Below, one piece after another: positions 1 to 64,000 of a stretch of DNA of 64,000 nt. The position numbers and the translations under genes are program-made. The notes under the pieces are model-generated. The model was not told the origin of the DNA. It made no database searches and worked only from the letters and a program-made list of their open reading frames with translations. Position 1 is the stretch's first letter, and each line of letters starts with the position of its first letter. The stretch lies in the IMG/VR virus record IMGVR_UViG_3300042009_000020, positions 37,780 to 101,779 of that record, one strand, 5' to 3'. This DNA is from a virus. Taxonomy: Duplodnaviria > Heunggongvirae > Uroviricota > Caudoviricetes.

Positions 1-2892
1 GTTAAATCATCTCAGACAGGAAGTCCTGAACATCAGGCTAGGCAGTATCAGGCTGCAATAGACAGACTTGTACCAATGAACGCACAACTGCGTAACTTGG
101 CTGAAGCTGAGAAGGTGTTACAGCAAACTAAAGCTGCTGGTCATGTAACTACCGAACAACAAATTAAAGACTATGATCGAGCAACTAAAGCGATTGCTGC
201 TGAACGTGCTGAGATTGAACGACGTAACTCTATTGGTAGTAAAGGTAACTCTGCTAAACAAAACCAAGCCGCTTTGAATGGTTTACCTGCTCAGTTCACT
301 GACGTTGTTGTTTCCTTACAAGGTGGTCAAAACCCACTGACTGTATTGTTGCAACAGGGTGGACAAGTAAAGGATATGTTTGGTGGTGTAGGTAATGCAG
401 CTAAAGCAGTTGGTGGTGCATTGCTCAGCATGGTCAACCCTGCATCTATTGCAATTGCATCTATTGTCAGTCTTGGGTATGTATTACATTCTGGTTCTGC
501 TGAAGCAACAGATTTTAACAAGTCATTAGCAGCTTCAGCTAACTTCTCTGGTGCTTCTACTAACCGACTCTTAGAGTTGCAAGGTAGTATATCGTCTGTC
601 TCTGGTACAATGGGACTTGCTGCTGAATCATTAACAGCTATGACCGCATCTGGTAAAATTTCTGTTGATCAGTTTGAAGCAATTGGTATCGCTGCTGCTA
701 AAATGCAACGTACTACTGGTCAAGAGATTCAGAAGACCGTTGATGAGTTTGCATCTCTTGCGAAAGACCCAGCAAGCGCGGTCATCACTCTGAATGAGAA
801 GTATAACTTCCTGACATCAGCTGTGTATGCTCAGATTACAGCCTTGCAACGTCAAGGTGATGAGATGGGTGCTACAGCTCTTGCACAACAAGAGATGGCT
901 GCTGGTGCTGCTAATATGGCAGACAACATCAAAGCTAACCTTGGCACAATCGAAACAGTATGGAAGAACATTCGTGAAGCTGCTGCTGAAGGTTGGGATG
1001 CAATGTTGGGTGTTGGTCGCACACAAGACATCGATACTCAGATTGCTAGTAAGCAGAAGATTCTAGACGACAGAAAAACTGGATTGTTGGGCTTCCTTAA
1101 TCTAGATGGTCTTAGTGAAAACTCTGCATCGACTAAGTTTATTGAAGGTGAAATTAAAGCACTCAAACGGTCAAAGGCTCAGCTTGAGGAGAATGAAAAG
1201 GCTCAGTCTCTAGTAACACAATCCAAGAGAAAAGCAACTGAAGCTCAGAAGTTTAACGACAATGAAGAGATGTCCAGCCGGACACAGTTGCAAGTTCTCG
1301 AAGACAAGTTGAAATTGTCACGAGTAAAGAACAAAGAGATTGCTGAAGAGGCAAGCCGACTGGGTGTGAAGGTTAGTCCTGAACAGATTGAACAACAGGC
1401 TCGTATCATTTCAAATCTAGATAAGAAAATCAAAGATGAGAAAGACAGACTCGCTAAAGCAAACGCACCAAAATCTGTACCTCTTGACACTCGTGAGATT
1501 CAAGATGTTAAGAGCAACCTGTCTGTAATCACTTCTGAGTATGATGGTTATTACAAGAAGGTCACAGCACTTGGTGATTCTCATATCGTCTCTGCTGCCG
1601 CTACAGCTGCCTCTCAGAAGGCAATTCTTGATGCTGAGTCCAAAGCTATCACTGAAGCTTATGATGAACAGATTGATGCTATCAAGAAGTTGCAAGGCAA
1701 CAAGAAGAACACTGCTGCTCAAAACATCTCTCTGGATAACCAACTGACTAAAGCACAAGATGCTCAGTTGAAAGCTCAACAAGATATTGCTGCTAAACGT
1801 GAAGTGATTGGGATCAAAGAGAAAGCTGATCTTGATAAACGTACAGAAAGTATCTTGGCTTACAACGAAGCACTTCAACAACAGATTGAGAACACTCGTA
1901 TTGTTGGTCAACGTGCTGTTGCTGCTGTTGGTCAAGGTGATCGTGTAGGTAAACTCAATGACGATCTTGGTCAAGCTGACAGAGACTTTGGTAAAGAACA
2001 ACTCAAGCTGTCTAAGCAAAAGGGTACAATGGACCCTGTAGAGTATGCCTCTAAACTAAAAGACCTCACAGATGCGCATACGGAAATGCGGGACGTCATT
2101 ATCTCCAACGATAAAGATATCCAGAAAGCAAATGGACAGTGGACCAATGGATTGACCAAGGCATTGCAGAATGCTGCTGATGAAGGTGCTAACTTTGCAT
2201 CGACAGTTAACTCAGCAGTGAGTGGTGCATTCGATAGTATGGGTGATGCCTTCGGTGAGTTTGTTACCACTGGTAAACTAAGCTTCCGAGACTTGACAGT
2301 CAGTATCCTTTCCAACATGGCTAAGCTTGCTGCCCAACAGGCAAGTAGTGCTCTTCTGAGTAGTTTGTTTGGTGCTGTACTTTCGGGTATTGGTGGTGGA
2401 GCTGGTGCAACCAATGGCTTTGCTGCTGGTAGTGCTGGTGCTACATCGTCTGCTGCTGGTGCCTCTCAGGCTGGTTACAACAACATTAGTTCATGGCAAG
2501 AGAAAGGCGGTGCTTGGTCTGGTGGTACTCAAATGTTTGCGAATGGTGGTGCTTTCACCAACTCCATTGTTTCACAACCAACCTCGTTTGGTATGGCAAA
2601 TGGTGCGCAAGGAATCATGGGTGAAAAGAAACCGGAAGCAATCATTCCACTTTCTCGAACAAGCACTGGTGAACTTGGTGTGAGAATGACAGGTGGAGGC
2701 GGTGGAGGCGGAACAGTCGTCAACGTCAATGTTCAAGTTGCTGAAGGTAGTAGTTCCTCTTCTAGTGATGGTGGTGATAGTTGGAATCAGTTTGGTAACG
2801 AGATGGGTGCATTTGTTGAGAAGAAAGTTTACACAATCATCAACTCCGAAACTCGTCCGGGTGGTTCTCTTCAAGCTCAGAATGGTCGGTAA
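1..2892 (+). CDS. tail tape measure protein (frame open from window edge; first ATG at 76, probably 5' partial)
   Basis: 938+ aa, long Ala/Gln/Lys-rich coiled-coil region, Gly-rich C-terminus (GGGGGGG), directly upstream of lambda M/L/K/I/J homologues; no SD before ATG 76. Confidence 0.85.
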   Translation, partial: VKSSQTGSPEHQARQYQAAIDRLVPMNAQLRNLAEAEKVLQQTKAAGHVTTEQQIKDYDRATKAIAAERAEIERRNSIGSKGNSAKQNQAALNGLPAQFTDVVVSLQGGQNPLTVLLQQGGQVKDMFGGVGNAAKAVGGALLSMVNPASIAIASIVSLGYVLHSGSAEATDFNKSLAASANFSGASTNRLLELQGSISSVSGTMGLAAESLTAMTASGKISVDQFEAIGIAAAKMQRTTGQEIQKTVDEFASLAKDPASAVITLNEKYNFLTSAVYAQITALQRQGDEMGATALAQQEMAAGAANMADNIKANLGTIETVWKNIREAAAEGWDAMLGVGRTQDIDTQIASKQKILDDRKTGLLGFLNLDGLSENSASTKFIEGEIKALKRSKAQLEENEKAQSLVTQSKRKATEAQKFNDNEEMSSRTQLQVLEDKLKLSRVKNKEIAEEASRLGVKVSPEQIEQQARIISNLDKKIKDEKDRLAKANAPKSVPLDTREIQDVKSNLSVITSEYDGYYKKVTALGDSHIVSAAATAASQKAILDAESKAITEAYDEQIDAIKKLQGNKKNTAAQNISLDNQLTKAQDAQLKAQQDIAAKREVIGIKEKADLDKRTESILAYNEALQQQIENTRIVGQRAVAAVGQGDRVGKLNDDLGQADRDFGKEQLKLSKQKGTMDPVEYASKLKDLTDAHTEMRDVIISNDKDIQKANGQWTNGLTKALQNAADEGANFASTVNSAVSGAFDSMGDAFGEFVTTGKLSFRDLTVSILSNMAKLAAQQASSALLSSLFGAVLSGIGGGAGATNGFAAGSAGATSSAAGASQAGYNNISSWQEKGGAWSGGTQMFANGGAFTNSIVSQPTSFGMANGAQGIMGEKKPEAIIPLSRTSTGELGVRMTGGGGGGGTVVNVNVQVAEGSSSSSSDGGDSWNQFGNEMGAFVEKKVYTIINSETRPGGSLQAQNGR

Positions 2893-2895
2893 CTA

Positions 2896-2924
2896 TTGAC
2901 AAACAAATAAAAAACTAGTAGAAT
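2896..2924 (+). promoter_or_regulatory. sigma70-like promoter TTGACA-N17-TAGAAT
   Basis: exact -35 TTGACA (2896-2901), 17-nt spacer, TAGAAT (2919-2924); same class as other promoters in window. Confidence 0.5.
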
Positions 2925-2933
2925 GTATCAAGT

Positions 2934-2968
2934 TACAGGGGAGAGAAATCTTCCCTGTTTTTATTTCT
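2934..2968 (+). terminator. intrinsic terminator/attenuator hairpin
   Basis: ACAGGG..loop..CCCTGT stem followed by TTTTTATTT. Confidence 0.6.
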
Positions 2969-2979
2969 GGAGACAATAA

Positions 2980-3324
2980 ATGGCAAAGACATTTGGTTGG
3001 AAGGTTGAGAGAAGTGTTGACCCAACGAATAAGTTTCGTGTTATTGAAACACAGTTCGGTGACGGGTATAAACAGACATCAGCTGATGGTATCAACACTA
3101 AAGACGAACAGTATGTAATTACTGTCAACGCTTATAAAGTTGAAGCCCAAAAGATTATGGACTTCTTTGATGAACACCAAGGTTGGAAGAGTTTCTTCTG
3201 GACACCACCACTTGGTAAACTATCTTTGTTCACATGTGCTGATCCAAAGCAAACCGAACAAGGTGCTGGTCTGTACAAAATATCAGGTACATTTGTTAAG
3301 AGTTATTCAGCACCCTCATCCTAA
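2980..3324 (+). CDS. M: minor tail protein M (lambda gpM-like)
   Basis: 114 aa, position after tape measure and before L; FWTPP/Gly-rich features of gpM family; RBS GGAG. Confidence 0.75.
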   Translation: MAKTFGWKVERSVDPTNKFRVIETQFGDGYKQTSADGINTKDEQYVITVNAYKVEAQKIMDFFDEHQGWKSFFWTPPLGKLSLFTCADPKQTEQGAGLYKISGTFVKSYSAPSS

Positions 3325-3336
3325 TAAGGAGAAAAT

Positions 3337-4080
3337 ATGGCAATCACCAACATCCTGCAAACGATTCAGAAACTTGAAGTGGGTGCGAAGGTTAAACTGA
3401 TCGAGGTTGACTGCACCGAGTTTGGTGGTGATGTCCTTCGATTCCACAATTACAATGTAGATTATACCCCAGCAGAACTAGCTGCTTTTCAACTTAGTGG
3501 TGCTGAGATTCCACCAAAACCAATCATGTGGAAAGGTGACGCATACACTACATGGCCCTACGTCTTAACTGGTATTGAGTGGGATGGTACGGGTAAAAGC
3601 CCACAACCAACATTGGAAGTTGCAAACGTTGATGGCTCTATTAGCTCGATGTGTCTATTGCTTCAAAACTTGTTTGGTGCAAAAGTAACGGAACATACAA
3701 CTTTCCGTCAGTACCTTTCTGATGGTGAAGATCCCGATGAAACAATGGAGTTCACACAGAGTTGGTATGTTACTCGAAAGAGTGGTGAAAACCAATCAAC
3801 TGTGGCATTTGAGTTGTCTTCACCTGCTGACTTTACAGGTCGTAGTCTTCCACGTCGTCAAATATATTCCATGTGTCACTGGGCAATGAATGGTAACTAT
3901 CGTGGTCCTGATTGTGGTTACACAGGTGTTAGTTACTTCACTGAAAAAGGTGTACCAACAACTAACCCTGCCTTGGATAAATGTGGTGGTCTTTGCCTTG
4001 ATTGCAAACTTCGCTTCGGTGAAGAATCCCCGTTACCATTTGGTGGTTTCATTGCAAGCAGCTTGATTGCGAGGGGTTGA
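3337..4080 (+). CDS. L: minor tail protein L (lambda gpL-like)
   Basis: 247 aa; WPYVLTGIEWDGTG and C-terminal Cys cluster CGGLCLDC..FGGF match gpL Fe-S tail tip protein. Confidence 0.85.
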   Translation: MAITNILQTIQKLEVGAKVKLIEVDCTEFGGDVLRFHNYNVDYTPAELAAFQLSGAEIPPKPIMWKGDAYTTWPYVLTGIEWDGTGKSPQPTLEVANVDGSISSMCLLLQNLFGAKVTEHTTFRQYLSDGEDPDETMEFTQSWYVTRKSGENQSTVAFELSSPADFTGRSLPRRQIYSMCHWAMNGNYRGPDCGYTGVSYFTEKGVPTTNPALDKCGGLCLDCKLRFGEESPLPFGGFIASSLIARG

Positions 4081-4085
4081 TTATT

Positions 4086-4889
4086 ATGATTCCAGATAAG
4101 CTGAATAGTAAGACAATGAAAGATATCATGAAACATGCAAAGGAAGGTTATCCAAACGAGATTTGCGGTGTAGTAATTATTGGTGAAAAAGGCGAGAAGT
4201 ATGTACGGTGTGTAAACATTGCCGAATCGTCTACTGATGAATTCCACATGTGTCCTGACTCTTATATTGATGCTGAAGAACTTGGTACTGTTGTTGGTAT
4301 TGTTCACAGTCATCCAGACGGCACCACACGCCCGTCAAGCCACGATATTGCAGTAATGAGCCGTAACTATGAAGTCCAACTTATCGTTGACCCAGAGAGC
4401 GATCCGGTGCCTTGGCACATCGTTAGTTGGCCTGAAGGTGACTACAGACAAATCATTCCTGAAGTAACTACTAATCTTCTAGATAAACCATTTGTACATG
4501 GAGTATGGGATTGTTGGGCAACCTGTGAATCGTATTATAAGAAGTATCATGGAATTGAGTTTCCACAATATGATCGTAAAGACCGATGGTGGGAAGAGAA
4601 AGAAACAACTTCATTCTATGAAGAGTTCCACAAAGAAGCGGGGTTCTATGAAGTTAATGACTTACAACCGGGTGATATGATTGTCATGCAAATCGGTAGA
4701 AGTTATCACCCAAACCATGCTGGTATTTATCTTGGTGAAGTGTCCGAGTTTGAAGGTCGTCAACTATTTGGTAAAACACTCATGCTTCACCACATGTACG
4801 ACAAGAAAAGTGATGTCATTGTATACGGTGGTCAGTGGCAACAACGCACACGAATGATTCTGAGACATAGAGAGGTGAAACATGTCTGA
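4086..4889 (+). CDS. K: tail tip protein K (MPN/JAB metalloprotease + NlpC/P60 domains)
   Basis: HSHPDGTTRPSSHD JAMM motif, C-terminal CW..C/H NlpC-P60-like; ATG 4086 has GAGGGG SD (ORF track start 4077 is TTG). Confidence 0.85.
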   Translation: MIPDKLNSKTMKDIMKHAKEGYPNEICGVVIIGEKGEKYVRCVNIAESSTDEFHMCPDSYIDAEELGTVVGIVHSHPDGTTRPSSHDIAVMSRNYEVQLIVDPESDPVPWHIVSWPEGDYRQIIPEVTTNLLDKPFVHGVWDCWATCESYYKKYHGIEFPQYDRKDRWWEEKETTSFYEEFHKEAGFYEVNDLQPGDMIVMQIGRSYHPNHAGIYLGEVSEFEGRQLFGKTLMLHHMYDKKSDVIVYGGQWQQRTRMILRHREVKHV

Positions 4890-5493
4890 GGTATGGATTG
4901 AAGTTCAACCCGGTGGTTACCTTAAAAAGTTTGGTAATCACAAATTCCTCGTAAACAATCCTGCTGAAGCAATTAAAGCAATGCTCATGCAAGTAAAGGG
5001 ATTCGAGGCAGCATTTAAAGGTGCTGAAAAGAAAGGTATCAAGTTTGCAGTTAGAACAGAGAAGCGAGATATTACTGCACCAGAGCAACTTCATATGGGT
5101 AAGCCAAAGATTCTCAAGCTTATCCCCAAGTATGCTGGTGGTAAGAATAGTGCTATGACATTCCTTGCTGTAGCTGTAATTATTGCAGCCACTGTGTTTA
5201 CAGCGGGTGCCGCTGGTTTTGGTGCTGGTGCATGGTTCGCAGCAGGTAGTACAAGTGCGGCTATCGCAACATCTATTGCAGTTAGTTTAGCAATTGGTGG
5301 TATTACACAAATGCTTAGTCCTCAACCTGATGGACTATCGACACGTACTGACCCAGATAACAAAGCATCTTATGCTTTCGGTGGTCCTGTAAACACTGCT
5401 GCACAAGGTGTTCCTGTTCCAGTGTTCTACGGATACAGGGAGGTCGGTGGTGCTGTCATCTCGGCTAGCGTTGTATCTGAAGATCAACAATAA
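4882..5493 (+). CDS. I: tail assembly protein I (lambda gpI-like)
   Basis: 203 aa between K and J, N-terminal globular part plus hydrophobic Ala/Gly-rich C-terminal region as in gpI. Confidence 0.7.
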   Translation: MSEVWIEVQPGGYLKKFGNHKFLVNNPAEAIKAMLMQVKGFEAAFKGAEKKGIKFAVRTEKRDITAPEQLHMGKPKILKLIPKYAGGKNSAMTFLAVAVIIAATVFTAGAAGFGAGAWFAAGSTSAAIATSIAVSLAIGGITQMLSPQPDGLSTRTDPDNKASYAFGGPVNTAAQGVPVPVFYGYREVGGAVISASVVSEDQQ

Positions 5494-5510
5494 TGTAGGA
5501 GAAAAGAAGA

Positions 5511-8500
5511 ATGCTTGATTATGAAATTCACGGTGGTAAAGGTGGTGGAGATAAACCACATACCCCTGTTGAAACACCTAATAACCTCCTTTCGGTTGCT
5601 TATGCAAAGGTGTTGATTGCTGTAGCTGAAGGTGAACTTGCTGGTGTTCCAACTAATCAAGACATCTTCCTTGACGGCACTCCACTTGCAAACCCAGATG
5701 GTTCACTTAACTTCGGTGGTGTTAAATGGGAATGGCGTTCGGGTACTCAGGATCAAACCTATATCCAAGGTCTACCAGAAGTATCAACAGAATACAACGT
5801 TGGTGTTGAGCTGAAGTCTACAACCCCTTGGGTTCGTAACATTACAAAGACTGAGCTTGATGGTGTACGTGTAACATTCCAATGGCCTGCTCTCTTGGAA
5901 CAAAAGTCGAATGGTGACACCGTTGGTGTTTCTATGGACTACAAGATCCAATTGTCGAAAGATGGTGGTGCCTTCACTGACTACAAAACATACACCATCA
6001 GTGGTAAAACCAACACAACATATGAACGTACACACCGTATTGATCTACCAAAGGCAACAACCGGTTGGATCATCCGTGCTGTTAAACTTACAGCAGATAC
6101 TACTTCTGGTACAATCCAAGACACAATGACTGTAAAGAGTGTCGCTGAAGTAGTTGACGTAAAACAACGCTATCCAAACACAGCCCTTCTGTATGTTGAA
6201 TTCGACAGTCGTATGTTTGGTGGTGGTTCAATCCCTAAAGTGTCTGTACGAACTAAAGGTCGTGTTATCCGTGTACCTGACAACTATGACCCAGTGGCAC
6301 GTACTTACAGTGGTGTTTGGAGTGGTGCCTTTAAGTGGGCTTGGAGTGATAACCCTGCGTGGGTCTACCACGATATCATTACTCAAGATCGTTTCGGTCT
6401 GGGTAATAAAGTCAGTCTGAACATGGTTGATAAGTGGGCACTCTATGAAATTTCACAACATTGTGATGTCATGGTTGATAACGGTTACAACGTTGGTGTC
6501 CTACAACCACGTCACACATGTAACATCTATATCCAAGAGAAGCGAGATGCTTGGCAAGTGTTGCGTGACATCGCTAGTATATTCAACGGTATGACCTATT
6601 GGAACGGTAATCAGTTTACAGCAATTGCTGACAAACAAGAACCATTCAACAACGCTCCTGTGTTCTCTCGTTCTAATGTAATTAATGGTCGTTTCGATTA
6701 TGCCGCTGCTGATGATAAGAGTATCTACACAAGTGCTCTGGTTAGTTATGATGAACCTGAAAACCATTACAACACAGCAGTGGAATCCACGTTTGAAACA
6801 GAACAGATTCTTCGCTGGGGTGGTGATCGTCAGATTGAAATCAGTGCCATTGGTTGTACATCTCGTGGTGAAGCACAACGTCGTGGTAAGTATGCATTAA
6901 TCACTAACATGTATAACCGTACCGTATCTTTCCGTACAGGTCTTCAAGGTCTGAATGACGAAGTGATGCCGGGTAAGTTGATCCATGTTGTCGACCCACT
7001 TATTGGTGGTCGTCCTTTCACTGGTCGTATTAAAGCTGCTGTTGGTACTGTACTCACACTGGATCGTACTGTTGATGCTGTTGCTGGCGATATCATGTAT
7101 ATCACCAAGTCGGATGGTGTTTCTGAAGGTCGTACAATCTCTGCTGTAGCTGGTAATATCGTTACCCTGCAAGTTGCGTACACAGAGTTACCAAAGCCAA
7201 ACGCTGTATGGTATCTCGAAGCTGCTGACCTCAAGTCGCAGTTGTTCCGTGTAACCAAGATCACTTCGCCAGAAGAGAGTGTGTATGAGATTGAAGGTGT
7301 TGAATACAACGACAGTAAGTATGCAGCAGTTGACACAGGTGCTAGACTTGAACCAAGACCAATCAGCGTAGTTCCACCAAACATTCAACAGCCACCAACC
7401 AATGTTAACATCATTTCTCAGACCTACGTTGAACAAATGATGTCTGTTAACACAATGGTTATCTCTTGGAATCAAACCCAGAATGCTGTTGGTTATGAAG
7501 TACAGTGGAAAGTTGAAAATGGTGACTGGGTAAACGCTGGTACTACTGGTGCTTTGTCTGTTACCGTGAAAGGTATTTACACCGGTCAATATGTTGCTCG
7601 TGTACGTGCTATCAACGCATTCGATATCAAGTCTATTTGGGTTTCAAGTGCACTGACTACACTTAACGGTAAGGTTGGTTTACCACCTGCTTTGACTAGT
7701 CTGTCAGTTGAACCACTTGTTTTTGGTATGAAACTTAACTGGACTTTCCCAGTTGGTGCAGAAGATACTGCTCGTACAGAAATCATGTACAGTCCAACTC
7801 AATTCTTTGCAAGTGCAACTAAGCTGGGTGACTTTGCTTATCCGCAAACGTCGCACTCAATCAATGGGTTGAAGGCTGGTCAGACTTTCTACTTCTGGGG
7901 TAGGTTGGTAGATAGAACCGGTAATATTGGTCCTTACTTCCCACTGACTACACAGAATGGTGTGATGGGTCTGTCGAGTACGGATGTTGCAGAGTATGAA
8001 GAATACTTCATAGACATGATCAACGAGTCTGCCCTTGGTCAACAACTTGGTGCGAAGATCGATAAGATTGAAATCATTGAAGCTGATCTTGATTTGGTTG
8101 AGATTGATCTTGATTTGGTTAAGACAGATGTTGATCAGATTAAGACTGATGTTGTGCAACTCGAAGTTGAATTTGATACAGCGATTGACAAGGTTAACAC
8201 TAACGTCAACTGGATCGAATCACAAATTGCAGGTGTAGAGCTTCAGTTGAAGAATGACCTTGTTATCACTCAAGGGGAACTTCAGACCAACCTTGATGAA
8301 CTTCAGGTTGACTTGGAAGCAGTAGACCAGATACTTGCTGATGCACTCGTTACCACTAAGAAAGATGTTGATGATATCAAAGAAGATGTTGTTGGTTTAA
8401 ACACTACTATTGATACTCTTCAGGATCAGGTTGATGGTATTACTGATGCATTGGAATACAACCCGAACAGAACATATGCTGCTGGTGAAGCCACACGTGT

Positions 8501-11500
8501 AGGAAACAATCTTTACCAAGCCACACAAAGTGTACCACTCGACACATCTCCACCAAATGCTACATACTGGAAAAATGTGGGTGAGGTCATCACTGCATAT
8601 GATGCGTTGGCTTCTCAGGTATCCACTAACACCACTAACATCACACAACAGGGTAATACACTCACTACCCAAGCTGGTCAGTTAACAGCTTTGACAACCC
8701 GAGTAAATACTGCTGAAGGTAACATCACTGGTAACAGTACAGCGATCACCAACCTTCAAACAACAGTGACCACACAAGGGAACAGTATTACCTCTCAAGG
8801 GAGTTTGATTACCGGTCTTCGGTCTGATGTAACTAGTCTGCAAACCGGACAATCTGGTAATGCTTCAGCGATCACTTCGTTAACCACACGAGTTACAACC
8901 GCCGAAGGAACGATTACTTCACAAGGTCAGTCAATTACTTCACTCAACGCCACTGTTGGGACTTTACAAACTGACTTAAATGGTGTAGAATCTACCGTAC
9001 TAGGACAGGGAACGGCCATTAATGGATTGACAACTACGGTCACCCAGCAAGGCAACACCCTTACTTCCCACGGTACAAGTATCACAGCACTTGAGAACAG
9101 TGTTTCGGATATCCAAACAGATGTATCTGGATTGACAACCACTGTTACCGGTCAAGGTACTTCCATCACCAATTTGCAAAACACTGTAACTCAGCAAGGT
9201 AACACAATCACAGCTCAGGCTCAGGACATTACAACCCTGAAATCTGATGTGTTGATTGATAAGACTGATATCAGCGGGCTCAAGACTACAACGACAGCAC
9301 AAGGTACTGCGATTACAAACTTGCAGACGACTGTGACCTCCCAAGGGAACAGCATCACATCAAACAGCAACAGTATCACCAACCTGACCAGCGATCTTCA
9401 CTTCAATGAATTGGATGCTCTCTACGAAGGTAATGAAACTGATGCTCAAATTGCTGATGCATTGGTCATCTCAAAAGCTACAGCTTCCGCAACAGAATCT
9501 CTGACAACGACAGTAACTTCTCATGAAGGTATTATCACAGCACAAGGTCAATCAATTACAGACTTGAAGGCTGCTCTTGAAGATTCGGATGGTAATATTG
9601 TTGGTCAAGCTAGTGCAATCGAGAGTCTTAAAACCAGTGTCACTCAACAAGGTAATACAATCAACTCACAAGGTGCTAGCATTACCAGTCTGGATAACAG
9701 CTTGGCAACCACTAACACCAATGTGGATGCTGCCCAACAAGCAGCAACTGATGCCAATACATTAGCTGGTGGAAAGGGTAAAGTATTCTTCCAAGCTTCG
9801 GCTCCTGCTGTTGGTGAGCAATTAAGTCAGAACCTTTGGATTGATACTACCGGGAACGCAAACACGCCTAAACGCTGGAATGGCTCGGCATGGGTAGCTG
9901 TAACTGACAAGGTAGCGACTGACGCTGCAACAGCAGCTGCTAACGCACTTACTCAAGTAGCTACAAAGGCTGATGCTTCAGCAGTGACGGCATTGACAAC
10001 CCGAGTAACTAACGCAGAAGGAACGATTACTTCACAAGGCACAAGCATCACCAGCTTGAACAACAGCCTGACAGTCACTAACACTAACGTGACAGCAGCT
10101 CAGAACGCAGCTCAGGCTGCTAGTGATCTTGCTGGTATCAAAGGTGAAGTGATCTACGGAAGCACAGCACCAACAACTGCACAACGTCTGCCTCAAAACC
10201 TTTGGATTGATACCACAAGTGGAGCAAACACTCCGAAGAGATGGTTGACGAACGCTTGGGTAGTTGTAACTGATAAAGTGGCTACAGACGCAGCAGCCGC
10301 TGCTGCAAGTGCTTTGACACAAGTTGCAACCAAAGCTGAAGCTAGTGCAGTAACATCGTTAACAACTCGCGTGACAAGTGCAGAGGGAACGATTACTTCC
10401 CAAGGTACAAGCATTACCAACCTGAACAACAGTTTGACGACTACCAATACCAACGTTAGTGCTGCACAAACAGCAGCTCAAGCTGCCAGTGATCTTGCTG
10501 GTACTAAAGGTAAGGTTCTGGTACAAACTACAACACCTGTTACCGCTGATCAACTTCCACAGAACTTGTGGATTGACATCACCAGCAGCAACAACACTCC
10601 TAAGAGATGGAACGGAAGTGCGTGGGTTGTGGTAACTGACAAGGTTGCTACTGATGCAGCAGCAGCCGCTGCTAATGCTTTGAGTGTTGCCAATACAAAG
10701 GCTGATGCATCTGCACTTAATGCCTTGACTACACGGGTTACCTCTGTTGAAGGTGTCACCACTTCACAAGGTTCTAGTATCACCACGTTGACAAACAACC
10801 TCAGTACCACTAACACCAACGTTACAGCCGCTCAGGCAGCAGCAGACGCTGCTAACACTCTTGCTGGTGGAAAGGGTAAGGTGTTCTATGGAAGTACAGC
10901 CCCTGCTACAGCAGAGCGTTTGAGTCAGAACCTCTGGATTGATACAACTGGTGGTTCTAACACACCTAAAAGATGGGATGGTTCAGCATGGACTGCTGTA
11001 ACTGATAAAGTGGCTACAGATGCCGCCATTGCTGCTGCTAACGCTTTAAGTGTTGCTAACACCAAGGCTGATGCCTCTGCTGTGACAGCTCTGACAAGTC
11101 GTGTAACAACGGCTGAAGGTAGTATCAGTTCACAGGGTACAAGCATTACAACGCTGAACAACAGTCTGACAACCACTAACAACAATGTAACCGCTGCTCA
11201 GGCTGCTGCTCAGGCCGCATCTGACCAAGCCGGTGCTAAAGGTGAAGTGATCTATGGTAGTACTGCTCCAGCAGTTGAGAAACGTCTTCCACAGAACTTG
11301 TGGATCGACACCACTGGTAATGCAAACACTCCTAAACGTTGGTTGACAAACGCATGGGTTGTGGTAACCGATAAGGTAGCTACTGATGCTGCAACAGCAG
11401 CAGCTAACGCACTTGCTCAGGTTGCTCTCAAAGCAGATAGTACAGCACTCACAGCTTTGACAAACACTGTTACCCAACAAGGTACTGACATCTCAGCGAA

Positions 11501-14500
11501 CGCTGGTAACATCACCATACTCAATACGGAGGTTCATTTCCAAGAGTTGGATGAATTGTACGCTGGTAATGAAACAGACGCCCAGATTGCAGACGCATTG
11601 ATGATTGCAAAAGGTACTGCTTCTGCTAACGAGTCATTGACTTCGGAAGTTACACAGCAGGGTGATTTGATTAAGGCTCAGGCCGAAAGCATTACTGACC
11701 TTGCATCGTCGTTGTCCTCAGTTGATGGTGATGTTTCTGCTCAAGGTGTTGCGATTGAAAATCTGAAAACTGTCACAACAGCTCAAGGCAATACAATCAA
11801 CTCTCAGAGTACAAGTCTCACGTCGTTGACCAACTCGTTGACCGTTACTAACACCAATGTCACAGCTGCGCAAACCGCTGCTGATGCTGCAAACACGTTA
11901 GCCGGTGGTAAAGGTAAGGTTATCGTCCAGAACGCAGCACCTGATGTTGCAGACAGGTTGGCACAGAACCTCTGGATCGACACCACTAGTGGAGCGAACA
12001 CTCCTAAAAGATGGTTGACTAGTGCATGGGTTGCAGTGACAGACAAAGTAGCTACCGATGCAGCAGCCGCTGCGGCAAGTGCACTTAGTCAAGTTGCAAC
12101 TAAGGCTGAAGCCAGTGCATTGACTTCATTGACCACTCGTGTGACAAGTGCTGAAGGAACAATAACAACTCAAGGTCAATCAATTACAACCTTGAACAAC
12201 TCTCTAACTACAACTAACACTAATGTGACAGCCGCTCAGGCTGCTGCGGATGCAGCGAATACATTAGCTGGTGGAAAGGGTAAAGTTATTGTTCAAACCG
12301 CTGCTCCAGCAGTTGGTGATCGACTTGCTCAGAACTTGTGGATTGACATTACAGGTAATGCTAATACCCCGAAACGTTGGGATGGAAGTGCTTGGACTGC
12401 TGTTACCGATAAGGTAGCTACTGATGCAGCAGCAGCCGCTGCTAACGCATTGAGTGTTGCTAACACTAAAGCAGACGCTTCAGCTGTAACGGCTCTGACA
12501 AGTCGTGTAACTACTGTAGAAGGCACTGTAACAACTCAGGGTCAAAGTATTACAACTCTGAATAACAGTCTGACTACTACCAATACCAATGTCACTACTG
12601 CTCAGGCAGCAGCTGATGCCGCTAACACCCTTGCGGGTGGTAAAGGTAAGGTGATGGTTCAAAGTGCTGCACCGGCTGTCGGAGATAGACTTGCTCAAAA
12701 CCTTTGGATTGATACAACAGGTAACGCCAATACTCCAAAGAGATGGGACGGTAGCAACTGGACTGCTGTGACTGACAAAGTGGCAACAGATGCAGCAGCC
12801 GCTGCTGCTAACGCCTTGAGTGTTGCTAATACTAAAGCTGATTCGTCAGCGGTATCAAGTTTGACAACACGAGTTACAACTGCTGAAGGTTTGATCACAA
12901 GTCAAGGTTCAAGTATTACTTCGCTGAATAACAGTCTGACTACTACTAACACTAACGTGACAACAGCTCAAAACGCTGCACAAGCTGCTAGTGATTTGGC
13001 TGGTAGTAAAGGCAAAGTGTTCTATCAAACTGCTGAACCTGCTGTTGGTGAAAGACTGTCGCAAAACCTTTGGATAGACATCACTGGTGCTGCAAATACA
13101 CCTAAGCGGTGGAACGGCAGTGCATGGGCAGCTGTAACTGATAAAGTGGCTACTGATGCAGCTACAGCTGCTGCAAGTGCGTTGACACAAGTAGCAACTA
13201 AAGCGGATGCTTCGGCATTGACAGCCTTGACTAACACTGTGACCTCCCAAGGTACTAGTATTACAACCAACGCTAGCAATATCACCCTGCTCAATACTGA
13301 CGTTCACTTTCAAGAGTTGGATGAGTTGTATGTCGGTAATGAAACTGATGCTCAAATTGCTGATGCGTTGATGATCGCTAATGGTGCTGCTTCTGCCAAT
13401 GAGTCGTTGACTGCTGAAGTTACACAACAAGGGGATCTGCTCACGGCTCAGGCTGTAATGATCACAGACCTTTCGAGTGAACTTTCTAATGTTGACGGTG
13501 ATGTGGTTGCCCAAGGGACGGCTATTGAAAACCTGAAAACTGTAACAACAGCACAAGGTAATACAATCAATTCCCACGGTGTATCGATCACATCTCTCAC
13601 TAACCGTGTGACAAGCGCTGAAGGTAACATCACGGGTCAAGCTACTGCTCTATCTGCTCTGGATACAAGAGTAACATCAACCGAAGGTACAGTGACTTCC
13701 CAAGGCACTAGTATTACAAGTTTGACAAGCTCCCTCGCCACAACCAACACTAACGTCACAACAGCCCAGAACGCAGCCAACGCTGCGAATACATTGGCTG
13801 GTGGTAAGGGTAAGGTTCTGGTACAAACCACAACGCCAGTGACAGCTGATCAACTCGTACAGAACCTTTGGATAGACATCACTGGTAGTGCGAACACGCC
13901 AAAACGTTGGAATGGTTCAGCTTGGGTTGCCGTGACAGATAAGGTAGCTACTGATGCAGCAGCCGCCGCTGCTAACGCTCTCTCAGTAGCAAACACCAAA
14001 GCTGATGCTGGTGCTGTAACCACTTTGACAACTCGTGTAACCAACGCTGAAAACAGTATCACTGCCTCGGCAACGAAGCTTGATGGTGTCTACGCTCAAG
14101 TTAACCCTACACTTGCTGGTGACGATGTTGGTCTTGCTGGTTCTGATAGTTATATGGTTGGTGTCTGGTCTGAAACCTCTGCTCGTATTGAGGATGGTGT
14201 TGTTTTGGGTTCACGTGTTGATACTGTTCAAGTTTCTAGTGATCAGGCGTTGACACTGGCTGAAGCTAACACTGCTGCTGTTCAACAAGTGTCACAAGCA
14301 CAGGTTGATGCAGACGGTAGAGCAAGCGCAATGTGGTCTGTCAAGTTGCAAGTTAACCAGTTCGGTCAGTATGTTACAGCTGGTATTGGTCTTGGTATTG
14401 AGAACGGTCCTGCTGGTCTGCAAAGTACATTCTTGGTGAACGCTGATACATTCGCAATCACTAACGGTGTTGATGCAAACCTAAGTGCACCATTTGTAGT

Positions 14501-14753
14501 GAATGGTGGTCAAGTATTCATCAAAGACGCATTCATTGCCAACGGTAGTATTACAATGTTGAAGATTGGAGACACTCTGCAATCTGATGACTTTGTTGCC
14601 GGTATCCAAGGATGGAGGTTGACTAAAGCTGGTACATTTGAAATCAACGGTCATGTACCCGGACAAGGTACAATGGTTATGACTAACCGCTCTTTGAGAG
14701 TATATGACGTAAACAACGTCAAGCGTGTGCAACTTGGGGATCTATCGGAATGA
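5511..14753 (+). CDS. J: host specificity / central tail fibre protein J, massively repeat-expanded (3080 aa)
   Basis: N-terminus (GGKGGG..HTP..NLLSV) and first ~900 aa align with lambda gpJ incl. FN3 domain; then ~1800 aa of Thr/Ala/Ser-rich tandem repeats; distinct C-terminal domain. Confidence 0.9.
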   Translation: MLDYEIHGGKGGGDKPHTPVETPNNLLSVAYAKVLIAVAEGELAGVPTNQDIFLDGTPLANPDGSLNFGGVKWEWRSGTQDQTYIQGLPEVSTEYNVGVELKSTTPWVRNITKTELDGVRVTFQWPALLEQKSNGDTVGVSMDYKIQLSKDGGAFTDYKTYTISGKTNTTYERTHRIDLPKATTGWIIRAVKLTADTTSGTIQDTMTVKSVAEVVDVKQRYPNTALLYVEFDSRMFGGGSIPKVSVRTKGRVIRVPDNYDPVARTYSGVWSGAFKWAWSDNPAWVYHDIITQDRFGLGNKVSLNMVDKWALYEISQHCDVMVDNGYNVGVLQPRHTCNIYIQEKRDAWQVLRDIASIFNGMTYWNGNQFTAIADKQEPFNNAPVFSRSNVINGRFDYAAADDKSIYTSALVSYDEPENHYNTAVESTFETEQILRWGGDRQIEISAIGCTSRGEAQRRGKYALITNMYNRTVSFRTGLQGLNDEVMPGKLIHVVDPLIGGRPFTGRIKAAVGTVLTLDRTVDAVAGDIMYITKSDGVSEGRTISAVAGNIVTLQVAYTELPKPNAVWYLEAADLKSQLFRVTKITSPEESVYEIEGVEYNDSKYAAVDTGARLEPRPISVVPPNIQQPPTNVNIISQTYVEQMMSVNTMVISWNQTQNAVGYEVQWKVENGDWVNAGTTGALSVTVKGIYTGQYVARVRAINAFDIKSIWVSSALTTLNGKVGLPPALTSLSVEPLVFGMKLNWTFPVGAEDTARTEIMYSPTQFFASATKLGDFAYPQTSHSINGLKAGQTFYFWGRLVDRTGNIGPYFPLTTQNGVMGLSSTDVAEYEEYFIDMINESALGQQLGAKIDKIEIIEADLDLVEIDLDLVKTDVDQIKTDVVQLEVEFDTAIDKVNTNVNWIESQIAGVELQLKNDLVITQGELQTNLDELQVDLEAVDQILADALVTTKKDVDDIKEDVVGLNTTIDTLQDQVDGITDALEYNPNRTYAAGEATRVGNNLYQATQSVPLDTSPPNATYWKNVGEVITAYDALASQVSTNTTNITQQGNTLTTQAGQLTALTTRVNTAEGNITGNSTAITNLQTTVTTQGNSITSQGSLITGLRSDVTSLQTGQSGNASAITSLTTRVTTAEGTITSQGQSITSLNATVGTLQTDLNGVESTVLGQGTAINGLTTTVTQQGNTLTSHGTSITALENSVSDIQTDVSGLTTTVTGQGTSITNLQNTVTQQGNTITAQAQDITTLKSDVLIDKTDISGLKTTTTAQGTAITNLQTTVTSQGNSITSNSNSITNLTSDLHFNELDALYEGNETDAQIADALVISKATASATESLTTTVTSHEGIITAQGQSITDLKAALEDSDGNIVGQASAIESLKTSVTQQGNTINSQGASITSLDNSLATTNTNVDAAQQAATDANTLAGGKGKVFFQASAPAVGEQLSQNLWIDTTGNANTPKRWNGSAWVAVTDKVATDAATAAANALTQVATKADASAVTALTTRVTNAEGTITSQGTSITSLNNSLTVTNTNVTAAQNAAQAASDLAGIKGEVIYGSTAPTTAQRLPQNLWIDTTSGANTPKRWLTNAWVVVTDKVATDAAAAAASALTQVATKAEASAVTSLTTRVTSAEGTITSQGTSITNLNNSLTTTNTNVSAAQTAAQAASDLAGTKGKVLVQTTTPVTADQLPQNLWIDITSSNNTPKRWNGSAWVVVTDKVATDAAAAAANALSVANTKADASALNALTTRVTSVEGVTTSQGSSITTLTNNLSTTNTNVTAAQAAADAANTLAGGKGKVFYGSTAPATAERLSQNLWIDTTGGSNTPKRWDGSAWTAVTDKVATDAAIAAANALSVANTKADASAVTALTSRVTTAEGSISSQGTSITTLNNSLTTTNNNVTAAQAAAQAASDQAGAKGEVIYGSTAPAVEKRLPQNLWIDTTGNANTPKRWLTNAWVVVTDKVATDAATAAANALAQVALKADSTALTALTNTVTQQGTDISANAGNITILNTEVHFQELDELYAGNETDAQIADALMIAKGTASANESLTSEVTQQGDLIKAQAESITDLASSLSSVDGDVSAQGVAIENLKTVTTAQGNTINSQSTSLTSLTNSLTVTNTNVTAAQTAADAANTLAGGKGKVIVQNAAPDVADRLAQNLWIDTTSGANTPKRWLTSAWVAVTDKVATDAAAAAASALSQVATKAEASALTSLTTRVTSAEGTITTQGQSITTLNNSLTTTNTNVTAAQAAADAANTLAGGKGKVIVQTAAPAVGDRLAQNLWIDITGNANTPKRWDGSAWTAVTDKVATDAAAAAANALSVANTKADASAVTALTSRVTTVEGTVTTQGQSITTLNNSLTTTNTNVTTAQAAADAANTLAGGKGKVMVQSAAPAVGDRLAQNLWIDTTGNANTPKRWDGSNWTAVTDKVATDAAAAAANALSVANTKADSSAVSSLTTRVTTAEGLITSQGSSITSLNNSLTTTNTNVTTAQNAAQAASDLAGSKGKVFYQTAEPAVGERLSQNLWIDITGAANTPKRWNGSAWAAVTDKVATDAATAAASALTQVATKADASALTALTNTVTSQGTSITTNASNITLLNTDVHFQELDELYVGNETDAQIADALMIANGAASANESLTAEVTQQGDLLTAQAVMITDLSSELSNVDGDVVAQGTAIENLKTVTTAQGNTINSHGVSITSLTNRVTSAEGNITGQATALSALDTRVTSTEGTVTSQGTSITSLTSSLATTNTNVTTAQNAANAANTLAGGKGKVLVQTTTPVTADQLVQNLWIDITGSANTPKRWNGSAWVAVTDKVATDAAAAAANALSVANTKADAGAVTTLTTRVTNAENSITASATKLDGVYAQVNPTLAGDDVGLAGSDSYMVGVWSETSARIEDGVVLGSRVDTVQVSSDQALTLAEANTAAVQQVSQAQVDADGRASAMWSVKLQVNQFGQYVTAGIGLGIENGPAGLQSTFLVNADTFAITNGVDANLSAPFVVNGGQVFIKDAFIANGSITMLKIGDTLQSDDFVAGIQGWRLTKAGTFEINGHVPGQGTMVMTNRSLRVYDVNNVKRVQLGDLSE
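8630..14060. repeat. hierarchical in-frame tandem repeats inside J
   Basis: ~10 copies of a 363-369 bp unit (NLWIDTTGNANTPKRW.GSAWV.VTDKVATDAA..) at 9833,10196,10559,10928,11291,11958,12327,12696,13062,13863, grouped in three super-repeats, each preceded by a ~300-bp variant segment (HF.ELD.LY.GNETDAQIADAL); shorter QG.SIT.L heptad-like repeats from ~8640. Confidence 0.9.
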
Positions 14754-15079
14754 GTTTTGGAATGAGAACATGGAGCGCCAGTGGCGCTCCTGAGGTTGAC
14801 ACGGGTAACTTTACATATCAAGTTATCCACAATCAAGTTTATCAATTAACAGTGAATGCTACTATTACAGTACCCATTTCTGGATTTAGTCCCTCAACGT
14901 GTGTTGCCGTAATCTTACCTACACAGGCACCTACAGCAGAAAATAGTTTGAACGCACTTCCATATCAAACAGTTGGTGAGGGAGTTGTAACAATCAAGTC
15001 TCGTAACCCAAGTGAGCCATCTTCTACGATTGGTTCTGCTATTGAGTTTAGGCTTTTAGTGATGAGGTATGCAAATTGA
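14750..15079 (+). CDS. hypothetical tail-associated protein
   Basis: 109 aa ORF overlapping J stop (ATGA), same operon. Confidence 0.5.
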   Translation: MSFGMRTWSASGAPEVDTGNFTYQVIHNQVYQLTVNATITVPISGFSPSTCVAVILPTQAPTAENSLNALPYQTVGEGVVTIKSRNPSEPSSTIGSAIEFRLLVMRYAN

Positions 15080-15768
15080 CATTCGGACTGACGGTATCCA
15101 ACGATACTAACTACATACAGATTGATTCTGAAACACCAAGGTTGTGTTCATTGTTTAATGGTGCTTATCAAGCGGTAGGTACACACATTGCAACTGTAAC
15201 TTTCCCAGCAGCAATTACAACAAGTGAACCACCGTGCATTTTCATAAGAAATGACCCAAGTAGACCGAATGACTTGTATAAACAAATGGTACTGAGTGGT
15301 GGTTCGGGTAACTGGACAGGGTTTCAAATCATAGCTGGTAACAGTACACATAGACCATTGGGGAAATGGTTTGCTGCGGCATTTGCATCACTGGCAAATT
15401 CTTCATACGGTCTTCGTATTTGGGCTGCAAATGGTGGCTTGTGTTACGACTCGGGTGCTGTTCCTGTAATTGTAACTAAAGCAAACCACTCTTGGTCCTA
15501 TCAGGGTAGCGTACAACTCCCTGATTATGGTGCTCAGTATTATTATAGGAATGAACTGGTTTCTACGCTTCAATCCGATGAGTATTTTATGATTAATCCT
15601 TTCTCGCGAGGGGTTCTAACCCCACAAAGCATGAACTGGACTGACGTTGGTATTAGGTTCAACTACACAGAAAATAGATTGCAGTTATATATGGTGGCTG
15701 TTGGTTCTGGTCCGTGGACTGATCAGGGTCAACCCGCTGCTGTATTCGCCCGACTACCGGGAACTTAA
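15076..15768 (+). CDS. hypothetical tail-associated protein (TTG start)
   Basis: 230 aa ORF, TTG overlapping preceding stop (TTGA); no internal ATG for 70 codons. Confidence 0.5.
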   Translation: MTFGLTVSNDTNYIQIDSETPRLCSLFNGAYQAVGTHIATVTFPAAITTSEPPCIFIRNDPSRPNDLYKQMVLSGGSGNWTGFQIIAGNSTHRPLGKWFAAAFASLANSSYGLRIWAANGGLCYDSGAVPVIVTKANHSWSYQGSVQLPDYGAQYYYRNELVSTLQSDEYFMINPFSRGVLTPQSMNWTDVGIRFNYTENRLQLYMVAVGSGPWTDQGQPAAVFARLPGT

Positions 15769-15785
15769 TTGAGGAGAAATGAAAC

Positions 15786-16361
15786 ATGGCTAAACAAACA
15801 ACAGTTGCCACCACAACAGGTGGTGTATGGACCACTCTTGTATCTGGTGAATGTACAGTGGCAGCTCTTGTAGCCAACGCCACCGTAGACAGTACCCTTG
15901 TATCACTGAGAGTCACATTGACCGGTGGTACATTCTCATACATTCTACCACTGAACACGCTCCCATTGAATACACCAGCACGACTGGCTGTTGGTGGTAT
16001 TTCACTTAAAACAGGCGACAAACTTGAAGCCATGTCTAGTACTGGCGTTCAATGGATGACAACAACTATTACCGGTGCTGCGTATTCGAGTGCCATTGTT
16101 ACCAGTCCAAGTAATGAAGCTTGGACAACGTTGAAGACTGGACCAGCAACAGTTAGGGCATTGTTCCTCAGTGCACCATCTGGTGGTAGTTTTGGTGTTA
16201 GACTGCATAAGACAACATCAGACACATCGATTGTACTAAGTGAAGAACTTACTGCTGGTGGTAGTAAACGACTAATGGTTCCTGTTGTACTTGCTGCCAC
16301 TGAAAGCATTCAAGTTAAAGGAACCGCAACAGCTTATTGGATTGCAACAGGAGTAGAATGA
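15786..16361 (+). CDS. hypothetical protein, Thr/Val/Ala-rich, likely structural
   Basis: 191 aa, GGAG SD, between J and large fibre gene. Confidence 0.5.
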   Translation: MAKQTTVATTTGGVWTTLVSGECTVAALVANATVDSTLVSLRVTLTGGTFSYILPLNTLPLNTPARLAVGGISLKTGDKLEAMSSTGVQWMTTTITGAAYSSAIVTSPSNEAWTTLKTGPATVRALFLSAPSGGSFGVRLHKTTSDTSIVLSEELTAGGSKRLMVPVVLAATESIQVKGTATAYWIATGVE

Positions 16362-16362
16362 T

Positions 16363-19300
16363 ATGAGTACAATGGGTTTTGTTTCTACATTGAATGGAGC
16401 GGAAGATGCCGCTTCTCTTAACCTTGACTTCAAGAATCAAAAATATAAAGTGAGTGGTGTAAATAAGACGTTCAATGACTTGATCACGTTTACACGAGCT
16501 TCTGTTGGTGGTCGCTGGAATGCCAGTGGTGTTTATGAAGTGCTGCCGAATAACCAACCACGGTTTGATTATGACCCAATTACAAAGGTATTGAAAGGTT
16601 TACTTGTTGAGGAGCCTCGTACCAATTGGTTAACATATTCTAATGATTTAAGTAATGCTGCTTGGGTAAAAGTTAACTCAACACTAAACCCATCTTCCGC
16701 CGTATCGCCAGAGGGGTTACTGAATTCCGATATGGTAATAGAGAATACAGTCAGTACCAACCACGGGTTCAGCAGAGATATCACAGTGGTATCGGGTCTT
16801 ACATATACTGTTTCATTTTTCATCAAAGAGGCTGGACGCAACCTAGTAAGACTTCGACTCGGCCAAGCAGGTGGTGTTAGTGGTACAATCATAAGTGATG
16901 CTAACTTTGATCTGAATACAACCACATTTATTAGCGGTTTCTCTGCAACATCACCAACAATTGTAGATGTTGGTAGTGGTTGGAAAAGGATTTCATTAAC
17001 AGCAGTCGCCGCCAGCGCAACACTTGGGATTTCCGTGCTGTTCATAGATACAGGAACTAACGTATCATATGCTGGTAATGGTGTTTCTGGTGTTTCCTTC
17101 TATGGTATGTGTGTGGAATCTGGATCATTCTCAACGTCATACATCCCGACACCAACAATATTCACATCTCGTTCATCTACAGCAACATACTTTGATACAA
17201 ATGGTGTGATACAAACTGCCGATGTCAACGTAGCCCGTAGTAACGCTTACGGATATGATTCAACTGGGGTGATTAAGCCTATAGGTTTGCTGGTTGAAGC
17301 AGCCGCAACAAATATGCTTACCGCAAGTTCAAAGTACGATGACTCATCTTGGACTAAAGTAGCAAGTACCGTCGCGAGAGCTACAGAACCTGACCCAACT
17401 GGAACGCTCGATGCTTGGGCACTCAAACCATCAGCTGGTACGGGTGTGGTTGGTAGGATTTCAAAGCCATACTCTGCTGTATCTGGTACAACATACACGT
17501 TGAGTGTTTATGCTAAAAAGAAGGAGATTAGCTTCCTTAGATTACTAACGACAATTGACGGTACAGCAACTGTTCCACAAGCGCATTTTGATTTGAGTTC
17601 ATTGGTGACAGGTTCTGTTACAGCTTCAACGGCAATCGTTACTGGAGCTTCTAATGAGTGGGTAAGATGCAGTATTACATTCGTGGCACCAGTCACTGGT
17701 GCTGGTGTTGTATTCATTCAAGCGGCCACCAGCCTTACCACAGGAGCATACACAGGTGACGGCACACCCTCTGTCATCCTTTCATTAGCACAACTTGAAA
17801 CAGGAACGCTCAGTTCTTACATTCCAACCCCAGTAGTATTCACCAGTCGCGCATCAACTGCAACATATATCGGTTCAGATGGACTGCTGCAAACTGCTGC
17901 TGTAAACATTCCACGGATTGATTATGATCCTGTGAGTAAGATCAGCAAAGGACTATTGGTTGAAGCGGCGGCAACTAACCTTGCCACATATACAACAGCA
18001 CTACACAGGTCTTGGGCTGCTACTTATGTAGCTATTGTTCCTTATGATACAGTTTCCCCTGATGGTACACTCACTGGCGCCCGCCTTGTTGAAACAATAG
18101 CGGATAACGAGCATCGTCTTTACACTGCTAGTATTCCTGTTACATCAGGACTAACATACACTGGATCAATTTGGGTAAAAGCCGGATCGAGACGATATGC
18201 GTATCTTCACTTCTCCAACATTGGTTCATGGGGAACAGACACAACAATGTCTGCGAAGTTTGACACACTAACTGGTACAATTTTAGCAGCTGGTAGTGCT
18301 GTAATCGCTAAAGTAGAAACAGGACCGAACGGATGGTTCCGACTCATCATCACATCAACTGCTATATCTTCATCGCCATCCAGCGGAATGAGTATTGGTA
18401 TGTGCGACGATAGTGCCGCTGTATTGGGGCGTGACTACTATCTAGGTGATGGTAATAGTTTTATCCACATTTGGGGACCACAGTTTGAACAAGGATCATC
18501 TCCTACTTCTTACATTCCAAGTGTTGATACATTCTCCAGTCGCGCATCAACAGCTACATATATGGATGAAAATGGTGTACTGCAAACTGCATTATCTGGT
18601 GTGTCACGGGAAAACTCTTACGGGTATGATTCTACAGGTTCAATCAAACCTATTGGGTTGATGATTGAAGATTCTCGTACTAACATCTTAACTCACTCAA
18701 CTGTCCCTAACTTTGTGGCAACATGGTCAACAACTGGTGGTCTCGGTGTATTAGGGGGTCAACAGGCACCTGATGGTAGTTACACTGCTGTTGACATCAT
18801 TGAGGGTGGTTATACTGCTCAGCATGAAATCTTGCGGTTCTACACACCGACTTCTGGATTTAATTACACACACTCTGTTTACATCAAAAAGGTGAACAGG
18901 AAGTATGGTTACTTGTCAGCTTACTCATCTTCTGCGTCAAACACCTTCTTGGTTGATTTGGACACGGGTGATATTGTACAGAGTTGGACTTCTGGTTCCA
19001 TAGGAACAATGGCTCCGGTTCGTAAAGTTGAGCGAGCTGGTAATGGTTGGTGGAGACTTTCGTTAACACATACTGCCGTTAACGCAAACAACATCTACAT
19101 TATTGCTGGTGGCTCAGATTCATTAAGTCCGGGCTTGGTTAATACACGACCTTCATATTTGGGTAGTGGTATGGTGGGTGTAAGTATATGGGGACCACAG
19201 TGTGAGGTCGGTGCTGGGGTAACCACATACATTCCAACACCAGTAACATTCGCAAGTCGCGCTTCTACAGCAACATACTTTGATATCAATGGTGTATTGC

Positions 19301-20547
19301 AAACAGCAGCATCAGGTGTAGCACGAGAAAGTGCGTATGTGTATGACTCGGTTGGTGTATTGAAACCAGTCGGACTGTTGTTGGAAAGTCCTGCAACTAA
19401 CCTCACACTACAGTCTAATTCAGACACGACAATTATCGCAACGCGAGCAACATACACATCAACCGGTCAATTGTTTGTTGATGGTATAACACCATTACGT
19501 CTACTCAAGGAAGACAATACGGTAACTAGCAGTCACTTCGGACAACCACTTAACGTTACACTTGCAGCAAGTACCTATTATACTGGTAGTTACTTTGTAA
19601 AGGCTGCTGGACGAACTAAACTTTGCCTCCAAGCAGTTAACAGTGGTTCATGGTTACCTTCTAGCCCAAGGGTTGATTTTGACTTAACCGCTGGTACAGC
19701 GATTGGTAGCTTTGGTGCAACCGGAACAATTCAGAAAATGTCTGGTGGTATCTATCGAATTACGATAACAGCCACCACTGGTGCGTCAGGAGTCGCTTCG
19801 GCATTCTACCCTGTTCTAATTAACGATAGTGGATTGACTGTCTACAGTGGCGACGGTAGCTCTGGAATTTACATTGGTGGTTATCAGATTGAATTAGGTT
19901 TGGTTGCTACTTCGTATATTCCTACTGCTGGTGCTGCTGTTACTCGTGCTGGTGACGGAGTTACATCGTCAACAGTAACACGGGCTGCTGATGTTACATC
20001 CTCGGCTCAAGTAACACGGGCTGCTGATGTGTACACGTCACCAACAGTAACGCGGGCAGCTGATGTTACTTCATCTGTAACAGTAACACGTGCTGCCGAC
20101 ATTGCAAGTGTTAACAACTTGTCACCGTGGTTAAACGTCAATGAAGGTACTTTGTGCATTTCTATGTTGGAACGGAAGCCGTCGGCTAGTAGCACATTCC
20201 CATTGTCACTGGGTGTAGACTCAAACAACTACATTGGTCTTGCTTACGCGCCCGGTGGTGCAGGTCAGAGCGGTGCCGCATACATCCGTAAGGCTGGTGC
20301 GGGTGGATCTACATCTGATTCATCGTTAAGACTTAAAGTGGCTGCTGCATGGGATGCAACTCAGTTTTCTTCTGCGTCAGATGGTACGTCCAGAGGTACA
20401 GTCACTCACTCAGGTGTTCCAGTTCCAGTTTCAATGTACATAGGTCGTGGGCATTTCGGTGGAAGTACCACTAACAACCACATTCGGGACATCAAATATT
20501 ATCCATTGAAGCTGTCTAACTCAACAATGGAGGCACTTACTTTGTAA
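16363..20547 (+). CDS. modular tail fibre / receptor-binding protein with four tandem ~225-aa modules
   Basis: 1394 aa; motif S.YIPTP..F.SR.STATY.D.NGVLQTA....R...YGYDS.G.IKPIGLL.E..ATN recurs four times (~17150,17820,18490,19200) each followed by a ~170-aa beta-rich putative carbohydrate-binding module; 12-aa VTRAADVTSS repeats near the C-terminus. Confidence 0.75.
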   Translation: MSTMGFVSTLNGAEDAASLNLDFKNQKYKVSGVNKTFNDLITFTRASVGGRWNASGVYEVLPNNQPRFDYDPITKVLKGLLVEEPRTNWLTYSNDLSNAAWVKVNSTLNPSSAVSPEGLLNSDMVIENTVSTNHGFSRDITVVSGLTYTVSFFIKEAGRNLVRLRLGQAGGVSGTIISDANFDLNTTTFISGFSATSPTIVDVGSGWKRISLTAVAASATLGISVLFIDTGTNVSYAGNGVSGVSFYGMCVESGSFSTSYIPTPTIFTSRSSTATYFDTNGVIQTADVNVARSNAYGYDSTGVIKPIGLLVEAAATNMLTASSKYDDSSWTKVASTVARATEPDPTGTLDAWALKPSAGTGVVGRISKPYSAVSGTTYTLSVYAKKKEISFLRLLTTIDGTATVPQAHFDLSSLVTGSVTASTAIVTGASNEWVRCSITFVAPVTGAGVVFIQAATSLTTGAYTGDGTPSVILSLAQLETGTLSSYIPTPVVFTSRASTATYIGSDGLLQTAAVNIPRIDYDPVSKISKGLLVEAAATNLATYTTALHRSWAATYVAIVPYDTVSPDGTLTGARLVETIADNEHRLYTASIPVTSGLTYTGSIWVKAGSRRYAYLHFSNIGSWGTDTTMSAKFDTLTGTILAAGSAVIAKVETGPNGWFRLIITSTAISSSPSSGMSIGMCDDSAAVLGRDYYLGDGNSFIHIWGPQFEQGSSPTSYIPSVDTFSSRASTATYMDENGVLQTALSGVSRENSYGYDSTGSIKPIGLMIEDSRTNILTHSTVPNFVATWSTTGGLGVLGGQQAPDGSYTAVDIIEGGYTAQHEILRFYTPTSGFNYTHSVYIKKVNRKYGYLSAYSSSASNTFLVDLDTGDIVQSWTSGSIGTMAPVRKVERAGNGWWRLSLTHTAVNANNIYIIAGGSDSLSPGLVNTRPSYLGSGMVGVSIWGPQCEVGAGVTTYIPTPVTFASRASTATYFDINGVLQTAASGVARESAYVYDSVGVLKPVGLLLESPATNLTLQSNSDTTIIATRATYTSTGQLFVDGITPLRLLKEDNTVTSSHFGQPLNVTLAASTYYTGSYFVKAAGRTKLCLQAVNSGSWLPSSPRVDFDLTAGTAIGSFGATGTIQKMSGGIYRITITATTGASGVASAFYPVLINDSGLTVYSGDGSSGIYIGGYQIELGLVATSYIPTAGAAVTRAGDGVTSSTVTRAADVTSSAQVTRAADVYTSPTVTRAADVTSSVTVTRAADIASVNNLSPWLNVNEGTLCISMLERKPSASSTFPLSLGVDSNNYIGLAYAPGGAGQSGAAYIRKAGAGGSTSDSSLRLKVAAAWDATQFSSASDGTSRGTVTHSGVPVPVSMYIGRGHFGGSTTNNHIRDIKYYPLKLSNSTMEALTL
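19939..20109. repeat. 36-nt (12-aa) tandem repeat x ~4.75 inside fibre gene
   Basis: GTAACACGGGCTGCTGATGTTACATCCTCGGCTCAA-like units encoding VTRAADVTSSxx. Confidence 0.85.
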
Positions 20548-20566
20548 GTAGTCCTGTAATACAAAC

Positions 20567-20598
20567 GGGGAGACTGATACTCTTGTCTCCCCAATCAT
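20567..20598 (+). terminator. hairpin (possible weak terminator) between fibre genes
   Basis: GGGGAGAC..loop..GTCTCCCC perfect 8-bp stem, weak T tract. Confidence 0.4.
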
Positions 20599-20611
20599 TT
20601 AAGGAGGAAAC

Positions 20612-21316
20612 ATGTCTAAACAAACTATTAACTTGGGTACTGCTCCAACTGGTGCTGGTGGTGATACGCCACGGTCTGCATTCACTAAAATGCAAGCAAA
20701 CTTTGATGAGGTTTATGTTGCACTTGGTGGTACAACTATTCCAGCATCTCTTCCTCTTACCAAGGGTGGTACTGGTGGTACAGATGCAGCTACTGCACGA
20801 ACTGGACTTGGGTTGGGAACTGTAGCTGTTGAAAGTACAGTTCCTTTAACGAAAGGTGGTACAGGAGGCACTACCGCTGCTGCTGCTCGTACTAACTTGG
20901 GTTTGAAGTCAGCAGCTGTTGCTGACATCTTGGGCACTGTCAGTCACTTCTTTGGTGTTCCTACAGGTTCAATTCTGGAAGCTGGTACTAACGCAAATGG
21001 TGATTATGTTAGGTTTGCTGATGGTACTCAAATTTGTGTGAAGTCAGGTACTACTGGTGCATTGAACCTGACTACAGTAGTGGGACCATGCTTCAACAAC
21101 AACGCTGACTTCCTCAACGCAGCAGCGTTCCCCATTGCATTCAGTGTGGCACCAAAAGTTACGCATTCATATAGACAATCAGCTTGGTATGGGTTTGCTC
21201 AAATTACGACTCTACCTACAACAGCTAACTGGCCGGGGTTGCGTGCGTTCTCAATTGGTTCTTCACCAAGTACCACAATCAACTATGACTTAATTGCAGT
21301 AGGGAGATGGTTCTAA
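20612..21316 (+). CDS. side tail fibre protein
   Basis: 234 aa; duplicated N-terminal motif PLTKGGTGGT.AA.ART.LGLG typical of phage tail fibre N-termini; strong AGGAGG SD. Confidence 0.7.
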   Translation: MSKQTINLGTAPTGAGGDTPRSAFTKMQANFDEVYVALGGTTIPASLPLTKGGTGGTDAATARTGLGLGTVAVESTVPLTKGGTGGTTAAAARTNLGLKSAAVADILGTVSHFFGVPTGSILEAGTNANGDYVRFADGTQICVKSGTTGALNLTTVVGPCFNNNADFLNAAAFPIAFSVAPKVTHSYRQSAWYGFAQITTLPTTANWPGLRAFSIGSSPSTTINYDLIAVGRWF

Positions 21317-21636
21317 TGAAAATTATTCTTTCACCACAACGTCGCGATGAGGCGTTGACAGTATATAAACAAGGTGATGTTCTGACAGTAAACGGTGAAG
21401 AGTTTGACTTCTCAACAATGGTGGAAGGTGACATGTTACCAGCCGAAGCCATTTCTTCTATTTGGTTTGTCGATAAGGTTGAACGAGTTGAGGGTGAATT
21501 GGTGATCACTCTGTTACTCCCAATTCCTCACAACTATAGTCCAGAACAGGCATTCCCTGCACCACTCTTGAATGTTCCAGATGGTGAGGTGATGTTTCCA
21601 CAACCGTTGCCAGAAGTACCAGAAGAGGAGGTTTAA
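21316..21636 (+). CDS. hypothetical protein (possible tail fibre assembly/chaperone)
   Basis: TAATG overlap with fibre stop, acidic C-terminus; ORF track start 21307 also possible. Confidence 0.45.
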   Translation: MKIILSPQRRDEALTVYKQGDVLTVNGEEFDFSTMVEGDMLPAEAISSIWFVDKVERVEGELVITLLLPIPHNYSPEQAFPAPLLNVPDGEVMFPQPLPEVPEEEV

Positions 21637-21638
21637 GT

Positions 21639-22022
21639 ATGAGTATTGATTGGACCAAGATGGTCACAAGTGCACAAAAGCAAGAGGATGAACTGGCAGG
21701 TAAACATGCTTCTATTTCAGCCAAGCGTTATGCTGTTGAAACTTCAGGAGTTGTTCTAGGTGGAATCCCAATTGATACAGGTCGAGACAGTCAAGGACTG
21801 ATTGCAGGAGCTGCATTGTCTGCCTTACTTGACCCTGAGTATGTATGTCGTTGGAAGACACCAGCTGGACCACTGACACTTGATGCAGAACAACTTAAAG
21901 CCGTAGCTCAAGGTGTGCGTGCCCATGTTCAAGCTTGCTTTGACAGAGAGTTTGAACTACGTGACCACCTTGATGCTGGGACTTTCACAGACAACATGTT
22001 AGACGAAGGATGGCCTGTATGA
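21639..22022 (+). CDS. hypothetical protein, DUF4376-like
   Basis: 127 aa, GAGGAGG SD; recalled resemblance to DUF4376 proteins adjacent to fibre genes. Confidence 0.4.
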   Translation: MSIDWTKMVTSAQKQEDELAGKHASISAKRYAVETSGVVLGGIPIDTGRDSQGLIAGAALSALLDPEYVCRWKTPAGPLTLDAEQLKAVAQGVRAHVQACFDREFELRDHLDAGTFTDNMLDEGWPV

Positions 22023-22378
22023 GTGAATTTGTGACCACGCTGAAAACCGAACAACTGGAGCGTACAAAGTTTCGACTTCTCGCTCCTCTTCATTTTCGTG
22101 ATGCTGTTGGTGATGTAGTTGTACCAACAGACTTTGTTACTGACTTTGCAAGTTTGAAAGCTGTTCACAATATCTGCTTATACCCTCTGTACGCTCTTGT
22201 GAGCGGTTATGGTAACTATGGTTGTACTGTGCATGACTATCTATACAGTACGAAGAAAGTAAGCCGTAAAACAGCTGACAGCTACCTTTACCGAGCACTA
22301 CGTACAGAAGGTGTTGCTAACTGGCGTGCACTTGCGTTCTATGTAGGTGCTCGTCTTGGAGGTTGGAAACATTATTGA
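22019..22378 (+). CDS. DUF1353-like protein
   Basis: VVPTDFVTDFASLK resembles the DUF1353 signature (V.PaGF.TDgaSiP); ATGA overlap with upstream stop. Confidence 0.5.
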   Translation: MSEFVTTLKTEQLERTKFRLLAPLHFRDAVGDVVVPTDFVTDFASLKAVHNICLYPLYALVSGYGNYGCTVHDYLYSTKKVSRKTADSYLYRALRTEGVANWRALAFYVGARLGGWKHY

Positions 22379-22387
22379 GGAGATAAT

Positions 22388-22966
22388 ATGAAGCTACCAA
22401 TCACTAACAGTTTGAAAGCTAAGGTGTTTGCTGCTCTTCTTGCTGCCGGTGTTGCTGGTCCAAGTGCCTATGTGGCTTCTCAACTAACTGTTCCATCTGA
22501 GGGTGTAATGACACATCTTCATTTGGACCCAGTTGGGTTACAGACGACATGCATTGGACACTTGGTTAAGAAAGGTGAAACTCCAAAGCAGAATTACACG
22601 GAAGACGAATGTATTGCTCAGTTTGTTAAAGACTGGATCATACATGAAAAGATTGTTGAAAGTGCTGTGCGTGTTCCATTTCGTTCTGAATGGATGAAAG
22701 GAGCTGTCACAGACTTCACTTTTAACAAGGGTGGTGGGAACTTACAATCCAGCACAATGCTCGCCAAGTTGAATCGTCAAGACTACGATGGTGCATGTAT
22801 TGAGTTAACCAAGTGGGTATTTGGGACGATCAATGGTAAGAAAGTTAAACTGAAAGGTTTAGAGATTCGAGCCAGTGAGCAATACAAATATTGCATGGGT
22901 GCAGATGGTACTATGGGTGGTACAGTTCCTGCCTATTATAAACCAATTATGAAAGTGTGGGAGTAA
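22388..22966 (+). CDS. SAR endolysin (GH24 T4/lambda-R-type lysozyme)
   Basis: N-terminal weakly hydrophobic Gly/Ala-rich TMD (VFAALLAAGVAGPSAYVA) then E..D..T catalytic triad context SEGVMTHLHLDPVGLQTTCIGH. Confidence 0.85.
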   Translation: MKLPITNSLKAKVFAALLAAGVAGPSAYVASQLTVPSEGVMTHLHLDPVGLQTTCIGHLVKKGETPKQNYTEDECIAQFVKDWIIHEKIVESAVRVPFRSEWMKGAVTDFTFNKGGGNLQSSTMLAKLNRQDYDGACIELTKWVFGTINGKKVKLKGLEIRASEQYKYCMGADGTMGGTVPAYYKPIMKVWE

Positions 22967-22970
22967 CGAT

Positions 22971-23234
22971 ATGAGCAAGAAGTTTTACGTACATCTTTGT
23001 AAGCACTACCAGACATACTCGTTAATCGCTAATATCTTGAATGCTGTTAGTATGGCTGGTATGTCTCTACTTGGTATTCTGACAAGTACGATGACGGTCA
23101 CTTGGTTGGTCGGTTGGGGTATTATGTTCGCAGCCATGCTGGGAATTGGTAAACTGCTCGACCAAGAGATTGACGACATGGATAAAGTAAAGGAGCACAC
23201 TCATGAATCTAATACTCGCGACATTGAAAAGTAA
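22971..23234 (+). CDS. holin (pinholin-like, two TMDs)
   Basis: 87 aa, two hydrophobic segments, charged C-terminus, between SAR endolysin and spanins. Confidence 0.65.
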   Translation: MSKKFYVHLCKHYQTYSLIANILNAVSMAGMSLLGILTSTMTVTWLVGWGIMFAAMLGIGKLLDQEIDDMDKVKEHTHESNTRDIEK

Positions 23235-23589
23235 AGGGTTGAGTATCCTCTGCATTGTTCTGGCAACACTTCTCACAGCATCATACTTATCAGGTAAAGC
23301 TGACAGGGTAAAGCTGACTGCAACCCAAGGTAAGTTGTTGGCACATGTGCAGTTGAATAAGAGACTGAGTGACCAGAACTTGGAACTTGCAGAAGAGATT
23401 AAGACAAAACCTGCTGAGTATATAACCATTACAAAGGAAGTTTCAAAGGAAGTATGTACTGGAGTGGTAAAGCAACAGTTGATAAATGCTATACCATCTA
23501 AGAAGGGAGTTAATAATGGAACTACTGCGCAAAACACTGCTGACATTGATGATCGTTTGCCTGATAACCTGCTCAAGTTGCTCAAGTAA
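23203..23589 (+). CDS. i-spanin (Rz-like)
   Basis: N-terminal TMD, periplasmic coiled-coil region, contains embedded +1-frame lipoprotein gene. Confidence 0.75.
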   Translation: MNLILATLKSKGLSILCIVLATLLTASYLSGKADRVKLTATQGKLLAHVQLNKRLSDQNLELAEEIKTKPAEYITITKEVSKEVCTGVVKQQLINAIPSKKGVNNGTTAQNTADIDDRLPDNLLKLLK

Positions 23590-23815
23590 GCCACCAGAGA
23601 CGATTGTAGAGACGATCTATGTAAAGGAACATATCCCATTGGACTTGCTAAGAGTGAGTTGTATAGAGAAGCCAGCGGGTGAAACAGTTCGTACTCTTGC
23701 TAGTTCATGGGTAAACAACACAAGCTGCCTTCGCGCACACCAGATTTTGGTTGAGGGTTTGATTAAAAACTATACGGAACAAGGGGCAGTCAATGATGAG
23801 CAACCCAACAAATGA
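23516..23815 (+). CDS. o-spanin (Rz1-like lipoprotein), overlapped architecture
   Basis: signal peptide MELLRKTLLTLMIVCLITC with lipobox LITC, Cys/Pro-rich mature part; AGGGAG SD 8 nt upstream; starts inside i-spanin in a different frame and extends past it. Confidence 0.7.
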   Translation: MELLRKTLLTLMIVCLITCSSCSSKPPETIVETIYVKEHIPLDLLRVSCIEKPAGETVRTLASSWVNNTSCLRAHQILVEGLIKNYTEQGAVNDEQPNK

Positions 23816-24131
23816 AGGTGGTAAGTTACAGGAGTTAATCCAGAAGTTTGGTGGGTGGGCCGGTGTCGCACTGATTTCATTGGCGGCATTCATGTACCAA
23901 GGTGATAAGGCTAGCACACAACAAGCGATTGAAGGTCTTGAAAAAAACATAGCCACAAACCAGAGGGCAATCAGTAGGTTGCAAGATGGGAAAGCTTCCA
24001 GAGCTGAGCTTAAAGAGCTGCAAGAAGCATGGTTGAGGGAGTCACAAAGCTCTAGACAAGATTATAAAGACCAGATGAATATCCTAAGAAATGATATTAT
24101 ACAAAGGTTGGATATCATAAACAAAAGATAA
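23793..24131 (+). CDS. membrane protein with coiled coil (possible lysis regulator)
   Basis: 112 aa, single TMD then heptad-rich segment; last gene before terminator. Confidence 0.45.
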   Translation: MMSNPTNEGGKLQELIQKFGGWAGVALISLAAFMYQGDKASTQQAIEGLEKNIATNQRAISRLQDGKASRAELKELQEAWLRESQSSRQDYKDQMNILRNDIIQRLDIINKR

Positions 24132-24141
24132 AATACAACTA

Positions 24142-24176
24142 AACCCCGGATCACTTACGTGCCGGGGCTTTTTCAT
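24142..24176. terminator. bidirectional intrinsic terminator
   Basis: CCCCGG..loop..CCGGGG stem then CTTTTTC; sits between convergent operons. Confidence 0.75.
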
Positions 24177-24179
24177 GTC

Positions 24180-24353
24180 TTAAATCCAGTCAGACAATGT
24201 TGTATTTACATGGTCCTCTGTAATACAAACATAATCATGTCGTTTAGATAATTCTTCTTTAACTAGAAGACAGTCTTCATAACTTCCTTTGAACTTGATG
24301 TCATTAAAGCCACCTACTGGGTAATAGTGATCATGAGCAACTACGTAATGCAT
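24180..24353 (-). CDS. hypothetical small protein (57 aa)
   Basis: ATGA overlap with upstream gene stop; MHYVVAHDHYYPVGGFNDIKF...; below 60-aa ORF-track cutoff. Confidence 0.35.
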   Translation of the reverse strand: MHYVVAHDHYYPVGGFNDIKFKGSYEDCLLVKEELSKRHDYVCITEDHVNTTLSDWI

Positions 24354-24586
24354 TAGCTAAACATCTCCTCTAGTGTTTTGTTCATTAGTATGTCATATAG
24401 GTGATGGCCGGGAAACAACCCATCTTGTCGCAGTCTGACATCCGCTCTGTGCTTGATTAGATCGAAAGCGTTAGCTTCACCCATGTTAGTTCGTACAGCG
24501 TCAGCACATACCCAATGGCACTTCAGAAGACCGTTGAATACTTGTCCGTCAACCATTGGTAGATTACAACCGGGGCAGTTATTCAT
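24353..24586 (-). CDS. Zn-ribbon-like small protein
   Basis: CPGCN...CHWVC cysteine pairs. Confidence 0.45.
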   Translation of the reverse strand: MNNCPGCNLPMVDGQVFNGLLKCHWVCADAVRTNMGEANAFDLIKHRADVRLRQDGLFPGHHLYDILMNKTLEEMFS

Positions 24587-24783
24587 CGTCCTTCACTCCA
24601 TCGAATCTTACGAACCATCTCTTCAGCTTGGTGCGCATATCGAGGGTCATCACAGAATACTGCAATTGTTGAAAGTAGTGCAAACATTTCAATATAATGA
24701 TCAGAGTTGATCTTCACCTGTTGTTGCTCAATACGTGTAATGTGATCCATTTGAATCTCCTTATTTGTTGTACCAGTGAACAT
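24583..24783 (-). CDS. hypothetical protein
   Basis: 66 aa, overlapping start/stop with neighbours. Confidence 0.4.
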   Translation of the reverse strand: MFTGTTNKEIQMDHITRIEQQQVKINSDHYIEMFALLSTIAVFCDDPRYAHQAEEMVRKIRWSEGR

Positions 24784-24976
24784 GAGTTACACCTTCTGGA
24801 ATCTCTTTACCACGGAAATACCATTCCCAAACATCTACACCGTAGTTGAAGTGTGTTTCATTACCAAGCCAACCGCAACCATCATCTGGAATGAAGGCAC
24901 CACACTTTACACTCTGAAGAAAGTCTTTGATTGTCATTACATCTGAGAAATAATCACGCTCTTGATTAAAAATCAT
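24761..24976 (-). CDS. hypothetical protein
   Basis: 71 aa Trp/His-rich ORF in leftward operon. Confidence 0.4.
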   Translation of the reverse strand: MIFNQERDYFSDVMTIKDFLQSVKCGAFIPDDGCGWLGNETHFNYGVDVWEWYFRGKEIPEGVTHVHWYNK

Positions 24977-25200
24977 TCTGTTCGTTTAGCCTCATGTTCA
25001 AATGTACCGACAGGATACGTTGGTTTGATTCGTTGTTCAACACTAGAAACCTTCTTGGAAGCAACATTAGACACTTCACAATGCTTAACCGTAGGTTGTT
25101 CAGCTTTACTATGTGAATAGGTGGATAAAGCACCACCTATGATAATACCAAAGAAAACACCAATCAATGTACAACCAAGTTTGTCAAAACCGTGCATCAA
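24973..25200 (-). CDS. small membrane protein
   Basis: 75 aa, one TMD (IGVFFGIIIGGALSTY). Confidence 0.4.
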   Translation of the reverse strand: MMHGFDKLGCTLIGVFFGIIIGGALSTYSHSKAEQPTVKHCEVSNVASKKVSSVEQRIKPTYPVGTFEHEAKRTE

Positions 25201-25388
25201 TCACCATCCATATCAAGTTCTAGTTGTACGTCAAGCTCTTGCTCAAGCTTTTCAATATCTGATGACAACTCTTGGGTTACAAAGATTGCTTCACCAAAAC
25301 CATCACAGTTCTCGATATCGTCAAGTCGCTGACGAATACGTTGTAGTTCAATATACCAAGATGTTCCGTAGTCACGAATGTTCATCAT
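25197..25388 (-). CDS. hypothetical acidic protein
   Basis: 63 aa, overlaps neighbours by 4 nt. Confidence 0.4.
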   Translation of the reverse strand: MMNIRDYGTSWYIELQRIRQRLDDIENCDGFGEAIFVTQELSSDIEKLEQELDVQLELDMDGD

Positions 25389-26527
25389 TCCTCCTTTAGC
25401 AAATACGAATTTGACACAATCTTAAAGCTAAAATCACGGTCAATACTTTTGTACACAAATCCCTCACGCCTTTTACCATTCAAACCGGATGGTCCATCAG
25501 CATCTTCAATAGCTTCGACAACTGTTGGCAAGAGCGATACAATACCAGCTTGTGGTACGCCGGTCAACCCTTGATCATAAAGAATGTTCAACCGCTCTTT
25601 CGGTAGCAAATAACGCTTTGCATCAATATCATAGATATCGTAGATGTAGAATTGATTAGACTTGACACCTTCAAAGTTCTTTTGAATCGATGGACCAACC
25701 ATTTCACCCTGAATAGCTAGATTGCGATTCAGTTTAACGAGTGTATCAATCACACCAGAGTTCCGAGCCATTTGAGTGAAAGCATTCACATCTGCTGGAA
25801 TATGAGTTACAAACTTAGCATGACGGATACCATGTTTCTTAACTTGTTTGAAGTAATCCTTGAACGACTTAATGAAACCCTTTTTCTCAACTTGCATTCG
25901 GAACGATACATTGCGAGACGCAACGCCAGTCACACCATCTTTAATCCAGACAGTCATAGAAGAACCATCAAGTTTGAATGTCTTCTCGAATAGTTCACCA
26001 TCTTCTACCGACTGCAAGTAACGAGGGACAATGTTCTGTACACGGTTCTGATCAGTCTTTGGAATGAACGATGGGAATGGTTTAGTTGCACGACCTTTAA
26101 CACCGTCAGCAACACCAGCGTTATTCATCGAACGCTCTTCACCCTTCTCATACTTCATGATACCAAGAGTCTTTGTGAAGTCCATATCTACATTGCAAGT
26201 TGGACTAGCATTCACATCAGACAATGGTACACAAAAACCTTGCGACAATTGTTTCATCAACTTCGCTGTCTTGATGCGAGCATAACCCTTACCATCAATC
26301 TCAAACAGCAACTTAGATGATAGTTTGGTCAGTGAAGCAAATGCAGGGTGGTCAGTTGGCAAAAGTGAATCGACCTCGAAATACATGCATTTGTCGCCAG
26401 CTTTATACAAACCCTTCTGGACAACTACCTGCCAACCACCAATAAAAGCCAATTCAATTCGTTCAGCCCCTTCGATTTCATGCAGTGAATCAATTTGTAC
26501 AACACGGGCCAACTTACGGTCAGACAT
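25385..26527 (-). CDS. ATP-dependent RNA ligase (Rnl, nucleotidyltransferase motif I KLDGSS)
   Basis: 380 aa; N-terminal OB-like domain (KLARVVQI..IEGAERIELA..GWQVVVQKG) then KLDGSS motif I; family common in phages. Confidence 0.6.
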   Translation of the reverse strand: MSDRKLARVVQIDSLHEIEGAERIELAFIGGWQVVVQKGLYKAGDKCMYFEVDSLLPTDHPAFASLTKLSSKLLFEIDGKGYARIKTAKLMKQLSQGFCVPLSDVNASPTCNVDMDFTKTLGIMKYEKGEERSMNNAGVADGVKGRATKPFPSFIPKTDQNRVQNIVPRYLQSVEDGELFEKTFKLDGSSMTVWIKDGVTGVASRNVSFRMQVEKKGFIKSFKDYFKQVKKHGIRHAKFVTHIPADVNAFTQMARNSGVIDTLVKLNRNLAIQGEMVGPSIQKNFEGVKSNQFYIYDIYDIDAKRYLLPKERLNILYDQGLTGVPQAGIVSLLPTVVEAIEDADGPSGLNGKRREGFVYKSIDRDFSFKIVSNSYLLKEE

Positions 26528-26808
26528 TAAAACTCTCCATTTTGTTTATCAATTGCATTTTGTACGATCAAAGTGATTCGATCATCATTTTTGTTAGCGA
26601 AGTATTGTAACTCATCTTCATCGAAAGACCACCAACCGATTGAGTCCTTCCCTTTGGCAGATGAAACACGGAAAGCCGTTTCTCGGTATCCGTAAAATTC
26701 AGTGTCACAAGCAGCGTTGCTGTTGAATGTGCCTTTAACATGGTAATCCTCAATATCAGTTACGTTGAACTTTGTGTATTCCGAGAATACTAAATCATTG
26801 AACTCCAA
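26527..26808 (-). CDS. hypothetical protein
   Basis: 93 aa ORF downstream of helicase, stop/start overlap with ligase gene. Confidence 0.45.
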   Translation of the reverse strand: MEFNDLVFSEYTKFNVTDIEDYHVKGTFNSNAACDTEFYGYRETAFRVSSAKGKDSIGWWSFDEDELQYFANKNDDRITLIVQNAIDKQNGEF

Positions 26809-26864
26809 TCGTCAATACTCCTCAAGTTATCCCTCAAATATAATGCTTCACGAACGGTGTTGCA

Positions 26865-26892
26865 GACAATACATTGCCACCCTTGTATTGTC
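26865..26892. promoter_or_regulatory. perfect 9-bp inverted repeat GACAATACA-N10-TGTATTGTC (operator or RNA hairpin)
   Basis: in 100-nt gap between helicase and downstream gene; overlaps a possible internal minus-strand promoter (TTCTGACA..TATTGT). Confidence 0.4.
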
Positions 26893-26911
26893 AGAACCCA
26901 TATCTGATACT

Positions 26912-28450
26912 TCATTTTTGAACCTTTCGATCTTTTATCCGTTCAATCATATGAATCACAGTACCATTGTAACCCAGTACTTTCTTGGTACGAGTCAGAC
27001 CAACATACAGTAAATTGCGTTCCATATCTTGTAGACCAACCCATTCACCTTGTTGATTGTACGGCGATGGAAAGTCATCTGCAAGGATTACAACATCAAA
27101 CTCACGACCTTTCGCCTTGTGAGCAGTTGTCAACGTTACATCTGGATCAGTACAGTTCTTATGCTTGGACAGTACACCCAGCACTTTGTAGACAGAACCA
27201 TTCTGCACCATGTTGAATACACGAAGCAACTCACCTTGAACAGCTTGGGCTTCCGTCTCACACTCTTTCCAACTTGCAAACTGTACAAGGCTTTCGTGTT
27301 TAACCTTGGTCATGTTTCCGCGTTGTAGTTCGATTGCAGAATCAAGCAGTTTGGTAAAGTCAGATACATCAATTTCTAGATTGACTTTCTTACCTTGTTC
27401 CAACAGGTCAACGGCTTCAAAGATCAAAGCACCGTTAGTGCGGAACAACATGGTGTACGGACCATCCCAAATCTCTTGAGGGATTTCATGCTTTGGCATA
27501 GCTTGAGTGGTTAGTTTCTCCCAACCTTTTACCGCTGTGATCTTATGACCATCTTGAGCCAGAACACAGTCAGCAAGATCACCAATTGTTTGACCGAAAC
27601 GGAAGCTCTTGGACAAACCAGCTTCAGGCCAATCAAGTTCAAGCATTGCATTCTTTGCACCACGCCACGAATAGATGTTCTGATAACCATCACCTACAGC
27701 ATACAACCGACATTTATCTTTCTGACGCAAGAAGATATCAAGTACAACTTCGTTGACATCCTGACATTCATCCAGATACAACACTTCATAACGAGATAGG
27801 TCAGGTTTAGACAGTTGGAACAACTTCAGGTATGTATCGTGTGTAGCCAGCACATCAGAGCGAAGGTCGGTACGTAGACGCCATAGCTTCTGGGCACAAC
27901 TCAGCACCAGATATTTGTACGCACGCATACTCTTTTCATCTTTCAACAGAATTTGATCACATGGACCAATAGACACATGTTTGTATCCAATCTCTTCGTC
28001 AGCAGATTGTTCGTATTTAGCAACGGTTTCCTTGATGGCAACACCAACACCACCTTGTTTCATTTTGCGAGCTTCACGCTCACCTTCAATCATGTACAGA
28101 AAATCACCAGTTTTGAAATACTTGGCAATCTCAGTACCAGTACCAGCCACGTTTTTGTAAGCACCTTGTGGGCGAGTCAGTTTATTGCGAAGTTGTGCAC
28201 CAAACGAAGCATACGCCAAACTGTGAGTGGTTCGACACTCAACCCACGATGGGAAGCGCCCACGAGCCTCGTCAGCCAACGATTTGTTGAAGGTTAACAT
28301 CAGACTAGGGACTACGTGTTCTTCAGCCACCATCGTCAACGTAGACGTTTTGGCAGCACCAGCATAAGCAGAGATTTTCATTGCACGATGGATCTTGGAC
28401 ATTGCAACTACGTTGTTCTGTTCATCTGTTGGTACGATCTTGTTGCTCAC
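26912..28450 (-). CDS. SF1 UvrD/PcrA-like DNA helicase (GTG start)
   Basis: Walker A AGAAKTST, motif II LDECQD, motif V TAHKAKGREFD, motif VI VGLTRTKK; AAGGAG SD before GTG. Confidence 0.75.
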   Translation of the reverse strand: MSNKIVPTDEQNNVVAMSKIHRAMKISAYAGAAKTSTLTMVAEEHVVPSLMLTFNKSLADEARGRFPSWVECRTTHSLAYASFGAQLRNKLTRPQGAYKNVAGTGTEIAKYFKTGDFLYMIEGEREARKMKQGGVGVAIKETVAKYEQSADEEIGYKHVSIGPCDQILLKDEKSMRAYKYLVLSCAQKLWRLRTDLRSDVLATHDTYLKLFQLSKPDLSRYEVLYLDECQDVNEVVLDIFLRQKDKCRLYAVGDGYQNIYSWRGAKNAMLELDWPEAGLSKSFRFGQTIGDLADCVLAQDGHKITAVKGWEKLTTQAMPKHEIPQEIWDGPYTMLFRTNGALIFEAVDLLEQGKKVNLEIDVSDFTKLLDSAIELQRGNMTKVKHESLVQFASWKECETEAQAVQGELLRVFNMVQNGSVYKVLGVLSKHKNCTDPDVTLTTAHKAKGREFDVVILADDFPSPYNQQGEWVGLQDMERNLLYVGLTRTKKVLGYNGTVIHMIERIKDRKVQK

Positions 28451-28595
28451 TTAAACCACTCCTTGATTCGCCACCAGAGTGGCTTGTTCATATTCGATGG
28501 AAGCAATTGTACACGGTTCTGAGGAGGAGTGCTACCACCAATACAGCTCCAACCTGAATCATTTGTCTTCTTTAATCGTTTCGAACCATCTGTCT

Positions 28596-28919
28596 TCACT
28601 CCTCACCCAATTCTTTCTTGAGGGTTTCTAACTGAGCGCGTTTGAAGGCAAGAACTCGATCCCGTTCATCTTTCTCTTTGGTCAGGCGCTCAGCATATTC
28701 CTCATCGGTTTCAATCCGACGATCATACACGTTCACAACCTGTCTGTCTGAGTCACCCCAGCTACCATACTGAGTTTCGTATTCCAGAATAATCACACTG
28801 TCAATTGTGTTCTCTTCTTTGAGTCTGGTCAAACGTTCAATTACTTCGTCAATAGGACCAGACAAATCATATGTCAAGTCCTGATACTTGCGTAGTACGT
28901 CGATTACTTTCTTAGTCAT
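28596..28919 (-). CDS. hypothetical protein
   Basis: 107 aa charged/coiled-coil ORF. Confidence 0.45.
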   Translation of the reverse strand: MTKKVIDVLRKYQDLTYDLSGPIDEVIERLTRLKEENTIDSVIILEYETQYGSWGDSDRQVVNVYDRRIETDEEYAERLTKEKDERDRVLAFKRAQLETLKKELGEE

Positions 28920-29107
28920 TACACTAGCTCCGACAATGCATCTCGTGCATGTTGAAGGTCGTCATAAGCAGTGTCACAGTTTTCTTTCAGATGTGCCAGT
29001 TCACCAATCAGGTCATCCAGTTTGTCGCGTTCAACACCAACGGCTTTCATCCGCTTCTCAATCTGCTTGATTGCTGTCTTCATTGACATTGTTGGTTTGG
29101 TATTCAT
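28919..29107 (-). CDS. hypothetical protein
   Basis: 62 aa. Confidence 0.35.
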   Translation of the reverse strand: MNTKPTMSMKTAIKQIEKRMKAVGVERDKLDDLIGELAHLKENCDTAYDDLQHARDALSELV

Positions 29108-29361
29108 GATTTGTGTTCCTTACAGTATTTGTTTGGGCAGTAGATCGTACAAACCTCCTTGACCCTCAGATGAGTGTTGCAGATTTTACAGTGGTATCCG
29201 GGTTTGTCAATCTCTTCTACAGTTTCCGCTTTGAATTCAACATTGTTTAGATTATGTTGAACACCTTTCAGGATTGTATCCGCATCACGTTTTGAATGGC
29301 AAGTAATCGTCTCAACGACCACATTCGTTGCTCTCTCGGTGATTCGTACAGAGTATTTCAT
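29104..29361 (-). CDS. Zn-finger small protein
   Basis: HCKICN...YCPNKYCKEH cysteine motifs. Confidence 0.45.
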   Translation of the reverse strand: MKYSVRITERATNVVVETITCHSKRDADTILKGVQHNLNNVEFKAETVEEIDKPGYHCKICNTHLRVKEVCTIYCPNKYCKEHKS

Positions 29362-29606
29362 TTCAATTGCTCCAGTGGAATCAGGTCAGTGAGTGGACGA
29401 CACAGTTCATTCAACGGTTTACCCTCACCCTTGAACCAGCGTTGTGCCTGCACTCCATGTGGATGATCAGTGATACTACTTGCCCAATATTCACACACGA
29501 AATGGTATTTGTCACCCTCAATTCGATACCACCCACCATTATATGCTTCTTGCTCTGGTGCCCAGTGTGTTGCGCCAGATGGTGCTTTTGTGATATTTGG
29601 TCGCAT
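29358..29606 (-). CDS. hypothetical protein (first gene of leftward operon)
   Basis: 82 aa, just downstream of minus-strand promoter. Confidence 0.45.
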   Translation of the reverse strand: MRPNITKAPSGATHWAPEQEAYNGGWYRIEGDKYHFVCEYWASSITDHPHGVQAQRWFKGEGKPLNELCRPLTDLIPLEQLK

Positions 29607-29632
29607 GGTTATTTCTCCTTGGGAATGTCACC

Positions 29633-29660
29633 ATCATACACCAGTGAATCAGCACGTCAA
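29633..29660 (-). promoter_or_regulatory. leftward promoter TTGACG-N16-TATGAT
   Basis: read on minus strand; drives 29606..24180 operon. Confidence 0.5.
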
Positions 29661-29675
29661 GGGGTATTTTGGGTA

Positions 29676-29704
29676 TTGACAGGAAATGATTTCCTCTGTA
29701 GAAT
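29676..29704 (+). promoter_or_regulatory. rightward promoter TTGACA-N17-TAGAAT
   Basis: exact consensus -35, TAGAAT -10; followed by ~330-nt untranslated leader. Confidence 0.65.
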
Positions 29705-30038
29705 GGGCAACCTTGACGTACAGAACGTCTCGCACTGAGAGAGAAATGTCATAATCACTCACCGGCTCAGTGTTAAAGGTCATGAAGAAAGCAGACCAAC
29801 ATAATGTGGAAATGGACCTTTAGTGGTTCTGGTACGACATTGCGGCTACTAGTAACAGTAGAAGCGTACCACGGGAGAAAGGTGTTGCTGCCTTATCCTA
29901 TCTCGTGTACCTTGCGTACATGCCTGATGAATCAGGGTGCTAGAATCGGTGAGCATGAAGATTTTCCTTGGACCTCGTTTGTAGGTCTTAAGGGGAAATC
30001 TATCTGTACTATCTCAATGAGCATATTAGGAGAGCAGT

Positions 30039-30236
30039 GTGAAGAGTGAAGGTGTTAAAGATATAGTGAAATGGTTAGATAAGAGATGTAAGGAGTTAAA
30101 GAAAGAGGTTGACGATAGGTCTGTATTCGGTGATGATTACTTTCAGGATCAAGCGAGAGCAAGATTTCAAGAATGTTTATCCATCAAGATCAGTACTGAG
30201 AAGTACATGAAATTGTTGAGACACCAAGGTGAATAA
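30039..30236 (+). CDS. hypothetical protein (GTG start)
   Basis: 65 aa, first ORF of rightward early cluster. Confidence 0.4.
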   Translation: MKSEGVKDIVKWLDKRCKELKKEVDDRSVFGDDYFQDQARARFQECLSIKISTEKYMKLLRHQGE

Positions 30237-30417
30237 ACCAGATGTAGACCTATGGGATAAAGAGTACCCTATAAAGATGAGAGAGTGGGTTGATTGGCAT
30301 GTTGAACATACAGAGATTGACAACCTGCAAGAGTTCATGCAGATGGCGAAAGGTAGGATTAACCCTCAACACATTAATGACTCGTGGGAGAATAAACATG
30401 TTGACACGGTGGATTGA
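30229..30417 (+). CDS. hypothetical protein
   Basis: 62 aa Trp-rich. Confidence 0.4.
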   Translation: MNKPDVDLWDKEYPIKMREWVDWHVEHTEIDNLQEFMQMAKGRINPQHINDSWENKHVDTVD

Positions 30418-30495
30418 AAGCTTCATTATGCTCATCGCCCGACACGGAAAGACAGAGTGTCATGAATGTGGAACATTTAAACCTAAAGGAATTGC

Positions 30496-30816
30496 TTGCA
30501 GATGCCGACCTACGACGAAAAGTTTATGCAGTTGCACAAAGCATTACGAGCAATGTCAGAAGTGATTTTAGAATTTCATACTGGTGTTAGTGAAGCAACT
30601 CAGAACCTTGAACTGGAGATGCAAAATCTTGATGCTCTGATGGCCCCTGTTGAGATTACAGCAGCGATGGTGTTAGAGTTGAGGCAACGTACAGGTGATG
30701 GAATGATAGCCTGTAAGAAGGCTCTGGTGCACTCTGACGGCAACATGATTAAAGCAGTTGACTATCTCAGAAACTCTGGTAATATCTCGCTCACTGATTC
30801 ACACTGGGGAAGATAA
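30496..30816 (+). CDS. EF-Ts N-terminal (UBA-like, EF-Tu-binding) domain protein; start uncertain (30496/30553/30619)
   Basis: [44 protein letters not shown] aligns residue-by-residue with E. coli Tsf [43 protein letters not shown] (~24/43 identical). Confidence 0.6.
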
Positions 30817-30998
30817 TGGGTTGGTTAAAGCTTTCTACTTATATGAAGTTGGTTACATCGGTAGATTCTTTACCTAGAAAGTTTAAAACTGATCTTGATT
30901 TTGTGTTCGGTATGGAAGACAATTGGTCTGAGCATATAAAAGCATCACCATTAGCGATCAAGACTTCTACAATTATTATACTAGACAGGAGAAAGTAA
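30816..30998 (+). CDS. hypothetical protein
   Basis: 60 aa, TAATG overlap with upstream stop. Confidence 0.4.
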   Translation: MGWLKLSTYMKLVTSVDSLPRKFKTDLDFVFGMEDNWSEHIKASPLAIKTSTIIILDRRK

Positions 30999-31316
30999 GT
31001 GGCGTATCGTGCACTGGAAGTAGATGACAAGGTAAAGATCAGCAATTACGGTTTCAACAATCATGGGTCGTATGGGGTTGTAACTGCATTGTTTGGTGAC
31101 AAGTCTTTGGTTAGATATGTTTCGTGGCAATCACATGGTCGCACGTTGTTTGATGAAATGTTCGATAATGACAAACTTCTACTCAGCAGTCTAAACAAGT
31201 TACCAACTTGTGATGAAGATTACACTGATGACGAAGAGTTGTACGAAGGTAATTTGCTAGAACGAATCATGAAACTCGAACAAGAAATTGTTGACCTGAA
31301 GAAACAACTAGCGTAG
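30999..31316 (+). CDS. hypothetical protein (GTG start)
   Basis: 105 aa, C-terminal coiled coil. Confidence 0.45.
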   Translation: MAYRALEVDDKVKISNYGFNNHGSYGVVTALFGDKSLVRYVSWQSHGRTLFDEMFDNDKLLLSSLNKLPTCDEDYTDDEELYEGNLLERIMKLEQEIVDLKKQLA

Positions 31317-31495
31317 AATACGTCTATCATTCACCAACATTAAAACAACTTAAACAAACATTAGGGGATATTTGTGGAACAGTCTTTGAAAGCATTGCAA
31401 GAGCTTAACGTACAACGTGAAAATGATATGCGTATCATGCGTGAACTTATCGAAAAGGCTGCTGAAATATTTAAAAAAGAAATTCAAAATAACGC

Positions 31496-31524
31496 TTGAC
31501 CACACTGCTTCACAAGCGTATAAT
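31496..31524 (+). promoter_or_regulatory. consensus promoter TTGACC-N17-TATAAT
   Basis: perfect -10, 17-nt spacer, AT-rich upstream. Confidence 0.7.
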
Positions 31525-31558
31525 ACGCAACATCAAAACGACACACTAGGAGAAACAA

Positions 31559-32455
31559 TTGAAATTTAGCAATCTGATCAAAGCTTCTGCACTGGCACTG
31601 GCTGCAACCCTTATGGTTGGTTGTGGTGAACGAGTTGAAGTTCCACCGGGTTTCGTCGGTAAGATCATGACGAAGGATGGTTATCAGGAAGGTTTGATTC
31701 CAACTTCCAAGATTCGACTTCCATTCTGTAATGCTTACTGTGATCGTCTGGTAGTTCTGGACACCACCGACAAGAGCTACACTGAGCCGATGGATATTTT
31801 CATTCCAGCGGATAAGCTGATCGTCAAAGTGGATTTGCGTGCAACATTGTCAGTTGATCCAACTAAAGCAGAAGCTATGTTTAACAAGCTTCCGCAAGTT
31901 GCAGAGAGTGATCAGTTTAGCAAGATTGCTGCTGAATCGATCTATAACACTTACGGTAAGCAAGTATTGCAGGCAGAGGTTCGTTCTTATCTGACTCGAT
32001 ACACCATCTCGGAAATTGCATCCAATGGCGAGAAGATTAACGCTGACATTCAAGTACTGTTGTCAAAAGTAATGGGTGAGCGTACACCGTTTACTGTTCG
32101 ATATGCCGGTTTGACTAATATCAAATACCCAGCAATCATTACCGAAGCACAAGAGAACAGTGCAAAACGTCGTGAGATGATCGCTCAGGAAGAAGCACAA
32201 CTTGAAGTATCTAAAGTTTCTCTTTCCCGTGAATTGCAAGAAGCGAAGATGCAGCGGGCAATTGATAAAGAGAAAGCTGAAACTGAAGCTCAAGCACAAA
32301 TGGTGTTGGCAGCTGCTGTAGATCCACGATCCCTGCGTATCAAAGAGCTTGAGATTCAGAAGATCATTGCTGAGAAGTGGGATGGTAGCTTGCCACAAAC
32401 AATCATGGGCGGTGATGGTAATATTCCGATGATCATGGACATGCGTAATAAGTAA
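31559..32455 (+). CDS. SPFH/band-7 (HflK/C-like) lipoprotein, TTG start
   Basis: lipobox LMVGC; SPFH-pattern segments (VEVPPGFVGKIMTKDG, IVKVDLRATLSVDP, VRYAGLTNIKYP) followed by Ala/Glu/Gln coiled coil; AGGAG SD 6 nt before TTG. Confidence 0.65.
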   Translation: MKFSNLIKASALALAATLMVGCGERVEVPPGFVGKIMTKDGYQEGLIPTSKIRLPFCNAYCDRLVVLDTTDKSYTEPMDIFIPADKLIVKVDLRATLSVDPTKAEAMFNKLPQVAESDQFSKIAAESIYNTYGKQVLQAEVRSYLTRYTISEIASNGEKINADIQVLLSKVMGERTPFTVRYAGLTNIKYPAIITEAQENSAKRREMIAQEEAQLEVSKVSLSRELQEAKMQRAIDKEKAETEAQAQMVLAAAVDPRSLRIKELEIQKIIAEKWDGSLPQTIMGGDGNIPMIMDMRNK

Positions 32456-32509
32456 TACTGAATATGAGCGGCTGTAAATATGCTGTCGCTCATTCATTAA
32501 GGAGTTGTA

Positions 32510-32824
32510 ATGATTCTGCTGCTGAACATGTTAATGACAATTGTTGTACTTGGTCATGCTTATCTCGCTTACAAGCTGAAGAAGATTTGGCCAATTGGTT
32601 TTGCTCTAGTTATGTTGCTTGTCTATCCAATGATCCAACCAAGCTACATGCCGAAAGGTACAGTACGACCAATGGTGACACAACCATTCGAGAAACTTGA
32701 TATTCCAATCGTTGATCGTGGTCTGAAACCAAAGTCTGGTGCTGAGTATGATACAGAGCGTAACAAGGCACTTGCAGAAATAAACAATAGCATTAACGAA
32801 CAAATCAAACTAAATAAGGAGTAA
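32510..32824 (+). CDS. small inner-membrane protein (2 TMDs)
   Basis: 104 aa, co-operonic with SPFH gene. Confidence 0.5.
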   Translation: MILLLNMLMTIVVLGHAYLAYKLKKIWPIGFALVMLLVYPMIQPSYMPKGTVRPMVTQPFEKLDIPIVDRGLKPKSGAEYDTERNKALAEINNSINEQIKLNKE

Positions 32825-32828
32825 CAAA

Positions 32829-32957
32829 ATGGGTAAAATCTTCTACGAACAAGCACATCCACAAGGCACCACCCAAACCGCTGGTCATAAAGCATTCAAG
32901 GTGTCTGCACCAAAGAGTCGCAAACGTGGTCGTGGTAACGTTCAAGTAAGCGCATAA
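32829..32957 (+). CDS. 42-aa basic peptide
   Basis: ATG after AAGGAG SD, ends just before terminator; below ORF-track cutoff. Confidence 0.3.
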   Translation: MGKIFYEQAHPQGTTQTAGHKAFKVSAPKSRKRGRGNVQVSA

Positions 32958-32960
32958 TAT

Positions 32961-32988
32961 TAGCCCCTCCTAGTGAGGGGCTTTTTCA
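32961..32988 (+). terminator. intrinsic terminator
   Basis: AGCCCCTC..CTAG..GAGGGGCT stem followed by TTTTTC. Confidence 0.8.
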
Positions 32989-33015
32989 TGCCTAGAAGAA
33001 AGTGAAAAATAGGTG

Positions 33016-33044
33016 TTGACAGAACAGACTGTCAACGTTAGAAT
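33016..33044 (+). promoter_or_regulatory. promoter TTGACA-N17-TAGAAT with overlapping palindrome
   Basis: TTGACAGaacagaCTGTCAA perfect 7-bp inverted repeat spans the -35 and spacer (possible operator). Confidence 0.65.
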
Positions 33045-33074
33045 CATAGCTCAATCAACGAGAGGGAATTTGTA

Positions 33075-33371
33075 ATGAAAAAGATTATTGTAGGTATGAC
33101 TTTTGTGCTAGTCTCCATGAGTACATTGGTACAAGCTGATGAACTGACGTATTGTGAAGCTCAGCGTGAACTGGCTAAACAAACCATGAGTTTCCGTCAG
33201 TCTGGAGGCTCCCGTGCTGAGTTTGACGCTGTTGTATACTCTGAGGAAGGTCAAGCCATTGCCGACATGGCGTGGGCTCGTGGAGTGATCCCACAGAGCG
33301 TTAGGAAGACTGCCGTGAACGGTTTTGCTGACCATGTAGAGCGTCAATGCCTACAATCCAGTGAAAAATAA
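33075..33371 (+). CDS. secreted/periplasmic protein
   Basis: 98 aa with cleavable signal peptide (MKKIIVGMTFVLVSMSTLVQA). Confidence 0.55.
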   Translation: MKKIIVGMTFVLVSMSTLVQADELTYCEAQRELAKQTMSFRQSGGSRAEFDAVVYSEEGQAIADMAWARGVIPQSVRKTAVNGFADHVERQCLQSSEK

Positions 33372-33441
33372 GTATCCGGGTGGTTGCACACAGACCAATA
33401 CAAGTGTACAATCACCTAAATTCACAAATGGAAGCAACGAC

Positions 33442-33630
33442 ATGACAATCGAAGAAATGATGGAAACCTTTGAGGATTGGTACGCTGAAGAGTACAGCCA
33501 TTCAATCAAGCGTGGTGCCCGTGGTCGTGCTTCCAACCACCTTGCAAAGTATGAGGGTGAGTACATTTCTGACCATGCGAAAGACAATTTCAAGGTGTGG
33601 TGTGCAGCAATCAAGAGGATGGTGAAATGA
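33442..33630 (+). CDS. hypothetical protein
   Basis: ATG with GGAAG SD; ORF track gives GTG at 33361 overlapping upstream gene. Confidence 0.4.
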   Translation: MTIEEMMETFEDWYAEEYSHSIKRGARGRASNHLAKYEGEYISDHAKDNFKVWCAAIKRMVK

Positions 33631-33944
33631 GCTACGGTTTGAAAGAATACAAAGCATTGCTGGAGAAGAACCTGATTGATCTACGCAACCCAATGAGTAC
33701 ACCGTTCGGTTGTGACCCACATAGTGACCTATCTATCACTGTCAGGTATGCAAAGATGGAATCCATCAATTATGCGCTTGAGATGCTTCCTGAAATCAAG
33801 GAACCAAAAGTACCGATGAAAGATCATGAGTTTCGTGAACAGGTGAATGAGTTACTTGAGCTTGTGAAGACCTATGGACACACTCAGCAGCTTCGAACCC
33901 ATCTACGTTCATTCCTGTATCAGTTCAAGGAGAAGTGTGAATGA
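33627..33944 (+). CDS. hypothetical protein
   Basis: ATGA overlap with upstream stop, SD AAGAGGATGG. Confidence 0.45.
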   Translation: MSYGLKEYKALLEKNLIDLRNPMSTPFGCDPHSDLSITVRYAKMESINYALEMLPEIKEPKVPMKDHEFREQVNELLELVKTYGHTQQLRTHLRSFLYQFKEKCE

Positions 33945-34117
33945 GTGACCAAGCATGGGCATTGCAAGCGTTGTTCAAATACAGGTTGAAAGTTGACTTC
34001 AGCCAACAAACGATAGGTTGTTCTGGATACACATGTGGTTGGTATTGGGATGATATGAATGTTGACTTCTACCAAGCACTCAGTCAAGCTATAACAGACA
34101 TTGAGAAATCAGCATGA
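33941..34117 (+). CDS. hypothetical 58-aa protein
   Basis: AAGGAGAAG SD; ATGA overlaps on both sides. Confidence 0.4.
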   Translation: MSDQAWALQALFKYRLKVDFSQQTIGCSGYTCGWYWDDMNVDFYQALSQAITDIEKSA

Positions 34118-34359
34118 AATTCGATTTGACAAAGATTGACAAGCAAATGATGAAAGACATCGATGCTCTTCCACAAGGTAATACTGAACTCAAAGGTGTT
34201 GTCTGGATGCGTGATGATTATCTGTCAATGCGAGGTATGGCGTTTTGTGGTGATCGTCGCACATATGATTTACTTGAAAGAATCGATGACTTGAAAGAAC
34301 AACTTCGATCAGATGGTTATGAATTCAATTGTGATAAATGGTATGAGGGGGAAGTTTGA
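34114..34359 (+). CDS. hypothetical protein
   Basis: 81 aa, overlapping start/stop with neighbours. Confidence 0.45.
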   Translation: MKFDLTKIDKQMMKDIDALPQGNTELKGVVWMRDDYLSMRGMAFCGDRRTYDLLERIDDLKEQLRSDGYEFNCDKWYEGEV

Positions 34360-36266
34360 GTCTTATTGAAAAGGTAATGAAGCACTATCATCCTGACTAT
34401 CAAGGTGAGGATAAAATTCTGTGCATGTTCCATAAAGAAAGAAGTCCTTCATTTAACGTATATCACCATCAAAATACTTATTACTGCTTCGGGTGTGGTG
34501 CCGGAAGTACAGTAATTGATTTTGTTGCGGACAGTGAAGGTCTGGACGTTAATGTTGAGTTCAAGAAAGCTCGTGACATTACATTGGGTATTCTTGGTTT
34601 AACAAATGAGCAATTTCAAGAGGAGAGAAAGAAAGTGACAGATGCGCAGGTGATGACAAACGATTGTCTTCCGGCGATGACTGATGAGGAAGTTAAGGCT
34701 TTCATCCAAAGTGCTCACCGGGAAATCAATGGTCGTAAAGTATCTGGTTATTCAGGTATGGGTTATCGTGGTATCAAAGATGAATATCTGAAGTTCTTTG
34801 GTCACCTAACTAAGAAAGATGATGATGGTAAAGTAATCAGCCGTCACTATCCTGAGACAAACACAAAAGGTAAGTTGGCTGGTTATAAGTGCCGCAATCA
34901 CCCTAAAGACTTCCGTTACGGTAATGTTGGTAGTACTGGTGGTAAGAACCAACTAAGTGGTCAGATTAAATACTCTGGTCACAACAAATATATTCTCATT
35001 GTTGGTGGTGAAGAGGACAAAGTTGCTGCATATCAGATGTTCGAAGAGAACCGTGCTGGTAAGGGTAACATTGCTCCTATTCATGTGGTGAGTCCAACTT
35101 GCGGTGAGAACAGTGCAGTTAAACAGATTGCTGCCCAATACTCGTTCTTCGACATGTATGATCAAATCATTATCGGTATGGATAATGACGAAGCTGGACA
35201 TAAAGCAGCTAAAGCAATTGCTGAAGTTCTCCCGAAAGAGAAAGTTAAGGTAGTTGTCTGGACAGGTAAAGACGCCAACAAGATGTTGGAAGATGGTTTG
35301 GCTGGTGTATTTGTTCGTGACTTCTATAATGCCAAACCGCTGATTGCTTCTGGTATCAAGGAAAGCACTAGCAGTATGGACTCTGTTCGTGAAGAACTGA
35401 TGCGTCCACGTATTCCACTCCCACCAGAATGGAAAGATGTTCAAGATGCAATGAAGGGTGGTATTCGTCAAGGTAGTATTGTGAATATCATTGGTGATAC
35501 TTCGGTTGGTAAGTCTACTCACGTTAACGGACTCAACTACTTCTGGATGTTTAATGCACCCCAGAAAGTTGGTGTTGTAAGTTTGGAGATGACCGAAGGT
35601 CAATACACACTTGACTTGTTGTCTATTCACCTTGAGAAGAACTTGGCGTGGATTGGTGAAGGTGCCGATATTCTTGAGTATCTGGATCGTCCTGAAGTTC
35701 AAGCGCTGTATGACAACTTACTTGTTGATGATTCTGGTCAACCACGTTATTCTATTCTGGATGAACGAGATGGTGACCTTAAACTTCTTGAGCGTCAAAT
35801 TGAGAAACTGATTCACCAATATGGTTGTAAGATTATTGTTATCGACGTTCTGACTGACATTCTTCGCGGTGCTAACGGTGATATGCAAGAAGACCATATG
35901 CGTTGGCAGAAACAGATTGTCAAGACAGGTGTAACAATTGTAAACATTCTGCACACACGTAAACCAGTTAACTCTGATGGATCGTGGAGGAAAGCATCGG
36001 AATATGATGCGTTTGGTAGTAGTACATTTGTTCAATCTGCTGCTTATAACATTGTGATTAGTCGTGATAAAATGAACCCCGACCCAATCATCCGCAACTT
36101 GACGCATGTTGATATGCCGAAAGCGAGGGGAGGAGAGACTGGCGAGATTATGCAACTTATCTATGATGTCGAAACACGCCAAGTAATGAACTACAATAAC
36201 TGGCTCAATAAACAGACAAGTATTGATCAGGCGTTGAATCCGAAAGTACCAGATGTAGAGTTTTAA
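34356..36266 (+). CDS. bifunctional DNA primase/helicase (T7 gp4-like)
   Basis: N-terminal Zn-binding domain (CMFHKERSPS..YYCFGCGAGS), TOPRIM-like middle (IIIGMDNDEAGHKAA), DnaB-family helicase with Walker A GDTSVGKST. Confidence 0.85.
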   Translation: MSLIEKVMKHYHPDYQGEDKILCMFHKERSPSFNVYHHQNTYYCFGCGAGSTVIDFVADSEGLDVNVEFKKARDITLGILGLTNEQFQEERKKVTDAQVMTNDCLPAMTDEEVKAFIQSAHREINGRKVSGYSGMGYRGIKDEYLKFFGHLTKKDDDGKVISRHYPETNTKGKLAGYKCRNHPKDFRYGNVGSTGGKNQLSGQIKYSGHNKYILIVGGEEDKVAAYQMFEENRAGKGNIAPIHVVSPTCGENSAVKQIAAQYSFFDMYDQIIIGMDNDEAGHKAAKAIAEVLPKEKVKVVVWTGKDANKMLEDGLAGVFVRDFYNAKPLIASGIKESTSSMDSVREELMRPRIPLPPEWKDVQDAMKGGIRQGSIVNIIGDTSVGKSTHVNGLNYFWMFNAPQKVGVVSLEMTEGQYTLDLLSIHLEKNLAWIGEGADILEYLDRPEVQALYDNLLVDDSGQPRYSILDERDGDLKLLERQIEKLIHQYGCKIIVIDVLTDILRGANGDMQEDHMRWQKQIVKTGVTIVNILHTRKPVNSDGSWRKASEYDAFGSSTFVQSAAYNIVISRDKMNPDPIIRNLTHVDMPKARGGETGEIMQLIYDVETRQVMNYNNWLNKQTSIDQALNPKVPDVEF

Positions 36267-36306
36267 TCTAAGGGCTTCGGCCCTTTCGTTTTATTAGGAG
36301 AGAGTA

Positions 36307-38028
36307 ATGGAAATTGGTCTGCTAGGTGACGGTAAGACAGAATATTATAAAAACGATATTTGCTACGACTTGGAAACTTACCCTGACACTTTCACATTTG
36401 CCGCTGTCTTTGCTAGCGGTAAAGGAATGCGTGTTTATGAAATCAGTGACCGAAAGAATGATACTGAGGAAATGCTTGAGTTCATGCGTAATATTGCGAC
36501 AGGTGGATATCGGATGGTTGGTTTTAACAACTTAGGTTTCGATTACCCTGTTTTGCACTACATCCTTGAAAAGAGTAAGGCAGCACGCAAAGAAGGTAAA
36601 ACTTTGCAAATCACAGCATCTGAAATCTATAGTAAGGTTTGTAAGATGTTTGAACAGATGAAGTTCAACAAATTCGGAACCGCTGTTCGTTCTGATGAAG
36701 TAATGTTGAAGCAAGTTGACCTGTTCAAGATAAAACATTTCGATAATCACGCAAAGTCTACCTCTTTAAAAATGCTTGAATTCAACATGCGTTCTAAGAA
36801 CATTGAAGACTTGCCGTTTCCTGTTGGTATGCGTTTGAATGATGAACAGAGAGATGTTCTGATTGAATACAACAAACACGATGTTATGGAAACATTGAAA
36901 TTCTATTACAGGATTTTTGATGAAGTCAAAATGCGTCATGAACTGTCTGGTCAGTTCGGCTTTGACTGTACCAACTTCAATGATACGAAAATCGGCAAAG
37001 AGTTGTTCGTTAATCGTTTGGAATCTGCTAAGCCCGGTTGTTGCTATAAGATTGAGAAGAAAGGACCAAGGATGGTTCGGCAAATGCAACAAACAAAACG
37101 CAGTAGTATTAATCTTGGTGAGTGTGTTCTTCCGTACGTTCAATTCAATCGACCTGAGTTTAAAGCGATTCATCAATGGTTCCTTAATAAGACAATTGTT
37201 GAGACAAAAGGGTCACTCACAGATATTGAAGAACATGAGCTTGGTGATGTTGCTAAGTATGCAAAACTTCGTGTTAAAATGAAAAAGATGAATTGCCCTA
37301 TTGATGGGGCAAAGAATAAGCGCTATGTGCCAACCGAAGAACAAATCCTTGAGATGATGAAAGAACATCCCTTGGGTTGGGTTGAGGCTGTTGAACTCAA
37401 GAGTCCAAAGGGTGCCGCCAGCTATTGGTTCTGTTGGAATATTGCAGAAACCCTTAATGTTGTGATAAATGGATTCCAGTATGATTATGGTACTGGTGGA
37501 ATCCACGGTGCTAAACAAGGTGTCCATTCTAGCAATGACGAATACCAGATTTACAGCTATGATATCGCGTCAATGTACCCTAACGTCTCAATTCAGAACA
37601 AACTGTTCCCTGAGCATCTGGACATTCTGTTCTGTTCTGTTTATGAAGGGTTGTATCGTGAGCGTAAGAGTTATGATAAAAAAGATTCAAGAAACAAGGC
37701 GCTGAAATTGGCTCTAAACGGAACATATGGTGCATCTAATGACCAGTACAGTCCTATGTATGATCCTAAATTCACAATGAGTATCACAGTGAATGGTCAG
37801 TTGTTGTTGTCAATGTTGATTGATGATATGATTGAACAACTTGGTGCTGATGTGCTCATGTGCAACACTGATGGCTTTGAATTCATTGCTAAAAAATCTG
37901 ATGCTGACATGGTTGCACAAATCGTTAAATCATGGGAGAATGTGACCAAGCTTGAGATGGAAGGTGAGCTTTACAAGAAAATGCTCATCCGAGATGTAAA
38001 CAATTATCTTGCAATTAAACAGAAATAA
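36307..38028 (+). CDS. DNA polymerase, family B (3'-5' exo + pol motifs A/B/C), truncated after KxY-like motif
   Basis: ExoI YDLET; motif A YDIASMYPN, motif B KLALNGTYGA, motif C CNTDGF; ends 50 aa after motif C, immediately before a homing endonuclease gene. Confidence 0.65.
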   Translation: MEIGLLGDGKTEYYKNDICYDLETYPDTFTFAAVFASGKGMRVYEISDRKNDTEEMLEFMRNIATGGYRMVGFNNLGFDYPVLHYILEKSKAARKEGKTLQITASEIYSKVCKMFEQMKFNKFGTAVRSDEVMLKQVDLFKIKHFDNHAKSTSLKMLEFNMRSKNIEDLPFPVGMRLNDEQRDVLIEYNKHDVMETLKFYYRIFDEVKMRHELSGQFGFDCTNFNDTKIGKELFVNRLESAKPGCCYKIEKKGPRMVRQMQQTKRSSINLGECVLPYVQFNRPEFKAIHQWFLNKTIVETKGSLTDIEEHELGDVAKYAKLRVKMKKMNCPIDGAKNKRYVPTEEQILEMMKEHPLGWVEAVELKSPKGAASYWFCWNIAETLNVVINGFQYDYGTGGIHGAKQGVHSSNDEYQIYSYDIASMYPNVSIQNKLFPEHLDILFCSVYEGLYRERKSYDKKDSRNKALKLALNGTYGASNDQYSPMYDPKFTMSITVNGQLLLSMLIDDMIEQLGADVLMCNTDGFEFIAKKSDADMVAQIVKSWENVTKLEMEGELYKKMLIRDVNNYLAIKQK

Positions 38029-38042
38029 ACAATGAGGTTGTC

Positions 38043-38966
38043 ATGACGTTGACTAGAATGATTTACAGTGACAACCTCTTGTCACAAGACAAGATTGGTA
38101 TTTACAAGATCGAAAACCTTGTGAACGGTAAGGTCTATGTCGGTAAAACTGTTAATTTCCGAAGTCGCTACAACACCTACAACTCAGCATTCAGAACTAA
38201 TCGGACGACTCATATCAACCGATATCTAATGAGTTCTTTGTCAAAGTATGGCATTAGCAATTTCAAATTCAGCAAGCTTGAATCTTGCTCACTTTCTGAG
38301 ACTGGGGATCGAGAACTTTTCTGGATGGATCAGTTGGACTCGTGTTCTCGCAACGCTGGTTACAATCTGAGACGCGACAGTTCTACCGGCATGGAAACTC
38401 ATGAGGACACACGTGCTCACCTTTCTAGCAAAATTATCCAGCAATATGCAGATGGAAAGCGTGATAAAAGAAAGATCAGTGAATTCTTTAAAGGGTTTTG
38501 GTCGAATCCTGTTGTCAAAGACGAAATGGCGAAGCGTGTTGCTGAAGTTAACCGTTCTTATTTCATTCAGAGAGACAAGACCACATCTGACATTGTTTGT
38601 GTTTGGGATGGTATAAACCAGATCAAAGCAGCAAATCCACAATGGAAATGGCAGAATATTTATGCTGCGTGCAATGGAAGCAAACCATCATACCTTGGCT
38701 TCAAATGGGAACGCTCATCTGAAATCCCAGAAGGTTGTGAGCATCTTGTCCACAGAGGTGAGAATGTTCTGTTCAAGGATGTGGATAAAACACATTTACC
38801 TCGAACCAACTCACTGGTGTACACAGTGCATCATGGTGAATTTAAGGGTGAATACACTGGTGTTGAACTTTCTAAAATTTATGCGGCCATGTACAATGCA
38901 TTCTGCAAAGCAAAGTGTAATGAAATTTACTGGAAACGTGGTAAAACCAAAATAACTAGGGGATAA
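38043..38966 (+). CDS. GIY-YIG homing endonuclease
   Basis: GIYKIENLVNGKVYVGKT..R..Y motif; inserted between two polymerase-associated ORFs. Confidence 0.8.
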   Translation: MTLTRMIYSDNLLSQDKIGIYKIENLVNGKVYVGKTVNFRSRYNTYNSAFRTNRTTHINRYLMSSLSKYGISNFKFSKLESCSLSETGDRELFWMDQLDSCSRNAGYNLRRDSSTGMETHEDTRAHLSSKIIQQYADGKRDKRKISEFFKGFWSNPVVKDEMAKRVAEVNRSYFIQRDKTTSDIVCVWDGINQIKAANPQWKWQNIYAACNGSKPSYLGFKWERSSEIPEGCEHLVHRGENVLFKDVDKTHLPRTNSLVYTVHHGEFKGEYTGVELSKIYAAMYNAFCKAKCNEIYWKRGKTKITRG

Positions 38967-38974
38967 AAGGCATC

Positions 38975-39511
38975 ATGAAACATCAAGAGATTCTGGATGC
39001 TTTGCGTGAAACGGTTAGCAGTGGTTCGATCAAGACAAAAGGAGCATATGAGTGTCTACCATATGATGAATTGGGTTGGCACAAGAACCATTCGTCTATG
39101 GTCATTCAGTTGGCGGTTGCTGCTCATTTGCTTGAGCTTTGTGACTATAAGACATTTATTATGAATCATAAAGACCCTTTTGATTTCTGTCTTAGAACAA
39201 AGGTTCCAAGGTCTAGTCGTCTTGTCATGGTTTTTAAAGACAGTTTTGGTGTTGATGAAGAGGTGGTGGTTCAGAATATCTGCCGGTATGTTCCCGTGAA
39301 GGATGGTGGTAAGTTGGTGAAAATAATGCCACCGCTACCCGGTGGTACAGATGAGAGACGACTGAGCATCGACAGCAAGTATGACGTGAGAGAATGCAAT
39401 GACATGGATGACTTTGATTGGAATATTGATTATGATTACTATTTTGACAAAGCCGAAAAGCTTGTAAATGCTATCATCGGTGATGACTCGGACGAAGGTG
39501 AAGAAGATTGA
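38975..39511 (+). CDS. hypothetical protein; candidate C-terminal (thumb) fragment of the split DNA polymerase
   Basis: 178 aa, acidic tail; position right after HEG insertion; no motif match I can verify. Confidence 0.35.
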   Translation: MKHQEILDALRETVSSGSIKTKGAYECLPYDELGWHKNHSSMVIQLAVAAHLLELCDYKTFIMNHKDPFDFCLRTKVPRSSRLVMVFKDSFGVDEEVVVQNICRYVPVKDGGKLVKIMPPLPGGTDERRLSIDSKYDVRECNDMDDFDWNIDYDYYFDKAEKLVNAIIGDDSDEGEED

Positions 39512-39520
39512 AAATAGTGG

Positions 39521-39548
39521 TTGACAGACGATCAGGATCACGTAGAAT
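39521..39548 (+). promoter_or_regulatory. promoter TTGACA-N16-TAGAAT
   Basis: consensus -35; ORF-track ATG 39521 lies inside it, real start at 39575. Confidence 0.6.
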
Positions 39549-39574
39549 GGTCGTCATCAACAAGGAGATACGAA

Positions 39575-39745
39575 ATGAACACACATGGTTTGATCTTGAT
39601 TACTGTTGCATTGGTCATCTGGTCAACGGCTGTTCAGTACACAATACCAAGCAGGGAGGGTAGGGTGGTTATTGGTATACTAGGTGCAGCCATCATTGGT
39701 GGTGGTTTCGCTCTCAAAGGCATCACATTACTTGGAGGTTATTGA
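39575..39745 (+). CDS. small membrane protein
   Basis: 56 aa, 2 TMDs, AAGGAGA SD. Confidence 0.45.
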   Translation: MNTHGLILITVALVIWSTAVQYTIPSREGRVVIGILGAAIIGGGFALKGITLLGGY

Positions 39746-39748
39746 AAA

Positions 39749-40006
39749 ATGAGTCAACTTGCAAATCTGGTAGATCGAAAACTTTCTGTTTGCTCACAAA
39801 TCGAGTTTGGTGATATCCTGCAAGGTATCGACAGTGAGAAGGATGCCCTTGATTTGGTAATGGCGCTCGACCTTGCTCAAGAAGATGTTGGCTTCACAAT
39901 CAAGCTGATCAATATGTTGTTCAAGTCCCTGCGTGTGGATCTGGACAAGCAAGAAGCTAAAGACGTGATCAAAGAACTGAAACAACTCAACAAGAGTATT
40001 GCTTAA
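39749..40006 (+). CDS. hypothetical protein
   Basis: 85 aa. Confidence 0.45.
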   Translation: MSQLANLVDRKLSVCSQIEFGDILQGIDSEKDALDLVMALDLAQEDVGFTIKLINMLFKSLRVDLDKQEAKDVIKELKQLNKSIA

Positions 40007-40341
40007 TGAATGCAAAATTGAAGGGTAACGTGGTAACGATCACAATTGACGGAATGAATAATGTATTCCGTAACGTGCATGAACTTGGTGTGGAAGCTTT
40101 CTCTGTTGCAAGAGTGAGTAAAGCTGTGTATGATCTGTCATTCCCGATGAACAAAGATCATCATCGAATCTTTGCTGGTTTGATTCATCGTCAAAATGCT
40201 GAAAACAAATTGAAACAAAAGGTTGACACCAAAGGTGGTAAGCCTGATAATACGCCACCAGACGGAACTCCACCACAAGGTGGTACACCGGGCTCAACCA
40301 AGCAAAAAGAATTTGTAAACACAATGGCAATCGCTGCATAA
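40006..40341 (+). CDS. hypothetical protein
   Basis: 111 aa, Pro/Gly-rich C-terminus. Confidence 0.45.
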   Translation: MNAKLKGNVVTITIDGMNNVFRNVHELGVEAFSVARVSKAVYDLSFPMNKDHHRIFAGLIHRQNAENKLKQKVDTKGGKPDNTPPDGTPPQGGTPGSTKQKEFVNTMAIAA

Positions 40342-40401
40342 AATCGTTTGACACACAATAAGCACAAGCGTATACTGCGCACACATTCAAAGGAGAGTAA
40401 T

Positions 40402-40671
40402 ATGACAACTCGTAACGAACCATCCATCGGTAATCTGGTAACTGGTCTGTTCACTAAAGCAAAAGTATCCCATACCGTGCTGGTTGAGGAAGCTCTTGAT
40501 GCATTCACCAAAGCAGAACAAAAGATGTCGGCTGCTATCGACACAATCAATATCCATATCGATGCAGACAATCGTGAGATTCAAGAAATCAACGAGCGTA
40601 TCGAATCGTCTAACAAGTCGAAAGATCGCATCACTCGTGTTCTGGATCGTGTTAAAGCACTAACTGCATAA
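40402..40671 (+). CDS. hypothetical protein
   Basis: AAGGAGAG SD before ATG 40402. Confidence 0.45.
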   Translation: MTTRNEPSIGNLVTGLFTKAKVSHTVLVEEALDAFTKAEQKMSAAIDTINIHIDADNREIQEINERIESSNKSKDRITRVLDRVKALTA

Positions 40672-40682
40672 GGATCGTCACC

Positions 40683-40892
40683 ATGTTGCAATCTGAATTT
40701 GAAGCGTTGAAAATCGGTGATAAAGTAGTATATAATGGTGCTCTCCAAGAGTATCATGAGTGTAAAGTTGGTGAAGTGATTACACGAGTTGAATCATGGT
40801 TGGATTGTTCAAGCACTATGCGGTTTGATCATACTGTTGATTGGGATTTCTTTTCTGCTGACCAAATTGATCTGATTAAGGAAGTAGAATGA
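40683..40892 (+). CDS. hypothetical protein
   Basis: 69 aa. Confidence 0.4.
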   Translation: MLQSEFEALKIGDKVVYNGALQEYHECKVGEVITRVESWLDCSSTMRFDHTVDWDFFSADQIDLIKEVE

Positions 40893-41158
40893 GTAAGAAG
40901 AATAAATTGGGTGCACCAACCATCAACCTTAAAGGTGCTGACTTTATCCATACAGTTCCAGAACATCTGAAACTTGAAGTGATCATTCACTGGAAAGGTG
41001 GTCCTAAGTTTGCACCTGAGCATATCAATCCTGTTCATGCTTTCAGCATTCAAGATGGTAAGTTCAAAGTGATCAACCGTAACTTGCTGGACACTTGTTA
41101 TACGTTCAACATTAAAGAGATTTCGAAAGTATATCTGTTACCAATGGGAGAAGTTTAA
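40889..41158 (+). CDS. hypothetical protein
   Basis: 89 aa, ATGA overlap. Confidence 0.45.
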   Translation: MSKKNKLGAPTINLKGADFIHTVPEHLKLEVIIHWKGGPKFAPEHINPVHAFSIQDGKFKVINRNLLDTCYTFNIKEISKVYLLPMGEV

Positions 41159-41568
41159 TGACAATCCGTCAAAACCTGATTAACCGTATTCTGGCTTGTG
41201 ATTTGATGGATCGCAATGATCAAGAATCGAATTTCAACCAATACCAAAGTGAGTATGATGAAGTAAAACTCCCTGACCATCTGCACATTTTCTTCTCGTA
41301 TTACTCGTATGAAGACTACAGTGGTTACGGGTTCGTGTACGGATACGATGAATCAACTGATACGTTCTTCTATAACTCAGGCAGTCATTGCTCGTGTTAT
41401 GGTCTGGAAGGTCAATGGGATATTGAAGAGTACACCTTCGAACAAATGGTTGCGTGTATTGAGCGTGAAATTCAAGCGTACAGCAAAGAAGATCATTACT
41501 ATGAATCTGACCGTTCGCTGAATGAAACGAAGGTTGAACTGTTGAAACTTGTTCTAGGAGATGTTTAA
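41158..41568 (+). CDS. hypothetical protein
   Basis: 136 aa, Tyr/acidic-rich. Confidence 0.45.
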   Translation: MTIRQNLINRILACDLMDRNDQESNFNQYQSEYDEVKLPDHLHIFFSYYSYEDYSGYGFVYGYDESTDTFFYNSGSHCSCYGLEGQWDIEEYTFEQMVACIEREIQAYSKEDHYYESDRSLNETKVELLKLVLGDV

Positions 41569-41849
41569 TGGCTGTAACACTGGTAGAGAAGTTTGACAAG
41601 TTCGATGCAGAGAATCCGGGTATCTACTTCCTGTTCAAACGATTCGCAAATGACTTGATCAGTATGGGTCGTAAGAAGATTAGTGCTGCTTTGATCATCG
41701 AGCGGATTCGTTGGGAAGTGAATATCAGCACTCAGTCAGATGATGCATTCAAACTGAGCAACAACCATACTGCGTTCTATGCACGTAAGTTCATGAACGA
41801 TTACCAAGAGCACGGTGATATCTTCCGTACTCGTGCACAACAAGCGTAA
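41568..41849 (+). CDS. hypothetical protein
   Basis: 93 aa. Confidence 0.45.
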   Translation: MAVTLVEKFDKFDAENPGIYFLFKRFANDLISMGRKKISAALIIERIRWEVNISTQSDDAFKLSNNHTAFYARKFMNDYQEHGDIFRTRAQQA

Positions 41850-41858
41850 GGAGAAGTA

Positions 41859-42011
41859 ATGAAAAAGAAATATGCATATCAAGTTGGTGGCATTGCTGTT
41901 GCCACTCGTGAAGCCGCACGTATTATCCAGCGTTCATTTCGAACCCTCGACACTGTTGCCGCTGCACCACGCATTATTCAAAAGATCACTATGGAGAGAA
42001 TTGTACGATGA
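41859..42011 (+). CDS. hypothetical 50-aa protein
   Basis: AAGGAGAAG SD; packed between neighbours. Confidence 0.35.
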   Translation: MKKKYAYQVGGIAVATREAARIIQRSFRTLDTVAAAPRIIQKITMERIVR

Positions 42012-42100
42012 GCATTCTGACTAAGTTTCGCAAACTGGCTGCCGACACTGCTGAAGTTAAGAAAGCAGTTCAACGTCTTGAACGCAAACTGCGAGGTTAA
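42008..42100 (+). CDS. hypothetical 30-aa coiled-coil peptide
   Basis: ATGA overlaps both sides. Confidence 0.25.
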   Translation: MSILTKFRKLAADTAEVKKAVQRLERKLRG

Positions 42101-42102
42101 CA

Positions 42103-42399
42103 ATGAGTAAGATTGTACTAACACGTGAGCAAACCAAATACCTCTGGGGTGAAGAGTGTAGTGAAGAACTTGGATTGGTTCTTCAGGAAGAGGGTGAGTG
42201 GTATGTTGACTATAAGTGGCAACATATTACCAATATCTACTTCCAAGAAAGCACCGGTAAGTATTACGAAATGACTATTAGTCGAAGTGGTAGTCCATAC
42301 ACTGACTACTATTACAGTCATGAGGATTCAGGTGCTGAACTCAATGAAGTTAAGCTAGTTGAACGTAAAGTAGTAACTAAGTCTTGGGAGAGTGTTTAA
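42103..42399 (+). CDS. hypothetical protein
   Basis: 98 aa. Confidence 0.45.
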   Translation: MSKIVLTREQTKYLWGEECSEELGLVLQEEGEWYVDYKWQHITNIYFQESTGKYYEMTISRSGSPYTDYYYSHEDSGAELNEVKLVERKVVTKSWESV

Positions 42400-42686
42400 T
42401 GAAGTATCTTGGTAAGTTTACACTTTCTGTAGTCAGTATTGCATTGTACATCTTTGCACTTAGCACTCTGTATACATGGTTTGCAATTCCAGCAGGAGCA
42501 CCGTTGATTGGTACTGCTAACATATACGGTCTCGCAATGATTGTTAGTTACATCACAATCAAAAACACGGATCTACAACAAGCTCACGAAAAGGGTAAGC
42601 TCAGTAATACCAATGTAGCTGGTCTTCGGATTGTGATGAGTTTGTTTGTTCTTCTCATTGGTTACATTACAACCTTGTTCATGTAA
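42399..42686 (+). CDS. membrane protein (3 TMDs)
   Basis: TAATG overlap; hydrophobic. Confidence 0.45.
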   Translation: MKYLGKFTLSVVSIALYIFALSTLYTWFAIPAGAPLIGTANIYGLAMIVSYITIKNTDLQQAHEKGKLSNTNVAGLRIVMSLFVLLIGYITTLFM

Positions 42687-42713
42687 AAAGATTCAAGAAG
42701 TGGTTATTACTTG

Positions 42714-42742
42714 TTGACATCAGTGAGCCACTTCTGTATAAT
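42714..42742 (+). promoter_or_regulatory. perfect consensus promoter TTGACA-N17-TATAAT
   Basis: both hexamers exact, optimal spacer. Confidence 0.75.
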
Positions 42743-42837
42743 GGGCGTTCATGTTGAGTGAAGAGCATGAACAACCGCAAAACATATCTGCTGCCATCAT
42801 ACAGCAAAATGAATAATCCGCAAAAGGAAAAACATAC

Positions 42838-43914
42838 ATGTCTAAGAAGTTCGTATTTAACGCCCAAGTCCCACAATCCAATCCAGAAACTGCCAACGTA
42901 GACTTTGATGCTCTGTCGAAGCATGTTGTCGAAGCAGTTGGTTGTGCTGACAAACCAGAAGCACTCATTGGTATTGTTTCCGGTGTTATTGACTTGGGTC
43001 TGCAAGCACAAGAAGACGCCAAGATGGAGTGGAAAGGTACTGATGCTGAGAAAGCTGAAGTAGAAGCAAAAGCAGCTCGTGGTGAATCGAAAGAATACTT
43101 TGAAGTTGTTCCACATGGTCAGAACAATGTACCAACCCTGTGCAAACGCTGGCCTGTAAAAGCACAACGCTGTGTTGCCTTGAACGTTGACTTCCCTGAC
43201 ACGTTGGTTAATCGTGGTCAGTTCTTTGATGAAGATAAAGTTGGTGAACCACTTCCATTCCGTGGGTTGTTGAACAACGAGTTCGGTCTGAAAGGTGTCG
43301 GTAAAGTAGTTGGTAAACCATACAGTCTGCGTGAACAACGTAATGACGATGGCACTTGGGGCTTTAAGAACAACACTATCTTGTTCAAACTGGCTCAGGC
43401 AACTAACCAACTGGATGCACAGAGTAACTTCAAACCAGCAATGTTGGGTAACTTGATTGGTGAGGCTGCAATGTTCAACGTTCATGTCTACTTGAATGAA
43501 CATGCTGGTAAACATTATCTGAATGAGAAACTTGCATTCAATGGTCCTGTACCAAAAGCAATGCAGAAGATGGTTCCTGTGTTGGATGAGAAGTTCATGC
43601 ACGTTGTCAACTTCAAAGGTGAACAGGATCTGGAAGTGTTGAAGACTCTTCGTCAGTCGGTTATCAACACCATGAAAATGGCTGAAGACTTCGAAGGTTC
43701 TGATGTTCAAAAGGCTCTGATCGAAATTGGTAAGATCAAAGTTGGTGAGACTTCTGGTACTTCTGGTGAAACTAAACCACAAGTTGCTCAACAGGCAAAA
43801 CCTGCGCAGCAAGCAGCTCCGGCTGAAACTATCAACTTCGACGCATTCGATGACGATATTCCATTTGGTTATATCGGAATGCAAGAAGGTCGCATGTTTT
43901 TGCACATGATCTAA
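42838..43914 (+). CDS. abundant early protein, candidate ssDNA-binding/annealing protein with SSB-like acidic tail motif
   Basis: 358 aa behind a perfect promoter; near C-terminus FDAFDDDIPF equals E. coli SSB tip DFDDDIPF, followed by 15 more residues. Confidence 0.4.
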   Translation: MSKKFVFNAQVPQSNPETANVDFDALSKHVVEAVGCADKPEALIGIVSGVIDLGLQAQEDAKMEWKGTDAEKAEVEAKAARGESKEYFEVVPHGQNNVPTLCKRWPVKAQRCVALNVDFPDTLVNRGQFFDEDKVGEPLPFRGLLNNEFGLKGVGKVVGKPYSLREQRNDDGTWGFKNNTILFKLAQATNQLDAQSNFKPAMLGNLIGEAAMFNVHVYLNEHAGKHYLNEKLAFNGPVPKAMQKMVPVLDEKFMHVVNFKGEQDLEVLKTLRQSVINTMKMAEDFEGSDVQKALIEIGKIKVGETSGTSGETKPQVAQQAKPAQQAAPAETINFDAFDDDIPFGYIGMQEGRMFLHMI

Positions 43915-43958
43915 CTGAAAACAGCACAAGGATGTGCAACTTACAAAAGGATTAGAAA

Positions 43959-44171
43959 TTGAAAGTAATCCAAGAACAGACATTCGAAGTTAGAAGTATG
44001 TTAAGTGGAGAGGTGAAGACCCGTATTCGCTCTGACAGTACTTGGTACTCCTCAGAATACTACATCCCTAAGATGGACCGATGGAATGTCTCTGGTTTGT
44101 TCCTCTCGCTTTCCGAGTGTGAGGTTAGACAGAAGGCTTTCATCACAATGCACAATAAAATAATGGTTTAG
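43959..44171 (+). CDS. hypothetical protein
   Basis: 70 aa. Confidence 0.4.
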   Translation: MKVIQEQTFEVRSMLSGEVKTRIRSDSTWYSSEYYIPKMDRWNVSGLFLSLSECEVRQKAFITMHNKIMV

Positions 44172-44183
44172 TGGGAGAGAAGT

Positions 44184-44339
44184 ATGAAAGAGATTGCACT
44201 GGTTACACTGATTACCGAAGGGGATGAAATGGTCATTGACGCTTACACAGACTTTGACAAAGCAAACGAAGTTGTAGTTGACCTGATCTTTAAAACAGGT
44301 AACCCAAACTATTACGTTCAATATGTGGAGTTGCACTAA
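44184..44339 (+). CDS. hypothetical 51-aa protein
   Basis: GGAGAGAAG SD; TAATG coupling to next gene. Confidence 0.35.
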   Translation: MKEIALVTLITEGDEMVIDAYTDFDKANEVVVDLIFKTGNPNYYVQYVELH

Positions 44340-44524
44340 TGACTGAAGTAATTACTCTGACCAAGCTGGAACTTACCGAAGCTTTTGCTGCTTGGTATGA
44401 AGATTACAAAAATGATCCAACCAAGTTTGAAGACTACGACACAAAAGGTTATGATGGTGTTAGTTATGCTGTTGGTTCCACAAACATGTTGATCAAGTAC
44501 ATCAATAAAATTAAAGGAGAATAA
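44339..44524 (+). CDS. hypothetical protein
   Basis: 61 aa. Confidence 0.4.
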   Translation: MTEVITLTKLELTEAFAAWYEDYKNDPTKFEDYDTKGYDGVSYAVGSTNMLIKYINKIKGE

Positions 44525-44525
44525 A

Positions 44526-44855
44526 ATGACACTATTTGTAAACGCTGAAACTGGTGAACTGCTGGATCAAACCGATATCGAAGCTGGTGAGAAGCCTGTT
44601 CTGAGTGCTGAGCAACTACTTGAACAACTAACTCGCTTGAACAAAGAAATCAATACCCGTAAGTCTGATATCAAGCAACTGATCACAGACACCAAGTTCA
44701 ACAAGAAAACTAACCCAAAAGGTCTGGATGGTAAAGAAGTTAAGCAGATTGCAAAGACTGCTGTACGTTATGCGGCAGCCGATTATGAAGAGAAAAAGTT
44801 TGAACAACTTGAGTTCTTCCAAGCTTACGAACGGCTCACCAACTACAACGACTGA
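44526..44855 (+). CDS. hypothetical protein
   Basis: 109 aa, AAGGAGAA SD. Confidence 0.45.
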   Translation: MTLFVNAETGELLDQTDIEAGEKPVLSAEQLLEQLTRLNKEINTRKSDIKQLITDTKFNKKTNPKGLDGKEVKQIAKTAVRYAAADYEEKKFEQLEFFQAYERLTNYND

Positions 44856-44895
44856 TCGGGTTATCAGTTTAGTAGTGACAATTTGAGTTATACAA

Positions 44896-44924
44896 TAGCC
44901 CGCCATTGAGCGGGCTTTTGTTAT
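44896..44924 (+). terminator. intrinsic terminator
   Basis: AGCCCGC..CATTGA..GCGGGCT stem followed by TTTTGTTAT. Confidence 0.7.
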
Positions 44925-44938
44925 CTAGAGGAAAGTAA

Positions 44939-45115
44939 ATGAAAGTGTATGTAGTTGAAAGTATTGAAACTGGTGATCGAGCACGTGTTTATGGTAAAGG
45001 TACTCGGGTGTATGTATCCAAGGCAGCAGCAATTGCAAAGGTTCAACATAAAAGAGGATTACGTGTAGCTGAGTATGAACTCGTACCAACTGGAACTACA
45101 TGGAGTAACGTATAA
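44939..45115 (+). CDS. hypothetical 58-aa protein
   Basis: SD GAGGAAAG; TAATG overlap with next gene. Confidence 0.35.
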   Translation: MKVYVVESIETGDRARVYGKGTRVYVSKAAAIAKVQHKRGLRVAEYELVPTGTTWSNV

Positions 45116-45435
45116 TGGGTGTGTCTTATGATTCGATGACCTACATTGGTATTTACGCTGGTGATTCAAAAGATGATGCAGAACAATACTTGATTGCAAA
45201 GGGTCTTTTAAAACCAACAGAACTTGAAGTTATTTATGGTGATGACATTCAATCAATGTACGATCAGGGTTTCCCACTGAATGTGCAATGTGAGAATTAT
45301 TACTCTGGTCGTGGTTACTATGTGGGATTTGAAACTCACCCATCCAGCTACAAAGACTTTGATGGTTTGATTGCAAAGTTCAAAGAACTTACTGGTGATG
45401 ATGCCGAAGTAATTACCTTCGAACAAGTGAACTAA
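45115..45435 (+). CDS. hypothetical protein
   Basis: 106 aa. Confidence 0.45.
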   Translation: MGVSYDSMTYIGIYAGDSKDDAEQYLIAKGLLKPTELEVIYGDDIQSMYDQGFPLNVQCENYYSGRGYYVGFETHPSSYKDFDGLIAKFKELTGDDAEVITFEQVN

Positions 45436-45444
45436 GGAGACGTT

Positions 45445-46086
45445 ATGGCTAACCCGAATGGTAGACCTTTAATTGGTAAGTCACAATCCAAGCACGGATT
45501 CTACAACTCAGGTGGTGTCCATAAAACTTGGGTTAATAATGTAAAGACAAAACCTTGTCAACTATGGGAAAACATGAAGAGTAGAATTGACTACCTCCCA
45601 ACAGTTGACGAAGGAAAGTTTGGAAAGTATTCACTTGTTGAAGTTTGTGATGACTGGAAAGACTTTCAATTGTTCGCTGAATGGTTTTCACAGATGGTTG
45701 TCGATGGTAAATACAACCAAGGTTGGCAACTCGATAAGGATATTCTTTTCAAGAATAATACAATGTACTCACCTGAAACCTGTGCGTTCTTACCTGAAGA
45801 GGTGAACAAGGCTCTAAACATCAAGAGTCGGTTCCGTGGTGAGTTACCGGTTGGTATGTCGAGATACAAGGATAAACCTCATCTGATTGCTGTTGAATAT
45901 CGGTGTAAGAACAAAGACTTCTGTGTAAGGTTCAACACAACAGATAGTAAGATTGAGGAATCATTTTTAGTATATAAGCGCGCTCGTGAGTCTTATATCA
46001 AACATCTTGCAAATCTATACAAGAATCAATTGGAAGAACGAGCGTACAACGCATTGCTTAGTTATGAAATAACACTGGAGGATTAA
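45445..46086 (+). CDS. AP2-domain putative homing endonuclease (HNH-like core) paralogue 1
   Basis: core WQLDKDILFKNNTMYSPETCAFL..VN and C-terminal AP2-like DNA-binding domain; paralogue of 48723..49313. Confidence 0.55.
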   Translation: MANPNGRPLIGKSQSKHGFYNSGGVHKTWVNNVKTKPCQLWENMKSRIDYLPTVDEGKFGKYSLVEVCDDWKDFQLFAEWFSQMVVDGKYNQGWQLDKDILFKNNTMYSPETCAFLPEEVNKALNIKSRFRGELPVGMSRYKDKPHLIAVEYRCKNKDFCVRFNTTDSKIEESFLVYKRARESYIKHLANLYKNQLEERAYNALLSYEITLED

Positions 46087-47099
46087 TGACACCTACACCT
46101 ACACATGCAATCATTGACATGGACATGTATAAATATGCAGCGGCTCATGTCGGTGAAAAGAAGTCGATTATTGTGACTCATAAAACCGAAGACTGGTCTA
46201 AAGAGTACAAAAACAAGACCGAATTTTGGGGGCACTGGAAAAAGAAAGCAGGTGGTGACCTAGCTGAAATGAACACTAAGCGAACAAGTCCTTGGTCATC
46301 TGAAGAGTTTGACATTCAGATTGTACAGACACCTGAACCAATCGCTAACGTTCTGCACACTGCGAAGGTACTTGTTGATGACGACCTCCACGCAACTGGT
46401 GCAAAGACATATGAGGCATACTTGGGTAAAGGCGACAGCTTTCGTGTCGAACTAAGTACATTGTGGAAATACAAAGGTAATCGAGAAGGTGAAGATGCAC
46501 CACCTAAACCTTTAGCACTTGACCAAGTTACAGAGTTTCTTCATAGAAAATATAAAGCTGAGTATGTCGAAGGTTTGGAAGCCGATGACATGTGCGTTAT
46601 TCGTGCGTACAAAAACCCAAATGCCTTTATTCTTCTCGAAGATAAGGACTACTGGGGTTGTCCTGTAAACGTCTATGATGTTAACCAGCGACATCGTGGG
46701 ATCGTAGACTGTAACAAACTTGGTAACCTGTTTGTTGACAGCAAGAAGAAGGTCCGTGGAGAAGGTCGTAAACACCTTTATTACCAAGTGATTAGTGAAG
46801 ACACCATTGATAACTATAAGGCTAATTGTTTTTCAGACATCAAGTGGGCTTCAACATCTGCATTCAACACGCTGGTGGATTGTAAGACTGACAAAGAATG
46901 CTTTGAGGCAATGGTGCACACATTCAAACATCTGTATCCAGAGCCGAAAGTTGTACAAGGTTGGCGTGGTGATGATATCCAGATTGATTGGATCTATGTC
47001 ATGCAGGAGATGTTTAATATGGCTCATATGAAAAGGTTTGAGGATGAACCATTGTTGAATGTTAAAGAAATTCTTGAACGAATGAAGGTGGAACACTAA
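46086..47099 (+). CDS. 5'-3' exonuclease / flap endonuclease (T5 D15 / T7 gp6 family)
   Basis: AIIDMDMY N-terminal Asp cluster, KYKGNREGE and GLEADDMCVI motifs matching FEN family (LPEYKGNRD, GVEADDM). Confidence 0.75.
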   Translation: MTPTPTHAIIDMDMYKYAAAHVGEKKSIIVTHKTEDWSKEYKNKTEFWGHWKKKAGGDLAEMNTKRTSPWSSEEFDIQIVQTPEPIANVLHTAKVLVDDDLHATGAKTYEAYLGKGDSFRVELSTLWKYKGNREGEDAPPKPLALDQVTEFLHRKYKAEYVEGLEADDMCVIRAYKNPNAFILLEDKDYWGCPVNVYDVNQRHRGIVDCNKLGNLFVDSKKKVRGEGRKHLYYQVISEDTIDNYKANCFSDIKWASTSAFNTLVDCKTDKECFEAMVHTFKHLYPEPKVVQGWRGDDIQIDWIYVMQEMFNMAHMKRFEDEPLLNVKEILERMKVEH

Positions 47100-47320
47100 T
47101 GGCTAAGTGGTACTGTTCAAGCGATCCATCTGCTGGTCAAATCTCTGAAGTTGACCATAGTATACGACGTGCAATCGAACTTATCCTTGAGCGTTACACA
47201 AAGGATATGGAGAACTACGGTTACTACGGTTCCAACATGGGAGTGTCTGAGGATGATTATGAAGACATTGCTGAAGAGGTAATGGATGTATTAGAACTGT
47301 GGGAGAACAAAGATGAGTAA
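47099..47320 (+). CDS. hypothetical acidic protein
   Basis: 73 aa. Confidence 0.4.
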   Translation: MAKWYCSSDPSAGQISEVDHSIRRAIELILERYTKDMENYGYYGSNMGVSEDDYEDIAEEVMDVLELWENKDE

Positions 47321-47507
47321 GAAAGTCTATGGTTACGTGATCATCGATAGTGAAACGGGTGAACAATGGGGTGATACATACGCTTCTAAAGCGGGTGCAG
47401 CCGCATCATATAACAGTCACTTCAACAGTCCGTGGCGTAACGTTGATCGTCACAAGTTTGCAGACCAGATGGTGTATGTTCGGAAAGAGTTGGTGTTAGC
47501 GGAATGA
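47313..47507 (+). CDS. hypothetical protein
   Basis: 64 aa. Confidence 0.4.
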   Translation: MSKKVYGYVIIDSETGEQWGDTYASKAGAAASYNSHFNSPWRNVDRHKFADQMVYVRKELVLAE

Positions 47508-48103
47508 CAGTACCTAGTTCTGCTGACCTAAAGAAGAGAGCTGAGAAGCTTGCGCAGTTTAATAAACGGGTTGGACCAGATGGTCGTCCAATTGAGAAGC
47601 AGGTTATCTCTGTTGTTCGATCAGCAATCCGCTCAGCATGGATGAAAAGTGATGTCAAGCTGGCGTTTATGTACGGGCGAACAATTCCTGACACGGATGA
47701 CACTACTCGTACTAAGTGGTTGTATAAATGTGAGATTTGCAGTAAGATGTTCAAAGAAACTGAGATTGAAGTAGACCACAAGCACGGACATCACAAATTC
47801 ACTAAGCTCGATGAATTCCCTGACTATTTCAATAACATTCTGATGGTTCGTGCTGAAGACCTTCAGATACTGTGTAAGGACAACAAGAAGACAGGATATA
47901 CTGGTTGCCACTCGATCAAAACCCTGAGTGAATCACACGGATTGTCGTTTGATGAAGCCAAGGCAACCAAGCAAGCCATTGAAATGAATAAAGAAAGCGT
48001 TAAAAATGTGGTTGCTTTCCTCACCGAGCATGGTTATAATGCAGCCAAGACGAAAGAGAAGCGGCGAGAGCAGCTAATCGAGCACTTCAGAAAGGAGATA
48101 TAA
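47504..48103 (+). CDS. HNH endonuclease
   Basis: CEICSK..EVDHKHGHH..CKDN..GCH zinc-binding HNH arrangement. Confidence 0.65.
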   Translation: MTVPSSADLKKRAEKLAQFNKRVGPDGRPIEKQVISVVRSAIRSAWMKSDVKLAFMYGRTIPDTDDTTRTKWLYKCEICSKMFKETEIEVDHKHGHHKFTKLDEFPDYFNNILMVRAEDLQILCKDNKKTGYTGCHSIKTLSESHGLSFDEAKATKQAIEMNKESVKNVVAFLTEHGYNAAKTKEKRREQLIEHFRKEI

Positions 48104-48104
48104 T

Positions 48105-48272
48105 ATGATCAAAGTTAAAGTAATTGCACTTGACCAACCTGATGATCCATTCACCATCGGTAAAGTTTATGATGCTTGGGGTCTTAACGGATTTGGTAGT
48201 GTTGACATCATTGATGACAATGGTAAAGAGTCAGCACTGTTCTCTGGTGAATTTGAGGTGGTGGATGCTTAA
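48105..48272 (+). CDS. hypothetical 55-aa protein
   Basis: AAAGGAGA SD; overlaps next gene start. Confidence 0.35.
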   Translation: MIKVKVIALDQPDDPFTIGKVYDAWGLNGFGSVDIIDDNGKESALFSGEFEVVDA

Positions 48273-48483
48273 CGATATTCGGATTGTTTGCCTTCAACGA
48301 GATGGTATTGAAATCTTCCAAGTGTCTCGTGTGTTGTACAAGGAAGACGGTGATGTTTTCTATGCTGAGAACCCTTACTCAGAATATGAGTCACTTGAGG
48401 AAGCTTATACCTTCCTTGATCAGATGTATAAAGCATCTCTCAAACCTGTACTAGTTGTCCAACCCGATGGGAGCTATGAATGA
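48265..48483 (+). CDS. hypothetical protein
   Basis: ATG 48265 in frame of ORF-track 48124 ORF; 72 aa. Confidence 0.4.
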   Translation: MLNDIRIVCLQRDGIEIFQVSRVLYKEDGDVFYAENPYSEYESLEEAYTFLDQMYKASLKPVLVVQPDGSYE

Positions 48484-48623
48484 TGGCTAAAGTTACCAAC
48501 ATTGTTGTGCAGATTGACGAAGACATCTTGAAGCAACTACTTGATAAGATTAGCACGTTGGAAGCGCGTGTTGCTGAACTTGAGCGTAGTCTTGAACTTG
48601 AGCGCAAGATGGCATTCCTGTGA
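48483..48623 (+). CDS. hypothetical 46-aa coiled-coil peptide
   Basis: TGATG overlap. Confidence 0.25.
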   Translation: MAKVTNIVVQIDEDILKQLLDKISTLEARVAELERSLELERKMAFL

Positions 48624-48722
48624 ACGTCTACACATACCTGTTCATGTCCAATGTTGCACTCGCTGTACAAACAGCACTTGTGTTCCAATACATCATTTAA
48701 GGAGAAACAATGAGCTTTCGCT

Positions 48723-49313
48723 ATGGGTAGATCAAAAGGAAATCTGGTTCAAGGTGTTGGTATTAATGACGCTGACTACACGGTGTGTCCCACTGTCAAC
48801 GGTATTCGTGTTTGGTGTCCATTTTATAAAACTTGGCGTTGTATGTTACAACGTGCATACTGTGAGAAATGGTCAGCTAAATACCTAACATACAGGGACT
48901 GTTCTGTTTATAAAGATTGGCACTATTTCACAAACTTTAAATCTTGGATGGAGAAACAAGATTGGGAAGGTAAAGAACTTGATAAAGACTTATTGGTCAA
49001 GGGAAACAAAACATACAGTCCCAACACTTGTGTATTCTTAACACGCAGAGTGAACCATTTCTTTACTGATAGAAGCGCAACGAACGGATTGTATCCGGCT
49101 GGTGTTTACTTTGAAAAGAAAAGGGGTAAATATAAGGCACAATGCGTAGACTTCGAAGGTAACCGGTTATGTTTGGGTGAGTTCGATGACCCGAATGAAG
49201 CTCATGCTACATATTGGCAATTCAAGTGTAAAATTGCGAAACAGTTATCCGAAACCCAAAATGATGAGAGAATTAGAAACGCAATACTCTCACACTTCAA
49301 AATACAGGAGTAG
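48723..49313 (+). CDS. AP2-domain putative homing endonuclease paralogue 2
   Basis: ELDKDLLVKGNKTYSPNTCVFL..VN core and AP2 domain YFEKKRGKYKAQCVDFEGNRLCLGEFDDPNEAHATY; a short out-of-frame ATG-stop (48711) precedes the start. Confidence 0.6.
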   Translation: MGRSKGNLVQGVGINDADYTVCPTVNGIRVWCPFYKTWRCMLQRAYCEKWSAKYLTYRDCSVYKDWHYFTNFKSWMEKQDWEGKELDKDLLVKGNKTYSPNTCVFLTRRVNHFFTDRSATNGLYPAGVYFEKKRGKYKAQCVDFEGNRLCLGEFDDPNEAHATYWQFKCKIAKQLSETQNDERIRNAILSHFKIQE

Positions 49314-49318
49314 TTATT

Positions 49319-49540
49319 ATGTCTTTCGCTTTATATGGTGAGAGTGATGCGTATGTTCACTTGATTAGTGCTGACACTCAGGAACAAGCAGTTAGTGACT
49401 TTCTTGCAGACCTTCGTGAATTCAATGTTCCACTACATGCAGTTATCAACGTGTATGCTGTTGAAGGTCGTGATGAATGTAAAGACCTTGAAGACCTGAT
49501 TCAAGAACTGATCGAAGAGGCTATACATGACCAACGATAA
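49319..49540 (+). CDS. hypothetical acidic protein
   Basis: 73 aa. Confidence 0.4.
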   Translation: MSFALYGESDAYVHLISADTQEQAVSDFLADLREFNVPLHAVINVYAVEGRDECKDLEDLIQELIEEAIHDQR

Positions 49541-49700
49541 GCGAGAATCATTGCTTGACTGTATTTCAAATCTAAAAATCGCAATGGATTCACTTGATAT
49601 TTGTGATGACCAAGATGATGATTTTATCATTGCCACTCATTGGGGAATCAAAGACGTAATTACTGATATTGAAATCGAACTAGAACAACCGGAGGTTTAA
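49527..49700 (+). CDS. hypothetical 57-aa acidic protein
   Basis: overlaps upstream ORF by 14 nt; ends at the TTG start of the next gene. Confidence 0.3.
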   Translation: MTNDKRESLLDCISNLKIAMDSLDICDDQDDDFIIATHWGIKDVITDIEIELEQPEV

Positions 49701-50633
49701 TTGATTAAGCAAGTTAAAGAGTGGCATCGTGCAGCATTGGAACTTCGTGGTTATGGTTTTGGTAGTCGTAAGATTGCTCAAACAGTTGGTGTTGGTAAGA
49801 GTTCGGTAAACCGATTCTTTGCAAAGTATGACACTAAACCTGTTGTGTTGGAAGGTGAGTATATTCCAAAGGGTCCACGTATCCTGATTTATGATATTGA
49901 GACAGCACCCATTCTTGCTCATGTCTGGAAGTTGTGGGATAATAACGTCGGACTGAACCAGATTGATTCTGACTGGTACATTATGTCTGTAGCAGCTAAG
50001 TGGTTAGGTGAAGATGAAGTGTTCTATTGGGATCAGAAAGATGTATACCCGATGGAAGACGACACCTACTTGCTGTCTAAGCTGTGGTCGTTGTTGAATG
50101 AAGCGGACATTGTAATTGGTCAGAACGTCAAGCGCTTTGATACAAAGAAAGTGAATGCACGCTTTGTCCTCAATGGTTTTCCTAAACCAAGTACATATCG
50201 TCAAATTGACACCATGATTCAAGCGAAAGAGCAATTTGGTTTCACTTCCAATAAACTGGAATACATGACTGATAAGTTGTGTCCAGAACACAAGAAGAGT
50301 AAACACAAAGAGTTCCCCGGTCATGAGTTGTGGTCAGAATGTTTAAAGGGTAATCCACTTGCTTGGCAAGAGATGAAAGCGTATAATATTGACGACATTC
50401 ACGGAACTGAGGCGTTGTACAATGTTCTCTCTTCTTGGGACAGTAAGTTGCCAAACTTTGATGTCTATGTTGACGAAGTGTTGGACATGAATGAGTGGGT
50501 TGAAGATGGGTTTGTTCACAGTAACTTGGCTAAGTACAAACGTTATCGTAACATTCACACCGGTCAACAACGTCGCTCTCGTGTAAACGAATTATCAAAA
50601 GAGAAACGTAGTCAATTATTGGTCAACATCTAA
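49701..50633 (+). CDS. HTH-domain + DnaQ-like (DEDDh) 3'-5' exonuclease, TTG start
   Basis: N-terminal HTH (GSRKIAQTVGVGKSSVNRF); ExoI ILIYDIETAP, ExoII GQNVKRFD, ExoIII YNIDDIHGTEALY; GGAGG SD before TTG. Confidence 0.65.
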   Translation: MIKQVKEWHRAALELRGYGFGSRKIAQTVGVGKSSVNRFFAKYDTKPVVLEGEYIPKGPRILIYDIETAPILAHVWKLWDNNVGLNQIDSDWYIMSVAAKWLGEDEVFYWDQKDVYPMEDDTYLLSKLWSLLNEADIVIGQNVKRFDTKKVNARFVLNGFPKPSTYRQIDTMIQAKEQFGFTSNKLEYMTDKLCPEHKKSKHKEFPGHELWSECLKGNPLAWQEMKAYNIDDIHGTEALYNVLSSWDSKLPNFDVYVDEVLDMNEWVEDGFVHSNLAKYKRYRNIHTGQQRRSRVNELSKEKRSQLLVNI

Positions 50634-50642
50634 GAGGCTGAA

Positions 50643-50855
50643 ATGCAAAGCAAGAAACAAAGTTTGAAAGAGACTTTGACGAACACCTTCACAGGTATGG
50701 CTGGTAGTTTCGCAATTACCATGTTGTGCCTGCAAGTGTTCACCGATCCTTTCGCTATTGCAGCTAGCACAACAGTCTTGTGTACTGTCTGGTCGATAGG
50801 AAGAGGATATACAATTCGTAGATACTTCAACAAACAAAAGGAGAATATGGTATGA
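50643..50855 (+). CDS. small membrane protein
   Basis: 70 aa, hydrophobic. Confidence 0.4.
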   Translation: MQSKKQSLKETLTNTFTGMAGSFAITMLCLQVFTDPFAIAASTTVLCTVWSIGRGYTIRRYFNKQKENMV

Positions 50856-51028
50856 TCTATTTTGAAGTGGTAGAAGATGTCGGTGATGGTTATGCTTGTA
50901 GTCGCAAGTTTCGCACTCGTGAAGAGGCTGAAGATTACGAGGCTTATAATGAAGGTTGTATGAATGGTGTTGATAGAATTGACACTGATGCAAGTGATTT
51001 CTTTCATGTAGAAGAGGATGATGAATGA
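50852..51028 (+). CDS. hypothetical 58-aa acidic protein
   Basis: AAAGGAGAA SD; ATGA overlaps. Confidence 0.35.
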   Translation: MIYFEVVEDVGDGYACSRKFRTREEAEDYEAYNEGCMNGVDRIDTDASDFFHVEEDDE

Positions 51029-51396
51029 TTGAGCGTAATGTAGATGCAATGGTTGTTGCTATTCGTGATTGGGAAATGGATGCTGGTGAATCTTTCACTG
51101 ATTACTTCCTTGACAGTTGGGCGTTCGGTAGTTGGGCGTATTGGCTACTGGGTAAAGGTCACACTGAATGGGCCAACAAAATTATCAACATCAACGAAGA
51201 GAAAGGATATGTTGACCAAGAGGATAAGTTTGAATTCTTCCCCTCTTACGTTGAGTGCGACAAGTATGGTGAACGATGGGTTGAAGAAGAATATATGAAG
51301 AACGTTCGTGTATGGGCTGAGTTCTTGACAGAGAGTGATCAATACTTCCGTCGTGTAAATGAGTTCTTTGCTGGAAATGATGAGGGAGAAGAGTGA
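51025..51396 (+). CDS. hypothetical protein
   Basis: 123 aa, Trp-rich. Confidence 0.45.
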   Translation: MIERNVDAMVVAIRDWEMDAGESFTDYFLDSWAFGSWAYWLLGKGHTEWANKIININEEKGYVDQEDKFEFFPSYVECDKYGERWVEEEYMKNVRVWAEFLTESDQYFRRVNEFFAGNDEGEE

Positions 51397-51617
51397 TGAA
51401 TGCTGAGAATTTCGCTTATTGGATGCAAGGTGCTCTGGAATTAGGTACGCTCAAGGAGTTGAATACGGAGCAAGTTAAGATTGTTCAAGATCATTTGAAC
51501 TTGGTGTTCAAGAAAGTAACACCACAATATCAAATTACACAAAGTCCATTTACAACACTACCTCATTTCCCACCAACAAACATTGGTGACGGTAGCACAC
51601 TGATCGCAAGTTGCTAA
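51393..51617 (+). CDS. hypothetical protein
   Basis: 74 aa. Confidence 0.4.
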   Translation: MMNAENFAYWMQGALELGTLKELNTEQVKIVQDHLNLVFKKVTPQYQITQSPFTTLPHFPPTNIGDGSTLIASC

Positions 51618-51626
51618 GGAGAGAAT

Positions 51627-51848
51627 ATGAAAGAACAAATTGAACTACTGATTCACCATCTTGAAAGCAATCATGACTTCGATGATGAGTTTTACCGGAC
51701 ATATATTGGTGAGTTGAATGACGGTGACATCAGTGACTGGCATAACAACCACTTTGATGACAATATCAGCACTGGTGTTGATCTAGGTCAGACTATGTTG
51801 GCATCAGATATTATCGAACATCTTAAATCAATTATTGGAGAAGAGTAA
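51627..51848 (+). CDS. hypothetical acidic protein
   Basis: 73 aa. Confidence 0.4.
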   Translation: MKEQIELLIHHLESNHDFDDEFYRTYIGELNDGDISDWHNNHFDDNISTGVDLGQTMLASDIIEHLKSIIGEE

Positions 51849-52234
51849 TGGAAAAGTTTCAAGTAGAAGCACTGCAACAACTGCAAGCAGAAGTGTATCA
51901 AGGTAATGTCAAGGCTGGCTGGTGGACCAATCTGGATACCGGTCAGTTGAAAGCAAAAGGTAATATCACCGAAATTCTGGCAAAGCTTGCATTGGTTCAC
52001 TCCGAAGTTAGTGAAGCAACTGAAGGTGTTCGTAAAGGGTTGATGGATGACAAACTACCACACCGCCCAATGGCTGAAGTTGAATGTGCAGATGCTGTCA
52101 TTCGAATCTTGGATCTTTGTGGTCATGAAGGTTGGGATCTTTCGGGTGCAATCGAAGAGAAGTTGGAATTCAACAAGATCCGACCAGACCATAAAATCTG
52201 GAATCGTCTAGCAGACGGTGGCAAAAAGGCTTAA
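51848..52234 (+). CDS. mazG: MazG-like nucleoside triphosphate pyrophosphohydrolase
   Basis: EILAKLALVHSEVSEATEG...EVECADAVIRILDL MazG/NTP-PPase all-alpha motifs. Confidence 0.7.
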   Translation: MEKFQVEALQQLQAEVYQGNVKAGWWTNLDTGQLKAKGNITEILAKLALVHSEVSEATEGVRKGLMDDKLPHRPMAEVECADAVIRILDLCGHEGWDLSGAIEEKLEFNKIRPDHKIWNRLADGGKKA

Positions 52235-52246
52235 AGGAGATAAAAC

Positions 52247-52864
52247 ATGGCAGACTTTAAAGTTGGTGATAAAGTAAAAGTTGTTGGTAGTGTCGAACAC
52301 TGGTTAACAAACTTAGGTCTCGCTGCTGATACAATTCTTACAGTTGTAGATGGCTGTGACGATCAGGATACATATGTAAATAAAGACGACCTTACTGTAG
52401 AAATTGATGCCTTGATATATAACGGTGAAGACTTTACGAAAGTTGAGGATGAGTATTTCTCAGGTGCAAACTTGGTTGATTCGATTGGATCAGTTGAGAA
52501 GGCTGAAGAGCTTGAAGAACTTGGTGTGTATCGTCCTAAGTTGGAAACTCGCAAGATTGGTAAGGTGCAAATGCACATGGTGGATGATGGATTCCCCAAC
52601 GCATTGCGTGCGGTTGCTGAAGTGATGACATGGGCAGCAGTTGCCAAAGGTTATAAGTTACACGATTGGCGTAACTTGCCTGAAGCAGACGTTGCACTTC
52701 CATCTGCTGGATATCGTCATCGTAACGACAACAGCGTACAGAAGGCGCAAGGGTTGAATGCATTGGATCGCACTGACCATGAGAGTAAGTTGCTCCACAA
52801 GGCTCATGAAGCCTTTAATATCCTTGCCGAACTTGAGCTTATCCTTACAGGAGTGATTAAATGA
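52247..52864 (+). CDS. hypothetical protein (C-terminal all-alpha NTP-PPase-like region possible)
   Basis: 205 aa; downstream of mazG. Confidence 0.4.
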   Translation: MADFKVGDKVKVVGSVEHWLTNLGLAADTILTVVDGCDDQDTYVNKDDLTVEIDALIYNGEDFTKVEDEYFSGANLVDSIGSVEKAEELEELGVYRPKLETRKIGKVQMHMVDDGFPNALRAVAEVMTWAAVAKGYKLHDWRNLPEADVALPSAGYRHRNDNSVQKAQGLNALDRTDHESKLLHKAHEAFNILAELELILTGVIK

Positions 52865-53115
52865 TTGTCCAAGGTCATAAGACACAAACAGTTGATGTTG
52901 ATATCGATCCAGTGAGCTTCTTGCATGATTTAGAAGAGACTTGGAAAGCGATAATTCGTGTCCCTGACTCTGACATCAAAGCGGGTTACTGGATTAGCTA
53001 CATGAGTAATGGTGATGGTATTGTAGATGTTCGTGGTCGTCTTGCAACACAACGTGAAATGTTAATCTACAATGCATTTGAAACACTGAGAGAAGTTGCT
53101 AGAGATTTCGAATAA
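52861..53115 (+). CDS. hypothetical protein
   Basis: 84 aa. Confidence 0.4.
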   Translation: MIVQGHKTQTVDVDIDPVSFLHDLEETWKAIIRVPDSDIKAGYWISYMSNGDGIVDVRGRLATQREMLIYNAFETLREVARDFE

Positions 53116-53128
53116 TTTGTTTTAGGTA

Positions 53129-53157
53129 TTGCAATATTTGGACGATCCGCGTATACT
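53129..53157 (+). promoter_or_regulatory. promoter TTGCAA-N17-TATACT
   Basis: upstream of nucleotide-metabolism operon. Confidence 0.5.
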
Positions 53158-53189
53158 GGTCGTCCAGTCATTTGAAAGGAGAGAACAAG

Positions 53190-54152
53190 TTGTCTGATCA
53201 AGTAAGTGCCAAGGTAATTGCACACAGTAAGTCCGCAGTAACTGGTAAGGAGTTGATCACTTTTGAGTGGGAATATCCTCGTATAATTTTAAGTGAAGTC
53301 AACACCCACAAGGCTTTGAACAAGAACGCCTCATCCTCTCGTGCCATTCCTGTATCAACGATCAACGATCAAGTTCGTAACTTCCCATCGATGCCTGTTC
53401 GCTTTGGTAAGAAGAATAGCGGTATGCAAGATGCGGGCGCTCATGATGAACGTGTCTGGTTTAAGGGTGAACCATTTAGCCCTGAAGAGTTTTGGCAACA
53501 TGCTGCTAACATGGTTGCTGATATCTCGGAAGCATACGATGTAGCTGGTTATGCCAAACAAGTTTGTAACCGTTGGACTGAGCCAGCACAACGAATGAAG
53601 CAAGTAGTAACAGGTACGGAGTTTAATAACTTCTTTTGGCTGCGTGATCACCATATGGCTGATCCAACTATTGAAGCATTAGCTAAAGCAGCTAAGAAAG
53701 CTCTAGAAGAGTCTACACCAGTTGTTCTACAACCGGGTGATTGGCACGTCCCTTACTTCATGAATGGTTTCTGGTTGAAGGATTGGAATTCTGTATCTCT
53801 GGAAGATGCTCTTACAATTAGCGCTAGTTGTACAGCACAAGTGTCCTATCGCAAGTTGGATGACACAATGGAGAAAGCTCGTGGTGTTGTAGCACGGTTG
53901 AACCTTCAAGGTGAAGAACCTGATCAACCAGTACATGCAAGTCCATTGGAACATCAAGCAACACCAATTGCTGAAAATTACCAAGGTAGTGAAGATGGTG
54001 AAAGTGTTTCACCAGTAAACGTATTTGGTCGTCCTGATACTTGGCAAGAAGGTATTACACATATGGATCGTGATGGTATGTTATGTTCTGGTAATCTGAA
54101 AGGTTATATCCAACATCGTCAGTTGGTTCCAAATCATGTGAAGTTGGGTTAA
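53190..54152 (+). CDS. ThyX-like (flavin-dependent thymidylate synthase fold) protein with divergent active-site motif, TTG start
   Basis: P-I-I-L-S-E-V-N-THK-x7-S-SR mirrors ThyX P-I-F-V-A-R-x-W-RHR-x7-S..RY spacing but with THK/NKN in place of RHR; AAGGAGAG SD before TTG. Confidence 0.3.
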   Translation: MSDQVSAKVIAHSKSAVTGKELITFEWEYPRIILSEVNTHKALNKNASSSRAIPVSTINDQVRNFPSMPVRFGKKNSGMQDAGAHDERVWFKGEPFSPEEFWQHAANMVADISEAYDVAGYAKQVCNRWTEPAQRMKQVVTGTEFNNFFWLRDHHMADPTIEALAKAAKKALEESTPVVLQPGDWHVPYFMNGFWLKDWNSVSLEDALTISASCTAQVSYRKLDDTMEKARGVVARLNLQGEEPDQPVHASPLEHQATPIAENYQGSEDGESVSPVNVFGRPDTWQEGITHMDRDGMLCSGNLKGYIQHRQLVPNHVKLG

Positions 54153-54162
54153 GGAGTATTTT

Positions 54163-54600
54163 ATGAGTGAATTGCGGCAGGAACGATTTGACCAACCACA
54201 TGAGTATGATCAATATTTGGGTCAGTTGGATATGGAGCTTCACCCACTATGGGAGAAAGCATGGATTGGTCAAGATCAAAAAGCATTTGAACAAATTCTA
54301 TTCGATATGGGTGCAGACTTGGCACACGGTTATGACTTCCGAGTTTGTCTACATCGTGCCCGTACTTCCAACAAGGTTGAATATGGTGTGCGTGTAGGCT
54401 TCCGTGAGCGTACTGACAAGTGGTGGACAGATAACATGATGGCTACTTCGGATATTGTGCGGAACACCCACAACAGCCTGAGAGCAACGGGTATGCGTCA
54501 ATGTCTGAATGAAGACAGCCCGCTAAATGAAGTAATGATGGAGCAGGCAGCCAAGTTCGCTGTCGTCGTAGATATTCACTGTAAGGAATCTGAAGTATGA
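54163..54600 (+). CDS. hypothetical protein
   Basis: 145 aa between ThyX-like gene and nrdB. Confidence 0.45.
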   Translation: MSELRQERFDQPHEYDQYLGQLDMELHPLWEKAWIGQDQKAFEQILFDMGADLAHGYDFRVCLHRARTSNKVEYGVRVGFRERTDKWWTDNMMATSDIVRNTHNSLRATGMRQCLNEDSPLNEVMMEQAAKFAVVVDIHCKESEV

Positions 54601-55604
54601 AGTATTTGAGTCAAATTGAAACACCAACGGATTCGTATGTAGCTCATTACCCTTGGGCTACCGAGATGGCAATCCAACAACAATCATTGTTCTGGCCTGC
54701 TGAAGAGTTGGGCGTAGAGGACGATGAACAAGACTTCCGCACCAACCTGACTGAAGGTGAACTTCACGGTATCCTGACAGCACAGTCGATCCTGACTCAA
54801 TATGAGTTGATGATTGGTGGTGATGAACTATGGGGTGGTAAGATTGCAAGGATGTTCCCACGTCCTGAGATTCAACGGATGTGTGCATGTTTCTCAAACG
54901 TAGAACTCGGAAGTCACGCACCATTCTATGATATTGGCAACAAGGTGCTAGGTAAGGCAACTGATGAGTTCTACACTCAATGGAAGTTAGACCCAATTCT
55001 GGCTGAACGGATAGCATTCATTAGTGAGTGTGCATCCAGTAATGACGCACTTGAAGTATCAGCAGCACTTGCCTTCTTTGAAGGTGCAATTCTGTTTTCC
55101 ATCTTTGGTTACTTCAAAGGTTTCAACAGTCGTGGTTACAACCTGATCCCTCACTTTGTCAGTGGTATTGACGGTAGTACAAAGGATGAGAACTTCCACT
55201 CCATTGCATCAGCCAACTTGTTTAACCAGTGTAAATCGGAACGTAAAGAACTTGGTAATCACAGCACTCGACGTGACAACTTACTGAACACCAAGATTGA
55301 TAAGATGACAATGGATGTTTACAACCATGAACTATTGATCATTGATAAGATGTTTGAGGTTGGTCATAACCGAGTTGTTAAGAAGCAAGAGTGTATTGAA
55401 TTCCTTGAAGATCGTCTGGACATTGTTCGCAATCGTCTTGGTCGTCCTCCGATGTTCAAGCGTGAAAAGCAGGGTGTGATTAGTGGTTGGTTCTACCAGC
55501 AACTGTCTACAGTGAAAGTTCCAGATTTCTTTGCTGCTACACAACTCCAGTACACACGTAATTGGTCGAAACCTAAGTTGGGCTTTAAGAAGGAGTTGGT
55601 TTAA
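54597..55604 (+). CDS. nrdB: ribonucleotide reductase class I small (beta) subunit
   Basis: ferritin-like R2 features (E..H iron ligands, FFEGAILFS helix), directly upstream of and overlapping the alpha subunit. Confidence 0.6.
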   Translation: MKYLSQIETPTDSYVAHYPWATEMAIQQQSLFWPAEELGVEDDEQDFRTNLTEGELHGILTAQSILTQYELMIGGDELWGGKIARMFPRPEIQRMCACFSNVELGSHAPFYDIGNKVLGKATDEFYTQWKLDPILAERIAFISECASSNDALEVSAALAFFEGAILFSIFGYFKGFNSRGYNLIPHFVSGIDGSTKDENFHSIASANLFNQCKSERKELGNHSTRRDNLLNTKIDKMTMDVYNHELLIIDKMFEVGHNRVVKKQECIEFLEDRLDIVRNRLGRPPMFKREKQGVISGWFYQQLSTVKVPDFFAATQLQYTRNWSKPKLGFKKELV

Positions 55605-57337
55605 TGTTGCTTGAAGATAATGTTGGTGAAATGCAAGAAGAAGAGTTGCAGATGTTTGAGCAATTCAGTAAAGAACGTAAGGAACTACAAGCGAAAGGGT
55701 ATCTACCTGACTGGTACACTACACAAGGTTGGCAGATGTTCAAAGAGAAGTATGCATATGAAGGTGAACAGGCTGTTCTAGGTCGTCACCGGAAAATTGC
55801 CCACACACTCGCCAAACATATGAAAGGTCGGGAAGCTGAATGGGAAGAGAAGTTCTTCCGTGAGCTTTGGGATGGTATCTTGTCACCATCGTCACCAGCA
55901 CTGGCTAACACCGGTACAACTCGCGGTATGATGGTTGCTTGCTCTGGTCAGGTGGTTGGTGACAGCGTAGAAGAATTCTATGATGGGATGAAAGAAACGG
56001 CTTTGCTGTCCAAGCAAGGGTTTGGTACAAGTGCAAACTTCAGTCATATCCGTCCTCGTGGGAGTTCGATTTCTACAGGCGGTAAGGCGAACGGTGCTGT
56101 CACTGTAATTGATGATTATTTCACAGCAGTATCCAAGGTTAGTCAAGGCGGTGCACGACGTGGCTCTATCGGTGCTTATCTGGATATTGAACACGGTGAC
56201 TGGGATGAGGCTTGTGACTCACTGGCTCATGACCCCAATGGTAAGAACTACGGATGGATTATCAAAGACACGTTCATTGAGAAGCTGAAGAACGATGATC
56301 CTGACGCCAATCGACGTTGGATCAAAGCTGTCTATACAAAGCTGATTACTGGTAAAGGTTATATCTTTAAGGTTGACACAGCTAACCGCCATCGTCCACA
56401 GATGTACAAAGACTGGAACCTGTTCATTGAGGCGTCCAACCTGTGCAGTGAAATCATGCTTCACAGTAGTGAGATGTTGACTTACTCGTGTATTTTGGCT
56501 AGTCAGAACTTGGTACACTGGGATGTCATGCCTGAGCGTGAATCAGTGTTCATTGCTACGGTGTTCCTTGACTGTCTGTGTTCTGAGTTCATTGAGAAGT
56601 CAGCGGGTATCGTTGGACTTGAGAAGGTAAGAGAGTTTACCATTCGTGGTCGTGCAATTGGTCTAGGTGTTTTGGGATTCCATACATACTTGCAATCCAA
56701 GATGATCCCATACATTAGTTTGGAAGCTCAGTTCCTAAGCACACGAATAGCTAAACACTTGCATGATGAGTCATTGCGTGCGAGTCAATGGTTGGCTCAA
56801 GAGTACGGGAGTCCTATGTGGTGTGCAGGTTATGGTCTTCGCAACACTCATAGGACAGCTTATGCACCAACCAAGACCACCAGTCTGCTTATGGGAGGGA
56901 TTAGTGAATCATGGTTCCCTGATCCGGGTATGATCTTTGATGCTGGTTCTAGTGTGGGTGAGCTTCGTCGTATCCCACCAATGTTCTACCAGTTTATGAA
57001 AGACAAAGGTGTGTACAATGAAGAAACAATCATGGACATCATCAACAATCTTGGCTCTATTCAACATGTGGATTGGGCGACAGATGATGAAAAGCTTGTG
57101 TTCCTCAATGCTTTTGAGATGGATCAATTGATTCTTCTGCGTCATGCGAGCCAACGACAACCGTGGACATGTCAAGGACAGAGTTTGAATTTCTATGTTC
57201 CAGAGGATGGAAGCGAGGATTTGATTGCAACATTGTTAACCTTGCTGCTGTTGGATGAGAACATTCTCAGTCAGTACTATATTTATAGCAGAAGCGGTGT
57301 CGTGGTAAAAGACGAATGTATCGCCTGCGCAGCCTAA
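55604..57337 (+). CDS. nrdA: ribonucleotide reductase large (alpha) subunit, compact (no ATP-cone)
   Basis: PALANTGT, GFGTSANFSHIRPRGSSISTGGKANG, active-site SNLCSEI, C-terminal CIAC redox pair; 577 aa. Confidence 0.8.
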   Translation: MLLEDNVGEMQEEELQMFEQFSKERKELQAKGYLPDWYTTQGWQMFKEKYAYEGEQAVLGRHRKIAHTLAKHMKGREAEWEEKFFRELWDGILSPSSPALANTGTTRGMMVACSGQVVGDSVEEFYDGMKETALLSKQGFGTSANFSHIRPRGSSISTGGKANGAVTVIDDYFTAVSKVSQGGARRGSIGAYLDIEHGDWDEACDSLAHDPNGKNYGWIIKDTFIEKLKNDDPDANRRWIKAVYTKLITGKGYIFKVDTANRHRPQMYKDWNLFIEASNLCSEIMLHSSEMLTYSCILASQNLVHWDVMPERESVFIATVFLDCLCSEFIEKSAGIVGLEKVREFTIRGRAIGLGVLGFHTYLQSKMIPYISLEAQFLSTRIAKHLHDESLRASQWLAQEYGSPMWCAGYGLRNTHRTAYAPTKTTSLLMGGISESWFPDPGMIFDAGSSVGELRRIPPMFYQFMKDKGVYNEETIMDIINNLGSIQHVDWATDDEKLVFLNAFEMDQLILLRHASQRQPWTCQGQSLNFYVPEDGSEDLIATLLTLLLLDENILSQYYIYSRSGVVVKDECIACAA

Positions 57338-57341
57338 ACTA

Positions 57342-57373
57342 TATAGCCCCTTAATTGGGGCTATTTTTATTTA
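57342..57373 (+). terminator. intrinsic terminator
   Basis: ATAGCCCC..TTAA..GGGGCTAT stem followed by TTTTTATTT. Confidence 0.8.
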
Positions 57374-57383
57374 AGGAGATTTT

Positions 57384-58016
57384 ATGATAGAGGTTTGGAA
57401 GGATATCATTGGGTATGAGGGTTTCTATAAGATAAGTAATTTTGGAAATGTCATCTCGTGTACAAGAGTCGTTGCCGATACAAGACTCGGCTCTAAAACA
57501 CTCAGACAGCGAAACCTCAGATTGACGGTTGACAGTGCAGGGTACGCAAAGGTTGGACTGTACAAGGATTCCATCAAAGAGGTGTGGAAGGTTCACCGTC
57601 TCGTTGCCTTACATTTCTGTGACAAATCTGAAGGTTGCGATATTGTAAACCATCTAGATAACGACACTCAAAATAACAGCAGCACAAATCTTGAATGGAC
57701 AACATCACTAGGAAACAACCAACACATGGTGAGGCAAGGTCGTAACAGAAATGCCCGTGGTTCTGACTGTTCGTTCTCTGAACTGACCGACGACAATGTG
57801 AGAGACATCCGAAGGTTGTGTAGCCTTAAAGTACCACAAACAGAAATCGCTGACAAGTACAACATCTCACAACAACAGGTTTCCAAGATCAATCTGAGAC
57901 TCAGATGGGCACATCTGGAGCTTGACAACAGGCGACGAACGGTAGTAGACATACCTCACCAACTCACCTATCATTTGAATCACACGGAAGGGGGAAAGGC
58001 AAAGAAGCCAAGCTGA
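57384..58016 (+). CDS. HNH homing endonuclease (NUMOD4 + HNH_3 + C-terminal HTH)
   Basis: WKDIIGYEGFYKISNFGNV (NUMOD4), VHRLVALHF...NHLDNDTQNN..NLEW (HNH_3), sigma-r4-like HTH TEIADKYNISQQQVSKI. Confidence 0.75.
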   Translation: MIEVWKDIIGYEGFYKISNFGNVISCTRVVADTRLGSKTLRQRNLRLTVDSAGYAKVGLYKDSIKEVWKVHRLVALHFCDKSEGCDIVNHLDNDTQNNSSTNLEWTTSLGNNQHMVRQGRNRNARGSDCSFSELTDDNVRDIRRLCSLKVPQTEIADKYNISQQQVSKINLRLRWAHLELDNRRRTVVDIPHQLTYHLNHTEGGKAKKPS

Positions 58017-58068
58017 CGAGTAATTGCGAAAGCGTAATTTCTTACAACCATTTCTAACGGTGAAAAAC

Positions 58069-58272
58069 ATGAGCAAAAACAAGGTGGTGAGTCGAGTCAG
58101 TGCAGTTGTGGGTAGTGACATTCGTCACGTGTACACAGCGGACGGGGAACAACTGTTGGGGATGATCCTGAAAATGGGTCGAGGTAAATACCGAGTACTG
58201 CGTCAAGATGGTAAAGAACGCACCAAGGACACGCTCAGTGAGGCGTTCAAAACCATTCGTAGGGCCAACTAA
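58069..58272 (+). CDS. hypothetical basic protein
   Basis: 67 aa from ATG 58069. Confidence 0.4.
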   Translation: MSKNKVVSRVSAVVGSDIRHVYTADGEQLLGMILKMGRGKYRVLRQDGKERTKDTLSEAFKTIRRAN

Positions 58273-58294
58273 GACCAACGTAATAGGAGTATGC

Positions 58295-58576
58295 ATGAAC
58301 GAAGCGTATGAAGTCGAGCTTTCTCAGATTAAGACAACCTTCTCTGCTTCACCAATTGACCTGATAATGGGAGTGGAGAAACAAACCACTCTCAAGGTCG
58401 AGAGCACTGGAGAGATGCAAGGGTTTATGGATGTCGAGTGGCAAGTGGTTTATACTCGTGTGTTGGTGGATGACCGTTGGTACTTCCTTCCACAAGACTT
58501 GTATGATGAGATTGACGACGAGTATGGAGATGTGATAGGGGAAAAGCTGTGGTCGCTCACACAGACGATTAACTGA
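58295..58576 (+). CDS. hypothetical acidic protein
   Basis: AGGAG SD 6 nt before ATG 58295. Confidence 0.45.
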   Translation: MNEAYEVELSQIKTTFSASPIDLIMGVEKQTTLKVESTGEMQGFMDVEWQVVYTRVLVDDRWYFLPQDLYDEIDDEYGDVIGEKLWSLTQTIN

Positions 58577-58580
58577 CAGA

Positions 58581-58610
58581 GAGCCCCACCATCGTGTGGG
58601 GCTTTTTCAC
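58581..58610 (+). terminator. intrinsic terminator
   Basis: AGCCCCAC..CATCGT..GTGGGGCT stem followed by TTTTTC. Confidence 0.8.
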
Positions 58611-58625
58611 ATCTGAAGAAAAGGG

Positions 58626-58653
58626 TTGACAGGCCGTTTGGAGCTGGTAGAAT
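58626..58653 (+). promoter_or_regulatory. promoter TTGACA-N16-TAGAAT
   Basis: immediately after terminator. Confidence 0.6.
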
Positions 58654-58679
58654 GGGCACATCTAACAAGGAGACACACC

Positions 58680-58943
58680 ATGCGCCTCAACAAAAACAAT
58701 GAAGAATTGAACAAGAAATGTGAACTTCTCATGAGCTTGGGGTTTGAAATCCAGCACCGTGACTGTGATGTGTCCTTTGAGACATTGAACGTTGACTTCG
58801 TTGGATTCGACTTCTCAGCAACAGCACCAGATGTGCAGTCTATCATTTACACAGCACTGAATCATGTGTACAATCTTGGTCTGCAACAGGGTAAGTCAAT
58901 CGTACAGCAAGATATCAAGGTTGTGTTGGGGATCGGAGAGTGA
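58680..58943 (+). CDS. hypothetical protein
   Basis: AAGGAGA SD; 87 aa. Confidence 0.45.
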   Translation: MRLNKNNEELNKKCELLMSLGFEIQHRDCDVSFETLNVDFVGFDFSATAPDVQSIIYTALNHVYNLGLQQGKSIVQQDIKVVLGIGE

Positions 58944-58944
58944 A

Positions 58945-59082
58945 ATGAGAAACTATGTAGCCAAGCACATGAACAGCTTCAATCGTGCAAGTGTTGTACC
59001 TGATAAGCGTGACAAACATCTGGACGATGTGTATGAGCAAGAGTTGCAAGAAGAACTCAAGGAAAAGGATGAGAAAGAGTGA
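58945..59082 (+). CDS. hypothetical 45-aa charged peptide
   Basis: GGAGAG SD. Confidence 0.3.
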   Translation: MRNYVAKHMNSFNRASVVPDKRDKHLDDVYEQELQEELKEKDEKE

Positions 59083-59273
59083 TTGACTTCCTAAGTGAAC
59101 ACGGGTACTCTGTGTTGGTGATCTTCTGCCTAGTCACCATCTATGTGATAGCATATAAGGTCGTTGAGGAAGGACCACCAACCGCTAAAGAAAATCAAGC
59201 TATACTGGACAGTCTTGAGCATCGTAAATCATTCTTGTTGAACACAACTGAAAGCAAATGGGGAACTGAGTAA
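59079..59273 (+). CDS. small membrane protein
   Basis: 64 aa, one TMD. Confidence 0.4.
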   Translation: MIDFLSEHGYSVLVIFCLVTIYVIAYKVVEEGPPTAKENQAILDSLEHRKSFLLNTTESKWGTE

Positions 59274-59461
59274 TGGCTGTACTGGGTTATATCTGTTACA
59301 TGGTGTTGACGTTGTATGTTAGTCTGATCACCTCGGCTGTCTTTGTATGGCCTTCTGACAAGATGATCAATGGTGAGCGTGTGTTCATGTTGGTGCTGTT
59401 CATTCTGTTCTGGACAGGTGCTGCACACTTCTGGCCTTTTGAACCAATGGTACTGAAATGA
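59273..59461 (+). CDS. small membrane protein
   Basis: 62 aa, two TMDs. Confidence 0.4.
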   Translation: MAVLGYICYMVLTLYVSLITSAVFVWPSDKMINGERVFMLVLFILFWTGAAHFWPFEPMVLK

Positions 59462-59655
59462 CCACTGACACAGACCGTCTTGAGTTCCTTTTTGGTGATA
59501 ACGAAACGCAGGGTTACTACACCGTCCGATCCAAACCTGACTACTCTGAATGGATTGTATGGGATCAATCAAATGGATTGGAGTTGATTGGTAAAGGTGC
59601 CACAATGCGTGAAGTAATCGATCATGCAATGGAGAAAGTGAAATGTCAAAAGTAA
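59458..59655 (+). CDS. hypothetical protein
   Basis: 65 aa. Confidence 0.4.
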   Translation: MTTDTDRLEFLFGDNETQGYYTVRSKPDYSEWIVWDQSNGLELIGKGATMREVIDHAMEKVKCQK

Positions 59656-60044
59656 TCATGGGTGAACTTGGTATCAATCGCAGTAGTAATGGATTCATCT
59701 ACATTCGAATTGAAGATAGTAACAGTCGTGCCAAGTTTGTTGAGCTAAAGCTTACGTGTGAGCAATTTGCTGAAGCGGTAACCGGTCTGCACACATGTGA
59801 TGTTGAGATGACTGTGAGTCACCTTGACCGTGTTGGTAAGCGGCGTGTACGTGAGAGCCGCAGTGTTGTATGTCCACTGGACAGCTGGAAGCGTGAGGTA
59901 CAACAAGCATGGCTTGTCGAGAACTGTCAAGAGGAAGGTTGGATTCTTGATGCATTCCTTGGTAGTCAAACTTCAACGAAATCGGTTGACGGTGGAACAC
60001 GTCTCAATTATGCTGTATTCAAATACATCGATGAGGTAAAGTAA
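59643..60044 (+). CDS. hypothetical protein
   Basis: 133 aa. Confidence 0.45.
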   Translation: MSKVIMGELGINRSSNGFIYIRIEDSNSRAKFVELKLTCEQFAEAVTGLHTCDVEMTVSHLDRVGKRRVRESRSVVCPLDSWKREVQQAWLVENCQEEGWILDAFLGSQTSTKSVDGGTRLNYAVFKYIDEVK

Positions 60045-60045
60045 C

Positions 60046-60447
60046 ATGGCTGCAAATAGGGAACTGGCAGAAGCACGTGGGTTGGATGAAGACGCAATTC
60101 GAATGATTGATTATACCCATGCTCAGTTAGAATGGTTGATTGACAACTTGGCGTTAGACCAAGACATCGACTATATTGCTGATGTGGTTCGTCACAATGA
60201 GTTTGAACTACAACGTCTTTGGGGTTTCACCCAAGACAGTCGATACCACACATGGGGTAGAAGGCTCTCCAAGCGTGTCAGAGAGCTTGCTTATCTCGGG
60301 GCTGTGTATCGGTGTAAAGAGAGCGGTGAAAGCCTTACAATCGACAAAGAAGCGCTTGAGGGTGGTGCTTTGTTTGGTGTAGGTCATGGCTTCATCGACT
60401 TCGGTGGAGTTGTTCGTATTGTTGGACCTTTGGAGAGAATCAAATGA
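60046..60447 (+). CDS. hypothetical protein
   Basis: 133 aa. Confidence 0.45.
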   Translation: MAANRELAEARGLDEDAIRMIDYTHAQLEWLIDNLALDQDIDYIADVVRHNEFELQRLWGFTQDSRYHTWGRRLSKRVRELAYLGAVYRCKESGESLTIDKEALEGGALFGVGHGFIDFGGVVRIVGPLERIK

Positions 60448-60710
60448 TTAAGACAACCGTTGAACATGTACCTGTTAAAGCTGTGTTTGAACTTGGTGAA
60501 CTTGTTGAACTTGACAAAGCACAATTTGAGGACGGTAAGGGTTACATTGTGTTAATCACCAAAGTCATGAGTAATACAAACTTGTTTGGTGGTGTAGTTG
60601 TGCAAAGCGACGAAGATGATGGTGATATCTTTGTTGGTAACCACAGCCTTAACTTTACACGTCACTCATTCACCAAGTTTGTTGGTAAACTTACAATGGT
60701 GAGTTCATGA
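60444..60710 (+). CDS. hypothetical protein
   Basis: 88 aa. Confidence 0.45.
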   Translation: MIKTTVEHVPVKAVFELGELVELDKAQFEDGKGYIVLITKVMSNTNLFGGVVVQSDEDDGDIFVGNHSLNFTRHSFTKFVGKLTMVSS

Positions 60711-60849
60711 AGCGATCAAAACGATGGCAGTTCCTCTGGCTTGAGTATGAGCGTGTAGGGTTTGTTGAACACCTTACTCTCTTTGGTTTGACAATCTACA
60801 GGCGGTGTGGTAGTGTCTGTCAGCTGTTCGGATATGAGTGGATACAGAA

Positions 60850-61017
60850 ATGAACAAAGAAGATATTGTTGAGTTCTTAAAGAACAACATGACGATTAGC
60901 ATTGAACGTTGGACTGGTTACTACCAGTACCCTACACTTGAGGTGAAGTTGATGATTTGTGGTGAACTGATCAGTGCTGCTGAGTGTACTATCTACGACG
61001 GTGAGTTCAATGAATAA
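60850..61017 (+). CDS. hypothetical 55-aa protein
   Basis: ATG 60850 after a 140-nt gap. Confidence 0.3.
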   Translation: MNKEDIVEFLKNNMTISIERWTGYYQYPTLEVKLMICGELISAAECTIYDGEFNE

Positions 61018-61285
61018 AGTATTTGACATCATTGAAAGTCTGTACCCTGACTTCAAAGAGTATGCAGACAATGCACAGTTCCACTATTGGATGGAGTATG
61101 CCTGTGAGCTTGATGAAGTAGTTAACGTCGTATACATTGAAGACGATAAGCTAATTGCTTATCTGAACAAACGTATGTCCATGTTATCCAGTAGTAAACC
61201 AGAGCATCATGCTTGTACTGATGTAGCGTCAACGTTGGAAGAAAGTATCCCATCTAAATTTAAAGGAGTATTTACACATGAATGA
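61010..61285 (+). CDS. hypothetical protein
   Basis: in-frame ATG of ORF-track 60974 ORF overlapping upstream stop. Confidence 0.4.
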   Translation: MNKVFDIIESLYPDFKEYADNAQFHYWMEYACELDEVVNVVYIEDDKLIAYLNKRMSMLSSSKPEHHACTDVASTLEESIPSKFKGVFTHE

Positions 61286-61511
61286 AGTAACAGTAGAAGA
61301 ACAAGCAGCTCAAAGCTTCCTTGTCCAGATTAACTTCAAGAGTGGTGGTCGTATTCAGGCTTGGTTTGATAAACTGGACACCGAGGTGAGTAACGGTGCA
61401 GTTACTTCACTTACCTACAAGCTGAGCGAGTGTCAGAAGACAGCAATCGCCTTTATTAGTGTCACTGATATTGAATCGATTGTTCGACTTGATTATAAAG
61501 ACATTCAGTAG
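61278..61511 (+). CDS. hypothetical protein
   Basis: 77 aa. Confidence 0.4.
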   Translation: MNEVTVEEQAAQSFLVQINFKSGGRIQAWFDKLDTEVSNGAVTSLTYKLSECQKTAIAFISVTDIESIVRLDYKDIQ

Positions 61512-61521
61512 TTTTCAGTAG

Positions 61522-61550
61522 TTGACACACTAAGTTAGTAGCTGTACAAT
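61522..61550 (+). promoter_or_regulatory. promoter TTGACA-N17-TACAAT
   Basis: consensus -35, 17-nt spacer. Confidence 0.55.
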
Positions 61551-61762
61551 CACTACATTAAGTAAGCAATCAAATACAAGTAAGGGAATAAAATGAATAA
61601 TGTAACCCGCTTCGAGAATACCAAACGCAAATTGGACTGGAAACAAGAGGAAGCTTTGCGCACCGGTAAGAAGCGTGATCAAAAACGTCGTGATGATCGT
61701 ATTGTTGGTCGGGAAGTTAAGTTGATTGGTGAAGAAGAATAAGATATAAGTAATAACGAGAA

Positions 61763-61790
61763 GAGCCCACCATGAGTGGGCTTTCTGCTG
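61763..61790 (+). terminator. probable intrinsic terminator
   Basis: GAGCCCAC..CATGA..GTGGGCT stem followed by TTCTGCTG. Confidence 0.5.
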
Positions 61791-62370
61791 TCTGGGATTT
61801 GATTACAAACTAGGATTTCATGAGGATTTGAACGTCTCTATTTTTCTCCTAAAAATCCCCTACACCCCTCTTTTCAATATTGGGTTTTGGGAATTCGTTT
61901 TTGGGAAAATCCAAGAAATCGCTCGGGGAATTTAATCAATAACGGCGGGCGAATGATAACCATTCGTGTTTGATATTGGGAATACGACTTATTCGTATCA
62001 GGCAATGAGAACGCTCCTCATTCATCACTATTCTGAAAAAGTGACATTACCATCGGGCACACTTCGGCCTTCGGAATCCGACGGCATTTGTGAATAGTAC
62101 AGACCAGCCTAGCAGAAGTCAACAATTATTTTAGGTATGATTTATGCAATAGCAACAACCGTGCCAATCTAGAATGTCGTCCACCCTCCCCACCTTGTAC
62201 TCCAGTGTCTGCGCTTTCGCGTTTCGTTCCTGCTATATGTATTGTAGCAAAGCTGTAGAACAAAGCAAGCGATAATCAAAATTCTTTTTCAATTGACAGC
62301 ACCCACTTGGTTGTGCTATTCGCACGCGCCCGGTTCATCTATATTGCAGGCTGAAAAGAATTTGAAAAAG
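61791..62370. other. ~580-bp non-coding structured region (candidate origin / packaging site / genome-end region)
   Basis: no ORF >30 aa with RBS; GGATTTG x3, TTTTGGGA x2, ATATTGGG x2 short direct repeats and several 6-7 bp hairpins (CGAATG..CATTCG, ATACGA..TCGTAT, AATGAG..CTCATT). Confidence 0.45.
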
Positions 62371-62374
62371 ATTG

Positions 62375-62402
62375 TTGACGCCTTCTCTAAATGCTGTAAA
62401 CT
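62375..62402 (+). promoter_or_regulatory. early promoter copy 1 (TTGACG-CCTTCTCTAAA..-TAAACT)
   Basis: member of 5-copy conserved promoter family. Confidence 0.6.
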
Positions 62403-62443
62403 TCACCATATCGAAAGCAAACAAGCTTTAAGGAATCCGAAAC

Positions 62444-62713
62444 ATGAAACCAATGACCAACAATCGCGCCTTACTTTCTGGTTTGAACAAGGGTTATATT
62501 GACGAAGTGGCGAAAGACTTAAACCGTTACCAGACTATCGAAAGAGATAGTGAATGGGTATGCGTAGACGGGGCTGCAATGCGTAAGAAGTCCTTTCTAG
62601 TCAAGCACTCTAAGGGTATGGCACGCTGGCACGTAGAACAGCGCAACGGTGACGTTAAAGGCGTTGGTGTGATTCATGAATGTGACGTAAACGCACCTTA
62701 TAGAACAGCCTGA
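62444..62713 (+). CDS. early small protein A
   Basis: 89 aa downstream of promoter copy 1. Confidence 0.45.
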   Translation: MKPMTNNRALLSGLNKGYIDEVAKDLNRYQTIERDSEWVCVDGAAMRKKSFLVKHSKGMARWHVEQRNGDVKGVGVIHECDVNAPYRTA

Positions 62714-62722
62714 AAATAAAAC

Positions 62723-62750
62723 TTGACGCCTTTTCTAAAGCTGCTAGAAT
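62723..62750 (+). promoter_or_regulatory. early promoter copy 2 (TTGACG-N16-TAGAAT)
   Basis: conserved CCTTTTCTAAAG spacer core. Confidence 0.65.
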
Positions 62751-62785
62751 TGGCGTTACAAACAAACATTAAAGGATTACAGAAT

Positions 62786-63136
62786 ATGAAAGCTCTTGAA
62801 GTTGCACACGTTGACACTTGCATCTCCTGCTATTGGTCCGGGCATCATCTGGCACACGTTCAAATTCCTGTATACAAAGGGATGCATATTTCAGAAGTTA
62901 AACGCCAGTTGCATTCAGAGCTTGCTGAAGGGGCTGTGATGGGTAACAATCCTTTGACAAGGGATGATAGCGGTGACGATGGTGACAAGTGGTACAAGAA
63001 GGCTCATGCCGCTGTGAACCGCATTCAGCCCGGCATCAAGGGTAAACGTCGCATGTTTGAAAATCTGGATGAAATGCCGGACGATTATGATGGTGAATCT
63101 GTTTATGCTTACTTTGTCTTTGTTGAAAAGGAATAA
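62786..63136 (+). CDS. early small protein B
   Basis: ATG 62786 (ORF-track start 62723 lies inside promoter); 116 aa, Cys/His N-terminus. Confidence 0.45.
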   Translation: MKALEVAHVDTCISCYWSGHHLAHVQIPVYKGMHISEVKRQLHSELAEGAVMGNNPLTRDDSGDDGDKWYKKAHAAVNRIQPGIKGKRRMFENLDEMPDDYDGESVYAYFVFVEKE

Positions 63137-63151
63137 AAGCTAAATAAACTG

Positions 63152-63179
63152 TTGACGCCTTTTCTGAATACTGTAGACT
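63152..63179 (+). promoter_or_regulatory. early promoter copy 3 (TTGACG-N16-TAGACT)
   Basis: conserved spacer core. Confidence 0.6.
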
Positions 63180-63213
63180 AGGCGTTACACACAAGCAAAC
63201 AGGAATCACCAGA

Positions 63214-63420
63214 ATGAAACGTCCAGAAGGTAAGCCGGTAGAAATTCGATTTTGCACCTACGCAAATGCAACCGGTCCAAAGTTTGAAGTGTTGCACGCC
63301 TACAAAATTCCTGTTAGCAATATGAGTAAGGAAGACTGTATAAAGTTTCGAGATGAATTGTATAAAAACCCACACTGTGGAACTTGCACAATTTATCTCG
63401 ACAATGGTTGTCATATCTAA
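63214..63420 (+). CDS. early small protein C (Cys-rich)
   Basis: 68 aa, C..C..HCGTC..GC. Confidence 0.45.
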   Translation: MKRPEGKPVEIRFCTYANATGPKFEVLHAYKIPVSNMSKEDCIKFRDELYKNPHCGTCTIYLDNGCHI

Positions 63421-63433
63421 CTGAAAATAATGC

Positions 63434-63461
63434 TTGTCACCTTCTCTAAATAGTGTAAGAT
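63434..63461 (+). promoter_or_regulatory. early promoter copy 4 (TTGTCA-N16-TAAGAT)
   Basis: conserved spacer core CCTTCTCTAAATAGTG. Confidence 0.55.
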
Positions 63462-63508
63462 AGTGACAAGCAAGGCAAAACGCCTTGTAACCTGATGGAG
63501 TGTTCACC

Positions 63509-63751
63509 ATGCAAAGCATTAAAACCTTAGCACGCAAGGCATACGTTAACCGCTACGCCTTCGCAAGTGTCTCAATTGACAAGCAAGGCGACATGCTGGG
63601 TCACTGGGGCGAAACGCGTCACGGGCTAGATCCTGTACGGCTGGGGAACATTGTAGACTGTTGCACGACGGTTAACGAGCGTCGCACCGGCGTTCTGTTC
63701 TATAACCGTGATTTCATTGTCTATACGTTTGCTATGGATGTTTTAAAATAA
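63509..63751 (+). CDS. early small protein D
   Basis: ATG 63509 with GGAG SD. Confidence 0.45.
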   Translation: MQSIKTLARKAYVNRYAFASVSIDKQGDMLGHWGETRHGLDPVRLGNIVDCCTTVNERRTGVLFYNRDFIVYTFAMDVLK

Positions 63752-63754
63752 AGG

Positions 63755-63782
63755 TTGACACCTTCTCTAAAGGTGCTAGAAT
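63755..63782 (+). promoter_or_regulatory. early promoter copy 5 (TTGACA-N16-TAGAAT)
   Basis: conserved spacer core; followed by GGGAGGC-aaaca-GCCTCCC hairpin at 63793-63811 in the leader. Confidence 0.65.
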
Positions 63783-63841
63783 TGCCAATAGAAGGGAGGC
63801 AAACAGCCTCCCATACCAAACAACGAAAGAGAGTTAACATT

Positions 63842-63991
63842 ATGTCCTTAGATCGTTTTGTTGAACTGTATCTCGACTATCGCAATAACTTCTTGACAGT
63901 TGAAGCGTTCGCGGCTCACTATGGGTTGTCGTACAAAACAGCTGAAGCGATTGTCGTTTGTGGTCGCACCATCTCAAATCTAGAGGAATAA
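63842..63991 (+). CDS. early small protein E
   Basis: 49 aa from ATG 63842 (ORF-track start 63755 lies in promoter). Confidence 0.4.
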   Translation: MSLDRFVELYLDYRNNFLTVEAFAAHYGLSYKTAEAIVVCGRTISNLEE

Positions 63992-64000
63992 ACCATGTTA

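Follow-up and report, generated by a model that had tools for sequence, protein, structure and literature searches.

A J-type central tail fibre gene lengthened by nested in-frame repeats in a phage related to phiPMW and vB_PpS_SYP

The central tail fibres of the lambda J type bear a coiled coil "of varying lengths" (10.1101/2024.10.28.620165). Lambda J itself (gpJ, 8iyk) is listed with 1,132 residues in the PDB table. In the F-type pyocins (fibre PyoF10; coil of 163 residues in the F7 type) the genes for PyoF11 and PyoF12 lie directly downstream of the fibre gene, and homologs of these two proteins are always encoded immediately after the gene for the central fibre, on the tip of which they have been modelled (10.1101/2021.02.16.431561, PMC12874032). 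Both fold switching and the docking of side fibres have been shown for the pyocin, and a study of the F7 type, which gives the motif SxSxxMxxLxS, predicted that 21 of the 24 central fibres considered from siphophages switch from coil to prism (PMC12874032). The tail fibre of phage phiPMW (gp143, 1,922 aa) has already been called "very large" (PMC5587285).

The window described here, 64,000 nucleotides of viral DNA (IMGVR_UViG_3300042009_000020:37780-101779), belongs to a new phage of ~100 kb. Its nearest isolated kin are phiPMW and vB_PpS_SYP, with which it shares its tail gene order and a similar G+C content (0.43–0.46); the host is probably Pseudomonas or a relative. Genes resembling TMP, gpM, gpL, gpK and gpI by PHROG assignment occupy 76–5493 and are followed, as in lambda, by a J-type central tail fibre or tip attachment gene, a tail gene order which recurs in L001, L002, L127 and L128. 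The gene is a single uninterrupted ORF on the plus strand (5511–14753), open over 9.2 kb and specifying 3,080 residues, which makes the product 2.7 times longer than lambda J. The original prediction had singled out 8630–14060, corresponding to aa ~1040–2850 of this protein, as repeats within a lambda gpJ homolog, and the homology is borne out: the protein scores 142.9 bits against Pfam FNIII-A_GpJ (gathering cut-off 27) and 143.7 bits against Phage_Tail_Tip (DUF1983; gathering cut-off 22), and it matches PHROGs 2589 and 31, the latter being "central tail fiber J" with an E-value of 0. With the NCBIfam model lambda_TipJ (NF049904) it reached 479 bits, below the curated cut-off of 1950, and we therefore regard it as a relative of the TipJ family, not as the lambda protein itself.

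Based upon PDB sequence comparisons the N-terminal 860 residues (5511–8090) are taken to form the tail-tip hub with its FNIII domains. The closest solved relative is the F2-pyocin fibre (aa 5–855) [3e-255, 25vf], and lambda J can also be aligned (aa 10–857) [2e-106, 8iyk]; identity to the hubs of the phiPMW and vB_PpS_SYP J proteins is 62–68%. There follows an acidic, Asp/Val/Leu-rich helical segment (aa 861–984, 8091–8462) with a hydrophobic periodicity peak near 3.6 residues and weak matches only to coiled-coil families (Snapin_Pallidin, SMC/Rad50); a helical segment is found at this position in relatives too. The next 49 residues (aa 985–1033, 8463–8609) constitute a small insert, ALEYNPNRTYAAGEATRVGNNLYQA...PPNATYWKNVG, with a weak similarity to CBM_5_12 (E 0.056, below the Pfam cut-off). 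Its motif was seen again in the homologs inspected, one of which, P0098 from NCBI, carries the source annotation "Carbohydrate-binding family V/XII".

The distal end (14004–14753) comprises a coil and linker (aa 2832–2922) and the Phage_Tail_Tip domain (aa 2923–3054, 14277–14672), beyond which only 26 residues remain. The C-terminal ~170 residues align to the ends of solved J-like fibres, namely 9l9p_S [2e-24], the F2 pyocin (25vf) and residues 835–932 of lambda J, and the last 401 residues match 25vf with an E-value of 1.4e-19. This similarity suggests that the C-terminal ~160 residues represent a conserved distal fibre end. Like lambda J, then, the protein has a hub with FNIII domains and a Phage_Tail_Tip domain near its C-terminus; it differs in lacking the lambda-type C-terminal receptor-binding domain, since the alignment stops at lambda residue 932 of 1132, and in that ~2,000 residues, made up of repeats of coiled coil and knob, separate the FNIII domains from the tip domain.

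Most of this stretch (aa 1034–2831) consists of a 263-residue heptad array followed by ten units of 122 residues grouped 5+4+1. That the additional length stems from nested in-frame repeats is clear from self-comparison of the protein, in which identity rises to 0.435, 0.447 and 0.414 at lags of 122, 590 and 712 residues over a background of 0.10, and a text dot-plot displays the parallel diagonals expected. There are exactly ten copies each of NLWID, NTPKRW and VTDKVATDAA, at spacings of 122, 122, 122, 122, 224, 122, 122, 122 and 266 residues. The predicted arrangement of about ten units in three super-repeats is thus correct, with the unit one residue longer than the 121 originally given. 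Every group begins with a header, HF.ELD..Y.GNETDAQIADAL, present in three copies at aa 1297, 2009 and 2599; headers 2 and 3 are 83% identical in protein and 74% in DNA. A super-repeat boundary adds 102 residues, 33 upstream and 69 downstream of HF, in agreement with the segment of ~100 residues initially proposed for each super-repeat.

On the plus strand super-repeat 1 covers 9399–11534 (aa 1297–2008), with its header at 9399–9605, units 1–5 of 366 nt each at 9606–11435 and a 33-residue linker at 11436–11534. Super-repeat 2 (11535–13304, aa 2009–2598) contains a header (11535–11741), units 6–9 (11742–13205) and a linker (13206–13304), and super-repeat 3 (13305–14003, aa 2599–2831) a header (13305–13511), 42 residues of extra coil (13512–13637) and unit 10 (13638–14003). 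The short-period QG.SIT.L repeats noticed earlier do precede the units, and they make up an unbroken heptad coiled-coil array (8610–9398, aa 1034–1296) with a super-period of 49 (7x7) residues. Its strongest autocorrelation lags (49, 98, 91, 42, 63, 84, 14 and 7) are all multiples of 7, its hydrophobic Fourier power is 8.1 at 3.5 residues and falls below 0.3 at the periods on either side, and its Pfam matches, all below threshold, are to the coiled-coil families SlyX, ATG16 and Fez1. The description as Thr/Ala-rich also holds, Ala accounting for 19.6% and Thr for 17.2% of aa 1410–2860, and Thr for 22.6% of aa 1040–1410.

It had been left to structure prediction whether a unit is a beta-helix or a coiled coil. 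Modelled by AlphaFold2 as a monomer (mean pLDDT 81), one unit is predicted to have helices at residues 2–53 and 102–121 and four strands between them, so that ~74 residues of coiled coil would be interrupted by a four-stranded beta knob of ~48 residues; modelled by itself the knob has a core pLDDT above 90. Pro18, Trp29, Trp42 and Trp47 are invariant in 61 diverse knob copies. Conservation within the unit is highest in the knob, the majority residue having a frequency of 0.82 there and 0.57 in helix A among 484 unique units from 191 proteins, a difference which is partly imposed by the motif used for collecting the units.

Neither the unit nor the knob belongs to a family, phage-fibre repeats included, above threshold in Pfam or NCBIfam; sub-threshold matches are restricted to DUF2510 (E 0.015–0.08), which was touched by only five of the 61 knob sequences, DUF16 and SlyX. 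The module matches 1,497 cluster representatives and is thus widespread in the databases yet has never been described. A profile of the unit resembles the trimeric coiled coil of the phage P22 tail needle gp26 [6e-7, 4lin], a local likeness that was not used for membership. It is the helical part (..LTTRVT.AEG.I.S....I..L...) that aligns with the gp26 coiled-coil repeat (4lin, 3c9i, 2poh). The full unit follows the coil, beta-helix, coil order of gp26 weakly, and equivalence of the knob to the gp26 triple beta-helix is not demonstrable; moreover, gp26 is a tail plug of 233 residues and not a J protein.

We consider the best joint reading, and on balance a probable one, to be that of a J-type central tail fibre with a repeat-built shaft, in which the knobs act as nodes for trimerisation and registry. 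Between hub and tip the heptad array, the ten units and the three headers would form a modular trimeric coiled-coil shaft. The knobs, most likely its periodic nodes, would allow a coil which is Thr/Ser/Ala-rich and poorly hydrophobic to fold in register and remain stiff. Neck and connector inserts in the stalks of trimeric autotransporters, or foldon-type domains, offer analogies. These stalks (BadA, AtaA, YadA) are very long trimeric coiled-coil rods built of tandem modules with small beta connectors, their length being set by repeat number; the analogy to the fibre discussed here is functional only. A very long Thr/Ala-rich central fibre, as originally envisaged, is the natural structural reading of the sequence. 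If straight and helical throughout, the shaft would extend to roughly 210–240 nm, equal to the length of the tail, and its length presumably determines how far from the tail the receptor-binding tip is held. The tip would be composed of the J C-terminus and two small proteins encoded downstream, and receptor binding probably takes place there.

Alternatively, and in our opinion rather unlikely, the knobs may be adhesin modules. Ten lectin-like knobs together with the CBM5/12-like insert would then act as a multivalent, low-affinity glycan-binding "fishing line", catching the cell by its O-antigen, EPS or capsule ahead of contact between tip and receptor. A beta domain of ~40 residues with three invariant Trp residues, and with Asp, Asn and Arg conserved as well, would suit a sugar-binding site as well as a structural node, and the weak matches to CBM_5_12 (aa 985–1033) and to the RW.G..W motif of DUF2510 point the same way. 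In many prophage homologs of the Pseudomonas putida group the same units alternate with domains of ~200 residues matching CBM_4_9, which fits an adhesive shaft equally well. However, the knob sequence hardly varies between phages and prophages whose hosts differ (Pseudomonas, Shewanella, metagenomes) whereas receptor-binding surfaces normally diversify, and it has no match above threshold to a known lectin or CBM family. Both points argue against adhesin modules.

It is improbable that the long coil is metastable and switches its fold in the manner of the F7 pyocin coil. Tip binding would in such a case convert the coil to a beta-prism, shortening the fibre about three-fold and either drawing the tail tip towards the envelope or opening it. 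The F-pyocin fibre is indeed the nearest solved relative of both hub and C-terminus, switching has been predicted for most of the siphophage central fibres mentioned above, and a fibre of ~230 nm needs some means of bringing the tail to the cell. Furthermore, when SxSxxMxxLxS is counted in both orientations, the heptad array and super-repeats 1 and 2 hold more matches than composition-matched shuffles do (z 3.5–5.0), but such an excess would arise in any heptad coil whose flanking residues are small. At the position of the F7 switch, next to the tip domain (aa 2832–2925), the motif is not enriched, occurring once where 2.1 matches would be expected (z -0.7). The helices are predicted by AlphaFold2 with good confidence, and folded, conserved knobs every 122 residues would break a continuous prism. 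The ~1,400 helical residues of the protein described here, broken by ten knobs, contrast with the 163 of the pyocin coil.

The units are not "near-identical", as had been thought, but old duplications maintained by purifying selection on the protein. Pairwise identity is 61–90% (mean 72%) for amino acids and 61–74% (66% overall) for DNA. Because the DNA copies are so strongly diverged, Tandem Repeats Finder detects the array in part only (period 366 nt, 73–75% matches). Between units the synonymous sites have reached saturation, with a mean pS of 0.70 and a same-codon fraction of 0.448 as against 0.417 expected at random; mean pN is 0.21 and the median dN/dS ~0.13. Since exact DNA repeats within the 9.2 kb of the gene reach 32 bp at most, there is little substrate for homologous recombination or for collapse by an assembler, and the high-frequency copy-number instability that had been suspected is not to be expected in this gene. 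It is very improbable that the repeat region arose during assembly, its repeats being expanded or chimeric, or that the gene is not expressed as a single protein: although the window is one assembly and the sole other public contig found (JGI sample 3300042013, 1,556 bp) begins within super-repeat 3, which shows short-read assemblies to break here, that independent contig matches 13585–15140, and with it the 3' end of the gene, at 99.94%, the diverged units offer nothing to collapse or expand, the open frame is under purifying selection across every unit, and the same architecture occurs in independent assemblies (P0121 on L127, P0001 on L128, and NCBI prophages).

Copy number does shift on an evolutionary scale, without being a fast switch: relatives have from 0 to 11 units at the same pitch of 122 residues. 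Whether by such changes or otherwise, the repeats might, as first proposed, tune host range or the reach through a capsule or S-layer. P0121 (3,098 aa), the hub of which is divergent or unrelated, has eleven units arranged as 3+3+4+1; its headers are the same, and so is the spacing of 224 residues across them. In a Pseudomonas prophage homolog some units are recent duplicates, up to 98% identical in DNA and with an exact repeat of 236 bp. The closest isolates, vB_PpS_SYP (1,439 aa) and phiPMW, have shafts of coiled-coil repeats without the NLWID/NTPKRW knob, and the protein in the window exceeds theirs in length 1.6 to 2.1 times. Of the 262 relatives fetched, 40 reach at least 3,000 residues and the longest has 5,454, so the protein deserves the epithet "extraordinarily long" as being unusual, not as being unique. 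The repeat-built J is an extreme and previously undescribed form of a known fibre type.

Two small ORFs (14750–15768, plus strand) lie directly 3' of the J gene, as two do in the F-pyocins, and encode 109 (14750–15079) and 230 residues (15076–15768); start and stop codons overlap from J through both. Based upon the position of PyoF11 and PyoF12 and the modelling of these at the fibre tip in the two pyocin studies, the products might be candidate tip-bound receptor-binding partners, PyoF11/PyoF12-like by position only. No PDB match was obtained for either product. They fall into PHROGs 4047 and 3370, both function-unknown groups, and are homologous to the two ORFs immediately after J in a Pseudomonas prophage [9e-9 and 2e-29]. 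On L127 the J gene is likewise followed by ORFs of 99 and 221 residues, and on L128 the order differs, an ORF of 229 residues preceding one of 94.

The J gene of this phage (5511–14753, plus strand) spans 3,080 codons in a single open reading frame, and its product is a J-type central fiber lengthened by an abundant and undescribed coil-plus-knob repeat module. Upstream lie, in order, a tape-measure gene and gpM-, gpL-, gpK- and gpI-like genes (PHROGs 14, 18, 30 and 32). The tape-measure gene (1–2892, plus strand) continues beyond the left end of the window, its first 120 nt being without an in-frame stop; the 938 aa listed for its ORF are a minimum, and the tape measure protein of relatives has ~1,320 aa. 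J possesses FNIII-A_GpJ (residues 92–216) and Phage_Tail_Tip (residues 2923–3054) motifs, both with Pfam scores far over the cut-off. Its PHROG families are 31 (central tail fiber J) and 2589, a tail-protein family with a profile of 3,686 positions. In a PDB sequence search its first ~855 residues matched the F2 pyocin fiber (25vf, 3e-255) and lambda J (8iyk, 2e-106), and its last ~170 residues matched the distal ends of J-like fibers (9l9p_S, 25vf and residues 835–932 of lambda J). The original prediction had named the protein a gpJ homolog, and these matches to solved structures at both ends bear it out. The protein is nearer to the F-pyocin fiber than to lambda J, and unlike the latter it lacks a lambda-type receptor-binding domain, since it ends just 26 residues past the tip domain. 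In non-contractile phages and F-type tailocins the J-type central fiber determines the site and manner of engagement with the cell, and this gene illustrates how far modular growth can stretch their coiled-coil segment.

Autocorrelation of residues 1041–2860 gave peaks at lags of 590, 122 and 712 (identity 0.41–0.45 against a background of 0.10), and a text dot-plot of J against itself displayed the nested diagonals expected from the periodicity and nesting first described. There are ten copies each of the motifs NLWID, NTPKRW and VTDKVATDAA, spaced 122 (four times), 224, 122 (three times) and 266 residues apart, and the header motif, HF.ELD..Y.GNETDAQIADAL, lies at residues 1297, 2009 and 2599. 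Together, the spacings and header positions resolve the array into ten units of 122 aa grouped 5+4+1; the extra length is 102 aa at the group boundary and 144 aa at the last boundary. The Thr/Ala-rich composition of the region was likewise as predicted, while two details required correction: the unit measures 122 and not 121 aa, and the copies, described as near-identical, share 61–90% of their residues (mean 72%). The array is only partly picked up by Tandem Repeats Finder, since the units are ~66% identical as DNA.

Upstream of the units, residues 1034–1296 form an array with a 49-residue (7 × 7) period and one sharp 3.5-residue hydrophobic periodicity across all 263 residues, a signature by which this segment is a predicted unbroken heptad coiled coil. 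At residues 985–1033 (8463–8609), between two helical stretches, there is a ~49-aa segment (Y..G..V......LYQA...VP....PPN..YW..VG) which resembles a CBM5/12 chitin-binding-type module, the Pfam match being weak (E 0.056). The motif was seen again in the J homologs inspected.

Modeled with AlphaFold2 from the ten-copy alignment (mean pLDDT 81), the unit is predicted to comprise a helix at residues 2–53, strands at 60–63, 77–80, 87–91 and 96–98, and a second helix at 102–121. A model of the knob only, built from 61 diverse copies, again showed those four strands, with a core pLDDT above 90, and a significant match (4lin, 6e-7) relates the helical part of the unit to the trimeric coiled coil of gp26, the P22 tail needle. 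Based upon the predicted helices and strands and the likeness to gp26, consecutive units would each consist of ~74 residues of coiled coil broken by a knob of ~48 residues. Pro18, Trp29, Trp42 and Trp47 of the knob are invariant among the 61 diverse copies, and in a set of 484 unique units taken from 191 proteins conservation is highest in the knob, a result partly imposed by the motif used for unit collection. Scans of Pfam, NCBIfam and PHROG gave no curated family for unit, knob or header, and Foldseek returned no match to the knob model in the PDB below E 2. The unit is without a solved structure, and no study of it was found in the literature.

Nucleotide identity among the ten units is 61–74%. 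Where two units share an amino acid, they also share its codon in 44.8% of cases, and codon usage alone would give 41.7%; pS averages 0.70 (near saturation) and pN 0.21, the median dN/dS is ~0.13, and the longest exact repeat within the 9.2-kb gene is 32 bp. Saturated synonymous sites, near-random codon sharing, low dN/dS and short exact repeats argue that the duplications are old and that every copy is under purifying selection. An assembly artifact was rejected because the DNA copies have diverged so far that an assembler has nothing to collapse or expand. In addition, 13585–15140 of the window is matched at 99.94% by an independent contig of 1,556 bp (JGI sample 3300042013). A hypervariable contingency repeat was rejected upon the same divergence. 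The observation behind the original prediction was confirmed, and its interpretation holds in part: the gpJ homology stands, but the rapid copy-number instability is not expected for this gene, since old, diverged copies leave little for homologous recombination. The 122-aa module can nevertheless expand, as in the J homolog of a Pseudomonas sp. PDM29 prophage, which has seven units with nucleotide identity of up to 98% and an exact repeat of 236 bp. Scrambled synonymous sites in old repeats versus fresh duplicates in a prophage homolog make a clean case of long-repeat persistence, a question which concerns protein repeats in recombination-prone phage genomes.

On the best-supported reading, the repeat region would be a modular trimeric coiled-coil shaft. 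With ~1,420–1,480 helical residues, a rise of 0.148 nm per residue and the knobs added, we infer a length of roughly 210–240 nm, probably on a par with the tail of phiPMW (166 nm; PMC5587285), one of the nearest isolated Pseudomonas phages, or with a tail set by a tape measure of ~1,320 aa. The knobs would serve as periodic registry or trimerization nodes for a weakly hydrophobic coil. If they are nodes, receptor binding would be placed at the fiber tip, which by analogy with F-type pyocins would include two small proteins encoded just downstream (14750–15768). It is conceivable, though we think it rather unlikely, that the knobs are instead lectin-like adhesion sites: their Trp residues are invariant and CBM domains are neighbors in relatives, but the knob is nearly invariant across hosts. 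In one pyocin (F7; PMC12874032) recent work has shown that a coiled-coil segment of the central fiber is mechanically active, yet a similar fold-switching spring is very improbable in J, where the fold-switch motif is enriched non-specifically and shows no enrichment at the expected place. With just as slender a chance, and by the same analogy, the ~1,400-residue Thr/Ser/Ala-rich coil would be a spring-loaded “retractable tether” whose coil segments convert to β-prism after tip binding, possibly seeded at the β knobs; a ~230-nm fiber would then shorten several-fold, reeling the tail tip onto the envelope, and repeat number would set both reach and stored energy. Once defined, the unit would offer a candidate natural “length ruler” and trimerization node for fiber or tailocin engineering, and it would permit one to ask whether fiber length tracks the thickness of the host surface layer.

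Searched against 1.84 billion cluster representatives, the unit profile matched 1,497 proteins at E ≤1e-3, of which 275 reach E ≤1e-30. Many are TipJ-family proteins of 2,000–3,300 aa from prophages of Shewanella and the Pseudomonas putida group, in which CBM-like domains of ~200 aa separate the units (pitch 122 or 131 aa); versions with a shorter pitch (61–85 aa) were also found. The best 120 homologs carry 0 to 7 units, and another protein 11. Nesting like that of J recurs in P0121, a 3,098-aa protein from an ENA metagenome whose gene sits in a syntenic tail operon: it has four headers, units grouped 3+3+4+1 and the identical 224-aa spacing across headers, with 47% identity overall and an only distantly related N-terminal hub. 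The J proteins of the nearest isolated phages, vB_PpS_SYP (1,439 aa) and phiPMW (1,922 aa), differ in having coils without knobs. The phiPMW fiber has been remarked upon as “very large” (PMC5587285), and a structure atlas of tail fibers describes coiled coils of varying length in J-type scaffolds (10.1101/2024.10.28.620165). Of the 262 relatives fetched, 40 reach 3,000 aa or more, and only two have at least ten knobs; the window protein is an extreme, not a unique, member. A long J protein by itself would not astonish the specialist; worth following are the module, its nested organization, the predicted tail-length fiber and the possible link to the recently discovered fold-switch mechanism.

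Judged by sequence comparison, the phage is new at the nucleotide level. In a set of 50,697 phage records, the only megablast match to the J gene was to vB_PpS_SYP, at 5% coverage, and 24 kb of the window (34000–58000) had no match. The exact J protein is absent from a collection of 5.8 billion proteins; the best match covers 57% of the query at 75% identity. A fragment of 381 aa that is identical to the J C-terminus was found. The C-terminal 249 aa, searched against IMG/VR and metagenome contigs (10-kb flanks), had no close relative (best match 60% identical), and almost none of the loci recovered had two or more units. The G+C content is 0.43, compared with 0.43 for vB_PpS_SYP and 0.46 for phiPMW, and there are no tRNA genes in the whole window.

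Directly after J on the plus strand are a 109-aa ORF (14750–15079) and a 230-aa ORF (15076–15768), the start of the second overlapping the stop of the first. Both have homologs in the PDM29 prophage, in the pair of ORFs that comes straight after its J gene (9e-9 and 2e-29). In position and size the two window ORFs are like PyoF11 and PyoF12 of F-type pyocins, homologs of which are always just 3' of the fiber gene and have been modeled on the fiber end (10.1101/2021.02.16.431561; PMC12874032). Neither has a match in the PDB, and their PHROG families carry no function. A 191-aa ORF without family (15786–16361, plus strand) just precedes a gene for a 1,394-aa “tail protein” (16363–20547, plus strand) with six stretches matching PHROG 5939, a weak CBM_4_9 match and faint internal repeats at lags of ~230, 457 and 696 aa. 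The P0121 locus has a counterpart in a similar place after J (884 aa, faint CBM_4_9). The 1,394-aa protein is probably a side fiber.

At 24000–30000 the GC skew turns negative, and a series of leftward ORFs (25385–26527 and 26912–28450 among them) interrupts a gene order that is rightward elsewhere; this series probably represents an early or regulatory module with divergent transcription. Many long minus-strand ORFs also lie inside the repeat region at 8397–13640, such as 12909–13640 (243 aa, TTG start), and these are by-products of the Ala/Thr-rich repeats, not genes to be called. A defined unit would improve annotation, the J gene having been missed in at least one GenBank phage record. In Pseudomonas phage PARCL1pr (MZ496292) a J gene of ~2,490 aa spans the record origin and was left unannotated, antisense ORFs being annotated as hypothetical proteins in its place; its product has five 122-aa units interleaved with other domains.

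Follow-up and report, generated by a model that had tools for sequence, protein, structure and literature searches.

A helicase and an RNA ligase are encoded in one leftward block of a phage that is a relative of Plaisancevirus (phiPMW, vB_PpS_SYP) and probably infects Pseudomonas. We read this block, with a probability of roughly 70%, as a conserved transcription unit in which a constant helicase is accompanied by a separate, optional Rnl5 ligase cassette. The original prediction had joined the ligase, the helicase and zinc-ribbon proteins in one module and had seen the ligase as a classical tRNA-repair enzyme. The two enzymes have a common operon but no demonstrable common function, because the helicase is present in 9/9 related operons and the ligase in 5/9, ligase islets without the helicase exist, and one Cys4 protein is unique to the source phage. 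The helicase and the ligase are independent, already annotated gene types and are not a new tRNA-repair machine.

The window, i.e., the whole stretch of DNA that was analysed, comprises 64,000 nucleotides. It was compared with eight relatives, namely phiPMW, vB_PpS_SYP (SYP) and six IMG/VR contigs; counts out of nine include the source phage.

Organization of the leftward operon

Fifteen minus-strand ORFs tile positions 24180-29606 with no intergenic gap (Table 1), with overlaps of 1-23 nt where one ORF stops and the next starts. Negative GC skew is confined to 24-30 kb of the window. The other long minus-strand ORFs of the window have no PHROG match, share their DNA with overlapping or tiling plus-strand genes, and look spurious. 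The operon is therefore the sole opposite-strand block of the window, as had been claimed. It sits between the lysis cassette and a region for primase-helicase, DNA polymerase and nucleotide metabolism; the syntenic order runs from the lysis genes through the leftward block to a band-7 protein, the primase-helicase and the DNA polymerase.

Table 1. Genes and regulatory elements of the leftward block (window coordinates)
Feature	Position	Strand	Basis
Divergent rightward sigma70-like promoter, TTGACA-N17-TAGAAT	29676..29704	+	11/12 consensus score; in 8/8 relatives
Sigma70-like promoter of leftward operon, TTGACG-N16-TATGAT	29633..29660	-	10/12 consensus score; counterpart in 8/8 relatives
First gene, 82 aa	29358..29606	-	Weak phrog_3483 match; homologs of 46-52% identity in three IMG/VR relatives
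85-aa Cys-rich protein, putative zinc ribbon	29104..29361	-	CxxC ... CxxxC/CxxxxC pattern
62-aa protein	28919..29107	-	No significant Pfam family match
107-aa acidic protein	28596..28919	-	HTH_63 and phrog_25568 matches, both sub-threshold
50-aa ORF, 4-nt overlap with helicase start	28447..28599	-	44-86% identity in 7/8 relatives
512-aa SF1A UvrD/FBH1-like helicase, GTG start	26912..28450	-	Pfam UvrD-helicase and UvrD_C; phrog_1967; FBH1
41-aa ORF	26790..26915	-	Homologs in 6/8 relatives
93-aa protein	26527..26808	-	Homologs in 7/8 relatives, with or without ligase
380-aa ATP-dependent RNA ligase, Rnl5 (by sequence)	25385..26527	-	PF21189 and PF09414, TIGR02306, NgrRnl 5cot, phrog_968
63-aa acidic protein, overlaps ligase stop codon	25197..25388	-	Only in two ligase-bearing relatives
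75-aa protein, one hydrophobic helix	24973..25200	-	Homologs in six relatives
71-aa protein	24761..24976	-	phrog_14149
66-aa protein	24583..24783	-	ORF call, comparison with relatives
77-aa Cys4 protein	24353..24586	-	phrog_13040 at E 1.6e-31; alignment of eight genomes
Last gene, 57 aa	24180..24353	-	Homologs in phiPMW and SYP
Predicted hairpin terminator, shared by convergent lysis-side genes and leftward operon	24141..24173	.	Structure and position in 9/9 genomes

The operon had been described as insulated by its own promoter, a divergent promoter and a bidirectional terminator, and all three elements were located and recur in the relatives. The two promoters are arranged back-to-back in every relative, and an AAGGAGA ribosome-binding site followed by the ATG at 29606 lies downstream of the leftward one. 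The consensus match of the leftward promoter is weak by itself, because a scan for promoter-like sites gives 27 against a chance expectation of 17 +/- 4; the argument for this promoter thus rests on conservation across relatives. In the related phage PAK_P3, sigma70-like promoters are active over the whole course of infection, so a promoter of this type does not mark the leftward operon as "early". Directly downstream of the rightward promoter lies a conserved, covarying structured RNA of ~290 nt. This RNA has no match in Rfam.

The hairpin between the convergent genes (AAACCCCGG..CCGGGGCTTTTT) was overlooked by an automatic scan because its stem is bulged. It has a stability of -18 to -22 kcal/mol, A-tract and T-tract flanks and an identical position in all nine genomes, and the sequence of its inner stem and loop varies from genome to genome. 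The minus-strand T-tract (TTTAGTTGTATTTT) is interrupted and is weaker than the plus-strand T-tract. A G+C-rich hairpin with A- and T-tracts between convergent genes points to a bidirectional intrinsic terminator.

At least two small Cys4 proteins had been noticed in the operon, and two, of 77 and 85 aa, are found. All four cysteines of the 77-aa protein (C4-x2-C7 ... C23-x3-C27) are invariant in the aligned genomes. The 85-aa protein (C58-x2-C61 ... C75-x4-C80) has no homolog in the eight relatives and no significant family match in Pfam or PHROG, and neither protein has a fold-defining match in these databases. The Cys4 proteins and the other small ORFs are lineage-variable genes, and the comparison gave no sign of a partnership between them and the ligase. 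The 50-aa ORF is probably a real gene because it is conserved directly upstream of the helicase in seven of the eight relatives.

Identity of the ligase and the helicase

The sequence places the 380-aa protein in the Rnl5 family (DraRnl/NgrRnl) of ATP-dependent RNA ligases and not with the T4 Rnl1 type. It passes the TIGR02306 (RNA_lig_DRB0094) equivalog with 168.9 bits (cut-off 151.15) and matches phrog_968 at E 5e-114 and NgrRnl (5cot) at E 1.7e-63. The sequences KLDGSS (residues 185-190, with K185 as the lysine nucleophile), QGE, FYIYDIYD, REGFVYK and FSFK align with motifs I, III, IIIa, IV and V of NgrRnl, and the catalytic set is intact. The N-terminal OB domain PF21189 covers residues 6-102 (profile 1-92 of 92, E 3.7e-22), a region that also aligns with the NgrRnl N-domain. 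The Pfam scan gave no match to PF09511 (RNA_lig_T4_1, Rnl1), which is matched by SYP gp168. A DNA ligase or a capping enzyme was also considered; the protein has no Pfam match to DNA_ligase_A_M (PF01068) or to a capping domain, and PDB DNA-ligase chains give marginal matches alone (E 0.013 or weaker). Profile searches thus uphold the earlier recognition of an RNA ligase from its KLDGSS motif.

The 512-aa protein is likewise the SF1 UvrD-like helicase that had been anticipated. Both Pfam domains score above their cut-offs (PF00580, 42 bits against 23; PF13361, 45.5 bits against 25.6), and phrog_1967 is matched at E 4e-124. Its closest solved relative is human FBH1 (9xzj), at E 7e-34. Against the NCBIfam equivalogs UvrD, Rep and PcrA, the protein scores 41-50 bits, far short of their cut-offs of 911-1144. 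Motifs Q, I, II (DECQD), III, V and VI were located. The Walker A motif is non-canonical (AYAGAAKTS), with AGAAKT instead of AGxGKT and without the canonical Gly before Lys. This form holds throughout the phage helicase family, and ATPase activity is assumed.

Distribution of the ligase and the helicase

The conservation expected of the module in related phages holds for the operon, its promoters, its terminator and the helicase, but not for the ligase or the 85-aa Cys protein. No Rnl5 homolog is present in the complete SYP genome, and in three IMG/VR relatives none lies within the ~21 kb around the operon. Pakpunavirus and Flaumdravirus (PAK_P2, KIL1) have an equivalent islet that carries the same ligase without the helicase. 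In Nankokuvirus (PAK_P3), the neighbours of the helicase are a DNA ligase, a DprA-like protein and a dCMP deaminase, and the vicinity lacks Rnl5. No small gene adjoining the ligase is common between genera. The host ranges of the phage records that bear the two genes also differ: 107 Escherichia phage records carry the helicase, and Escherichia is not among the ten commonest organism names of the 334 ligase-bearing phage records.

The original prediction suggested a search for a polynucleotide kinase/phosphatase elsewhere in the genome. Pnkp (kinase and HAD phosphatase) is encoded outside the operon in 8/8 relatives, and an adjoining Rnl1-type ligase is confirmed in five of them. In SYP and phiPMW, the Pnkp-Rnl1 pair is located ~35-40 kb from the operon. 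A tblastn search with SYP Pnkp and Rnl1 found nothing in the window, which covers ~64 of the ~104 kb of the genome, and Pfam scans of 20 further proteins (133 aa or longer) encoded in the window downstream of the block found no kinase or phosphatase domain.

Proposed function and alternative explanations

In the proposed unit, host RNA polymerase would start at the sigma70-type promoter, whose use and timing we infer. Transcription would cover the 15 translationally coupled genes and end at the hairpin, where transcripts of the convergent lysis-side genes would stop as well. The rightward promoter would drive the structured RNA and then the downstream early and replication genes. The constant cargo of the leftward unit is the UvrD/FBH1-like SF1A helicase, accompanied by a handful of small partner ORFs. 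This helicase may serve as a 3'-5' DNA translocase for phage replication, recombination or repair.

Rnl5 enzymes seal 3'-OH/5'-PO4 duplex nicks in a Mn2+-dependent manner; at least two ribonucleotides are needed on the 3'-OH side, and the 5'-PO4 strand and the template may consist of DNA (PMC5397189). By homology, the phage ligase would be adenylylated on Lys185 and would then seal such nicks, with a 3'-OH strand ending in ribonucleotides, without the need for end-healing by a kinase/phosphatase. Its most likely role appears to be the accessory repair of nicked duplex RNA, e.g., tRNA or rRNA stems with breaks that leave 3'-OH/5'-P ends, and the ligase would thereby add to what the Pnkp-Rnl1 system from another part of the genome can do. 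Nearly as likely is a role in repairing RNA-terminated nicks in phage DNA. The sole genetic evidence on the role of Rnl5, from D. radiodurans, favours DNA repair over RNA repair, since deletion of DraRnl slows genome reassembly after irradiation (PMC5397189).

These properties of Rnl5 are also the basis of a broader alternative, in which both enzymes take part in the replication, recombination or repair of phage DNA. The ligase would seal RNA-3'-ended nicks, such as primer ends and ribonucleotide-patched breaks, and these intermediates would also be the ones that the helicase processes. The gene neighbourhood of the PAK_P3 helicase homolog and the position of the operon next to the replication module fit this explanation. 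However, the ligase is dispensable in 4/9 related operons, SYP manages with a separate ATP-dependent DNA ligase and without Rnl5, and the linkage between ligase and helicase is not conserved. We consider a joint role in DNA metabolism doubtful.

A bolder and unlikely extension of the proposed unit makes Rnl5 a stand-alone counter-defence enzyme that re-seals nicked tRNA or rRNA stems and, separately, makes the ~290-nt RNA a new phage regulatory class. Candidate nucleases that could leave 3'-OH/5'-PO4 ends are Toprim-type defence nucleases of the OLD/PARIS class. If this were true, Rnl5 would mend a type of break for which the Pnkp-Rnl1 system of the lineage is not built, and the patchy presence of the ligase in Plaisancevirus-like phages would reflect host defence repertoires.

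Phage RNA ligases are classical counter-defence enzymes, as established in T4. This background, together with the predicted co-transcription and translational coupling of the genes and the patchy, accessory-like distribution of the ligase, is what speaks for a single RNA-repair module in which ligase, helicase and zinc-ribbon proteins reverse the cleavage of tRNA by host anticodon nucleases. We regard such a module as improbable. The ligase is Rnl5 and not Rnl1, and the relatives encode their Pnkp-Rnl1 pair elsewhere. The helicase stays where the ligase is missing, and other genera have the ligase without it. The remaining members fare no better, as the small neighbours of the ligase are never common between genera and the 85-aa Cys protein occurs only in the source phage.

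It is highly improbable that the block is an island of foreign DNA taken up recently (a moron-like insertion). In favour of this reading are its opposite strand, its own promoter and terminator, a ligase nearer to those of P. syringae myoviruses (~60% identity) than to that of phiPMW (49%) and an HNH endonuclease gene adjoining the phiPMW ligase. Against it, the block with its promoter pair and terminator is kept in 8/8 relatives, Pakpunavirus and Flaumdravirus have its equivalent, its G+C content (42.3%) is close to that of the window (43.0%), and exchange seems plausible only for single cassettes such as those of the ligase and the 85-aa protein.

Comparison with known systems

The phage ligase resembles DraRnl and NgrRnl (Rnl5; TIGR02306; PF21189 and PF09414) over its full length. 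An OB domain comes first and is followed by a nucleotidyltransferase domain that ends just past motif V, and the protein keeps motifs I (KLDGSS), III (QGE), IIIa, IV (REG) and V (FSFK). Unlike NgrRnl, it has an insertion of ~37 aa (residues 211-247); judging by how long the PHROG 968 profile is, phage homologs seem to share it. The phage ligase also differs from both enzymes in being phage-encoded, and its activity and substrate are assigned by homology.

The system has in common with the Pnkp and Rnl1 of T4 that its phage RNA ligase is ATP-dependent and belongs to the covalent nucleotidyltransferase superfamily, and a counter-defence role is conceivable for both. However, the ligase here has no PF09511 match, the window has no Pnkp, and Rnl5 works on 3'-OH/5'-PO4 duplex nicks instead of healed anticodon-loop breaks.

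The helicase shares motifs Q, II, III, V and VI and both Pfam UvrD domains with UvrD/Rep/PcrA and FBH1 (9xzj). It differs from them in its length of only 512 aa and its AGAAKT Walker A motif, and from FBH1 in having no F-box.

Parallels to the whole block are the islets of phiPMW, PAK_P2/PAK_P4 and KIL1. Their ligases (phiPMW gp160, PAK_P2/PAK_P4 gp038/gp039 and KIL1 gp115, "RNA ligase") are orthologs with 48-60% identity. These islets are likewise short, lie on the opposite strand between the lysis cassette and replication-side genes, and are bounded by divergent promoters and a convergent terminator. An SF1 helicase inside the islet is found only in the Plaisancevirus-like lineage, where only some genomes carry the ligase.

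Organization and conservation of the leftward operon

The observation behind the original prediction, a leftward operon with its own promoter and terminator, is confirmed. The interpretation is partly supported: the operon encodes an RNA ligase, a UvrD-like helicase and Cys4 proteins, but the reading of these as one tRNA-repair counter-defence module is not supported. The minus strand of the window from 24180 to 29606 is tiled by 15 ORFs, with overlaps of 1-23 nt between start and stop codons and zero intergenic space. Negative GC skew is confined to the 24-30 kb bins of the window. Other long minus-strand ORFs in the window have no PHROG match, and the same DNA is tiled or overlapped by plus-strand genes. 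Since these ORFs look spurious, the block is the sole opposite-strand transcription unit within the window, as had been proposed.

When the block was compared with GenBank phages by Megablast, a single 138-nt match inside the ligase gene and no close nucleotide relative emerged, so relatives had to be collected by protein searches. These are the Pseudomonas phages phiPMW (Plaisancevirus) and vB_PpS_SYP (SYP) and six IMG/VR contigs of about 97-105 kb. One gene order recurs in all eight: tail and lysis genes, a hairpin, the opposite-strand block and divergent promoters, beyond which lie genes for a band-7 protein, a primase-helicase and a DNA polymerase. In phiPMW, practically the same operon has already been annotated. 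Both enzymes of the locus come from families with annotated members in hundreds of phage genomes, and by itself the locus adds little.

The leftward promoter named in the original prediction was located by a promoter scan. The terminator expected at the block end is present as well, as a bulged hairpin that the automatic scan overlooked (see the table). The back-to-back promoter pair is kept in all eight relatives. Each of them also carries a hairpin of -18 to -22 kcal/mol with A-tract and T-tract flanks at the convergent junction, and the sequence of the inner stem and loop varies among genomes. The scan returned 27 promoter-like sites, where chance alone would give 17. The regulatory signals are credible because they are conserved across the relatives, not because they match a consensus. 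Together, sequence and comparison support a transcription unit, which would be transcribed by the host RNA polymerase. Sigma70-like promoters serve every infection phase in PAK_P3, and the ligase islet of PAK_P4 falls outside its defined early (gp080-gp124) and late (gp001-gp034) regions.

Further promoter-like sites were noted. In three relatives, an extra consensus promoter precedes the helicase start by about 30 nt, and no counterpart was found upstream of the helicase start in the window. A strong promoter-like site also lies within the gene for the 85-aa protein of the block.

Features of the window and of related phages (L-numbers denote fetched loci)
Feature	Location	Strand	Remark
Leftward promoter, TTGACG-N16-TATGAT	window 29660-29633	minus	
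Ribosome-binding site AAGGAGA, then ATG	ATG at window 29606	minus	3' of leftward promoter
Rightward promoter, TTGACA-N17-TAGAAT	window 29676-29704	plus	back-to-back with leftward promoter; stronger of the pair
Terminator, AAACCCCGG...CCGGGGCTTTTT	window 24141-24173		between convergent genes
Extra promoter, TTGACA-N17-TAGAAT	L008 ~9942; L009 ~9941; L010 ~9939		upstream of helicase start
Promoter-like site in 85-aa gene	window 29210-29183		
Helicase Walker A, AYAGAAKT	window 28343-28369	minus	
Structured RNA, ~290 nt	window 29728-30017	plus	directly 3' of rightward promoter
Structured RNA copies	L011 5079-5352; L012 5307-5582	minus	
Structured RNA copies	L057 4051-4326; L058 1496-1779	plus	
CDS overlapping RNA, vBPpSSYP_113	SYP 47461-47706		annotated 'hypothetical protein'
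CDS overlapping RNA, gp181	phiPMW 82178-82567		annotated 'hypothetical protein'
Rnl1/Pnkp region	SYP 84096-86215 (L015 34096-36215)		
Pnkp	phiPMW 38923-39798		
Further Pnkp loci of relatives	L019-L022, L028-L033		
Tail protein, 3080 aa	window 5511-14753	plus	
Homing-endonuclease-like genes	window 38043-38966 and 57384-58016	plus	GIY-YIG and NUMOD4/HNH
PF18909 protein and phrog_85 protein	window 52247-52864 and 53172-54152	plus	

A structured RNA at the divergent promoters

Between the rightward promoter and the first plus-strand ORF (GTG at 30039) lie about 330 nt whose nucleotide sequence is kept in all eight relatives, although the proteins of these phages are far more diverged. This stretch contains a structured RNA. 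A 7-bp stem encloses the almost invariant loop AGAGAAAUGUC-N6-CACUCACCG, and all seven pairs covary, as does a 3' helix. Paired cells make up 90.7%, compared with 68.4% in shuffles. Double-sided changes number 61, against 24.6 +/- 4.2 in shuffles, none of 500 of which reaches 61, and at most 14 in slid controls. The G-U pairs assign the RNA to the plus strand. From the all-genera alignment RNAalifold recovered only two helices, because the central part varies too much for MAFFT to align; folding by subgroup yields richer predicted structures.

Homologs were found by nhmmer in the analogous divergent intergenic region of Pakpunavirus (PAK_P2, PAK_P4 and YS35) and of Flaumdravirus KIL1; phiK7A1 also carries one in an intergenic region between divergent genes. 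In Otagovirus VCM the copy is full-length and lies upstream of the tRNA cluster, a long way from the ligase gene. With the PAK_P2 copy as query, blastn against GenBank matched 158 Pseudomonas phage records. Among those listed, the region either has no annotation or lies under small 'hypothetical protein' CDSs; vBPpSSYP_113 and phiPMW gp181 are probably mis-annotations over the structured RNA. The 'sRNA' annotated in YS35 is a feature of 13 nt and was rejected as this RNA. The RNA is present in phages with and without the ligase. In PAK_P2 a second promoter follows the RNA, which suggests that it may be a stand-alone RNA and not only a leader.

No tRNA (tRNA scan) and no known RNA family at the Rfam gathering threshold was detected in the whole window. 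The structured RNA has no match in Rfam 15. Permissive scans of three versions gave inconsistent chance matches only, and an Rfam identity was rejected. Its core motif has 28 matches in bacterial genomes, none extending past the motif, which we estimate to be about the chance number for this pattern and database size; no true homolog was found in bacterial genomes. Literature searches turned up no relevant account of a Pakpunavirus ncRNA at this divergent-promoter site. The RNA is thus absent from Rfam and from the phage annotation examined, and is common to Pakpunavirus, Flaumdravirus, Otagovirus and Plaisancevirus-like phages. Some phages of these groups are used in phage therapy.

Other features of the window

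A 3080-aa tail protein has an N-terminal part with matches to central tail fibre J-like families, and internally it matches the same PHROG profiles repeatedly, in up to 15 separate stretches. Genes resembling GIY-YIG and NUMOD4/HNH homing endonucleases lie amid the genes for replication and nucleotide metabolism. Just upstream of the gene for a thymidylate-synthase-like protein (phrog_85) is one whose product has a dATP/dGTP diphosphohydrolase N-terminal domain (PF18909), and ribonucleotide reductase subunits are encoded slightly further downstream. This region may be a nucleotide-pool or base-modification module; its other scanned proteins have no Pfam match.

The RNA ligase and the helicase

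The 380-aa protein has a PHA02142 OB-fold domain (PF21189) followed by an RNA_ligase domain (PF09414) in Pfam. It matches PHROG 968 'RNA ligase' (E 5e-114), scores above the curated cut-off of the NCBIfam equivalog TIGR02306 (RNA_lig_DRB0094) and aligns with the solved Naegleria gruberi RNA ligase (E 1.7e-63). Motifs I (KLDGSS, K185), III, IIIa, IV and V and an upstream arginine align to the Naegleria enzyme, so that the catalytic motifs appear intact. [quoted passage not shown] It matches no DNA-ligase, capping-enzyme or T4 Rnl1 domain. The predicted RNA ligase therefore passes the refuting condition set for it, a match to DNA-ligase or capping-enzyme families, but its family is not the one that repairs tRNA.

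The 512-aa protein is the UvrD-like helicase that had been anticipated, with UvrD N- and C-terminal domains (Pfam) and a match to PHROG 1967 (E 4e-124). Its nearest solved relative is human FBH1 (E 7e-34), and it scores far below the equivalog cut-offs of bacterial UvrD, Rep and PcrA. The sequence retains motifs Q, II (DECQD), III, V and VI intact. In this family, Walker A reads AxAG[A/C][A/S/T]KT, compared with AGTGKT in FBH1. Ala, Ser or Thr takes the place of the glycine that precedes the lysine in all 10 phage members examined, including that of PAK_P3 (the window and loci L001, L002, L003-L005, L008-L010 and L013). Homologs annotated as DNA helicase occur widely among virulent phages that infect Escherichia, Pseudomonas, Acinetobacter and Vibrio, and the protein would act in DNA transactions. 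A PADLOC scan likened the helicase to GajB through generic UvrD motifs and gave nothing for the remaining block proteins. This is not specific evidence, and a decoy or defence reading was rejected.

Independent distribution of the operon components

Comparison across genomes indicates that these parts are not a module and that the two enzymes are distributed independently. With the window counted, the helicase is present in all nine related operons and the Rnl5 ligase in five. The whole SYP genome lacks an Rnl5 homolog. In three IMG/VR relatives, in which about 21 kb around the operon was checked, the ligase-flanking genes are present with no ligase between them, and in one of these the flanking genes are directly adjacent. 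In other genera, Pakpunavirus PAK_P2 and PAK_P4 and Flaumdravirus KIL1 carry Rnl5 in a corresponding short islet on the opposite strand that follows the lysis cassette, and no SF1 helicase was found in these islets. Conversely, the helicase of Nankokuvirus PAK_P3 lies among genes for a DNA ligase, a DprA-like protein and a dCMP deaminase, and its vicinity contains no Rnl5.

The small neighbours of the ligase do not point to a constant partner. None is common to different genera, and Pfam scans of those in PAK_P2 and KIL1 detected no kinase or other domain. When all block proteins were searched by tblastn against the PAK_P2 and KIL1 islets, the one match beyond the ligase was that of the 85-aa protein in KIL1, which is weak and off-strand (E 1.5e-4) and was taken as chance rather than as a conserved ligase partner. 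As for the predicted Cys4 proteins, the 77-aa one is conserved with four invariant cysteines, but the 85-aa Cys-rich protein has no homolog in the eight relatives. The window ligase is about 60% identical to P. syringae myovirus ligases and 49% to that of phiPMW; the helicase is 65% identical to its phiPMW counterpart. The ligase gene of phiPMW directly adjoins one for an HNH endonuclease. Both the ligase identities and this neighbour fit an exchangeable cassette.

Possible role of Rnl5 and comparison with the T4 repair scheme

The ligase would seal nicks without end-healing. Accessory repair of nicked duplex RNA is slightly favoured as its role, because the patchy distribution fits a host-specific accessory gene and because of findings on the OLD tRNase. 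A 2026 preprint reports that most cuts by this nuclease fall after nucleotides 27-29, within the anticodon stem-loop, and suggests that cutting twice may be adaptive against phage systems that repair tRNA by ligation. Nearly as likely is the repair of RNA-terminated nicks in phage DNA; Rnl5 enzymes seal 3'-OH/5'-PO4 duplex nicks with ribonucleotides at the 3'-OH end and tolerate DNA in the other strands, and their sole known phenotype is a DNA-repair defect in D. radiodurans (PMC5397189). Natural phages with and without Rnl5, which differ cleanly by the cassette, are a convenient system for assigning its physiological role.

The original prediction called for a search for a polynucleotide kinase/phosphatase (Pnkp) elsewhere in the genome. 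All eight relatives encode one (kinase and HAD phosphatase) far from the operon, and the window contains neither Pnkp nor Rnl1; Pfam scans of 20 other window proteins detected no kinase or phosphatase domain. The 64-kb window simply does not reach the Rnl1/Pnkp part of the genome. In the complete SYP genome, a T4 Rnl1-type ligase (PF09511) adjoins a bifunctional Pnkp (AAA_33 and HAD_PNKP) about 35 kb from the operon, and an ATP-dependent DNA ligase is also encoded. Rnl1 likewise adjoins Pnkp in all four IMG/VR relatives checked for adjacency. Rnl5 is thus an extra ligase and does not stand in for the T4 scheme in this lineage. As many as three ligases, each with an apparently distinct task, can occur in these phages: the Rnl1 that accompanies Pnkp, a DNA ligase and, optionally, Rnl5.

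Follow-up and report, generated by a model that had tools for sequence, protein, structure and literature searches.

Does a small gene in a tailed phage encode a free-standing version of the domain with which elongation factor Ts (EF-Ts) docks on EF-Tu, and if so, what could such a protein do in the infected cell? The gene lies in a stretch of 64,000 nucleotides of viral DNA (hereafter the window), which is part of a ~107-kb siphovirus distantly related to the Pseudomonas phages phiPMW and vB_PpS_SYP (SYP). The likeness to these two phages is about 70% over a few genes, and these nearest cultured relatives infect the P. putida group. The window has a GC content of 41-46%, no tRNAs were found in it, and its genes include those for a lambda-type tape-measure protein, an RNA ligase, a UvrD-like helicase, a primase-helicase, a polymerase exonuclease domain and a ribonucleotide reductase. 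Downstream of the tape-measure gene, a single ORF of 3,080 aa (5511-14753, +) presumably encodes a giant tail or host-recognition protein, while an ORF of 1,394 aa (16363-20547) has no Pfam match. A GIY-YIG endonuclease ORF (38043-38966), directly after a 573-aa ORF with a weak polymerase-exonuclease match (36307-38966 for the pair, +), may be a homing endonuclease beside, or splitting, the DNA polymerase gene.

The gene, its start codon and its operon

We found that positions 30502-30816 (+) encode a protein of 104 aa, closed by a TAA stop codon at 30814-30816. The original prediction had described this ORF with an ambiguous start, and a TTG (30496) and an ATG (30502) are indeed both in frame; the ambiguity is resolved in favour of ATG 30502. 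Every orthologue alignment begins at the methionine of 30502, an identical 104-aa protein (P0001) starting at this ATG is called on a public 107,314-bp contig, and a Shine-Dalgarno-like AAAGGA (30485-30490, +), located 11 nt upstream of the ATG, is kept as AAAGG(A/G) in loci L009 and L010. The alternative start (TTG CAG, 30496-30501, +) was judged unused, since its bases are a by-product of the codons A-C-R of an overlapping Cys-rich frame and since L010 carries a TAG stop at the equivalent position, immediately before the ATG. Pairwise comparison of eight orthologous genes gave dN/dS values of 0.07-0.53 in 27 of 28 pairs, with synonymous sites near saturation, which indicates purifying selection on this frame and contradicts the possibility, raised with the original prediction, that it is untranslated. 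The ORF at 30502-30816 is a real protein-coding gene.

The Cys-rich ORF that had been noticed in another frame proved to be a separate, conserved gene of 55 aa (30398-30565, +), located in the +1 frame and overlapping the EF-Ts-N gene by 64 nt. Its product, which has no Pfam or PHROG match, combines a hydrophobic N-terminal helix with a CxxC-x11-CxC motif. The gene is conserved in at least seven loci, with orthologues in L005, L009, L010, L011, L016 and L108 (in the last it was missed by the gene caller); they keep the motif ML(T/D)RW..ARHGK.EC..CG.(F/W)KPKG..CRC while showing synonymous changes in the DNA. Between the window and L108, the Cys-rich protein is 88% identical and the EF-Ts-N protein 38%. 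The two genes do not form an obligate pair: a higher-GC viral contig (L114) has the Cys-rich gene without the EF-Ts-N gene, six loci (L004, L006, L013, L018, L109 and L110) show the reverse, and where both occur the variable Cys-rich tail reaches 13-64 nt into the EF-Ts-N gene, depending on the locus. The synthesis of a single protein from both frames by -1 frameshifting was likewise rejected, since inspection of the overlap showed no canonical slippery heptamer and the ATG and Shine-Dalgarno-like sequence are conserved.

The EF-Ts-N gene is the fourth of a rightward operon that follows a near-consensus sigma70-type promoter (TTGACA-17-TAGAAT, 11 of 12 consensus positions; 29676-29704, +), found by promoter scan together with a divergent partner in the same intergenic region (29660-29633, opposite orientation). 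The TTGACA hexamer recurs in L004, L005 and L011 together with the block TCTGTAGAATGGGCAACCTTGA and the TAGAAT block, the last of which is also kept in L108. The first gene of the operon (65 aa; 30039-30236, +) aligns over its full length with the gene upstream of the L006 orthologue, sharing blocks such as KISTEKYMK.LRHQ. Another upstream gene of the operon (62 aa; 30229-30417, +) shows 44-47% identity to the genes directly upstream of the L004 and L005 orthologues. The promoter type suggests that the operon would be expressed early by the host polymerase, and this promoter and the early-gene-like position agree with the small early protein originally proposed.

The promoter is separated from the first gene by a non-coding leader of ~330 nt (29705-30038, +) that is conserved. 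Its DNA identity among the window, L004, L005 and L006, estimated by eye from alignment blocks, is ~85-95%, far above the conservation of the flanking genes, whose synonymous sites are saturated. RNAalifold predicted 79 pairs, 17 of them with compensatory changes, and no Rfam match was obtained; the leader may represent a new structured RNA. In phiPMW, a region annotated as a coding sequence (PMW_181) matches it with 76% identity over 176 nt, and SYP conserves it in part; a mechanical ORF inside it (29804-30049) is probably not coding. Further downstream, an SPFH/Band_7 protein with a lipoprotein-type N-terminus (…ATLMVGCGE…; 31559-32455, +) is encoded behind a near-consensus promoter of its own (TTGACC-17-TATAAT, 31496-31524). 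This gene is the most conserved of the region, both across relatives and in cultured Pseudomonas and Aeromonas phages.

The EF-Ts N-terminal domain and the phage family built on it

The original prediction rested on a stretch of ~43 residues that resembles the N-terminal domain of EF-Ts, and this likeness was borne out by single-sequence, profile and structural comparisons. Residues 51-96 align without gaps to residues 2-47 of E. coli EF-Ts (1efu_B) in a single-sequence phmmer search (E=3.1e-8), and a profile built from six orthologues matches the EF-Ts N-domain with E=9.6e-14. Two AlphaFold2 models of the 104-aa protein (pLDDT 82.5 and 84.3) place helices at residues 3-25 and 31-47, which form a hairpin, and at residues 54-64, 68-77 and 82-91, which form a three-helix domain. 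The latter superposes on solved EF-Ts N-domains with 0.5-1.1 Å over 42-44 residues, and is 52-58% identical to the solved EF-Ts structures against 13-27% for UBA structures. The Pfam model PF25025 (EF-Ts_N) gave 24 bits (E=3.7e-5), below its gathering score of 33.2 bits; genuine EF-Ts fragments also reach just 22-31 bits on this mitochondrial-derived model, so the sub-threshold score is not counter-evidence. The UBA profile PF00627 gave E=0.021 and 15.1 bits against a cut-off of 22.4, short of what would identify a eukaryote-type ubiquitin-binding UBA domain. Thus, the three-helix (TS-N/UBA-like) domain at residues 51-93 (30652-30780, +) is a bona fide homologue of the EF-Ts N-terminal domain. 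Its motif ends in GN...AVDYLRNSG, and the Arg and the Lys known from the EF-Tu contact are both present.

The rest of the protein differs from EF-Ts. The N-terminal hairpin (residues 3-47; 30508-30642, +) is predicted as a block with a pLDDT of 73-94 and is conserved in the family, including an invariant L43, while the C-terminal tail (residues 95-104; 30784-30813, +) is predicted to be disordered (pLDDT <50) and is variable or absent among family members. As originally stated, the core and dimerisation parts of EF-Ts are missing: there is no PF00889 match, and the protein stops 11 residues past the N-domain. By ORF reading and Pfam, none of the EF-Ts core, the TDFV motif (Asp80/Phe81), the coiled coil and the C-terminal module was found in the 104-aa protein; judging from its sequence, a protein lacking these elements should be unable to act as an exchange factor. 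Nor does the gene lie in the chromosomal rpsB-tsf setting; it sits in a phage operon, with small hypothetical genes running on to the SPFH/Band_7 gene. We also attempted to infer the donor lineage of the domain. This failed, since identity to Pseudomonas EF-Ts (26/44) is no higher than identity to Desulfovibrio EF-Ts (30/44) and the domain is too short.

A word-indexed search returned five relatives of 94-104 aa with 57-68% identity, carried on three contigs of ~100 kb, one of 22.7 kb and one of 2.8 kb. A profile search covering 1.84 billion representatives yielded ~20 clusters, formed at 50% identity and with members of 87-113 aa, that matched over both hairpin and domain, whereas thousands of ordinary EF-Ts matched over the domain only; sub-alignment scans of viral contigs added a few extra loci. 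Six residues (L43, G65, G67, C71, G80 and A85) are invariant in an alignment of 25 sequences and five more (T53, L60, R61, T64 and L75) nearly so; the Met of the GM pair is conserved as well. Distant members share the genomic slot of the window gene: P0012 and P0020 (38% and 45% identical) both lie soon after a divergent intergenic region, early in a rightward operon and upstream of SPFH/Band_7. In P0012 the UvrD-like helicase operon stands on the opposite strand; the contig carrying P0020 is not long enough to reveal it. The cultured relatives phiPMW and SYP are without the hairpin + EF-Ts-N gene, which is hence accessory. Among the 80 loci listed by a scan of 185,579 bacterial and archaeal species (one genome each), none encodes the two-module protein; the matches listed are only genuine tsf N-termini, with at most 72% identity (Desulfovibrio) over ~40 residues. 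Among 50,697 GenBank phage records, the two-module type occurs solely in one uncultured 485-kb phage, and neither the 104-aa protein nor its neighbours nor the RSP15 and L017 variants described below match a PHROG at E<=0.01 (PHROGs v4). In the data examined, the family is thus accessory, positionally conserved, fast-evolving and restricted to phage contigs. In the BFVD structure collection, the two-module fold recurs in a viral protein of 85 aa, and Sinorhizobium phage phiN3 has a 59-aa entry named 'Elongation factor Ts-like protein'. Our literature searches turned up no study devoted to a phage protein with an EF-Ts N-domain. We regard the phage family as real and uncharacterised, and as built on a known domain, that of the EF-Ts N-terminus.

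The domain also occurs without the hairpin and in other architectures. The hairpin is missing from the truncated copies L016 (62 aa) and P0010, which retain the domain motif. EF-Ts N-like domains were found in proteins of 233 aa (L017, 3971-4672), 253 aa (L024, 3336-4097), 67 aa (L025) and 112 aa (L026, 3501-3839, in a 348-kb phage), and in a 327-aa protein (P0135) that also contains DUF551. The loop reads TG(E/D)G in L017, L024 and P0135, and TQVS in L026. These proteins are all unannotated or merely auto-annotated, and a search of them for fused enzymatic domains, which would have pointed to a targeting role of the module, gave DUF551 or nothing recognisable. The recurrence of the domain without the hairpin and in varied architectures suggests an autonomous, portable binding module. 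In Ralstonia phage RSP15, an ORF of 65-70 aa between ORF136 and ORF137 (L003 2459-2671; LC121084.1 ~110782-110994), absent from the GenBank annotation, has a product with an EF-Ts N-like domain and, after it, CPHCGK at the C-terminus.

Some apparent phage homologues were discarded, because bacterial DNA in phage records creates false phage EF-Ts matches. The record of Pseudomonas phage Y1 (OQ572403.1, UNVERIFIED), which at first seemed the best phage homologue (tblastn E=3e-8), contains a full rpsB-tsf locus and is host contamination, and the matching sequences of 'Acinetobacter phage MD-2021a' and of Salmonella records carry the annotation tsf or elongation factor Ts. The same search also brought up EF-Ts-type matches in several 'phage' records of Enterococcus, Listeria and Staphylococcus that lack annotation.

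Proposed docking on EF-Tu and the rival explanations

EF-Ts touches EF-Tu at helix D of the G domain (PMC9825190). The part of EF-Ts that does so in the 1EFU complex is its N-terminal domain. In the EF-Ts of Mycobacterium tuberculosis (Mtb), R13 and K24 of this domain contact EF-Tu, K24 forming a salt bridge with D144/D145, and mutation of R13 disrupts the complex (PMC9529903). The equivalent of R13 in the phage protein, R61 (the Arg of 'LR'), is nearly invariant in the family. The equivalent of K24, the Lys after the conserved Cys, is kept in the window protein, which has both Lys of the pair; it is found in 61 of 61 sampled cellular EF-Ts but in only 10 of 23 family members, a variability which implies that part of the surface facing EF-Tu is under relaxed or altered constraint. 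The loop Ala of EF-Ts (55/61) is replaced by Glu or Asp in 21 of 23 family members, those that fit the motif pattern. A TGEG loop is nonetheless present in genuine Pseudomonas-lineage EF-Ts, including one named P. fulva, so a TG(E/D)G loop does not speak against EF-Tu binding and loses force as proof of a shift to another target. Six residues reported as vital for the EF-Tu interaction of E. coli EF-Ts (K51, G54, D80, F81, I125 and G126) are all missing from the phage protein; since the N-domain in addition gives only part of the interface, the domain on its own may bind with low affinity. The most conserved motif also forms the core of the fold, and its conservation is therefore not in itself proof of an EF-Tu interface. 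We regard EF-Tu binding by the phage protein as plausible.

Our preferred reading, which we hold tentatively and at somewhat less than an even chance, is that the protein is a non-catalytic mimic of the EF-Ts docking domain that sits on helix D of EF-Tu. Early in infection, the LR..TG(E/D)GM..C.KAL surface would dock on helix D of the G domain of host EF-Tu, with either of two consequences. The protein might occupy or shield helix D on part of the EF-Tu pool, thereby tuning nucleotide exchange or ribosome recruitment, or blocking effectors that anchor at helix D. Alternatively, EF-Tu might serve as an abundant handle, to which the hairpin would bring a second partner. EF-Tu makes up 6-10% of the proteome (PMC13581612), so that even a weak binder would be largely EF-Tu-bound; by the same stoichiometry, the sequestration of EF-Tu considered in the original prediction is unlikely, and it is more plausible that helix D is occupied or shielded on part of the pool, or that EF-Tu serves as a handle.

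The docking reading must be weighed against a possible, though rather doubtful, alternative, in which the domain was captured from tsf and evolved in phages into a general three-helix protein-binding module whose target is not helix D. It could then bind a different translational GTPase, a site on the ribosome or a protein of the phage, with the hairpin as a second interaction or oligomerisation element. The variable Lys and the replaced loop Ala described above speak for such a shift, UBA-like folds bind many ligands, and in other phages the domain is joined to several partners that are unrelated and unannotated. Set against this are the near invariance of the contact Arg, the TGEG loop of functional Pseudomonas-lineage EF-Ts, and an identity to EF-Ts (52-58% for the solved structures, up to 72% for Desulfovibrio) far from the 13-27% seen with other UBA domains. 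A decaying or untranslated scrap of a captured tsf, for which one could invoke the truncated 62-aa copy of L016 and the lack of the gene in cultured relatives, is very improbable: the low dN/dS at saturated synonymous sites, the conserved start codon and Shine-Dalgarno-like sequence, and the two-module architecture and genomic slot kept across ~20 diverged clusters all argue for a maintained protein.

Two further readings share with the preferred one the assumption that EF-Tu is bound. A miniature EF-Ts that speeds EF-Tu recycling, and so boosts translation, would follow an idea published for Colossus gp247 (PMC3556154) and Ceduovirus gp21 (PMC7150918); those cases contain other parts of EF-Ts, and the 104-aa protein has none of the parts needed to expel GDP (core subdomain N with Asp80/Phe81, subdomain C and the C-terminal module). 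This anatomy effectively refutes a mini exchange factor, to which we attach next to no probability. Binding could instead protect EF-Tu against defence systems, namely Lit, the type IV Thoeris caspase or EF-Tu-modifying toxins. EF-Tu is a target of both Lit and type IV Thoeris and is co-opted by Avs7, the early region around the gene is variable, a neighbouring locus has, a few genes downstream, a Lar-like gene for restriction alleviation (weak Pfam match), and EF-Ts largely prevents the ADP-ribosylation of EF-Tu by the helix-D-anchored toxin TreTu (PMC9825190). However, the cleavage sites of Lit and the Thoeris IV caspase lie in switch I, at or near R45 and R59/G59-I60, and not in helix D, where EF-Ts makes its contact, so the protection from Lit suggested in the original prediction finds no steric support. 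The Thoeris IV caspase is moreover promiscuous, Avs7 binds domains II and III of EF-Tu, and a shield would require near-stoichiometric expression for so abundant a protein. We consider an anti-defence shield improbable, and effectors that anchor on helix D would appear to be the sole defence-related targets for which shielding has a structural rationale.

Comparison with known systems

The closest known relative of the domain is the EF-Ts N-domain itself (E. coli residues 1-54, 1EFU chain B; PF25025/PF00627), with which it shares the three-helix fold and the motif I-T-x-x-x-V-x-x-L-R-x-x-T-G-x-G-M-x-x-C-x-K-A-L...G-D...A...R..G, including the contact Arg. Unlike EF-Ts, the phage protein presents this domain on its own behind a family-specific hairpin, with a family loop of TG(E/D)G instead of TGAG and an unconserved Lys after the Cys, and its gene belongs to an early-type operon, not to rpsB-tsf. 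Small phage proteins with a piece of EF-Ts, for which an action on EF-Tu has been proposed, have precedents in gp247 of Caulobacter phage Colossus (98 aa; PMC3556154) and gp21 of the Lactococcus Ceduovirus (PMC7150918), both speculated to speed translation. By their published descriptions, gp247 corresponds to core subdomain N with an equivalent of Phe81, and gp21 resembles the C-terminal/dimerisation part of EF-Ts, whereas the 104-aa protein consists of the N-domain and a hairpin.

Helix D is used by other proteins. The C-terminal domain of L7/L12 is reported to bind it through an interface described as homologous to that of EF-Ts and EF-Tu (PMC5770553, PMC9825190), and is thus a functional analogue of the role proposed here; L7/L12 is part of the ribosomal stalk, and no relationship between its sequence and that of the phage protein is detectable. 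The ADP-ribosyltransferase TreTu, an Rhs toxin of Salmonella, anchors on helix D, and EF-Ts blocks its access (PMC9825190). The likeness is that of a contested docking site, whose occupancy excludes another protein; TreTu differs in being an enzyme of unrelated fold, and a bacterial toxin rather than a phage protein. It is conceivable, although we consider it clearly less probable than not, that several phage lineages carry a portable plug for helix D, a copy of the docking domain with a TG(E/D)G loop that stands alone, behind a hairpin or fused to other sequences, and that occupies or exploits the EF-Tu surface common to EF-Ts, L7/L12 and helix-D-anchoring toxins. If so, it would be the first viral mimic of the docking domain of a bacterial exchange factor, and would represent a new class of early host-takeover or anti-defence factors whose target is the most abundant protein of the cytoplasm. 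Recent work has placed EF-Tu at the centre of phage-host conflict, being cut by Lit and the Thoeris IV caspase, used in the Avs7 sensor and modified by toxins; very few phage proteins are known to address it directly. A protein that binds helix D would show a phage tuning or shielding elongation without destroying it, and would provide a natural minimal EF-Tu-binding module. The gain for annotation is more immediate: the family and the Cys-rich gene are largely unannotated and were missed in RSP15 and L108, respectively, and the leader is mis-called as a coding sequence in phiPMW.

In the use of the EF-Tu/EF-Ts pair by a virus, the nearest parallel is the Q-beta replicase, where a phage exploits the two factors as structural components. 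There, an RNA phage recruits the full-length EF-Ts of its host; here, a DNA phage encodes a single domain of EF-Ts in its own genome.
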